Part shown: positions 1 through 48,450 of the stretch, piece after piece
How the letters are laid out: each line of letters opens with the position of its first letter
Position numbering within the stretch: position 1 is the stretch's first letter
Assembly (NCBI GenBank): GCA_001600815.1
Contig: BCKZ01000012.1
Location: forward strand, 434,001-482,450
Reading direction: 5' to 3'
Source of the DNA: Alloascoidea hylecoeti
Taxonomy: Eukaryota
DNA length: 48,450 bases
Notes under the pieces: model-generated
Told to the model about the DNA's origin: nothing
Seen by the model: the letters and a program-made list of their open reading frames with translations, nothing else
The model's database searches: none
Translations under genes and position numbers: made by a program

Positions 1-1654
1 TACATGNCATCTCTGCAACTTCGTATACGTAGCTATAGAAGCAAATATTCTTCTTTGGTTTTATTTTAAAGATAATCCTAGACCTTTATCTTAAGAAGAT
101 AATCGAAGATAATCGAATTTATACGATATATATATATATATATATATAAGTTTGTTTCATATGCCTATAATGAAAAGAAATTAAACACAAAAACATTTTT
201 TAAAATTCATCATTATTTACAACTGCAATTGCAAGTTGTCTTCAAGCTACACAACAAGTATAATGTAGAAAATTTACTTTAGACAGCTGAATTATTGGAA
301 CTATATAATGCTGACTTATAACTTAAATATGTATCGAAACCAGGCAAAAACATACTAACTGATTCCAGAAAGATGCAGGTCAGTATGAATATTCAATCCA
401 GAAGAAGTCTTGAATAAATGCCATGAAAAACTCAACCGATTGAAAATACGTCTATTAATTCCACCAAAGATGCTGAGAAACAAGATATGAAGAGTTTGGC
501 CCAGTTTGTGTTGGTGGAAGAATATTTGATTTCTGATGAGAAGACTGCTGCATCGGCGCTACTTCATACATATCATAGATGTTAGCCATGCAAGGCACTC
601 ACTTAATCTAATTCAGGCGTGAGAATGTCTATTTTTAACATTGATGAAATCGGGGAAGTACTATGAACTTCGTACGAAGTAGTGATGATGCAGAATATGC
701 CTCCATCTTTACGATATTCAACTTCAAAAGAGTTCTAAAATCTATAAAAAAAAAAGTTACAATAAACATCAATACATTTGATATAAGCAGTGAATAAATT
801 TGTTAAATTTTACCTTATAATTATAGATGGAGAAACTCTCACCATCGTAACGTCTTTTTTGTTTAAATAATTAAGATTTATAGACTCATATATATTGATA
901 AGCTTCTAGAGGAATTCAGATTGTGATTGGTCATAAATGTATAAATATATGTAACAATTGAAAGTTGAGTGATCCTAATGAAACTAACTCTAAAATTATA
1001 TATGAGGTACCAAATTCTGACTATGGCCACCATAGAAGTCATCAATAAAATTTAGAAGGTTATACGTAAAAGGAAAGTTATCATTGAAAACTGATCTATC
1101 ATATGGAATTGAAATAATTATTAGATTTCAATTTCCTAAATATCTTTCGACATCAACATTTTTGTTGTTGACNAGCTATTACCTGATAGCTGACAAGTTT
1201 TATTATAAGGGAAAATCTACTCTTTTTTTACATGTAGTCTGCTATCTAGTATGGCAATCTCCAAAGAAAAGAAAATGCGTATAAGGTTGTTAGGATGTTT
1301 TGAAATTCCGGGTAACCTTCTGCATCACGTGCGGACTGTCAAACAACTAGACAGTATAGTAGACTAGAATTCTAGGATGATAAAGCGAGATTTCGTATAA
1401 CTAAAATAGTTAATTAATATAGGCTATACTAATCTATTTGATGACTGATAAGAGATCAGAGGGATGGGGTAGTAGTATGGTAAGTGTGGTATGAAGCGAG
1501 AATGGAATGTTAATGAGTTCCTCGCTGTAGGTANAGGATTAACTCTTGTTTCTATATTAATATGTCACCGACTAAAATCATAAGAACATGGTATAAATAA
1601 TTCATTATCATCATACTTCAAAATTTTAATTAAACTTCATATTTGTATCATAAT

Positions 1655-2671
1655 TTAAAATGCATCCATAGTATAATCATGTTCAATACCTGGAGTAACA
1701 CTTGAGATAAACTTTAAAAATATAACTAGATATTGATCTACTCTCACAACATCTTTTTGATCTTTAGCATCTTGTGCCGTTACACCAGAGATATCCTCCC
1801 ATTCATTATCATCATCATCTTTTATACTATTAGAAGAATTTGCAAGACCAAGTTTAGCCATACCATCAACTAACGACTTTCCCTTTTCTTTTTTCAGCTT
1901 AGACTCCTTTTCTCTACGTGAGGATTCAGTTCGACTAATTAAAACTCTCATAACGTTTGCATGACGGCAAGGATGAATTGATACCATTGTTAAATCATCA
2001 ATAAATGGGGATTTCTCGATAGTAACTGTTTTGTGCTTATATTCTCCAACTATATCTTCAAACATATCATCAGGTGATAATGGGTTGCCATCTGAATTAA
2101 AACCAGAGAGATACATTTTAGGAACTCGATATGATGTTGAGTATGTTATGTAAAGGTTATAAGTCCGTGTATTTGTGGTTTTATTTTGCGAGTCTAAAAT
2201 CCCCGGTAATGCTACATCATCATCGTCCTCTTCAAAATCATCAATCTCATCAAAATCATCCTCATTATCCAAGCTTATTCCACTATCATCTTTATCATTA
2301 TCCTTATTAACGGAATTAGAGGAAGTTGTCTGTTTTATTGGATTAAGAGAACCTCCCGTAGTAGTCCACCCTTCCTCGTCTTCAACCTCATCTGCAAAGT
2401 TGCCATCATTCCCCTCTCCTTCTTCAAACGAGCTTGCTCTTATATAACTTGGTACATGCTTTGTGACTAAAAATTGTTTATCGGGTGGCAAAAAATCTCT
2501 TCTTTTGCTTTTAGATCCTGAACCCCACGACCATGTTGGGAATTTATAAACCAAATAATCACCAGCCTGAATAAATTCTTCAGGTGTGATTTCACCTGTC
2601 TTACGAAACGTTGAGACATGTGTGACAGGAGTGAGATATTCACGCCACGAGGAAAGTGTTGAACGGATCAT
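1655..2671 (-). CDS. ATG3: Autophagy E2-like conjugating enzyme Atg3
   Basis: 338-aa ORF with TGEITPEEFIQAGDYLVYKFPTWSW, YRVPKMYLSG, catalytic HPCRHA and C-terminal FLKFISSVTPGIEHDYT. Confidence 0.97.
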   Translation of the reverse strand: MIRSTLSSWREYLTPVTHVSTFRKTGEITPEEFIQAGDYLVYKFPTWSWGSGSKSKRRDFLPPDKQFLVTKHVPSYIRASSFEEGEGNDGNFADEVEDEEGWTTTGGSLNPIKQTTSSNSVNKDNDKDDSGISLDNEDDFDEIDDFEEDDDDVALPGILDSQNKTTNTRTYNLYITYSTSYRVPKMYLSGFNSDGNPLSPDDMFEDIVGEYKHKTVTIEKSPFIDDLTMVSIHPCRHANVMRVLISRTESSRREKESKLKKEKGKSLVDGMAKLGLANSSNSIKDDDDNEWEDISGVTAQDAKDQKDVVRVDQYLVIFLKFISSVTPGIEHDYTMDAF

Positions 2672-2858
2672 GATGATTATATATTAATTTAATTGCTCAG
2701 AGAATGTTAAGTTTACAAATTTACTTGAGTCAGGATGAGATGATTACGATAACAAACACCCAAACATCTACATGATGCTACAGAGGAACTCAAATAAAAA
2801 AAAAATAAAAATAAAAAAAAAGAAAAAGATGGTATAGATTCATTATGAATATATATAG

Positions 2859-4976
2859 TTATAATTCAATCAATAGAGGCTCTGAATTGCAAGACTTTTG
2901 AACTTTTGGCATTTCAGTTGGAGGACTAGGCATTTTCGGGAGACCATTTCCCTGTTGATATTGGTGAGAATATTGAGGTTGAGATAGAGAAGATGGAGGA
3001 GCATAAGGCGCACTATATGAGTTATGATCTGGGATATTATTATTATTAGGTGCTGATGGTGCATTATAAGAAATCTGTGATTCGGGTGGATATGAATCCG
3101 GAATTGATAATTTTCGTGAAATGGGGGGAGAGTTAAGGTGAGACTGTATTGGCTCCTCTCTTTGCGCTTCCAAAGGAACATTTGTTGTTGTAGTAGAGTT
3201 ATAAGCTTCCGTACTCAAAACACCAGGTGTGTAGTAATCATATTCAGGTTGGCTTGGTTGGGAATTACCTGTTTGAGTAGGTTGAAGCTGCTGATGCGAA
3301 GAGTTTGGTTCCTGTTGGTAATTATAGTAAGATTCTGATTCATAAGGAGCAGATGGACCCTGACTATGTGTCTGAAGAGGTTGTGGTTTTTGAGAGGTGG
3401 TTGGTGCCGATTGGAGCGGATATGAATAATACGGTGAATTTTCAGATTGTGTTACAACTTGAGAAACTGGTGGTTGTTGATGATAATCAGGTTTAGTCTG
3501 TGTATGAGGAGCAGGAGGCAATTCTGGTTGAGACTGCGAATAAATATTGTTTGGATAAGCAACAGAACTATTCCGCGACCCACCTGTATGATAACTTTGT
3601 AGTGCTGGTGCCGATGCTTGTGGGTAATTGGAATAAGGTGATTGTCCAGGAGCTTGGGGTTGAATATTGTGTCTTCCATATGCTCTTGACAATTTTGCTT
3701 CCAACATTTGATCATAGTATCTAGAAATAGTACCAATTTTAGAGTGCATATCAACCAATAAATCATATTTTGAAATTGAATCTGCTAAAGATTTGGTTAA
3801 TTTTGGTCTTACTGTGGTCAAATTTGAATATAACTCTTGAAGTTTGGCATCATGAATAATCGACCCTGGTGGTGCTTCTTTCATTCTATTGACTAATGTT
3901 GAGAATAAATAGACATTTTCTTCTTCTTTGAATGTAAGCCCTTCAGGTGTGTTGGTATTGCTGTTTGAGGGCGCATCTCCATAATTTTCGTTATCTTCCC
4001 TTTGTCTTTCAGCTTGCTGCGTTTCCCTGAGTTTCTGATCTTCCATATCTTGTAAGCTAGCGGCAATAGCAGCTTTCAAATCCTCATCTTCTTCTTCGGG
4101 AGATGGTTGAACCGGTTTACTAATTGACACTCGAGGTTTACTAGGTGCAGGGATATTTGATTTTATCCCTTGATCTTCCAAACTGAGCTGTAATGCTCTC
4201 TTAAAGTCTGCGTCTTCATCAACATCAACAAAAGTTACTGCTTTAGTTTTCACATATGGCCGTGCTGCTTTTGGTTGATACAATTTACCGGAACATTTCG
4301 CAAAGCATTCATCACAAACACGGACCGGATCGGTAAACCCCAGAGCAGGGATTGGAATCTCATTGTTAGAGCATGATTGGCAAAAAACGCCACCACAGGA
4401 CCTACAATGATGTTTTCTATTAATAAAAGAAAACTGATTACCACATTGCATGCAATTATCAGCATCTACCCATTCTGGAGGCGTCAAAGAATCAATAAAA
4501 CTGGTAGTTATATTACTCTGTGGTTGTGGGAAAGTAAATTGACGATCTTTCTTTAATTTTTCATAAACAGTAACAACATATTTTAATTGAACTTGATCTT
4601 TAAAAGTAAGAGCCCATGTTTGAATAAGATCTAAAATCAAATTTTTAACTTCAGGGTGAGTTTGAGAATTCTTTACAATGATAACTAAAACATCAATAAA
4701 TTCCCTTGATGCAATAGCAATCAAAAAATGATTACCACCATTTTTAATACATGTATCAATAAGATGTAATGTTGACATTTGAACATTTGGATTTTTATTT
4801 GATATAAGACGTTTCTTTAAGGATTTCATAGCATCATTTGCTGGGACTTTTTTAGACCGGATCATATCACATATTTCTAATGAAGTCACTAAATCAGTTT
4901 CACCAAAGGGGATAGACTCCGAAGTGGCCCGTGCTACCTGTTCATCTATATTAACTGTGTTTGAGAACCAAGACAT
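2859..4976 (-). CDS. VPS27: ESCRT-0 subunit Vps27 (VHS, FYVE, two UIMs)
   Basis: N-terminal VHS, FYVE (WVDADNCMQC...RKHHCRSCG...RVCDEC), UIMs DEDADFKRALQLSL and EDEDLKAAIAASL, Q/P-rich tail. Confidence 0.96.
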   Translation of the reverse strand: MSWFSNTVNIDEQVARATSESIPFGETDLVTSLEICDMIRSKKVPANDAMKSLKKRLISNKNPNVQMSTLHLIDTCIKNGGNHFLIAIASREFIDVLVIIVKNSQTHPEVKNLILDLIQTWALTFKDQVQLKYVVTVYEKLKKDRQFTFPQPQSNITTSFIDSLTPPEWVDADNCMQCGNQFSFINRKHHCRSCGGVFCQSCSNNEIPIPALGFTDPVRVCDECFAKCSGKLYQPKAARPYVKTKAVTFVDVDEDADFKRALQLSLEDQGIKSNIPAPSKPRVSISKPVQPSPEEEDEDLKAAIAASLQDMEDQKLRETQQAERQREDNENYGDAPSNSNTNTPEGLTFKEEENVYLFSTLVNRMKEAPPGSIIHDAKLQELYSNLTTVRPKLTKSLADSISKYDLLVDMHSKIGTISRYYDQMLEAKLSRAYGRHNIQPQAPGQSPYSNYPQASAPALQSYHTGGSRNSSVAYPNNIYSQSQPELPPAPHTQTKPDYHQQPPVSQVVTQSENSPYYSYPLQSAPTTSQKPQPLQTHSQGPSAPYESESYYNYQQEPNSSHQQLQPTQTGNSQPSQPEYDYYTPGVLSTEAYNSTTTTNVPLEAQREEPIQSHLNSPPISRKLSIPDSYPPESQISYNAPSAPNNNNIPDHNSYSAPYAPPSSLSQPQYSHQYQQGNGLPKMPSPPTEMPKVQKSCNSEPLLIEL

Positions 4977-5564
4977 GATTTTATGGATATAAGTGGTGGC
5001 AAGTGGATGATTGATTGATAAACCAACTAAAACATCAGTTGAAATATGGAAACTGGAGTGTATGGGTGTATTTCATTATCGACGTTAATACAATGTCCCC
5101 AAATAAAGGAATCAAAAATTCCAATCAATTTATAAGGATTCATTAAATTTGTAAAATTAGAGCTATATTTATATTAAACAACAGATCTCGTTTTGGGTGT
5201 GGCCGTTTAGTTTGCTTTCTGTGGTACCGTATACCGGGTACATGTATAGTTAATATTAAGGTACCGGTATAACTAGTGAGCAGCTTGCCTCACACTACGT
5301 ATATGAGATTTGCTTTTATAAACTGAAATATCTTTATAATTAATTCTAAGTAGTTATCATGGACAGTATACCTTTCTTGAGAAGTCACTCTGTCCATAAT
5401 TACAAAGTTTATGGCAATCGTTTTTATACGATATAATCCAAGAAGTTTATGGGAACATTAAGGATAGATTCTATTGCTATGTATATATATCTACTCATGC
5501 TAACCCGGATTGACATAATCCAACATACAGAATGGTAGAATTGCTATACCAAATACCACACAGA

Positions 5565-6022
5565 ATGGCCATGAAGATTATTATAGATAAATTCAAACAG
5601 TACAGCGATGAAATTGAGAAAACATTCAGTGAAAATAGGCATCAGCTATCCGAGGTGGACCCCAGCATTTTTTTTGGTGACCTTAGTAAGGAGGAAAATT
5701 TAAACGAGTTGATGGCGCTTACTGAAGAAAGTATATTCTTCAATAGCAGTTCACTTGTGTTACAAAACCTTCTGTGCAATTTACCCATGACAGGTTTGTT
5801 TATAACTGGGTATAATAGTATGCCAAATATAGATAGATCAAGTGGTGCTGCTAGAAAGACTGGATCAAGTGGTGCTGTTAATGTTAACACTAGTTCCGAG
5901 ATAAATCAAATGGGTGATTATTTTTACACAACTTCATTTATCAATGGTGAGACACTAAAATTCGAAGCAGAAAGTATTTGGTTGGAGACAGCATTATCGC
6001 AATTAGATGGCCCTAGAGTAAA
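5565..6022 (+). CDS. N-terminal part of a divergent paralogue of the nuclease-kinase protein at 45305-47287, truncated by the assembly gap (alternative start 5532)
   Basis: FGDLSKEENLNEL / NLPMTGL / WLETALSQLDGP align with FGDLKIQENLEEL / NIPMTGL / WVKEMLPVVKGP of the 660-aa ORF; the frame is open up to the N-run. Confidence 0.8.
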
Positions 6023-6937
6023 NNNNNNNNNNNNNNNNNNNNNNNNNNNNNNNNNNNNNNNNNNNNNNNNNNNNNNNNNNNNNNNNNNNNNNNNNNNNNN
6101 NNNNNNNNNNNNNNNNNNNNNNNNNNNNNNNNNNNNNNNNNNNNNNNNNNNNNNNNNNNNNNNNNNNNNNNNNNNNNNNNNNNNNNNNNNNNNNNNNNNN
6201 NNNNNNNNNNNNNNNNNNNNNNNNNNNNNNNNNNNNNNNNNNNNNNNNNNNNNNNNNNNNNNNNNNNNNNNNNNNNNNNNNNNNNNNNNNNNNNNNNNNN
6301 NNNNNNNNNNNNNNNNNNNNNNNNNNNNNNNNNNNNNNNNNNNNNNNNNNNNNNNNNNNNNNNNNNNNNNNNNNNNNNNNNNNNNNNNNNNNNNNNNNNN
6401 NNNNNNNNNNNNNNNNNNNNNNNNNNNNNNNNNNNNNNNNNNNNNNNNNNNNNNNNNNNNNNNNNNNNNNNNNNNNNNNNNNNNNNNNNNNNNNNNNNNN
6501 NNNNNNNNNNNNNNNNNNNNNNNNNNNNNNNNNNNNNNNNNNNNNNNNNNNNNNNNNNNNNNNNNNNNNNNNNNNNNNNNNNNNNNNNNNNNNNNNNNNN
6601 NNNNNNNNNNNNNNNNNNNNNNNNNNNNNNNNNNNNNNNNNNNNNNNNNNNNNNNNNNNNNNNNNNNNNNNNNNNNNNNNNNNNNNNNNNNNNNNNNNNN
6701 NNNNNNNNNNNNNNNNNNNNNNNNNNNNNNNNNNNNNNNNNNNNNNNNNNNNNNNNNNNNNNNNNNNNNNNNNNNNNNNNNNNNNNNNNNNNNNNNNNNN
6801 NNNNNNNNNNNNNNNNNNNNNNNNNNNNNNNNNNNNNNNNNNNNNNNNNNNNNNNNNNNNNNNNNNNNNNNNNNNNNNNNNNNNNNNNNNNNNNNNNNNN
6901 NNNNNNNNNNNNNNNNNNNNNNNNNNNNNNNNNNNNN
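6023..6937. other. Assembly gap (915 N)
   Basis: Run of N. Confidence 1.
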
Positions 6938-8916
6938 GAAATAGCTACATCATATTTATCATCAATTGTGCCTAAATCGCCAAGTCTACCATTGAAGCCA
7001 TCCAATCTTCCAGATGCTTTAAGATGAGACAAACCAGCCAAAACTTTATTTCTTGTTTTTGTATTTGTAAGGGATCCTTTAGCTTCATTTGTTTTCTGTC
7101 TAGATTCGGTCAATTCAGTCTTTAATTCTTTCAACTTAGCATTCGCGTGTGAACATTCATTATTACCAAGATCAATTTGATTTTTGTTATGTTCGAATTC
7201 TTTCTTCAAAGCCNCAAGTTCACGTTCTTTACTTCTTCCTTACTTCATGGTATCTTGTTCTACAGCTAGAGATTCATTTATATTATTAATGAGCGAATCT
7301 TTTTTTTCTTTTAACATATCAACATTGCTTTGAGAGACAGCTACTTCTGAAGACTTTTGTGTGATTTTTTCTCTCCATGGTTCACCTTCTTTAACCAGCT
7401 TATCAATTTGAAGGGTTATATCCTTAGTTTTGTCCTTCAAGCTATTTCTAATTTCCTCAAGCTCTTGCTTTTCGACCTCAAAGTTTTTTATGAGGTCTTG
7501 GATTTCTTGTTTAACTTGATTTGTTTCTGTTTCTTGATTTTTCAAATAAGAACTTGCTTCATTAATAATCTTCTGTGAAGCATCCATGGTTTTCACAGAT
7601 TTCCGTTTCTTACCCTCCAAATGTTTTCTTTTTTCCTCTATTTGAAGTTTTTCACGTTCTGCTTGGTTTTGTTTTTTCTTTAGTGTTTTAACAACTTCCG
7701 ACATCTGTTCATATTCTTTTTGCATAACTTTGTATTGAGCCTCCAATTCTTTGATCTGTTCAATTGAACCTTTGCCATTTTCTCGTTCTTGTTCCAGCTT
7801 TGCTCTCAATTCTTCAACCACTTTGGCACACAGTTCAATATTTTGTTGTTTTTCATAACCTAATAATTGATAAAGTGCAGCTTTCTTTCTTGTTAATTCG
7901 TTTTCAGTAGTTAAAAACTCAAGAGCAACATCTTTTTTATCTTCTAAAGCATCTTTTTCTTTCTCAACAATTGAGAATCTTTGTTCCTTTTCACGACAGA
8001 GATTATTTAATATATCAACTTTTTGCAATGATTCTTCAATAGGTTTTTTGTATTTAGATGTACCAATAATATCCTCTAAATATTCAAGTAGACCATCTTC
8101 ATTTTCCTTTTCGGCTTTTGCTTTCATTTGTGCAATGGATTCAATTTCACCTTGTAATATAAGAAAACGATTCGAATCTAGTGGGATTCCTTTTGACTTT
8201 AGTAGTTCATTAACTTCAGAATAAGTTGATGTTTTACCATTAATGAAATATTTTGAGGAATTATTCTTAAATGCTCGTCTAGAAACAATTAAGTCGCTAT
8301 TTGGAACTTGTGTGATGGAATCAACATTATCTAGAACATCATGAAAGTATATATCAACTGAACAAAAGTCTAGATCCGGGTGAGCTTCTGATTGATGAAT
8401 AAGTGCAGATAATTTTCCGTGTCTCATTTTACTTGCCCTGAATCCAAAAACAAATAATAGTGAATCAATTACATTTGATTTACCAGAACCGTTAGGTCCA
8501 ACGATAGCAGAAAAAGAGTTGTCAAAAGGTCCAATTTCCTGAACACCAGCATATGATTTGAAATTCGTAAGAACCAACTTTTTAATTACAAGACGCGACG
8601 GATTTGTTTCGATTGGTTGAGAAATCATTGGTTCTTGAACTAGTGGTGGATCAACTTCCATTTGGGTATCCGGTGTTTTATTCACAGAATTTGTGTCATC
8701 TGTAACATCATTAGTAGTTATGTTATTTTCCTTTTCATGATTTATAGAATTGAGGTCTGGTTCAGGTTTACTAACGGACTTAATAGGTTCTAGATGAGCC
8801 ACCTCTATCGATTGATGTGTTACATTTGAAGTATTGGATTCGTGTTGTTCCTCGTCTGAGTCAATCTCAGAAAGAGCCACTCTTCGTCTCGTTCGTCTTC
8901 CTCTAATTCCGGCCAT
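6938..8916 (-). CDS. SMC4: Condensin subunit Smc4, N-terminal half to the hinge; in-frame TAA at 7242-7240; 3' part lost in the gap
   Basis: LTNFKSYAG, Walker A GPNGSGKSN, FVFGFRASKMR, RFLILQGEIESIAQMK, GLLEYLEDIIGT, coiled coil and hinge GRLGDLGTIDDKYDVAI; likely ATG at 8916 (MAGIRGRR). Confidence 0.93.
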
Positions 8917-9072
8917 TGGAGGTTTGAATAATAAAAGAATAGGTCTAAAAAAAGGGGGTATCAAAAGTAGAGAAACGTGAGAACAGATCAAAAATGCGTA
9001 TAGAAGACATCACAAAAATCTTTGTTTTCTCCATTATCCTATAGTCACCACAGCAACGCGATCATGATGCGT

Positions 9073-9109
9073 CCGGGTAAGATCTGGATCTGGTTGCAGG
9101 TTCGAACCC
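9073..9109 (+). promoter_or_regulatory. Reb1-type site (CCGGGTAA, 9073-9080) and Pol III B-box (GGTTCGAACCC, 9099-9109) in the SMC4/ARP6 divergent intergenic region
   Basis: Exact consensus matches; no canonical tRNA gene around them. Confidence 0.5.
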
Positions 9110-9739
9110 CGTGTGCTGCCTACTATGATATATCAAAAGTAGTATAAACTTATAAATACTATTATGAATGGTATTAAAAACAATATGCGACGTTTGTTTG
9201 TACCTTATATTTAATCTTCTTTATAAGTGCCAACTTTTTTATTAGAAATTTGATTGATTGCAACTGAGTGGTTAACCTATAAATTTCATTATAATTAAGT
9301 GTCGACCTTTTTCACTATTCACTATAGCTACTCAATTGCAAAAAGCCAAATCATAAGCAATTGATTTCTTCTCCTAGGTATAGACTTAACTATAGTAGTA
9401 CAATATAAGCACTTTTCTTTCCTTTGTAATATTATTATCGCCGATAATTACTTCAAAAGTGGCCTATATTAAGTGGAAACACGGTATTATTTCTTAGCAA
9501 CCACTATTAGCGTTAATTTCTCTATATATTATTAAATGGCTATACCATGATATAGATTGTAATTGCCGAAAACTTTAGCTAATATTTATGAATAGGCGGG
9601 AAAGTATTATAGATTAATTTCCCATATGATCATGACCCGGATTGTAGATGTGTTGTTATGGCAACACAATTTGACATTGGGTGTAGTGATATTTTCATAT
9701 TCAAAAACTAACATTCAAAATATCATACTAGATTTAAAC

Positions 9740-11515
9740 ATGTCTAGGACGCTGGTAATAGACAATGGTTCATATACTCTAAAAGTGGGATATTCATCGC
9801 CCGAATCTGTCACACCTCTAGTTATTCCAAACTCTATTGCTCGATCAAGGGACAAAAGAACATTTGTTGGATCACAATTAGACGATTGTAGAGATTATTC
9901 TGGAATGGTTTTTAGAAGACCAAATGAAAAGGTAATACTCTTTTAGAAGGTTCTTATATGTTGTGATTGAATATTAAAACAATAATAATAGGGTCAAATA
10001 GTTAATTGGGAATGTCAGAAAGCGTTATGGGATTACACATTTTATAACGATGCTACAAAACTAAAGGTTCGTTAAAACAGTTATAAGATCTTATATGTTG
10101 AAACCAAGTAACTGATTATGAATAAATGAAGGTCGATCCACTTGACACGAAACTCGTGCTAACAGAGACTCCTTTTACCCTCCCTACCTTATCAGCCAAT
10201 ACAGACCAGGTGGTATTTGAAGAGTATGGTTTTGAATCGTTTATCCGAAAACCTGGTATGTTTCATATTATACTTGCTTTGGATTTTTCCCTTTACTGGA
10301 TATATCTAACTATCTTTATGGGAATTAGCAAGTGGTTATGTTCCTTGGAATAATATTGCAAACCTATATGAGGACAAGCCTCCCACGAAATCAAAACCAA
10401 AAGCAAAAACGATACCATCATTATACAATTTTGCACTAATTGTAGATTCTGGATTCAGTGCTACAACGGTTACGCCTGTGATAAATGGTGAAGTTCAATG
10501 GGGTAGTATTAAAAGGTAAGTTTTGAGTCCCCTTTTAAGTATTTTGAATTAATAATATATTAACCAAAAATAATTATTAGACTAAATATTGGTGGTAATA
10601 TCTTAACAAACTACCTGAGAGAGACCATATCTTTTCGCTACTACAATGTTATGGAGGAAACTTATTTAATAAATACAATCAAGGAGAAATGTTGTTTTGT
10701 TTCCACAAAATTCAATGAAGATTTAGATATAGCTCATAATATTTCAAAAAAGATTAACCCTCTACGTATAGATTATTTGCTTCCCGACTTCAATACTACA
10801 GTTAAAGGACATATAGTAGAGAAAAACAAAGATAATACAATCTCAAAGGACTCGGAAGACTCACAAACTCTTTCATTATTAGAAGAGAGGTTTACAGTTC
10901 CTGATATATTATTCCATCCTAGCGATATAGGGCTATTTCAATGTGGAATTCCAGAGATGATAATAAAGTGTTTAGAAACGGTTCCTGAACAATACAAGCC
11001 ATTGGTATTGGCGAATGTCGTGTTAATTGGCGGTAATACAAAAATACCAAATTATTCAGAGAGAATGTAAGTCATTGATTTGATAATATTATTAGATTTA
11101 AAACTAACTTATATTTATATGTATAGTGCACAAGATTTAAGATCATTAGCTCCGGCAAACTACACAGTTAGAGTAGGAACACCAGAAGAGTAAGTGATTA
11201 TATAACTATTCTCTAAGGAAATATACTCTCCTAACCTTGATATTCTATAGTCCTATAACTTATGCCTGGCATGGCGCAAATAATTTTGCCCAATCCCCCA
11301 GTTTCGAATCCAAAATCCTAACTCGAGATGAATATTTTGAAAATGGTTCTTCATATTGTCACAAAAAATTTGCTTATAAGATTGCATCCGCTTTCGATCA
11401 TTACGATGATGATTTAGAAGATGAAGATATGAATGAAGAAATGATAATGAGAGGTGAAGTAAGACATGTTGACGATGATGTTGATATTGGAAAAGAATTA
11501 TGGGAGGATGAATAA
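9740..11515 (+). CDS. ARP6: Actin-related protein Arp6 (SWR1 complex); 7 exons: 9740-9931, 9992-10066, 10132-10255, 10329-10515, 10581-11066, 11127-11189, 11251-11515
   Basis: TLVIDNGSYTLKVG, FRRPNEKGQIVNWECQKALWD, VVFEEYGF, IVDSGFSAT, NYLRETISFRYYNVMEET, ERFTVPDILFHPSDIG; GT-AG introns join the pieces in frame. Confidence 0.93.
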
Positions 11516-11918
11516 GTTATCAAATGCTCATCTCCATCTGTACTGTCCAATATTGGCTTTGTATTATATTTCATACTATTTATTACTTATGCATCCAATT
11601 TAAATAGTTGTTAGCTGATCATAGGAATGAGAATTTAACAGAAATTGGAATTATCCTTCATAACAATTCATATCTTCTTGGTATAGTGCTTTAGTGCATA
11701 ATAGTTATATTAATTGGTAATTTTGATTTAGACATAATATTCGTGAATTGTGCAGTTCATAATTATATATTTCTTTAACATATGAACAGATAAATAAAAG
11801 CAAAACGAAACAAAAAGCAAAATAATTAAATAACTATATCAACATGAATAAAATCAATTGTGATGGACTACAATAATCAATTCAAGAAAAGTAAAAATAC
11901 TTATGAGAAACTGTAATG

Positions 11919-14629
11919 TCAATAAAAAATCCAAGATAATCCCCCAATATCAAAACAAACTACAGTCCCAAAAGTTAACAAGAATCCAATCTGATGAATA
12001 AAATCAGACGTACAAGTCGATAAAAATATACCACTTGATATTACCGCCAATAATAAAGAAAATAGTAATCCGAAAATTACTGTAATTACTATAATTGGAT
12101 CCATTTTCTCTTTCAATCCAGCGAAAAGAAAACCAAAAGTAACTGATGTAACTAGGCAAGATAAAAAAAGGGCAAATGAATATAAAAACTTAATGAACTT
12201 ATCGTATTGAAGTTGTTTAGCAGTGTAATCCAATTGAGATTCTTGATCAGGCGAATAAGTTCCACATCTATGGAGATTTTGATGAGGGTTTCGCGGTTGA
12301 CTAAAGTAATCTTCTGCTTGTGCGCCACCTAAACCCAAGCCCGTTGTCTGGTTATTAATTGTGTTATAACTATAACTAGGTTGCAATTGACGGTTTTCAT
12401 GGATTAATGGCTGATTTTCTTGCTCTGATCCTCTCGCCCGTCCTAAACTCTTTTTAATACTCAAAGTATCACATAGTTTGTCTGAAATTGACATGAAAAA
12501 TTCTACACAATTATCTAATAATAAACTCCCATAATTTGAATTTGATTCTTCATCGATAAAGAAAGTTCCTGCTCCTTCTTCATCACTTCCAGGATTATCA
12601 AATTCATTCCAGTATCTAATAGGTGTAGGTGATACCGTTGGAGCTTGTTGAAATCTTACCTTTCCAGCTTGTTTCGATGGTGCAGGTTCGTTAATCGTGT
12701 TTGGAGAAGATAATGGCGTTAATTCTGCTGAATTTACGGTGCTTGACCGTCTAGATATGGATCTAGATGATGGTGCACTATCAGAACCCAAGTTAATCGA
12801 TTCTTCATAGTTTGAAAGTTGATTTTCACGAAAGATTTTAGCTCTTCTTCTTGTTTTTATTCTGTTAAATGATGGTACTCTTTTAATTTCATAATTTGAG
12901 TCCAATAATTTAATCCAATTTGGTTGAGAAGATAATTTCTCGGGATGAAACAATGAAAGAGAATGACTAAAAAGGGAAAAGTCTATTACTGGATAAACCA
13001 AATGTGATTTTTCAATTTCAGAAACAATAGAAGGTTTATCAATTGAACGCCATGATATTTCTAACACTGCATATGGAAACTTATAATTATGATCAATGGC
13101 TCCGGAGGAATCGGTAACTGTCAATTGCAAACTCGTGGCTGTATCTAGATTTGGTAATGAAAATTTAACTGAAGTATCCAAAGTAGCCCATACTTTATTA
13201 TCATTACAACTAACCGTGCTAGAAGTAGGTCTTTCATCAAAAGCTCTAGGCCCCTTATTAATTTGAGTATAACGACTTCTATTGGTGTTAACTTGAGAAA
13301 CCGGCAATGCACATGTTTTTTCAACCCAATCAACTGCTAATTTATCAGCATAAGATTTTTGCTGGTACTCTTCTGATTTTCTTATTGAGATGGTTGAATG
13401 GGCGAAAATATTATCAGTTATGTTCTTGGATAAAGATGTTGTTGCTGTATGTCTAATTCCACCTACAGGAGAACAAAGAGCATAATTTTGAGTGGCTGAT
13501 GATGGCTGTGACGTTTCTGACCAGGAAATTTGACCAGTTTTATTTCCACTATTAACTGAGTGTAATTGATCAAGAGAACCCAAGAAAATAATATGCGAGT
13601 CGTGGCTGTCACTAGTTAAACGGGGGATGTGCTGTGAGCTTGAGATGGAAGACTTTCTGCTTCTAGTGGTTTGTAAATTCTGAAGCATGAATTGATTTGT
13701 AATACTATTTCTGGAACAACCAGAACTCGAATTTCTTCTTCCAGAAGACAACTCAGAGGTCATCATTCTTACAGTTGGGTCAGTAATCAAATTAAAATGT
13801 TTTGATAGCTTGATTTTCAATTCAGTGATATTATCTGCATGAACCCAAAAAGTTGCTGAGTTTGTACTTTCAGAGAAGACCTCCCGATCAAAGCTAACGA
13901 AAGAATCCACTGAATTATCAATTGCATCATTCCCCAAGCTACTTTTCTCCTCTCTCAAGACAATATAGAGTATTGATAATTTTAATATACCATCAGTAAA
14001 ATCATACTTTGTAAAAGAGTTCGGACCATCAAAAATTGGTAGAAATGTTTCATTCAGTCTGTTCGAGCCTGAGCAATTTTTGTACTTCTTTAACAATTTT
14101 TTGAATCCTATTGTCTGTAAACTAATAAAGCGGGACAATGCCTCTAAGTTATATGACAGGTCGTCTATTTTATTTGAAAGTTCGTATAATGATATTCTAC
14201 GATTTTGAACAATTTGAAGATCGGAGCGAGCACACGACCTGGACATTGATTTCGATGCAGATGGTTGGATTTGGTTGTCAGTGCATACCATGCAATCAAG
14301 GATTTTTTCACATTCGAGAATTCTTCTGTCAATCTCACCGACTTTAGATTTTACAAATAAAGAGACCTGCCGATCAAAGTTAGTAGGTGTTTCAACATTC
14401 AGATTTGGAATTGATTATATATATGGCTTACCAAGTCAAACTGTTCACGTAAGGCTTTTGTCAAAGTGAGAAATTGCTCATCTGTGTTTGAAGAAATTTT
14501 ATGGTTAAGAGAATCTGAAGAGGCAGGGTTGATGTTAAGCTTGATAAGACGCTTTATATCATCGTATTCTAAGTTGTAAGCCTTCCATTCTGGAATACTC
14601 AGTGTACTCAGAATAGAACTGTATTTCAT
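11919..14629 (-). CDS. VTC5: SPX-domain vacuolar polyphosphate (VTC complex) regulator, Vtc5-like; exons 14629-14432 and 14366-11919
   Basis: SPX start MKYSSILSTLSIPEWKAYNLEYDDIKRLIK...VSLFVKSKVGEIDRRI, LQTIGFKKLLKKY, VTC-like middle, three C-terminal hydrophobic helices; intron GTAAGC...CTAAC...CAG. Confidence 0.8.
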
Positions 14630-15295
14630 TGAACAATACTAGAAATGAAAGATGGAGACAAAATGAGAGATGAATATTTCTTTGTTTTTAAAGTGTTCAA
14701 ACAATTGCAGATTTGTCTTTCACAATTGATTAATTAACTGTAATATTAATAGAGATTTGTTAGATAAGTTATTGTGCAGCTATGCACGTATTAGCAGTTG
14801 AACCTATTAGGCAGGCTGTTCATACAAATATAATTTTAATAAGCTACCAATTGGCCTGGACTTTGATTAATCTCCAAAAGAAACTTAAATCTCCTGAGAT
14901 TTCACACCTTCCTTGAATATATCGCTACAGCTAACTTTGAAATATTTTGGGTGTTACGAAATTACAGTGTATGGCATATATGCACTGATATATGCATTGG
15001 TGCATAAACACTATTCGGGTCATCTAGATCACATATAAGCAGCCTCATGATTAAGGAAGCTCTCGAGTTCTTCTTCGCCGGAAGTGCTTCTCCAGTTATT
15101 TAGTCACTGGCCACTTGGCGTAACAACTTTATACTTGTTTTCCCTGCATAGAGCAAGCGTTTATAGTTAAAAATAGCAGGCTTATGTAAGCCTAAAATTA
15201 GGAGATTCCAATTTTCCATGATCATGTGATCCCATCTCACTTTTTTTTTCCAACACTAAAAAAATTTATTTGAGTGTAAACAAACACATTTCAAA

Positions 15296-16297
15296 ATGGC
15301 TTCAGGAAAAATAATAAAACGACGAAAAGAAAAGGTCAGAAAAGTTAAAAAGGGCGATGTGACTGGATTGGAGAATGCTCCCTCAACCTCCCCCTTCATT
15401 AAAAAACTAGCATCTAATGGTAAGTTCTTTATATTTATCATAACCTTGAGGAGTGAAAAATTTAATGAATCGATAAATGTTCTTAGATCGTGCTACAAGA
15501 GAGTCTGCTATTGATATGCTCAATCTGTTTCTACAACGAACAAGGAGTCTTTCACAACTTGAACTACAAAAACTATGGAAGGGATTGTTTTTTGCAATGT
15601 GGTTTAGTGATAGGCCTAAACCTCAACAGCGATTAGCAAACGCATTAAGCTCATTGGTTTCTGTTGTTAATAAGGTAAACTTATGGGGCTTCATCGAGGC
15701 TTTTTGGGTGATTATTGGTATAGAATGGGAAGGATTGGATCATTTAAGGTATGCTTTTTAACTTGATTTTCAATTTATTAACTGATTCTAACATATATAT
15801 TACTAATACCTAGAATGGATAAATTTTATATGCTCCTACGTCGTTTCTTAAATGCAATTCTTCGACGATTAAAGCTAGAAGATTGGAATGAAGAGGACGT
15901 GAGACGTTATGTGGAAATTACAAATAGATTACCTCTAGGATTTGAAAATAATCAGAAATATCCTGTAGGTGTCACGTTGCATATCGTTGATATTTTTACA
16001 GACGAATTAGAAAAGAATTTGTTCGAAGATATAGAAGAGAATGATGCAAATGATGAAGAGAGTGCAGAGGTGGACAATACAAAATTAAGTGAAGAAAAGC
16101 AACAAATCATCACAGACACCCCAATAAAAGAGCTTTATTCTTCGTTTCTAACTTTATCAAAAACATCTAACGTATCTTCTATTAAAAACAAGATTAAAAA
16201 TGAAATGTTAGTTGATGAAAGATTAGTTCAATGGGGAGTGATAGAAAAAGATGAGGAAGAAGAACATGAGGAAGAGGAGTGGATTGGATTTGACTAA
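15296..16297 (+). CDS. RRP1: 60S biogenesis factor Rrp1 (Nop52 family); exons 15296-15419, 15487-15748, 15814-16297
   Basis: FIKKLASNDRATRE, KLWKGLFFAMWFSDRPKPQQRLA, EWEGLDHLRMDKFYMLLRR after splicing. Confidence 0.94.
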
Positions 16298-17049
16298 ACG
16301 AGTGATACAGTGAAACAGCAAAACACTCTTTAATTAGCTATTGCATACTAGATGTTGCAAATATATAACATATACTTATTACAATTGCAATTCCAATTGG
16401 GGATTCTTAGACTCTCACATTACAATTTGAATTTAAATAAAGATTTAAGAAAATACTACTTATCAACATGTTTTGAAAACGATTATTGGTGTCCAAGGAA
16501 AAGATGACTGCGTAGCCGACTTCTTATTGCTTCTACCTATAGTGATACCAACCTTGATTTTGAAGAAGAGATTTAGAGTCAATGAATACTGTAATATGAA
16601 CGACGCGCTTAAATTAAAATACCCTCGACTGCTTCTACCTTTTTCCGAGTTTTCATACCTATTGGCTATTATGATCTTATGGGGTTAAAATTGAATAAAA
16701 ATCTCAACCAAGAGGCTTAATTAAGCGCTTTAAGCTTAAAGTAACAATTCATTTGAAAGGAATTGATGGCATTAAAAATTGTTGAGGTAGCTATAGGATA
16801 CCTTAATAGTAGTAGTATAGTATTTGCGTTAACAATTACAATAATGTTATACTCATCTTTTTTTTAGGGCATCACAATAGCTCTCTATTTTTTGCTTAAT
16901 GTCCATCTTCTTAGCCAAGATTAAAGTTACGTTTTTCTTTCGGGTCACACGACTCACCACTCCTTGACATAGTTATGACGGTTTAAATAAGAAGGCCAAG
17001 ATTATAACCTGCCACTGAGTATTCTACAAGGCCTTAAACTGTTCTTAAA

Positions 17050-17400
17050 ATGGTAAATAAAACTCTAGAGAATCTATTAGTTTATATAATGATGTCTTAG
17101 CGTTAGCCGCAGAAGTACATCTATGACCACCTTTCCAAATTTCAGTTCAGATCATAAAACTTACAGACTTCCCTATATTCTTTGAGGTTTAAATAGCTGA
17201 CTTGACTGTGGTATCATATACTTTCAGGGTCACGATACTATAGCGGCCCAACATTCATTAGTGAATACAACACCATCCCAAACGTCCCCGACCACTCTAG
17301 TCTATCTTTCGGCCATATCTTTTTTTCTTTGATTCTTCTCATTCAGATAATGCTTTCTACCTGCCAAAAATGTTGCATACCCATGATTATTTAGAATGCT
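17050..17400 (-). mobile_element. Degenerate Tc1/mariner transposase relic
   Basis: Minus-strand translation with frameshifts and stops gives ILNNHGYATFLAGRKHYLNEKNQRKK..W.KDRLEWS..VWDGVVFTNE..KSVSFMI*TEIWKGG..LEFYLPF, matching the Tc1 pattern L..GY....RKP.L......R..WA....W...W..V.FSDE..VMVWG. Confidence 0.7.
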
Positions 17401-18817
17401 TGGGTCATTGAGGTGGTGGTGCCCTATAAAAAACATAATATAAGCCTAATCTTGACCCGTCTGTAGATCTTACAGTTTGTTGTACATTGTTCAATTTAAT
17501 CAAGATCACTGATATGAAAAAGTTACTTTATTAGTTGCAATTATAAGACACACTTTTTCTAAAGCCATTTGTGGCATTAGTTTCATGACCATAGATTTTA
17601 ATGGGAAACTTCAATAATTAATGTAGCTATATATATAGAGATATATTCAATAACTCAAAATAAATAGCAAAACTACATAATTCCGATGTAACTCGTGAAA
17701 TAACTCGTTTTATTAGGCTATCGGAATATTCAAGTACCGTAAGCAGCGAATAACATATGCATGCGCGTATAGCTTGCATGAAATGTCGTGCCCGAACCTG
17801 CGCACGGAAAAAATGTACATTTCAAAATTTCTAAAAATTTCTAAAAATAAATAAATATATATAAACTAACCATATAACTTACATATCATCAAGTGGGAAA
17901 CCTGGTAGGTAATCCATTATGCGCTCTATTATATCCGATCTTTTGAGAGCTGCACTGATGTGCTTTTTTGGCCTTGAAATTGATTTTAATGCTTCAATAA
18001 TTTCTTTTACGAGATTTTCTGTGGTAATATTAAATGTGGCATGTCTGCTTGCATATATGCCCGTAAAGGAATATACCCGTAAAGGAACTTTACAGTAGGA
18101 GTTGATGAGCGAGTAAAGTGCCTCTAAATTCTCTAATACATGTTCACCATATCCAGTGTAAAATTAATGAATATACTATGAAGGATATACAGGTATCTAT
18201 TTACAAGTATAGTATATATGACACATGCTCTGTAATCAATCGAAAGACTTAGATATCCTTTAAGATATATTCATTGAATTTCATTTCATCCATAATAGTG
18301 GAATTAGTGGCATATGACATAAATACTTCCATGAATACTAGGTAACTAGTTAATTATATATGCATATATTATTCCATGAGAATTAAGTACTTTGGATACA
18401 AGAAAACCTTTCAATTGAAATAAAAACCCCAATTACAGATCTACCATTCTAGTTATAAGTTATATTACTTTGAATTTAATATTATTTATTAAATAAAAAT
18501 ATAAATGTATAATTTGACTATAATCAATAATAATGATTCAATATTAATTATATAACTTAGATCATTCATGAGATTCATGACCATGAGAGTTAATTAACTA
18601 TAGTATATTACATATAACTTATATATAAGATTTTTTTGTATCTAAGTTTCTACGATTTTCCATATGCATTCAATTATAAATTATAATTAATTGGACCCTT
18701 GAATATGCGTATATGCTTAAGTATAATTAAGCGTTCATGAGATAGATTAGAGCCGTACATCGATGATAATTAAAGACCAGTTACAAAAAAAAAGGTCACA
18801 CGACCAACCTCTTGTAG

Positions 18818-18915
18818 ACTGCTTGTTGGATATAATACCACTCTTAGAATCATTCACAAGATGCCAATTGGCTTTTTGGAGTAACTAGAAGAAACAGGCT
18901 ACTAGAACTTTATCA
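18818..18915 (+). repeat. Dispersed repeat, copy A (homologous to 24396-24492 in the opposite orientation)
   Basis: ttgttggatata..cactcttagaa..ttcac..attggctttttgg..aact is shared with the reverse complement of 24396-24492. Confidence 0.75.
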
Positions 18916-20006
18916 TGGTAGCGGGATGGGACATCAGTTCGACACTTGGAACTTTATCACTGCTCATTGCTCAAGAGTGGACTCAGTGGATATCCAAAAC
19001 TCCCCTTAAATCTTAGCTAGAGCAGGTATAATGTATAATTATTCAATTAATTGTAGTATCATTTACACTTTACTTTAGCGCTTCCACTTAATTTTGAGAA
19101 CTTGGTAGAGTAAATATTCGACCACCTTTTGAGTTATCGATATCTTATTTATAGGACACTCTTCTCATATATTTGTCCATACTTTTCTTCTTCGTACAGG
19201 AAATTGATCATATTACTATGGCCAATGCATACTACCCATGGGCCATAGCTGACAATCTTGAAGATAGGTAAAGACGACCAAATTTTAGAGAAGGGTGTTC
19301 GATAATTAGTAACCAACATGTTCAAATACTCAGTCAATCAGATAACCGAATATTGGAGCATAAAGTCGCAGAACATTTATTTCGAAAAGTGATCAATATT
19401 GAGTCACCAAAAGGGCTTCCCATTAGTGTACACTGTGACCATATTTAGTGGACTAGTTGTTAGCTATAGTATGGAACCAATTTTGTTCGTAGAATAAATT
19501 CTGACATTTGCTGCTAATTGGGTGTATGTAACTATTTTATGGAAATTCAGATGAAAAGCTCTGTAATAATTGTAAAAGAAGAAGATAGCAAAAGAACCCC
19601 GATTTGAATATCTAAGAATATAGTAAGCAGTGGTATATAATAAGACTAATGCCAAAAAACATTCAACAAACGAAGTTACGATACGATCGTATATTAATGT
19701 AACAGTACAAGCTTTTACATTTAGTGTACTATTTCTTGCAACACAACAAACGGCCAAATATTTAATCTTTAATTTAAAAATATAAAATATATAATAATAT
19801 GGAAAAATACAAATCAAAAATGAAGATAAATAGAGTGATATGACAATTCTTTTATACAGATTTGTATGTACAACTAATTGCAACTGCAATAATTATAACC
19901 CCATACCGGTAGTCTGGTATATATTGTATTCATATATCCTAATGTAAACTTATTAAGTATATTTAAGCAGATGTTAAGATACGCATACTTGTTAGTAATC
20001 AATAAT

Positions 20007-21218
20007 TTAATTATTATCACCTCTTGATCTTTTCTGGCCATGTGGATTGGCATCGTTCATACTATTATTCCACCCATTATTTTGGTTATAATAACCACCT
20101 TGATTAGCTCCATAGTTTCCATAACCTTGACCCTGAACTCCATATCCACCCATAATAGCGTCCCCCCTGTTTCCCGAAAAATTTAGTCCACCTCTCATCA
20201 TATTGGGGAATCCACCCATCATATTGCCCATCATATTCATACCGTTTTGATTCATACCATCTGTGTTATTTCTATTGTAATTATTAAACCCACCACGACC
20301 TCGGTTAAAATTGTTATAATTACTACGTCCATTTCTATTATTGTTATAATTATTAAAGTTGTTATAGTGACCCTGATTATTACCATTATTATTATTATTG
20401 GAAACATTATTGTTGTTATTATTAGCCTTAGTTGAAATATGGAATGGGTTTACTTGCTTTAAAGTGTATTGTACCCGATATTTCGAGTTATCGGCTTTAC
20501 CTGTATCAAGATTTTCCGTGTAAGTTTTGAAATTTGTTGATGAGTTTGTGTTATCAAAGGCGACATAAACCGTACCTTTCGATTTTCCATTGATTTTATG
20601 TTCATCAAATATAACGACTTGAATATTGGATTCAAGTTTAGCAATAGCTGCCCATCCTCGAACGTCTTCTTCGTTAATCCACCAATCTAAATCATATACT
20701 AGAATTGCATCTGTAGGACCTGCTGGTGATTGATGCATCTGCTGCTGTTGGTTATTATAGTTATGATTAGTGAAGCCACTATTATTGTTATTAAAATTGG
20801 CATTATAGTTATTATTGTTACCAATACTGTTGTTTCGATTGGGATTATTATTAAAATTATTATTATAGTTATTCCCACCATGATTAATCGGATAATTATT
20901 ATTATTATTATAATTCCCACCATTATTGTTAAAATTATTATAGTTTCTGTTAAAATTTTGGTTTTGACTCTGATTTTGGTTCATATGTGGATTATTATGA
21001 TTAGTATTGAAGTTTGAATTATTAGGGACCTGATTGTTGTTAGTGCGAACTCCATTTCGTGGTAGATTGGAATTATTAATATTGCTACTCTGAATTTGAG
21101 CCTGAGGCTGTCCTTGTCCTTTAGAGTTATCGGATGGGGTTGAAGTGTTTACCTGGTCAACAGGCGCACTATCATCATCGTCATAAATATCGATTTCAAA
21201 GTTATAGTCGTTGGACAT
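20007..21218 (-). CDS. RRM protein of CPSF6/CPSF7 (CFIm68)-like type with Asn-rich low-complexity flanks and RGG
   Basis: N-terminal EIDIYDD, RRM DLDWWINEEDVRGW...FDEHKINGKSKGTVYVAF, C-terminal NPHGQKRSR. Confidence 0.8.
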   Translation of the reverse strand: MSNDYNFEIDIYDDDDSAPVDQVNTSTPSDNSKGQGQPQAQIQSSNINNSNLPRNGVRTNNNQVPNNSNFNTNHNNPHMNQNQSQNQNFNRNYNNFNNNGGNYNNNNNYPINHGGNNYNNNFNNNPNRNNSIGNNNNYNANFNNNNSGFTNHNYNNQQQQMHQSPAGPTDAILVYDLDWWINEEDVRGWAAIAKLESNIQVVIFDEHKINGKSKGTVYVAFDNTNSSTNFKTYTENLDTGKADNSKYRVQYTLKQVNPFHISTKANNNNNNVSNNNNNGNNQGHYNNFNNYNNNRNGRSNYNNFNRGRGGFNNYNRNNTDGMNQNGMNMMGNMMGGFPNMMRGGLNFSGNRGDAIMGGYGVQGQGYGNYGANQGGYYNQNNGWNNSMNDANPHGQKRSRGDNN

Positions 21219-22004
21219 TCTTTTTTGTGGGGAAGCTTGAAGTAGTAATTCAATTATTAGTATTAAGTAAGATTTGGACGTCCACTAGCTTCAATAGAAT
21301 GGAATAAGATTTCGATACGAAAATATGACCACTAAAAGATAGATTCAAAATAATATAAAAATACTATAGTACAAAAACAATTCATTAGTCTCCAGATGGA
21401 CTTGAAATAAAGCAAAAAAGAAAGTTGACAACGACAACACGTCTAAGAAATATGACAATATTTTTGAAAAGCAAAACAACAATAACACGAGACAAACTTA
21501 CATCTGATGACTTTTCAGACAAATATATAACGGCACAAATATAATCTTCAAAAATAAAAGACAAAAAAACAGAGAGTTTTAGACACTGAAGATATCTCCT
21601 TATGTTTGTTTGGTGATCGATGAGAAGAGGTCAAAAAGTGAAGCGGAAGTGGAAAGGGTAGATACGAGCACAGCTTCAGTATTTTTCAGACTTGCGATGC
21701 CAAATCTTAGCAATATTAATATTAAAATCAATGACAAATTGGACAAATTAGACAAACCTGAAAACTTTCGTTATTATTGTACTGTTAATTAGGTTTTATA
21801 TATTCTAGATCTATAATAGATATTTATTTATTCTTGTGCTGACTGTAGATAATAGTGAGAGTTGAGTTATTTATGTTCGTTCGATAAGAAAAGAAATTCA
21901 AGCTGATAAAATTACTGACTCATAATACAACAAATACTCCTAGTAGAATAACATTAACCATTTATAAGATCGCTCGTAATGCAATGACGTTGAAGTTAAT
22001 GGAT

Positions 22005-22677
22005 TTATTTGATTTCTACGGCTTTGGGGCCATTTTCTAGTAATTTTTTAGCTTCTGCAGTCACACTAGGAGTCTCACTCTTTTCTCCTGATAAAATATA
22101 ACTAATTGTTTCACCACGTGTAGCACCTTGAGATCGTTTCCAAAGATAAATTCTAGTCAATTGAGTGGCAGCAACAGATCCAAGGAAAAAATTGACCGAT
22201 GCTAAGAGATAGTTCTTGGGGCGAATGACAAAGCAAAAACGGGTCCAGATAACACCGGTACTAAATAATGCTAATAAATGAATAATATTAAAACCAGGTT
22301 CTCAATAAAATGTGGGTTGGGGCTTTTAAACGAACTTACCAATCTGTTGTGTGCCTGATAACTTTTCGGCTGGTCTCTTAAAGTCACTTATACCTGCAAA
22401 AACCAAAGACCACTAGTAAGATTGTTAATAAGTTAAGTAACTTTATAGGAAGAGTTATTGCCTCTTATCTTTCACCCATTATAGTGCATACTTTTAAAAC
22501 AGGAGCCTAGATTAAAGTTGATTGTTAGAATTGATCAAGTATTATATATGATTCTTTGAAAGTCCCTGAAAAGCTGGTTTCTATTTATTTTATGGGGGTT
22601 AGTTTATCACGTACCCAAAAGTGTACTGTCCTAGGACCAGTCTCCGAGTTGATGAAGCGTGCGAATCGTGAAGCCAT
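22005..22677 (-). CDS. MPC2: Mitochondrial pyruvate carrier Mpc2/Mpc3-type; exons 22677-22615, 22506-22492, 22412-22340, 22270-22005
   Basis: Spliced product MASRFARFINSETGPRTVHFWAPVLKWSLVFAGISDFKRPAEKLSGTQQIALFSTGVIWTRFCFVIRPKNYLLASVNFFLG; donors GTACGT, GTATGC, GTAAGT and TAG acceptors; absent from the ORF track. Confidence 0.95.
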
Positions 22678-24395
22678 GCTGAATGAAGAAAAAAAGAGAT
22701 ATGGGACAGAAGAAAAGACAAGGAAACCAAAGGTTCTGTGGGGACAAGGAGCGGTAGGGTAAGTTTCCCTTACATTTCAATACAGCAACGGTTTAGCATA
22801 CCAATACATCCGAATAAGCAGAATGCCTGTCTAATTTAAAACTGATTGAACCGTAATAATAGCCTGTTGAATATCATGGTGTCACGTATTCATATATTCT
22901 TACTTAAAGGCCCTGAAATTACAATAACTATGGTCAATAAAAACCAAAAGGAAGAATAGGGTAATAAATACGTGAAAGAAGCATTTTAGTTCATGATCAT
23001 AGTCAGTTGGTGAATTGCTATGCTATGCCATAAGCTAGTAAATTTGAAACAGAGCATATAGGTAAGAATTAATTAATAGAATTTGTATACTGGTATTACT
23101 GGATACAACTAATATCAATGGTGGAGCATCAATTGGAAAAACAGTTGGTGGTCATTTGTGTGCCATGAATTATTATATAATTATCAATTGGTAGCCAGAA
23201 GAAGCTACTGGAAACAGGTATCGATTAAGATATAAAATCAAGTTAATAAATGAGCCTTCTACTGAATTGGCTAGCACTACAAAGATTGACACAAATTTTG
23301 AAGAGATTTGGAGAGATCCTCAGAGAAGATATCGATATGCACATGTTTTAATTTGGCTGCGATACGCAATACTTCTTTTTAAAGTGATAATAAACTGAAC
23401 TCAAGGACAAGAGTATATTTGGCCTATATAAAAAATATCCCTAATAATAGCAGACATAATACAGGAAAGAACGACTAATAAATGATGAATAGCCCATTAA
23501 TATTGAAAAGTCTGTACTATAATATAATTAACGAACTATTGAATCTTCCTCCTATGTAAGCCCTCTAATCTCTCGTATATGGAACTAGCTAGCCATCAGT
23601 TTATCTCTTAATCTTAGGATTGTTTTATTATATCTGGTTCTTCTCACTGTGTTATTATTATCATTGCTTTTGTCACTACTAAAAATATTAATAGTCTTCG
23701 ATAAATCCTGCTACAATTTGAAGTAAAGCACAGCCCTCTGTTCGATCAGCAGTAGTTAAGCTGGTAAGCGCCACCGAGTAATGCAACGAGAGATCATTAT
23801 TAAAACCGTGGGGCGGTAATCTTTTTGGATATTTGCCACTAAAGAGGAAGAACCAATTGTAGCTAAAACGATATTATTCACTTCATTCGTTGTTCATCCT
23901 ATATATATTTGTTATACTTCCATGAAGAGCCTCATTGTGAATTCGTGAAGGTCTCATGTCGAATCCAAGTAACGTTCACTTGCGCTTCTATTGCAATTAA
24001 ATTGTCAAAAGGCTTAAAACATTTCACACATATATATGATATAACTTATATGCCACGCAGGGAACGACAAAAGCTGCTCCTCAAAGTCAAATAGGTTATA
24101 TTCCGGACTTTATGATATCATCATGGCTAAATGCAGTTGTATTTTTTTTCTTCAAATATTTTCAACCTTCTAATCTTAATAGGCTCTTATGGTAGTAAAA
24201 TTTATATTTATGATAATATGTAAACACAATTAATTTACAATCACAAATTCACAAACCATCTGACCAGATTCTTGACTCGGAGTCTCGGTTTGTGTATCTA
24301 ATGAGGCTTGTGATATATTAATTATATGATCATGATATCAAATTTGCAATTTCTTGTTCAAGTATCGGCGCTATAATATAATTATTAATGACAGT

Positions 24396-24492
24396 TGTTA
24401 AAGTTGAAAGTGCGTGTTCTCCCAGTTGCGCCAAAAAGCCAATCGACTCCTAGTGAACTGTTCTAAGAGTGTAATATATATCCAACAACAGT
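24396..24492 (-). repeat. Dispersed repeat, copy B (homologous to 18818-18915)
   Basis: ccaaaaagccaat...gtgaa..ttctaagagtg..tatatccaacaa is the reverse complement of copy A with substitutions. Confidence 0.75.
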
Positions 24493-25451
24493 TGCACCGA
24501 TATCTAGTTTTTCTACTTTAGAACTGTTTACCCAGCCAGAGAGGTACTCTCATTAACTAAGTTCTTTCAAACTCACAATCAATTACAATCAATGCTGTGA
24601 TTATTAATTATAATAAGATTTGTGAAGCTATTGTTTGTGTTCGGAAGATATAAGCTTTTTACTCACATATATCTGCATGCACATATTTAAAATAACTATT
24701 TTGGATTATAGTTGTACGAAACTTATAAGACATAGATTCCTTTAATTATGGACCATGATGAGTTCGAACAGCAATATCAATTGTTTGGGGTTTACTACAG
24801 CGATTATATAATTAGTGGGCTACGTCTGGCAGCGCATGACGCATTGCCTACCGGTATAAATAATAGTTGTCCCGAATCCCAAGCGACAACTCAACAGGTT
24901 TTGTCACAACATAAACGAATATCTCATATGGATATCGTATGAATATCATATGGTAAGCCGATTCGGAAACGTACTTGGCCGCAGAATATGTATTGAGGAT
25001 TTAAACATATGAAAATGGATATATAAATGAGTTTCAATTGGAAGCTTATCTATCAACAAGCTAATGATAGCTTGTAAAAATAGATGTGCATTAACATCAT
25101 AGATGTTTGATCATAGCTTATACCGAAATGAGTATTTTATTATATAACAGGCTGCAGCATATGAAATTTGCCACAATACTCGATTATGGCCACTCGGAGT
25201 TAACGCTTTAGTAGCATTGCAACTAAATTCAGAAGATTGATTTAATTACAGAAGGTCTTTGCAGGTTTATATTGAATGTAGACGTACCGGTATATAACGT
25301 CCTGGGATCCCTCCGATCAATTGAAAATTTCCTATATTTGTCATCATCTCATGCTCATATCCTTATAACATTACACTATAACTGATACTTTAGAACACAT
25401 CATATAACCACAAGCCTTAAAACTCTTATTTATTGCAGACAAACAATATTC

Positions 25452-28045
25452 ATGGTTGGTGTTAATTACAAGACAGGAAGAGATCTTGCCTGTGTTGTGT
25501 GCCGCCGCCGAAGAGTTAAAGTAAGTTATCTGTTATCTTGATACATATTCCAATTGGAAACTCCACATCATATATTTATGGCTATAGATACTAATTATAC
25601 TCTTTTACATTCTAGTGCGATAAAGCAAAACCTACATGTTCGAGTTGTGAGCATATTGGGTGTCCAAATATGTGTCGATATCCTACAACAAAAAAGATGA
25701 CAAAATTGACTGATAAACTTCTCAGAGATCAAAATAAGAAATTAACTGATGAAATAAAACGACTCGAAAAAATATCGAAAGAGAATTCGAAAGATCCGAT
25801 TCTTGACCTAACAACCAGATTCCATTCATTACAAATAAAAACAAGTCATATTACTCATTTTGGTCCAACAAGTAGATTCTCTCTTATGCTTAACGACCCT
25901 GTTCTCATTAAGGTAACTAGAGCTGTAAAGAAATCATGGACAGAACGAGCCAAAACTTTGGTTGAAAATTTAAATGTTAATATCTCTCAATCGGTCGATA
26001 CCTATACAATGTTAGGAAACGGCGACAATGCAAACAATGCAAAACAATCTGAGTTTATCAATCAAATTGAATCAATTTTACCGAGAAGAAAGTATTGTTT
26101 CATCTTATTGAATATTTATTGGAATACTTATGATTATATCTGGTCAATTATGGATAAAGATATTTCATATCCTATGTTTGAAAAAGTCATTGGAATCTCC
26201 GAATTGGGATTTTGTAAGATAAATATTGAAACCTCTGCAGATTATACTATATTATCACTCTTTTTACTATGTCTGAGAATTGCCTATATAGTATTGCCAT
26301 ATGTTGGAGAAGATACCAAAAATATCTCGCAAATTTTATCCATTCCTAGGTATCAACAATTCCAATCATTAGTGAACAATAATATTATTATTGGACCAGA
26401 ATACCTTGCATTAGCTGATGAATTTTTGAGATTTAGGAAAGGCCCAGCAACTATATATCTTCTATATTATATGATGTTACTTCGTCAATACCACGTAATT
26501 GCTCCAGAAGATGGGGATGGAGTGGATATGGAAGATTCTAGTATTCTTTTTGGAAGCATAGTTTCACTAGCTATTAGCTTTGGATATAATAGAGATCCAG
26601 ACAATATCCCTGAAATAATCGATGAAAGAACAAAATACTATAGAAGAAAAGTCTGGTTATATATATTATTCTGTGATACAGCACAAGCAGCAAATCTTGG
26701 CCGGCCAGTATTAATTAGTAGCGAAGCTTATGATACAAAACCACCAACAATATTTAAGGAAGCTGAGAATGATCTCAAAATACGTTCTGACTGTGACTTT
26801 TCAGTAATTACCTATGACCTCACTTCATGTATCAGAGAATCAATTGAGAAGAACTTTAGTTTGAATTCACACACTAGGAGATCTTTTCTTGTACAATATG
26901 CTCAGCAATTATTGAACTTTTTGCGTGACAAATTACCTCTTTTTTCACACTTATTGATATATACTCCTCCAGAAAATTTAGTTTTAAGGGCAGAAAGGAT
27001 TAGATTGATACAATGTCGACTTTTATTGACAACCCAAGTTTATATAAACTATTATATTCTATATCTTAACTGTGGACCTGATGAGGTTGAACTTAGTCAT
27101 CTTTATCTACGTTATGCCCTTGGTGCTTCATTAATCATTTTTGAAGTTTCCATTAAATTTATAAAGAATTGTAAAAAATACTTTGGCTACGAATCTGTGG
27201 CTATGGTAGCTCCTGTGATTCTAAGGGCAACACAACGAGCTTTGCAATTAGTTGTTTCCATTTTAGTTAGAAGCCAATCGGAGAAGTATAAATACTCGGT
27301 CCCTTCATTAAATTTTCTTTATGATGATTCTCAATTTATGGATCATCTGGATTTATATGAAGGTTTGGTAGTAACCCCTAAGGATCCTCTTATGATATAT
27401 ATCGGTCAGTTTTATGAGCAGTCTAAAGTTTTATCCAATAAATATTTTTATTCATGGAGAATGATGCATTCTCTTTGGATTATAATTGGAATTATAGAAA
27501 AGAATATAAAATTTTCCATCTCATCTTCATCTGATGAAGACATCACTACTGGTCAACAAGATTCTAAAGCTCCTTATTATGGTGAAACTATGAGAATCAA
27601 TCCAATTTCAAGCATGATACCCTCAGATACCAAAACTATCGTAATATCCGCTCCATCAACAAGTACCAGTACTCCCTCCAATCAACTTCTCTCTTCTGAA
27701 GAAATTAGTACTGAAGTTCAAGACACAGAAGATTTTACCGAAACAACTAAATTATTACCTGATCATGATAAAGACGAAATTATGATGGATCCAACTCAAT
27801 CTCCGTTTTGGCAAGAAATATTTGAAAATAGTTTGGTTAATTTGAATCCTAACGATAATAATGCATTTGACTTTTCAAGTTTGAATGTTCCTACATTACC
27901 TGATGAATCTACTATAGATACTACCTTTTCGAACACCCAATTTCAACCTGAAGAAGATAATCTATTTACTGATATTCAGAATCTAGACGATTTTTTTCTC
28001 TTTGCATCCAATGATAATAACGATTTCTCTGCACATATTACTTGA
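25452..28045 (+). CDS. Zn(II)2Cys6 transcription factor with fungal middle homology region (Mrr1/Yrr1/Oaf1-like group); exons 25452-25520 and 25616-28045
   Basis: Spliced cluster CVVCRRRRVK|CDKAKPTCSSCEHIGCPNMC, HFGPTS, APEDGDG, GYNRDPD..RRKVW..D......GRP, acidic C-terminal activation tail. Confidence 0.9.
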
Positions 28046-28402
28046 TTATAAGGTTGACATATATCATCATCATTAAAACATATGTTTATAAAAAAACGTG
28101 TATAAATAGGCCTATAGTGCCATACATATATTATTCAATTGCTACTAATGTCTGTCCATAGGCAATTGCAAAATTAAATAGAATTAACTAACGATTAGTT
28201 TTAGCTAATTAGATACTGTACAGCTTAAAAATGAGCTTTAATATATATTAATACTGCATACTTATATAGTTAATATCATGTTGAATTGTTTGTAATAAGC
28301 GAATATAAACGAAATTTTAAGTGAAGAAAATAAATTCAGTATATATATAAAATGGACGGTATCTCCCGTAAGTTTTGTATAAGTTGATCCGGGTTTTTTA
28401 CT

Positions 28403-28420
28403 CTCATCCATAGTCACGTG
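28403..28420. promoter_or_regulatory. PAC-like CTCATC (28403-28408) and E-box GTCACGTG (28413-28420) upstream of SLX9
   Basis: Consensus matches about 270 bp upstream of a ribosome-biogenesis gene. Confidence 0.4.
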
Positions 28421-28686
28421 GTAAACATAATCTAGCAAAAAACCTGTTTACAAGAGCAGACCTAGTAGTGGTAGAATAATCTATACTCATAAATTGGCAT
28501 AGATATTTTAGTATCTATATTTATTCAAAGAGTTAAATAGATCGAAAGAATACTTTTACTTACAATTGCATTTCAATGATTGTTGGTACACAAACCAAAC
28601 TCTGCACTGTGCAGTAAGCATAAGTTTTTTACCCTCTGAAATATTTTTCTCCAGAACTATAACCTTCAAACTCAAAAATATCAACA

Positions 28687-29387
28687 ATGGTATGCTTTAT
28701 TTTGTAGATATTACAGATTTTTTGTCCCTCACTAATCATGATTATTAGGCTGCTAAAAGAAAAACACTTCGTTCAAAAGCCAAGCAACAAACAACGAAAA
28801 CAGATGATGCAGAACAATCAACATTACCAACATTACCACCATTAACAGGCCTTGACGCTATATTATTTGCTAAAAAGGATTCGAAAAAAGATAAAAGAGA
28901 ATCTAAAAGAGATAATTTTTTAAAAACTATAGAATCTAAATCTGCATCATCAAATCGTATTTCAAAATCGGCATTAAGGAGGAGGAAACGACAAGGTAAT
29001 AATTCTTTGAAAGGTAACTTAATTGATTTAATGGGTGCGTTGCCAACACTTGAGGATACCGATGATCAAAATAACAATACAGATCAAATTAATAACTCCA
29101 ACCCTTATAATAACCCAAATGTTATCAAAACAAAATCAGGTGTTTCAGTATCTTTATCAAAGGCAACTTTCATTGAACCAGAAGTGAAAAATCGACCAAA
29201 TTTTAAAAAGAGTAGGAAAACATATAACAAACTAGTAAATATTGAAGTGAATCATTTTGGTAAAGTGTTTGGGAAGAATAGGGCTGACCCATTTGCTTCT
29301 TTAAGAGCTAGTATGGCAAATATGGATCAAAAAGAAGACTTTGTGAAGAAGAATAACAAACAACAAACCCAAATGCAAATTGACTGA
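28687..29387 (+). CDS. SLX9: Ribosome biogenesis factor Slx9; exons 28687-28689 (ATG only) and 28749-29387
   Basis: ATG|GTATGC...TACTAAT...TAG|GCT; MAAKRKTLRSK, ISKSALRRRKR, LMGALP, DPFASLR. Confidence 0.82.
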
Positions 29388-29660
29388 AATTTAAATGATT
29401 TTGATTATTTATGAGATGAAAGTATAGCTAGCTGTACTACATGTATACAATGTTAATTGGGTAATCGTTTTATACCATTTCTCCATTTTCTGATAAAATA
29501 TTTTCATTTAATTGACAAGATATGAATATATTATCATGTTTAATAATAATAAAAAAAAGTTTTTAATATGAAGATAATCTATGTAATTGAGTCACTATAA
29601 AATCAATCACTGAAAAAAAAAAATGTTGAAATCAAAACTTATTATAAATAAAAATTATAA

Positions 29661-30970
29661 TCAAACAACCATTCCTCGTTGAAAACGAGCATTTTCTAAC
29701 ATATAAGGTAATAATCCAACATTTACACCATTATATAGCATTTGATAGGTTGCTTCCAATAGAGGAAAATCTTCTTCAGCACCTTTAGTATGAAGAAATT
29801 CATGAACTTCTCTTGCTGTAACTAAACCTTGAGCAGATTGTCCATTTAATAATTCTTTCTCTAATTGTTCAGCAGATTTACCTGTTTGTGCCATGGCTCT
29901 GGCGATTTTTACATTTCGTCCACCAGAACAAGTGGTAAATAAATCTGCTATTCCGGCTGATTCTTCAGTGAAAGATCCTACTGTACAACCAGGAAAGAAA
30001 GTCCTACCAAATTTAACCATTTCTAGTAAACCTCGTCTCATAATAGCAGCTTTTGCATTCTCACCCCATTCCAAGCCATCAACGAATCCAACAGCAATAG
30101 CAATGACATTTTTTAAAGCACCAGCAATACTAATTCCAGCAATATCATCAATTACATTGATGTGAAAGTAAGGACGATGAAATAAACGCCAAATTACCAT
30201 ATTATCAACATCACCAGAAAAATAATCTTTGGGTAACGGATATGCTATTGTTGTTTCTGAGAATTTTTGAGCTGCTACTTCATGAGCTATATTTGCACCT
30301 GATAATTGCCCACAATGAATACCGAGACCTTTAGTTATATAATCGGTAAGAAGTGTGCATCCCTTGCTGGATACATCAAGACCTTTTAGACATGAAATTG
30401 CACGGGCCTGTGGACGAACATGTCCCTTGAGTGTTTTAAGAACATTTGACAAAAACTAAAAAACGAAATATAGTTAGTTATTAATATTATATATATGGTG
30501 TCATAGAATTCCAATTGGTGATACAAACCTGATGAGGGATATTGAATATGAGGATATTACTTCCTTCAACAGCTCTGATGAGATCAGGAATTGCCACAAG
30601 ATTTTTTGGTAGCTGGATTCCCGGTAGATATCTATTAAAACAATAATTATAGTTAGAACCTCTGTCCGTGGTCCGTGAAGGTGATCAAAACTATAAATGA
30701 AATGACGTACTTTTTATTAATGTGTGTCTCGTTAATAACCTCTGTTAAATTCTTCCCATTTTCTAGTACCTCTTCAAACACCCACATTCGTACAGTATTT
30801 GTAAATAAAAGAGGATTCTCATCACAATTTTCAGCTACGATTTTGGCAATAGTCGTTCCCCAATTGCCGCTTCCAATAACTGTTACTGTGAAAGGAGGTT
30901 TTATGGATAAGATTGCATTTCTTTGTTTTTCTTCCAATTCCGGTAAAGATTTGCCCATTTCTATTGTCAT
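29661..30970 (-). CDS. GPD1: NAD-dependent glycerol-3-phosphate dehydrogenase (Gpd1/Gpd2 family); exons 30970-30711, 30631-30529, 30455-29661
   Basis: [79 protein letters not shown]. Confidence 0.93.
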
Positions 30971-31319
30971 TAATTGAATATATATTATCCGGATATTTCA
31001 GATATTTTTTTTTGATGTACTATGTATTTGAAAACTTGGAAGAAAGAGTAAGCCGAGACAATTTATAGTTATCGGAACAAAAGCTTAGAAGCTGGCGATG
31101 ATGGGATTTAAAAGTTCTTTCTTATCATGCAGGTGATACATGCATACTGACCCTTTGGGTTATTCGACTCTTTCTTCTCTTGATCAGTGGTTGCAATTAA
31201 ATACTTTATAGAGAACATCTGTTTATATCCTCATAAAACTAAATTGGTGAAGAACTTCCTGGAATTTTTAGCTATAACTACAGGCGATTATTGGCGGTGC
31301 CTGGGTCCATAAGTTTACG

Positions 31320-31328
31320 GTCACGTGA
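31320..31328. promoter_or_regulatory. E-box GTCACGTGA (Cbf1/Tye7-type) upstream of GPD
   Basis: Exact RTCACGTG consensus 350 bp upstream of the GPD ATG. Confidence 0.4.
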
Positions 31329-32075
31329 AACACTATATAGACACCTCATGATCGCAGTTGAATCCGATGACTCCAGTTTATAGCCGGTGTATTACATGAC
31401 TCATGGTTGAACGTTTTTAATACATCAGAAGATATCACCAGATATAATTACTGTTAACGTTTGTTACAGTCCTAGACATGGAATGGTGTGCATTCCTAAG
31501 ACGGAATAAAAATGGCCCATGCATCAATTGAATTGTTGTTCATTGTTGAACTGTAACATTATGTAGTTTAAACCTTCGAATTTATTATTGAAGCTCATGA
31601 GAAGCCGGAAGAGTGACTTTAGTTTAACAAGATACCATAATAGACTCTATATACTACCAAAATTATACTGTTAATTACAGACATAACTTTTATCTGTTGG
31701 GATATCAGTGTTATGTATCATTAGATTTCTTACTGGTTGGAATTCAAAATATATGCACGGTTCGCACCTGCATATATTCTGAAAAGACACCACCTGAAGG
31801 CTTTAGAATTGTTATTTTAATCGACTAATATTGCAATTGCATACTTGATATCTTCTCAATTATATAGAATTAGGCGTATGCCTACAAACAATGTGTGTAA
31901 ATATGATTATAAAAAATAATAATCTATGTTCTAGAAAAATCGCGCAGAAAAATAAAAATAGAAACAATTAAAAGCAATTTGAACTAATTATAAGGTCAAT
32001 TGACGATAAAGATCAATCATGATCAAAACAAACTTGAATATACCCATATAGCATTATATTTCTTAAAGTTAAATC

Positions 32076-34906
32076 CTACTGAGTTAAACTCATTTTCAAA
32101 TGCTCCTTGAAAACAATCATCAGTTTTTGGATTTCTTCATTCTTATAAGATGGCCCAGTTTCTTTAGGTATTCCAAATTTTTCAAACTTTCTTTTTTTAT
32201 CTAATTCCATAGAACTAAGAGAAAAACGATCATCATCTTCATCATCACTACTACCAAGACCATTTATTTCTGCAGTCATGTCTTGTAATTCCAAATCGTT
32301 TAAGCCAAAATCAGATGCTTCAATCTCGTTAAATGTTGTATCACCTTCAACCGCTGCAATAGTTTGTTTACGTAATGTCTCAAATAATGAAATAATGTGA
32401 TTAACTTCTTCTAACATTAAGGATTCATTGAATGAATTGATATCATCTCCAGTACCAATCTTAGACTTTGTTTCAATTATAACTTTTGAAATATCTATAG
32501 GTTTGTTTCTATTTTCGCCAGGTTTAGCTCTTCTTCCTTTTCTCAAAAAATCTAATATTGCTGAAAACCAATTAATGAATCCATCAAATAAACCATCTTT
32601 ATCATTCATATAAACACGATGTAAAAATTTATAAAATTTATCTTCATGTCTAAATAAAAGATTCATCAATACAGAAACCATTTCTTCTCCTGTTGCAGTA
32701 AAAGAATCATTTTGAGCTTGTTCAACAACAATAATCATATCATCAATAAAAATTTTAAAATCATCAACTGCTTCATCAATTTTTGCAGCTTTAAAAACTT
32801 TCATTAATGGATTGAAAAACATTGTTATAATATCTTTTATTAATGCAGTCATAATATCTTCACCCCATAAATCTTTAATTTGATTCTTATCACGTTTTCG
32901 AATTAAAAGTTGAAATAATACTTTAAGATCAAAAAATAAGGAAACATCATCACTAATCATAATATCTTCATCATCACTTAATGATGATTCTTCTAATTCT
33001 GATAATTTTCTAAATTCACGTTCAGCACCAATAATTCCATGCATTAATTTTTCATTTTTATTCCAACCAGGATATGTTGTATCATATAAAATAACTAATA
33101 ATTCAGTATTTGTATCACGAGCCTTCTCCTTTAATTTTTGTCTTGTTTCATCATCTGTATCAACGAATTTCTTAATAATACCAGTAATATTTTTATTATT
33201 AATCTTTTCTTCTAAAATTTTAATTGATTGTTCTTGTTCTTTTATATCTTCACTTAATACCAATGTAAAAATATTTTGTAATAAAGATTTTGTACCAAAA
33301 GGTTGTGCTAAAAATAAATTTATAACACCTTTCATCATTAACATTGGATTAGTATATTTCAAAACTTTTTGTAATAAAACATATGGCATAAGTTTTTGAA
33401 TTCTTTTAACTTGTGAAAACAATTCAGTATCTTCAGCAATAAATAGATAATAAATTACACTTGCTAATTCAATTTCTGCCCATCTAACAAATGTTAATAA
33501 TAATGGTGAAAGATCATCAAATTTTTCTTTTGTTTTAATTTCATTAAAAAATTCTTTTAATGCATTATTATTCATTATAGCATTTTTAAATTCAAATAAA
33601 TGGGTACTTAATTCTTGGTATTTTATATCAACTGCTTGTTGGAAAGTATTTTGATGATCTTTTCTAATTTCATCTAATTGAATTCGATTTGTTATATCTA
33701 TTAAATCTTCTTGTGATAAACGACGAATTGAATTTTTAAAAAGAAATTCTTGGAAGATATGAGATCTTACTACTTGAGGTATCCCTTGTAAAGTATTGAG
33801 ATATGATCTTAAAGATACACGTTCTTTTTCACGGTAAAATTTTGGATTTAAATCATCATTTGAATTTGATTTAGCAAAATATTTAGGACTCAAGTGTGAT
33901 AATTTCAATTTTTTCTTAGTTTCACTTTTAGTTTCACTTTTAGCTTCTGAACGAATTGATACACTATCATCATCAGTATTATCATTATCAGTTATACCAG
34001 TGGCATTTATTGAACTTTTTGAACTTTTTTTATGATGATGAGGAAGTCTTGGTAGGCGTTTTCCAGGAAATTCCTTAATTAAGTTTTCATTTAATTCTTT
34101 AAAATCCGAATAAGTTCTTTCAACATTTTTAATCTCTCCACCTTTATATTGACATTGTAATATAAAAGTACATTCTTTTGTAGAAGATTTTCCTAATGTC
34201 ATTGAAGTTGGTATAAAAGATTTATGATTTGATGTTTTTGATTTCCTAACAGATATAATATTTACTTTAATACCTTTAATGAATTTTAAATATAATTGAG
34301 TATTATCTCGTTTTTCAGTTGTCAATTGTAAATGATCTAATTTTTGTCGTGATGCTTGATATTCAGATTCTGATAATTGAACATCAACAGTTGTTGGAAT
34401 ACCAGATGATAATAAAAGTAAAATTACTCTATTAATCTTCAACATCATTTTTCTATAAGAAAAAGCAATTAGTAAATGTGTTCATTTAAATTTATAATTA
34501 TAATTAATTTGTATTACCTTCTTTTTGTATTTTCAGATCTATCTTCAGTTGAACTAATTTGTTTAGTGGCAAAAGATTCCCAAAATACTTGGATTTTATT
34601 TTTCCAAAATGCTTCATTATCATCTTTCCCAATAAATGATACAAATGGAAATGTTTTAATGAATTCATCAAAAATAAACCTTGTTATTGTGAATTGATAT
34701 TCTTCAGCATTTGTATTTTGTATAACTGTTGGTTTTTCATCTTTATGAGATGTTTCTTTTGATGGATCAGTATTGCTAAATGGTGATCCGAATCTCCGAA
34801 GGGAAGTCTCATCAGTTAATAAAGTAATCTCATTATCGAGTTGAAGTCGAAGGAGTTCTCGTTTAATGTAGTGTGCTTGTAAAGGAGTTATTGTTTGATT
34901 ATCCAT
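32076..34906 (-). CDS. PX-domain protein of the YPR097W/Lec1 (DUF3818) family; exons 34906-34518 and 34452-32076
   Basis: TPLQAHYIKRELL..LRRFGSPF, FWKNKIQVFWESF..ISSTEDRSENTKRR, PX RTYSDFKEL..EFPGKRLPRLP, REKERVSLRSYL, LFLAQPFGTKSLLQ. Confidence 0.85.
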
Positions 34907-35240
34907 TATTTAATAATTTTTTTAAAATTTGGTGAATGAATGACAAAGAATAAACAGAGAACAAAGCAAAGTTCAAAAGAAGTTGGAAAGTCATTCATTT
35001 TTATTATTATGGTTCTAACATGATCCTCATAACATTTAACTTCAACCATCTTATTAAATGCATCTTATATTTTTATCCATATTTATATTGATGATATTTT
35101 AAAAGGATATAAATGTATTGTGTATTTTTCAACCAATTGCAACCATACAATAAATGAAACAATAAATGATATGATTATTATCATTACATAAACACAAACA
35201 CAAACATAAACTTAAATTATAAAATTTCACCACCAAAATA

Positions 35241-36923
35241 ATGCTAAGAGCATCAAGATTCTATTCCACAAAGGTTTTACCACCAAAATCAAATGTCGCT
35301 GTTGTTGGAGCAGGTATTTCGGGTCTCTCTTACGCCTGGTATTTGGCTCAATTGAGAAAAGATCTCAACATAACAATAATAGAGCAGAAAAAACGTGTTG
35401 GTGGATGGATTGAAACATCTCAAGTGAACACAGACGTTGAAAAATTTGGATATGTTGATTTAGAACGAGGTCCTAGAACTTTAAGGGGTTCTTCGACTGG
35501 ATCAGTTTTACTGATAGATATGGTAAGTGATCATTTACTGTTATGGTATTAATTATACTAATAATTTTTTCAGTTAAGCAGATTGGGTAAAATAGATGAT
35601 ATAATTGCTATACCTCAAAATTCAATAGCAAATCAAAAATATTTATTATCACCAACTGGCCTTTTAAAAGTTCCTTCAACAATCTTTGAAACAATTCCAT
35701 TTTTTTTAAATCCATTAGGTAAAGGAATAATAATTAATTCATTATTAGAATTTTTTAAACCAAAAAGATCAAATGAATTAAAAGATGAATCAATTGATTC
35801 TTTTATAACTCGTAGATTTGGTAAAAATCTTTCAAGAAATATTTTATCTGCAGTAATTCATGGAATTTATGCTGGTGATGTTAAACAATTAAGTGCAAAG
35901 GCAACATTATCAAAATTATATGAATTAGAAGAAAAAAATGGTAGTATTTTAAAATCGAATTTAATAAAATTATTTACTAAATCAAAATCAAATAAAAATG
36001 AAAATATAACTAACAACGAATTAAAAATTTTAAATTATTATAAAAATAAATTACCAAATTTTAAAATTGATCCAATTAATTTATCAAATCATTTAAAAAA
36101 ATTCCCAATGATTGGATTAAAAAATGGTTTTGAAACAATTACAAAAACATTAGAAAAATCATTAATTAAATTTCCAAATGTTAAAATATATAAAAATTCA
36201 ACAGTTAAAAATATTAAAAATGATAATTTAAATGAAAATTGTATTATTGATTTTATAAAAGATGGAGAAAATCATCAATTAAATGTTGATTTTGTAAGGA
36301 CAAATATATCAGGATGTGATTTAATACCTCTATTAGAATCAAATTCTAATTCTAATTTATTAGAAGCAAAAGAAATCATTAATTCAATTCCATATGTATC
36401 TGTTTGTGTTGTTAATGTTTGGATTCCAAAAGATGTTTTAAATCATCATGGGTTTGGTTTTTTAGTCCCAGCATCATTAAATAATCCAAATAAAGTTCTT
36501 GGTGTTATATTTGATTCAGATATTTCTAAGAATTCAATTCCATTATATGGATCTACATCATCTACAACTAAGAATGAAAATGAAAATGATTACACAAAAA
36601 TTACATTAATGATGGGTGGTTATATGTGGAATAATTCAACAGCTCCATCACCATCATTAGCAAAACATGCAGCCAAAAATTTCTTATTAACCCATTTAAA
36701 TATCAATCTTGATAATTATTCAAATTCAATAATATCATCACAATTACAAGAAAATTGTATTCCACAATATACAGTTGGATTATTAGAAAAAATTGAAGAA
36801 GCTAAAAATTTGATAATTAAAAATTATGATAATAAAATAAGTCTTGGAGGAAATTCATTTATTGGAGCAGTTGGAGTTCCTGATTGTGTTGTTTCTTCTT
36901 TTAAAGATGCTTCTAAATTGTAA
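35241..36923 (+). CDS. HEM14: Protoporphyrinogen oxidase; exons 35241-35522 and 35574-36923
   Basis: FAD motif VAVVGAGISGLS, RVGGWI, ERGPRTLR, HGIYAGDV, GFGFLVP, LGVIFDS, CIPQYTVG, GVPDCV. Confidence 0.95.
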
Positions 36924-36975
36924 AAAAAAATATATATATATATAAGTAGTTAGTGCTATAGAATATAATTTAAAT

Positions 36976-36983
36976 TTACCCGG
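36976..36983. promoter_or_regulatory. Reb1-type site TTACCCGG upstream of the snRNP gene
   Basis: Exact consensus about 90 bp upstream of ATG 37074. Confidence 0.5.
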
Positions 36984-37073
36984 ATATCATAATTTCTCTT
37001 TCACACCTTTGGATTTAATTATTAGCAATAGTTAAATATAAATAATCATTAACAGATCAAATATAGAATTATC

Positions 37074-37666
37074 ATGTCGCGGAGTAAAAATATTGAAAAT
37101 GAATCAAGTGAAAATGAAGATAATGTGCTAGAGTATGCACCAAATTCATCAGATGAAGAAGAAGATGCACAACCACGAAAAAAACAAAAAATTGATATTT
37201 CAAGCCAACACCAAATACAAGATTCTTGGACAAATTCACAATCACATTCAACTGGAAATCCATCACAAACTTTATATGTACACAATTTAAATGATAAGGT
37301 TCAAAAAAATGGTATGTTATTTTGATTTTTTTCATCATTAAATTTATTATTATTCTAACAATTAAATATGTAACATTTATAGAATTAAAACATTTACTTT
37401 ATATGATTTTTTCAACATATGGACATATAATATCAATAATAGTTAAGAAAACACCAACATTTAGGGGGCAAGGCCATATAGTATTTTCAGATATTTTAAG
37501 TGCAACAATAGCAATGAAAGCATTACAAGGAATAATATTTATGGGTAAACCATTAAAAATTGAATATTCAAGAACAAAATCTAATGTTATTTCACAATTG
37601 GAAGGGACTTATAAACTTCCATCATTAGGAGTTGAATCAATGAAAATTTCTGAAAATAAAGAATGA
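37074..37666 (+). CDS. U2B''/U1A-family snRNP protein with a single RRM (Msl1-like); exons 37074-37311 and 37383-37666
   Basis: PSQTLYVHNLNDKVQKNELKHLLYMIFSTYGHI...RGQGHIVF...FMGKPLKIEYSRTKS. Confidence 0.88.
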
Positions 37667-37746
37667 TCATGATGATCAATTAAACATGACATTTACTTTA
37701 GAATGTATTTTTTGTATAAATCTATGTACATGAAACATGAATATAA

Positions 37747-38793
37747 TTATATATTTGAAGATGAAGTTGAAGTTGAAGTTGAAAGAACTTTTTCAACAGC
37801 TTCAATTATTTTAGCATGAATTTTTTTAGGACCAGCAATAATTCCTTGACTATTTAAGGTTCTTCCAGAACCAAAATATAAAGGATTTCCAAACATATCA
37901 GAAACAATTCCACCAGCTTCAGAAACTAAAATATTACCACTTGCATGATCCCAAATTTTTTCACGATATTCCTTAGTAACAGGTAATCTAAGATAAATAT
38001 CACCATCACCTCTACTAATTGCACAATATTTAACCTGAGAATCTAATCTAACCGATTCTAAATTTATACCTAATTGTTTTTTAATAGCAGCTTGAGTTTC
38101 ATGAGATGAATGACCTTTTTCAACACCTTCACATACTCTTGCTAATGCAGGATTTTCAATGTCATTAAAATGAATGGATGTTGGAACCGACGAATCAATG
38201 AATAAAGGAGTTTGGAAAGAACCTTGACCTTTAGTTGCATAAAATAAAGAGCCTTTTTGGGAAGTATTATCATGTAATTTTGAATGTAAGTTTGGGCAAC
38301 CAATAACGCCTAGAACCACTTCTGCATCGACAATAAGAGCCAAACAAACAGCAAATTGGTCGCCCCTTAAGAAACCTTTTGTACCATCGATTGGATCTAA
38401 AGCCCAAAATCTTCCTTTTTTACCACCTTTTGAATCACCATGATCAATTGCATCTAACATTTCTTGAATAGAGTTAACTTTTCCAATGTCTGAGTCATAG
38501 GCATCCTGATTTTGAGTATTCACAACCAAATCGAAAACTTTTTGTCTCAGGGGTTCATTCTGTCTCAGAACATCAGAATCCTCTTCGCCAATGACTTCAT
38601 CCGTAGGAAACGCATGGCGAATGGCGGAAATGATGGTGGCTTGTGCACCGTAATCACCAGCAGTAACGGGACTATGATCGTCTTTTGTAACGGTAGTGGC
38701 GGTTCTCAGAGAATCCGAGACACTTTTGGTAAGGCTCGAGGCTCTTCTGACGGCCAACTGCGCCACCTTCAGTTCGTGTAGGAAAGCAGCCAT
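37747..38793 (-). CDS. MET22: 3'(2'),5'-bisphosphate nucleotidase Met22/Hal2
   Basis: KDDHSPVTAGDYGAQ, GEEDS, WALDPIDGTKGFLRGDQFAVCLAL, LDSQVKY, EKIWDHASG. Confidence 0.97.
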   Translation of the reverse strand: MAAFLHELKVAQLAVRRASSLTKSVSDSLRTATTVTKDDHSPVTAGDYGAQATIISAIRHAFPTDEVIGEEDSDVLRQNEPLRQKVFDLVVNTQNQDAYDSDIGKVNSIQEMLDAIDHGDSKGGKKGRFWALDPIDGTKGFLRGDQFAVCLALIVDAEVVLGVIGCPNLHSKLHDNTSQKGSLFYATKGQGSFQTPLFIDSSVPTSIHFNDIENPALARVCEGVEKGHSSHETQAAIKKQLGINLESVRLDSQVKYCAISRGDGDIYLRLPVTKEYREKIWDHASGNILVSEAGGIVSDMFGNPLYFGSGRTLNSQGIIAGPKKIHAKIIEAVEKVLSTSTSTSSSNI

Positions 38794-38847
38794 TTTACGG
38801 AGGAGGAAGCAAGTGAGCAGGCAAGTGGAGGCAGATATCTAGGCGCA

Positions 38848-38854
38848 TCACGTG
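38848..38854. promoter_or_regulatory. TCACGTG (Cbf1-type site) 55 bp upstream of MET22
   Basis: Consensus match upstream of a sulfur-assimilation gene. Confidence 0.55.
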
Positions 38855-38901
38855 GGTAATATGGAGTTCACGCTATAACGATGCTTTATGCGATCATAAC
38901 C

Positions 38902-38978
38902 ATGCCAACGTCCGGGCCCAGATCTGGAGGCCACAGCCGGAACCGAAGGCCTCCAGATCTGGGCCCGGACGTTGGCAT
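38902..38978. repeat. Perfect 31-bp inverted repeat with a 15-nt spacer
   Basis: atgccaacgtccgggcccagatctggaggcc (38902-38932) and ggcctccagatctgggcccggacgttggcat (38948-38978). Confidence 0.97.
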
Positions 38979-39119
38979 TTACATATAACATAGACCGGAC
39001 GAAAAGAGCAGGATTTGGATTTATATGGCGCAGGCCTGAGTCAGCAGTTACTAATTGGACGATGCATAGCAAATCAAACCTCCTTTTCTTTTTGTTTTCT
39101 CCATCTCAACACAGTTATT

Positions 39120-41293
39120 ATGCTCAAGGTGAGTTTGCTGGATCGCTTGTGTCGCGAGGGGCGCTCGGGCCGCGTGGGCCGCGAGGGGCCGGATCACATG
39201 ACTCCCCAACGGCAGAGGGTCTGCGGGCAGACATGTGACTGGACAGCACCCTAGCATGTGACCTGATCTGTAAGGCGCCAACAATACTAACCAATATCGA
39301 TCCTCAGGGAATCCGCACGCGACGCTCGTTGAAACACTCGTCCGACTCAGGCCTGCACTCGCGCTCGGTCTCGTCCGGCACAGGCCCCCACCCCCACACG
39401 GGCTCGTCCCCCAAACAGCACCCACAACGTGCCTCTGCAGCCGCGGCCCTTTGCGTCCCCAAAAAGGTCATCAAGGCTCTTTTCGACTACGACCCCCAGG
39501 GGCCCGGCGAGCTGGGCTTCCGCAAAGGCGATTTCTTCCACGTCGTAGGAAACGAAAATAACCCCGAATGGTACGAAGCTGCCAACCCTTCTACGAACCA
39601 AAAAGGTTTGGTCCCCGCCGCCTATTTCGAGGCTTTTGGCCGCACCCGTCCCCAAACAAGAAACAACTCCGTCGGCAGCAACTCAACCGACCCAGCTTCT
39701 CCAAGAGCTTTGTCCCATTCAAAATCAAATAGTGCTTCCATCAATGATGTCGATATATCCTTGTACGCTACTGGAGCTGCCTACAGTACTTTATACGCTA
39801 CAGTTCTATACGATTTTAATGCTGAAAGACCCGATGAATTAGATGTGTCTGAAGGTGAGCGTGTTATAGTTTGTGCTCATCATAATTATGAATGGTTCAT
39901 TGCAAAACCAATCGAAAGATTAGGTGGTCCAGGCTTAGTCCCATCATCTTTTGTTCAAATCACAAATATGACCACTGGCCAAATCATTGATAATGTTGTA
40001 ATGGCGATTAAAATTGGTCATGTACCAACTATTGATAAATGGAAATTGAAGAATGCGCAATATCAAGCAAATGCAATTCCATTAGGTAAAGTTGAATTAG
40101 ATCCATCTCCTTCAAATCTAGATTTTATCCCTGATCAATATAATAATTCTATATCTAATACTGCATTACAGTTGGATGGATCTATGCAACAACTGAATCT
40201 TAATGTACCTTCTTCAATTCCTGAAGGTGAAGATGAGAGTGAATCTATTAATTATAATAATCCTTATAATGAAACTTCAAATGAAATTTCAAATGAAAAT
40301 GAAATATCAAATTCATTATCAAATTCAAATTCAAATTCAAATTCAAATTCAAATTCAAATTCAAATTCAATTTATTTAGTTCAAGCTGCTGTAACTGAAT
40401 TTTTATTTGATAATGATAGATATTGGTATGTTGTTACTTGTCATACATCTGATGGAAGATTTAGAAAATTATGTCGATTTTATCAAGATTTTTATGATTT
40501 TCAAATTAAATTATTAGAAGAATTCCCTGAAGAAGCTGGTAAAAATGGTAGAGATAGAATCTTACCTTTTATTCCTGGTCCATTAACTTATGTTAATGAT
40601 TCAATTTCTGGTCAAAGAAGAATTGATTTAGATCAATATGTTAAAAAATTAGTTTTATTAGATTCAAAAGTTTCTCATAGTAATTTAGTTTTACAATTAT
40701 TTGAATTACGTGATGGTGATTTAGAATCTTTTAATGAATTACCAAAAGAATTACCTGAATCTTTGGCAATACCAAAATCAAATAATCCAAGAGTTGAAAT
40801 TCCAACTGCAACTGCTGGTACTAATATTAAACATGATATAAATTATACTTCAAGTTTAACTTCTGTTGTTTCAAATGGTGAATCAAATTATACATCAAAT
40901 TTATCAAATGTATCAAATGGTGAATCATATTCATCAAATAAATTTGATAGACCAAATTCTCAAAATATAACAGAATATCATAATATCAATAATAATTTAT
41001 CAACTTCTGAATGTAATGCAATTGTTAAAGTTAAATTTTTCTTTGATGATGATATATTTGCATTAAATGTTTCACCAATTATTTCATTAATTGAATTAAT
41101 TGAAAAAGTTGGTTCTAAATTAGAATTAAATCCATCAATTTTACATTTAACTTATTTACCACCAAATAGATCAACATCAAATAATGATGAAAATGATCGT
41201 GATACTTTTGTTAATATTCAAAATGATGATGATTTATGGAATGTATTGGAAGGGAAAAAGAAAGTTTTATTATATATTAGAACTGTTTCATGA
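39120..41293 (+). CDS. BEM1: Polarity scaffold Bem1 (SH3-SH3-PX-PB1); exons 39120-39128 and 39308-41293
   Basis: ATGCTCAAG|GTGAGT...TACTAAC...CAG|GGA joins in frame (MLKGIRTRRSLK); KVIKALFDY..GLVPAAYF, YDFNAERPDEL..WFIAKPIERLGGPGLVP, PX RFYQDFYDFQI, PB1 KVKFFFDDDIFAL. Confidence 0.96.
40319..40370 (+). repeat. (TCAAAT)n coding microsatellite giving a Ser-Asn repeat in Bem1
   Basis: Tandem tcaaat units. Confidence 0.9.
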
Positions 41294-41338
41294 TTTTATA
41301 AAAAGAAATTATGAATAAACTTGTGCTATAACTTTATT

Positions 41339-41340
<2 letters not shown>

Positions 41341-41385
<45 letters not shown>
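41341..41385 (+). repeat. 45-nt poly(T) tract downstream of BEM1
   Basis: Direct count. Confidence 0.95.
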
Positions 41386-41386
<1 letters not shown>

Positions 41387-41699
41387 ATGGTTCTATTACT
41401 AATATTAACAAAGTACTATTAACGGAAATTTTTATCCCTAATATTTATAACTAAATTTGAATCTTTTGATATGATATGATCTTTATTTTATCTTTTTTTT
41501 TTTTTTTTGAAGTTTTTATTGAAGTTTTTATTAACATTGACTCTTTTTATATATTCCATTTCTTTGTTTTTTTCTATTTCTTATTTCTTATTTCTTATTC
41601 TTTCTTTCTTAATTATAAACTATTCATTTTTATTCTTATTTTTTATTTTGTTTTACTACTATGGAAATTTAGATTATTATATTGTTTATTATTATAATA

Positions 41700-41736
<37 letters not shown>

Positions 41737-42077
41737 TATTACTATTGTTTTTATCTGTTTGATCTTTGCTGTTGATATTGGTGTTTCTTTTCTCTCTTTT
41801 TTCTTCTTTTTTCTTCATAAATATTTATATTGTTTATTTTTTAAATTTAAATTACTAATTATTGAGCTTAATCCCTTTTCTTTCATATAAATTTTATATT
41901 TTACTTATTAACTTATTATACGCTAGCTAAAACTATGATAACTATGTTATGAATATATATATATAGTTGAATTTACGATGTATTAAAATTGTAATAATTG
42001 TATTTGCAATTGTAATCATAATCATAATCATAATCATAATCGATATCATATATAATAATAATTGTAATTAATATTGA

Positions 42078-42747
42078 TTAAAAATCAGTTAAAATTTGTA
42101 ATGCATCTTTTGTTTGATTTTTATATTCTTTAACTAATTTAGACATTGGTTTAAATCCTTCATTTTTTGCATCATTCATAATTTCAAATAATGTACTTTC
42201 ACTTGTTGATATAATTGCTCCTTCATTTTTCATTCTTTGTAATGCAATTGGAATTTCATATTTATTAATACTTGATATACCATCTGCAAGAACTTGTACT
42301 GAATAACCTTTTTTTAATAAATCTAATGTTGTTTGTAAAATACAAACATGAGATTCTAATCCAACTAATATAACTTTTGGTTTCTCTTTTGATAATGGAT
42401 TTAAAACTTCTGGAATACACATACTAAATTTTGTCTTATCCGCATTTGCAATAACATTTGCTTCTTTGATCTCATCAAGAATTCGAGAATCTGTATCACC
42501 TAATTTCCCTCGAAGTTGTGTAGTTAAACAAATTGGAATTCCTGTTTGTTTACAAAATTTAACTAATTTGTTGGTTCTTTAAATCATATGCATGAGGATT
42601 AATATAAAATCTTATAACATTATACTCTTAACAATATATAAATTATCAAATAACTTACGTTTGAACAAGGGATTCATATCCGTGAATATGTTTCGTGAAA
42701 ACTTGTTGAATATCACAGATGAATAGAGCGTATTTTGAAGCTGACAT
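42078..42747 (-). CDS. Isochorismatase-family (ISOC1/2-like) hydrolase; exons 42747-42659 and 42576-42078
   Basis: ALFICDIQQVF, TTQLRGKLGDT, DKTKFSM, VILVGLESHVCILQTTLDLL, STSESTLFE; GTAAGT donor and AAG acceptor keep the frame. Confidence 0.9.
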
Positions 42748-43795
42748 TGATTATAATGAAAATGTTGATGGTATGAAAAGGAAACAAGGAGAGTTGGCTC
42801 CCCACTAAATTGTATGGATATTTGAGTCACATGTGTACGAGGGATCCACCATACTTTTGCAAAAAATGATTTAATTATTTTGGGATCTACTATATATTGG
42901 AAAAAGTATCAATGGATTAATCCTTTAATTAATATTCAGATAGGATCATAACCCAATGGAAAACTCAGACAAGGGCATAAAATTTACAGGATTAAAAAAA
43001 ACATCCTCATCATTATTATGGTCCACTTGGAAAATTCTTTGACAAGAACTCAATTGCAAGAGGTTGCTCTAAAGCGCTCTTATGGTCTAATTATTTCGAC
43101 ATCAGCCTTTCGATTGTATCCTATTTGAAAACCAATGCAAGATAGAGGCATTTCACAAAGTTAGTAGAAAAAGTTACTCTTCGTGTATTTCTATTTTTCA
43201 AGTAATAATTAATACTATTTTTAGTTAAACAAATTTTTAAAAAGTTTAATTGACATATTTTTTAGAAATACTAGTTTGCTTCTTTTTCACCCCCGCCCTT
43301 CTGTTTACAACCTAACTAAATAAAGTAAGATACCCACTCCTCTTGTCAAAGGTGTGAAGCTTCATTATTGGTTGAAAAGGATCACAAGCATTATCAAAGT
43401 ATTGAGGGAGTCATCAATTTTACTTCAAATACCATGTACGTATAGGAAGACAAGATATTTCATTAGGTGTTTCTCGTTCATCAAGACTTTTAACGAATAC
43501 AACTATAATCAAATTAAATCAATCTTCAAGCTGTTTGTAGCTTATTCCTCTATCTTTAGTCTGGATTAGAAAATGAAATCCTCTATGAACAACTAAAGTT
43601 AGGTTCGTTAAAATCTTGAAAATATAAAGAGAAGCACCGAATGAAATATTTTGGCTTTGTAAACCTGAAGTAAAATTTATAACTCTCACAATAATTTGAT
43701 GATGATTTATGTTAAGAAACCACATTGAACACAATAATCTTTAAAATCAAATTTATAAAATCAAAAATATACCAGTATAAATTTCATAAGATTTT

Positions 43796-44061
43796 TTAAA
43801 TTTTCTTAACCCTTTTTCTTTTTTTGTTTCTCTGTGCAATAGTCATTTCTTTTTCCTCGCGCTCTTTATTAAATATTCTATGCTTTTCTTTTTGTCGATC
43901 CAATTCAAGTGTATCATTTGTTTTTTCAGATATCGATGACAACCTAAGCTTTTCTAATTCTTTTAGTTCTAATTTCTTATCGGTTGATGTAGGGGCGGAT
44001 AAGCTACGTTACCGAACCCGAAACCGAAAAAGTATACTTCACCCTCACTAGTTGCAATTTT
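43796..44061 (-). pseudogene. Decayed C-terminal remnant of a third nuclease-kinase family copy
   Basis: KIATSEGEVYFFGFGFGNVA versus MKVTADKEVYFFDFGFGNTA of the 660-aa ORF; after a frameshift, a charged tail ending NKKRKRVKKI* versus GTKRKRSDNL*. Confidence 0.72.
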
Positions 44062-44063
44062 AG

Positions 44064-45255
44064 GAACTTCTCCAACATGATACCCGGAATAATTGGATGA
44101 ATAGAATATCTGATAAAGCTCCTTTGGTAAGAGAAAGATGGACTATGAAATCTTATACCGTTCTTGCTACAGAGTTGATGTTATTAAAGAAGTTTCGAAT
44201 GGTTTAACCAAATGTTTAATCGATACTAATAGAAAAGTTAGATTATTTGCTTGCAAAACAGTTTTATTATTATCTGAACATTTATTACCTACAAAAATCA
44301 GAAATAAAACATTAGTTTAGCAAGAGAACATGATCCAACCATTAGATCTAGAATATAGTTATTGATATACTGGGACAATTATATAATGAAAATTTTGGAG
44401 ACTTATATTTTGGTAATAATGATGGACTGCCTGTAATCAAGAGTAGGGTAACCACATATATTTTCTATAAGTATACCATACTAGTCAATTTCTTTAATCG
44501 ACTTGGTTCGACAATCAGATATTGCCCAACCCCTATCTCACGGGTACATCACCATTTGAAATTAATAATGAAACTCTTATTAATAGATTATTAACTGTTA
44601 TAAAAAATATTAATGATTCAAAATCAAAAAATTTATTTGTATCAATTGGTAAAAAAAGGATCACCAATTGATGATAAAGAAATTACATCAAACATTACAA
44701 AATCAATTGAACAAATATCGAATAAAGCTAAAAAATGGTTCTCTGCTTTATTTCCTGATGATATGGATGTTGAAAGATTATTAACAGAATTTATTAATAA
44801 AAATGGTAAAAGATGGTATTACCATTAAATAAAAAGATCTAAAAATTGTATCTCATATTTCAGTTTTAACTTCATTATACTGAACATGTACATGTATCAT
44901 TACCTGAAATAATTGGTATAAAAGAAAATGAAGAAATAACAGCATATCTATATCTTATTAAAAATGTTCTTTTGAAAAATGATATTTCAATATATGAAGA
45001 AAATGATCAATTATGGTTAAATGATAAATTAATACAGAGAATTTAGCAAATATTTATGTTTTAAAATTATTTGTTAATCGTTTAAAAATTTATGAAGAAT
45101 CTTCTGAAGATGCAACACATCAAGCTGATCCTGTTTTTAAAATTTTATTTTCATTAATTGGACATGGTGGTGAGATATCAACTCCTTCATACACAAGATC
45201 AAGATTAAGGCTACAGACAAGATTATTATTACTTAGCAAAGTTCCTCAGCAATTC
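44064..45255 (+). pseudogene. PDS5: Decayed internal fragments of cohesin regulator PDS5
   Basis: Colinear blocks in shifting frames: NNWMNRISDKAPLVRERWT, EVSNGLTKCLIDTNRKVR, LAREHDPTIR, PFEINNETLINRLLTV, KWFSALFPD, YVLKLFVNRLK, FKILFSLIGHGGEI, TPSYTRSRLRL; each resembles fungal Pds5; no start or end, many indels. Confidence 0.85.
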
Positions 45256-45304
45256 ATAGAATAAAATAAATAAAGCAAAATCATAAAAAGTTAAATATAG
45301 CCGA

Positions 45305-47287
45305 TTACAAATTATCTGACCTTTTTCTTTTTGTTCCTAAATTCTGTGGCAATTTATATTTTTCATTTTTTAATGCTTCTTCCCTGATATTTTGCAATTT
45401 GGTCAAGTCTTCCTCTTTTCGACGACGAGTGGCTTTTCTACTAATTCTTGCTCCTTTTCTTTTTCTTGTTTTTGTTTTTGTTCTTTGAGCTGTGTTTCCA
45501 AAGCCAAAGTCAAAAAAGTACACCTCTTTATCTGCTGTGACCTTCATGTTAGATCTTCTTATGTCACCATGAATTATTCCCTGTTTATGTAACAAATTCA
45601 ANNTTTTCTCGGCTTTGTCGAAAACACCTTTATCTAAGAAATCAGGNTTTTCCCCTTCTATGAATTCTATTAGAAGAAATAAACCAGAACTACAAATAAT
45701 ATCATTGTCATAAACAGTACAAAACCCTATTCCATAAAGAGTAGGGACAATCTTTTTAAATCTTTCGTCACCTGCTACTGACAAGTAACTATCNAGTTCA
45801 TTCTCATAACACTCATAACAATGTTTAGCCATCTCATTCAAGCCTCTATCAACGTTAGCACAGGTAACTGGATCAATTATCTTCAGAATATATTTTTTGT
45901 TTTCCATAAGATTAAAGCAACAGATTCCACCAGTAGCTTCGATAATTGTTGTACCATTGAAAACCAATACTTGGGAATGATATTGATATTCTTGAGAATA
46001 TTGAATTCGATCCTCTAATGGGATTAAATTAATATTTATTTTTAAATCCATTTGGCAAGTAAAATGTCCTTCTTTTTTTCTAAAATATACGGATTTCAAA
46101 AATAAATNTTTTAAATTTTGNCTAGATTTTATTTCATCTTTAATGATTTCACCGAGAGTTTCAGCTAATAATACGTTAGNAATATGTTGCATCTCTTCTT
46201 CAACTTTGTTTCTAGTGTAACGATCGAAAAAATCAATAGATTTTTTTATAAAACATAATAATGTTGATAAAACATTTTGGTTCTCAGCTTTAATAATTTT
46301 GTAATTGATTTTGAGTGTTTTGTAAAGAACCTCTTTACTTCCAGGAAATCCTATCGAATTTTCTTCACCTTCCTCTAGACCAATACCAGTAGTACATATT
46401 TGTAAGAAGAACATTATAAAACCGTCACTAAGGATGCCAAATGGCGTCTTTAATGTTAAGCACTGTTGCAGTACTTCATCAACTCTTACTTTAAAATCAG
46501 AGTTNATTGAAAAATGGTTGATGTCGCCGACCATTTTAGTTAATATAGGCCTTTTCAATTCTATGGTGATGAGAGGCTCATACATATGATAAATCANCAA
46601 ATCTGATNTTGTAGTTAATTTTACCTTTCTTCCTTTTAATTGNTTTATTANTCCGGGTCGTTCTCCTNTGACGGTNAAATATGATGAACTCGTTAATGTA
46701 TTAAAAATCTNGAGGCAGGGAGTAAACAGCTTNANAAGAAGAAATTGGNGGACGTNTGCTTCTTGCAATTCTCCTTCAGAGAAAAAGTTTGTATCCAGAA
46801 TTGACACCAATTGATTATTTAACCCTCTATATATAGGGCCTTTTACTACCGGTAACATTTCCTTGACCCACGGTTCGTTTTTAAAATCCAGCACTAGTTC
46901 TCCATCGAGTTCGAAAATAATCTCCTTCATATAATCACTTAATTTGTTTCTTTTCGACGTAACCCCACTTGCTGTTGTAGACTTACTGCTACTTTTGTTG
47001 AGACTACCAGTATTCATTATGGGTTTACTTGATCCTGCAATTTGGCTACCAATTTGAATCAACCCCGTCATTGGAATATTAAATAAAAAATTTACCAATA
47101 CATCTGGACTGCAATTGATCATTATATCTTCTGTGGTAAGCTTCTCCAATTCCTCCAAGTTTTCTTGGATTTTTAAATCTCCAAAATAATTCGCCATATT
47201 TATTTGGCATAATTGATCCCCATTTTCTCTGATTTTTTCTTCGACATCTTCTGCAAACCGCTTAAATTTCACTATAATACTCTCCAT
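45305..47287 (-). CDS. Putative PD-(D/E)XK nuclease plus atypical protein kinase fusion (Crinkler REase-kinase / Spok-like architecture), 660 aa
   Basis: Nuclease-like SDLxI...ITIELKRP...VLQQ...FGILSDG; kinase YILKIID, YENE, IVPTLYG, LLIEFIEG, LHKQGIIHGDIRRSN, FFDFG with truncated C-lobe; basic NLS-like tail. Confidence 0.78.
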   Translation of the reverse strand: MESIIVKFKRFAEDVEEKIRENGDQLCQINMANYFGDLKIQENLEELEKLTTEDIMINCSPDVLVNFLFNIPMTGLIQIGSQIAGSSKPIMNTGSLNKSSSKSTTASGVTSKRNKLSDYMKEIIFELDGELVLDFKNEPWVKEMLPVVKGPIYRGLNNQLVSILDTNFFSEGELQEAXVXQFLLXKLFTPCLXIFNTLTSSSYXTVXGERPGXIXQLKGRKVKLTTXSDLXIYHMYEPLITIELKRPILTKMVGDINHFSXNSDFKVRVDEVLQQCLTLKTPFGILSDGFIMFFLQICTTGIGLEEGEENSIGFPGSKEVLYKTLKINYKIIKAENQNVLSTLLCFIKKSIDFFDRYTRNKVEEEMQHIXNVLLAETLGEIIKDEIKSXQNLKXLFLKSVYFRKKEGHFTCQMDLKININLIPLEDRIQYSQEYQYHSQVLVFNGTTIIEATGGICCFNLMENKKYILKIIDPVTCANVDRGLNEMAKHCYECYENEXDSYLSVAGDERFKKIVPTLYGIGFCTVYDNDIICSSGLFLLIEFIEGEXPDFLDKGVFDKAEKXLNLLHKQGIIHGDIRRSNMKVTADKEVYFFDFGFGNTAQRTKTKTRKRKGARISRKATRRRKEEDLTKLQNIREEALKNEKYKLPQNLGTKRKRSDNL

Positions 47288-47943
47288 TCTGTGTGGTAAA
47301 GAAAAGAAAATGGGACTGATAAGAAGGATGAGGTAGAAGTATGGCGATACATTATATAATTACGTTTAAAAAATATTTGATGGGTTTCTGATTCTAACAT
47401 CTATACATTCCTTAANTCGCGGATTCGCCTAATTAGGCAACTCTTTTTTATTGCGAAAAAGATGTGCCCTTNCCTGGTCGTATATATAAGGCAGCTAATC
47501 TGGAAGATTTACGTGAAAGACCTTCTCTGAAATCTGAATCGGTCAAAATTAATTCACCAAACCAGAAGAATAAAAAATGATTATCATTAAGAGAAAACAT
47601 AGTATTCTTAAGCTTACNATCAAGNTATTTTATCATGNTATCCTTATATACATATATTTATGGTATTTTAGGGCGCGTGGGCCAATAATATCTTGATTGA
47701 TAATAATTATAAGCTTAACTAAATAACTAAATAAAATGTAATTAGCAGTTTTTAAAAAATATTAAAGAGAATAAAAAAGTGCTGGCGATACAATAATAAC
47801 AATAAAAATTCCAAATGTGATTTTCGATCGATATGAAGAATATATTTCAAAGATATGGACAAGAGCTTTCTCCAAAAGAGCTCTAAATGTTACGAAAAGA
47901 ATTATAGCAAAAGAAGAAAACAAAATTAATGGGATCTCTATGT

Positions 47944-48450
47944 TCCCATCCAATTTAAGACACATCGATTGAATAAAGCGGGGGAAGAAATAATTTGAGG
48001 TGAAGAATTATTTTCAGGAGTATCCATTGTGAAAATAACATGAATATTTTGAACAATTTGTTGGGTAAACCATCTGTATAGCTCTTCCTGAGATTCAAGT
48101 AAAAGACCTTGAGCTTGTGCCTCATCTTTACAAGCGTTTATCAATGCTACATATTCATCTCCTTCGAATAAGCCAGGGATTTCTGCATTAGCAAGAAGGG
48201 TGGTATTCATTCTTTCAATAAAAGCTGTATCCATGATGTTTAACTCATCAATTATAAAACAAATTCGTTCACCATGTATGCCAGATCGCTTTAAAATATC
48301 TCTCAACGAAGAATCAAAATCTTGAATTGTATATTTCCTATGAACATTAAGTTAAGTTGCACAACTTTAAGACCGTTCATCCAAGAAACAAATCTTGCAA
48401 AAGTAGTTTTACCACTACTACTAGCGCCAATTAAAATCATATGGCCCTGT
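47944..48450 (-). pseudogene. DYN1: Decayed fragment of cytoplasmic dynein heavy chain (AAA4 region), continuing off the window
   Basis: [79 protein letters not shown]; 5-nt duplication frameshift at 48347-48356, extra Thr codon, abrupt stop after NWMGT. Confidence 0.88.

Follow-up and report, generated by a model that had tools for sequence, protein, structure and literature searches.

The window, a 48,450-nucleotide stretch of contig BCKZ01000012.1 from Alloascoidea hylecoeti (assembly GCA_001600815.1), ends in a mosaic of truncated genes assembled around one long open reading frame, which would encode a nuclease-kinase protein (NK). From left to right lie what remains of the 3' end of an older NK paralog, a decayed fragment of PDS5 (a cohesin gene), the NK gene itself, an unassigned stretch and a fragment of the dynein heavy chain gene DYN1 (Table 1). 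This order had been described in the original prediction and all of it is seen in the sequence; the accompanying observation that the host-gene pieces are decayed while the NK reading frame is still open also holds (Pfam matches, frames and stops).

Table 1. Features of the NK locus and of the second paralog (window positions).
Feature	Position	Strand	Evidence
Second NK paralog, N-terminal 163 codons, 36% identical	5532..6022	+	tblastn
NK 3' remnant, ~85 codons, one frameshift, older divergent paralog	43796..44049	-	tblastn, frames, direct repeat D1
Left edge of multi-copy block	44050..44053	.	contigs broken off or ending loose at 44050 and 44053 (X1, X2, X4)
Dead internal piece of PDS5, part of repeat	44054..45264	+	Pfam PF20168, Pds5 structure sequences 5f0o/5f0n, frames, contigs
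NK gene, open, 660 codons	45305..47287	-	ORF scan
Predicted short C-terminal kinase domain, ~residues 440-600; K469, E497, H573-G-D575, N580, D593-F-G	45488..45970	-	Pfam, Foldseek, invariant columns
Predicted PD-(D/E)XK nuclease core, ~residues 176-340; E176, D229, E243, K245, D288	46268..46762	-	conserved columns, model, fold matches
NK 5' flank with scattered ambiguous bases	47288..47638	-	N at 47416, 47472, 47618, 47625, 47638
AT-rich sequence without family match	47639..47940	.	profile/database searches
DYN1 AAA4 module fragment, continuing past window end	47941..48450	-	Pfam AAA_8, fungal dyneins

Host-gene fragments and divergent NK paralogs

The PDS5 fragment matches the PF20168 profile in three plus-strand pieces, at 44138-44317 (profile 316-362, E 1.2e-4), 44613-44825 (profile 482-538, E 0.012) and 45028-45261 (profile 785-853, E 8.9e-10), and two pieces align with residues 353-382 and 846-898 of Lachancea thermotolerans Pds5. 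The pieces sit in different frames, with frameshifts, stops and internal deletions; since about 540 profile positions are contained within about 1.1 kb, the fragment is internal to the gene, frameshifted and internally deleted. The stretch 44053-44314 is also represented by a variant contig whose depth is about 1-2 times the unique level and which differs from the window by 16-17 substitutions and by insertions of 26, 1 and 3 bases. Read by hand onto the window, this low-depth variant stays open for about 100 codons in a single PDS5-like frame that runs across the two frame breaks of the fragment, which suggests that the variant belongs to the parent gene. The expectation that an intact host gene would be found elsewhere is thus borne out for PDS5 as far as a probable parent in this genome. 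The piece in the window diverges from that probable parent by only about 6%, pointing to the host's own gene as its origin.

The remnant on the left is recognized by a minus-strand match of the full NK protein at 44055-44002 (tblastn, 12/18 residues, around a DFG-like motif), by a C-terminal tail that a frameshift splits over two minus-strand frames (43969-44142 and 43796-44008), and by the direct repeat D1, which scores 72% to 45488-45526. The remnant and the PDS5 piece do abut, as had been claimed, but the remnant ends at about 44050-44055 and not at 44142: the bases 44056-44170 are PDS5-derived repeat. The same 48 kb holds two divergent NK paralogs, the remnant and the copy at 5532, which is located between VPS27 and an SMC gene and continues into a gap of 915 N. 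The 5' side of this second copy, next to VPS27, is ordinary intergenic DNA; the association of family copies with gene fragments, an earlier suggestion, is not supported on this side of the paralog. We considered the SMC gene as a possible captured fragment and rejected it: the gene is in frame right into the assembly gap. An in-frame TAA adjoining the gap is an assembly oddity.

On the right side, about 650 bases without assignment separate NK from the DYN1 fragment. The latter consists of two minus-strand parts (47941-48351 and 48348-48449), which are recognized by Pfam AAA_8 (E 5e-20) and share 63-71% identity with fungal dyneins; a tandem duplication of five bases (48335-48344) shifts the frame and offsets one part from the other. 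The dynein homology is cut off at 47941, at a stop codon (47938-47940), and no further dynein pieces were found in the window; the exact 98-residue DYN1 ORF is also present on a 731-base contig of another NCBI record.

A multi-copy block joining PDS5 and NK

Contigs from three public runs, originating from three studies (X1, X2 and X4), show that the locus is built from DNA of very different depth. A single contig of 2368 bases covers the unique flank, 42079-44079, at a depth of 25.1 in X1, 8.3 in X2 and 8.6 in X4, placing the remnant in single-copy DNA. From 44050 rightward the contigs reach depths of 66-186 (X1), 44-93 (X2) and 45-69 (X4), and in X1 the depth rises from 25 to 106 at the edge itself; depth in the block is about 3-11 times that of the adjoining unique DNA, this being a contig word depth and not a copy number. 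Leftward of 44050-44053, other copies have unrelated sequence and one low-depth variant continues as PDS5; the edge meets at least two different, unrelated flanks. Single contigs connect the final PDS5 piece to the 3' end of NK (44967-45601 in X2 and X4, 45211-45601 in X1), and the PDS5 fragment as a whole forms one multi-copy block with this end of the gene. The left junctions, for which mis-assembly had been a concern, are real: besides the bridged PDS5/NK join, the remnant/PDS5 join is found inside one contig in all three runs, with just 30 bases to the right of the join.

The copies of the block are near-identical: the contigs listed to the right of 44050 show 0-4 differences. An 18-base indel occurs among contigs at 45463, near the NK 3' end. 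The extent shared differs from copy to copy, with additional break points near 44777-44819 and at 44967, a pattern as compatible with segmental duplication or ectopic recombination as with transposition. All 23 single-N positions of the assembly fall within 45602-47638, and the scattered N in the NK 5' flank suggest that this flank is probably still inside the repeat, although the ambiguous bases could come from poor sequence instead of differences between copies. The multi-copy segment would thus measure at least 3.6 kb, from 44050 to at least 47638, its part 5' of NK being deduced from the ambiguous bases.

The NK protein and its likeness to Spok

The NK reading frame contains 19 N, and none of the 17 codons holding an ambiguous base falls on a catalytic residue of the nuclease or the kinase. 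The protein is predicted to begin with a helical part, followed by a PD-(D/E)XK nuclease of the restriction-enzyme type and a short C-terminal kinase. In the family alignments E176, D229 and D288 of the nuclease are invariant and E243 and K245 are at least 90% conserved; K469, E497, H573, N580 and D593 of the kinase are kept. The model of residues 175-440 (pLDDT 66.7, pTM 0.69) finds its best match among 48,161 chains in BpuSI (Z 10.2, with an rmsd of 3.2 over 131 aligned residues), followed by fragment 3h1t of Vibrio vulnificus HsdR (Z 8.3), DrdV (Z 8.3) and then many other PD-(D/E)XK nucleases; Z values of 8-10 are just modestly above the best Z of 7-8 that is typical for models without a clear match, and Foldseek alone gave no nuclease match at E<=1e-3. 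The C-terminal part of the full model matches protein kinases in Foldseek, and Pfam gives partial matches only, to Pkinase, ABC1, APH and RIO1; the kinase ends shortly after its DFG motif, giving way to a basic helical tail. At the N-terminus the model has helices at 2-28 and onward, with pLDDT below 50 over residues 36-172, and an Atlas search with residues 1-177 returned nothing above 0.87.

HMMER searches over 1.84 billion representatives identified 74 proteins at E<=1e-3, only four of them at E<=1e-10, which makes the family a rare one. Proteins of the same architecture, about 630-770 residues long, occur in Debaryomyces hansenii, Scheffersomyces and Priceomyces, and Trichomonascus has two shorter matches to the kinase region (463 and 497 residues). 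The D. hansenii relatives are a pair with adjacent locus names, sharing one 90%-identity cluster and lying on a contig of equal length.

This architecture recalls the Spok spore-killer genes of Podospora, reportedly described by Grognet in 2014, which are the best-understood single-gene killer/antidote drivers, the nuclease part being responsible for killing and the kinase part for protection. In Vogan et al. 2019 (PMC6660238), Spok proteins are described as a coiled coil, a domain 1, a PD-(D/E)XK nuclease and a kinase, in that order; the best HHpred match of the SPOK3 nuclease domain is the V. vulnificus HsdR, K240A abolishes killing and D667A abolishes resistance. Like Spok, NK is a single protein (about 650-780 residues in both), combining a predicted HsdR-like nuclease with a catalytic D...ExK (D229, E243, K245), a linker and an atypical (ELK-like) C-terminal kinase with a catalytic Asp and DFG; its N-terminus, putatively helical or coiled, may be a further likeness. 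Both systems also have several near-identical copies per genome alongside divergent and dead paralogs, and both vary in length near the 3' end, as the indel in NK illustrates. The differences lie in the hosts, filamentous ascomycetes for Spok and a budding-yeast-like fungus for NK, and in motifs: the cysteine cluster C-x3-C-x13-C-x5-H-x7-H reported for Spok (PMC6660238) is absent upstream of the NK kinase, where NK has C-x13-C-x2-C at 474-491, and just one Cys column is semi-conserved in the NK family alignment. A conserved Q...(Y/T) stretch in the family is a possible counterpart of the QxxxY motif of the Spok nuclease domain, reading Q-M-V-Y-Y in some members and Q-Q-C-L-T in NK, which itself has lost the motif pattern. 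Searches at the sequence level gave no link to Spok: a local Pfam search produced no match to a Spok model, a word-indexed profile search returned four generic kinases only, and a PDB profile search only kinase catalytic-loop matches. With a D. hansenii relative as query, PF27653 SPOK2_N clusters appeared in the Atlas at ranks 9 and 11 (score 0.93), a lead only. Taken with the predicted domains, these likenesses suggest a kinship of NK with Spok and, by analogy, a putative killer/antidote action.

Origin and movement of the segment

We lean towards the view, somewhat probable in our judgement, that a selfish Spok-like gene family has been amplified here as a DNA segment, with scraps of host genes as passengers. 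One NK lineage of this AT-rich yeast would have multiplied recently as a DNA unit at least 3.6 kb long, and the PDS5 piece would have been gained once and then copied along as a passenger. In the window, what is left of an older NK paralog, its truncated 3' end, adjoins one such segment, and the dynein fragment lies on the segment's other side. The movement itself would most likely have proceeded by break repair or ectopic recombination and not by a classical transposase.

A cargo-capturing transposon (Helitron, Pack-MULE or Starship-like), one of the two mechanisms originally put forward, would make the region from 44050 to about 47700 a non-autonomous element, mobilized by an enzyme encoded elsewhere and loaded with PDS5 and DYN1 cargo. 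The linkage of PDS5 to NK within a multi-copy unit stands, and the sharp left edge, which recurs in copies whose left flanks are of at least two unrelated kinds, and the near identity of these copies are what such an element would produce. What fails is the machinery: transposase, helicase and recombinase domains are absent in all frames of 43000-48450, with no Rep-helicase, MULE transposase or tyrosine-recombinase captain (E<=1e-3 for the window frames, E<=0.1 to 1 for the island), and the domain scan and repeat search agree with the earlier remark that neither transposase nor terminal repeats could be identified. Neither inverted nor direct terminal repeats pair the ends, the edge bases are unlike those of Helitrons (5' TC, 3' CTRR) and the extents differ between copies; no target-site duplication was found, with the left end of the segment alone defined. 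We regard a transposon as unlikely. We give about the same low credence to a subtelomere-like duplication block shuffled by ectopic recombination, or partly to an assembly artefact in which the collapsed repeat led to the left flank of one copy being joined to the right flank, with the DYN1 piece, of another. The unequal extents are at home there, as are the restriction of ambiguous bases to NK and the flank 5' of it, a window end falling inside the DYN1 piece, the recurrence of the DYN1 ORF in another record and the oddity in the SMC gene. Isochorismatase and Zn-cluster genes, kinds that are common near yeast chromosome ends, also lie nearby. Yet the left junctions are real, telomere repeat was not seen and the second paralog sits among core genes. 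In the other mechanism first proposed, the NK nuclease, or fragile repeat DNA, would cause breaks near NK genes, and end joining would insert PDS5, DYN1 and old NK pieces as patches. The junctions, where unrelated and truncated pieces of either orientation meet abruptly, and the host origin of the PDS5 piece agree with this; an action of SPOK1 on DNA has also been reported (PMC9972908). However, the same PDS5 fragment is found with the same edge in several copies, so that it was acquired once and then copied, not repeatedly patched in; the 5' neighbourhood of the paralog at 5532 is ordinary, and cutting of DNA by NK, or cutting near its own gene, is putative. Break-and-patch appears slightly less probable than either of the two preceding explanations.

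A bolder form of the amplified-segment reading is tempting, if rather doubtful: a Spok-type killer-antidote family would be alive in budding yeasts as a transposase-free segment of about 3.6-3.9 kb, which copies itself in a homing-like manner through breaks made by its own nuclease and occasionally welds in pieces of PDS5 or DYN1. Already on the amplified-segment reading itself, a Spok kind of selfish gene would extend to budding yeasts (Debaryomyces, Scheffersomyces and Priceomyces, with the kinase-region matches of Trichomonascus), beyond the filamentous lineages spanned by Spok homologs in a 2025 preprint (PMC12930445). Small, tractable genomes would then be available for studying killing by the nuclease, protection by the kinase and the movement of such genes. 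The linked dead PDS5 piece offers a ready marker for the history of the copies.

The WHO homing elements at FBA1 of Torulaspora and Lachancea, as reported by Coughlan 2020 (PMC7282813), offer a comparable landscape, in which nuclease genes and pseudogenes are interleaved with dead host-gene pieces in clusters arising from repeated DNA events. Their proteins are intein/HO-like, whereas NK combines a predicted PD-(D/E)XK nuclease with a kinase, and their fragments are described as always being 3' ends of one target gene at its own locus. WHO-like homing was rejected for NK: the PDS5 fragment is internal (profile 316-853) and travels with the unit to different flanks. The multi-copy killer meiotic drivers wtf and tdk of Schizosaccharomyces (PMC12930445, PMC7032740) share with NK a pattern of rapidly duplicating and diverging single-gene families with many pseudogenes per genome, but their proteins are unrelated and have neither nuclease nor kinase. 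Finally, no Crinkler N-terminal domain was detected in NK by Pfam. Crinkler-type effectors, which carry restriction-endonuclease-fold and kinase modules, resemble NK in joining a nuclease-fold domain to a kinase in a eukaryotic conflict protein, and one Atlas row contained Crinkler and Pkinase together.

The island and its multi-copy block

As the original prediction had it, a nuclease-kinase gene (NK) is here interleaved with pieces of host genes, and tblastn, Pfam and reading frames recovered every listed component, namely an NK remnant, PDS5 pieces, the full NK ORF and a DYN1 piece (see the table). The claim that the host pieces are decayed while NK stays open also held: the PDS5 pieces lie in different frames and NK is open over its whole length; a frame change by itself does not prove decay in this genome, because short introns split intact genes. 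The remnant's frames encode a DFG-like motif and, past a frameshift, a tail that is basic and helical like that of the full gene. The PDS5 fragment packs about 540 profile positions into 1.1 kb, and its pieces also align with residues 353-382 and 846-898 of a Lachancea Pds5. Between the 5' flank of NK and the DYN1 piece lie 300 bases with no assignment. The DYN1 piece shares 63-71% identity with filamentous-fungal dyneins; its frame is shifted by a 5-base tandem duplication at 48335-48344, read from the sequence, its homology ends at the stop codon itself, and no further dynein piece was found elsewhere in the window. The exact 98-residue DYN1 ORF recurs in an NCBI record, on a contig of 731 bases; this record may not be independent of the window. 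The recurrence confirms the stop as far as that record goes and indicates that the region is fragmented in assemblies.

Components of the island, with the ordinary genes and example introns of the window (window positions)
Feature	Extent	Strand	Support or detail
NK remnant	match to NK protein, 44055-44002	-	tblastn
PDS5 pieces	Pfam PF20168 profile positions 316-362, 482-538, 785-853	+	last piece, E 8.9e-10
Full NK ORF	45305-47287	-	open, 660 codons, 17 with an ambiguous base
DYN1 piece	AAA4 module, up to the stop after 47941		Pfam AAA_8, E 5e-20
Ordinary yeast genes			ATG3, VPS27, SMC gene, actin-related protein, RRP1/Nop52, GPD, HEM14-like, BEM1-like, isochorismatase
Short introns (examples)	15759-15812, 35526-35572, 34482-34516		

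Contigs of four public sequencing runs were aligned to 42000-45601: X1 and X4, from one organism in two studies, X2, a wood-decay metagenome from a third, and X7, from a related organism. An identical 2368-base contig in X1, X2 and X4 (depth 25.1, 8.3 and 8.6) spans 42079-44079; the point where the NK remnant meets the following DNA thus lies inside it, with 30 bases beyond 44050. From that position on, short contigs follow whose depth is 3-11 times higher (66-186 in X1, 44-93 in X2, 45-69 in X4), an excess taken only to mean several copies, as contig word depth is not copy number. Several copies are independently supported by the unrelated sequence that other contigs carry, as loose ends, to the left of 44050 and 44053; further alternative flanks occur at about 44777-44819 and at 44967. 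The left edge of the block is sharp, and two or more distinct contexts lie beyond it. Individual contigs join the last PDS5 piece to the 3' end of NK (44967-45601 in X2 and X4, 45211-45601 in X1), so that the PDS5 fragment is physically tied to NK in most, perhaps all, copies. In the basic tail, the window's copy departs from the contig consensus by an 18-base indel at 45463 and four substitutions. X7 contributed no more than low-complexity matches at 45451-45488 plus a 233-base contig of depth 2, the parts it leaves uncovered being no evidence of absence. The short end-motifs of the other copies' flanks are absent near the island, hence nothing in the window points to a tandem array. The island's two flanks may belong to different copies joined across the collapsed repeat.

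Left of the block, about 77 bases at 43356-43432 reach a contig depth some 36 times that of the unique flank in X1 (904 vs 25) and some 13 times in X2 and X4. It belongs to an arm of an imperfect palindrome, whose two arms (43386-43507 and 43594-43707) are 70-83% complementary. The stretch has no tRNA, Rfam or Pfam match; it could be a dispersed repeat of small size, or else DNA from an organelle. On the left side of 44050, the flank of the other copies terminates with an 8-base word; the reverse complement of this word terminates the flank of the 77-base element's other copies (loose end 43432), which is either a coincidence or the trace of a common neighbouring element.

Origin of the island

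The most economical reading of the data is a history in three steps. A PDS5 fragment would have been joined once to an NK gene; the joined segment, covering at least 44050-47638, would then have multiplied; and one copy, in the window, would have come to abut the truncated 3' end of an older NK paralog. How the segment spread may be viewed in two ways. The original prediction of a cargo-capturing mobile unit is favoured by the sharp left edge, common to copies with different flanks, and the link of PDS5 to NK fits it; yet the copies share unequal extents, and scans of the island and the window revealed no transposase, inverted repeat or recognisable end motif. Domain scans and a repeat search agreed with the earlier statement that neither a transposase nor terminal repeats could be identified in the window. 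These missing mobile-element features, together with the unequal copy extents, rather favour spread by break repair or ectopic recombination.

The three-step history starts from a PDS5 fragment, and for the intact PDS5 to be sought elsewhere there is a probable candidate. A variant contig whose depth is about 1-2 times that of unique sequence (31.2/25.1, 18.1/8.3 and 17.3/8.6) matches 44053-44314 except for 16-17 substitutions and three insertions (26, 1 and 3 bases), and extends leftward more than 100 bases past the aligned part. When its changes were mapped by hand onto the window, two frame breaks disappeared, giving an open PDS5-like frame of about 100 codons. Judged from its sequence, the variant is probably the functional PDS5 or, failing that, a copy far less decayed than the fragment; the fragment would then derive from the host's own gene by DNA copying, with a divergence of about 6%.

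The NK protein and its likeness to Spok

A HMMER search of NK against 1.84 billion representatives returned 74 proteins at E<=1e-3 and 4 at E<=1e-10, the top match being a 482-residue protein of 34% identity; beyond the four best, matches mostly cover the kinase catalytic loop only. The whole layout is common to proteins of about 630-770 residues in Debaryomyces hansenii, Scheffersomyces and Priceomyces, and two shorter Trichomonascus proteins match the kinase region. The D. hansenii relatives P0005 and P0076 (DEHA2D12672p and DEHA2D12650p) have adjacent locus names, fall in one 90%-identity cluster and are placed on a contig of equal length, a pattern suggestive of tandem duplication in the recent past. 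Across 13 aligned members, the PD-(D/E)XK set E176, D229, E243, K245 and D288 and the kinase set K469, E497, H573, N580 and D593 are invariant or nearly so. The full model is middling (pLDDT 61), its C-terminal third matching protein kinases. Residues 175-440, modelled separately (pLDDT 66.7, pTM 0.69), best match restriction-enzyme nuclease domains (BpuSI, Z 10.2; a Vibrio vulnificus HsdR fragment, Z 8.3; DrdV, Z 8.3), followed in the ranking by about twenty more PD-(D/E)XK nucleases; with this nuclease model, Foldseek had no hit at E<=1e-3.

A word-indexed search with the NK protein gave no match, one with the profile of the 13-sequence alignment (A3) only 4 generic kinases among 8000 candidates scored, a JGI metagenome scan with six NK peptides 30 matched stretches and 0 relatives, and an Atlas search with the NK N-terminus nothing above 0.87. 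With a D. hansenii relative, the Atlas search placed SPOK2_N (Pfam) clusters at ranks 9 and 11 with a score of 0.93, a lead only. The meiotic promoter motif GNCRCAAAW occurs 6 times against 5.8 expected, and 0 times upstream of an NK gene.

Vogan et al. (2019, PMC6660238) describe SPOK3 as a coiled coil, a domain 1, a PD-(D/E)XK nuclease, a cysteine cluster and an atypical kinase, in that order, with V. vulnificus HsdR as the best HHpred hit of the nuclease. They state that killing needs the nuclease (K240A) and resistance the kinase (D667A), and that Spok genes occur as multiple near-identical copies and pseudogenes with 3'-end length changes. One study reports that SPOK1 kills by acting on DNA (PMC9972908), and according to a 2025 preprint (PMC12930445) Spok homologs span filamentous lineages. 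NK resembles Spok, so described, in the kinds and order of its domains, in its structural template (V. vulnificus HsdR) and in its genomic habit; unlike Spok, it has no cysteine cluster. Pfam, word-indexed profile and PDB profile searches yielded no direct sequence or profile match between the two, the PDB search, in which no solved Spok appeared, returning kinase catalytic-loop matches only. Given these likenesses, but neither cysteine cluster nor direct match, we call NK Spok-like in its working: by analogy it may act as a Spok gene does, and it may be a distant member of that family. Among the papers listed by our literature search, titles and abstracts gave no description of Spok-type genes in budding yeasts.

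Apart from one 915-N gap (6023-6937), the window contains 27 shorter N sites (26 single, one pair), 23 of which fall in 45602-47638, within and just upstream of NK. The ORF itself has 19 N, at codon positions 1, 2 and 3 in 7, 4 and 8 cases, and 11 are grouped in residues 178-231, which lead up to the catalytic Asp and include its surroundings. If these N represent between-copy differences, the copies vary mostly by amino-acid changes in one patch, a pattern that would recall the fast divergence of driver families.

The second paralog and the window setting

A divergent NK paralog starts at 5532 (+), 36% identical to NK over 154 aligned positions. It lies tail to tail with the SMC gene, and its 5' side is ordinary intergenic DNA beside VPS27, which shows that not every family member is wrapped in gene scraps. 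The SMC gene (7240-8916) was considered as a captured fragment and rejected, as its reading frame continues up to the gap, despite a TAA in frame at 7240-7242 and an N at 7214. The 915-N gap cuts both genes; for both to be whole, the real gap would have to exceed its written length by several kb.

The window is AT-rich fungal DNA of about 30% G+C. Many of its genes are split by introns of about 50-60 bases that start with GTAAGT, GTATGC or GTAATA, carry ACTAAC or ACTAAT branch sites and end in AG; owing to them, naive ORF lists make intact genes look broken. No tRNA gene was found, and Rfam at E<=1 over 42800-48450 gave no match. The 16700-25600 region is gene-poor, with few long ORFs, few Pfam hits and a strong AT skew at 20-21 kb; it includes a 425-codon ORF (20010-21284) that matches no family. 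A G+C-rich island (0.43-0.51 vs about 0.30 elsewhere) at 38001-40000 covers the 5' ends of the inositol-phosphatase-family and BEM1-like genes.
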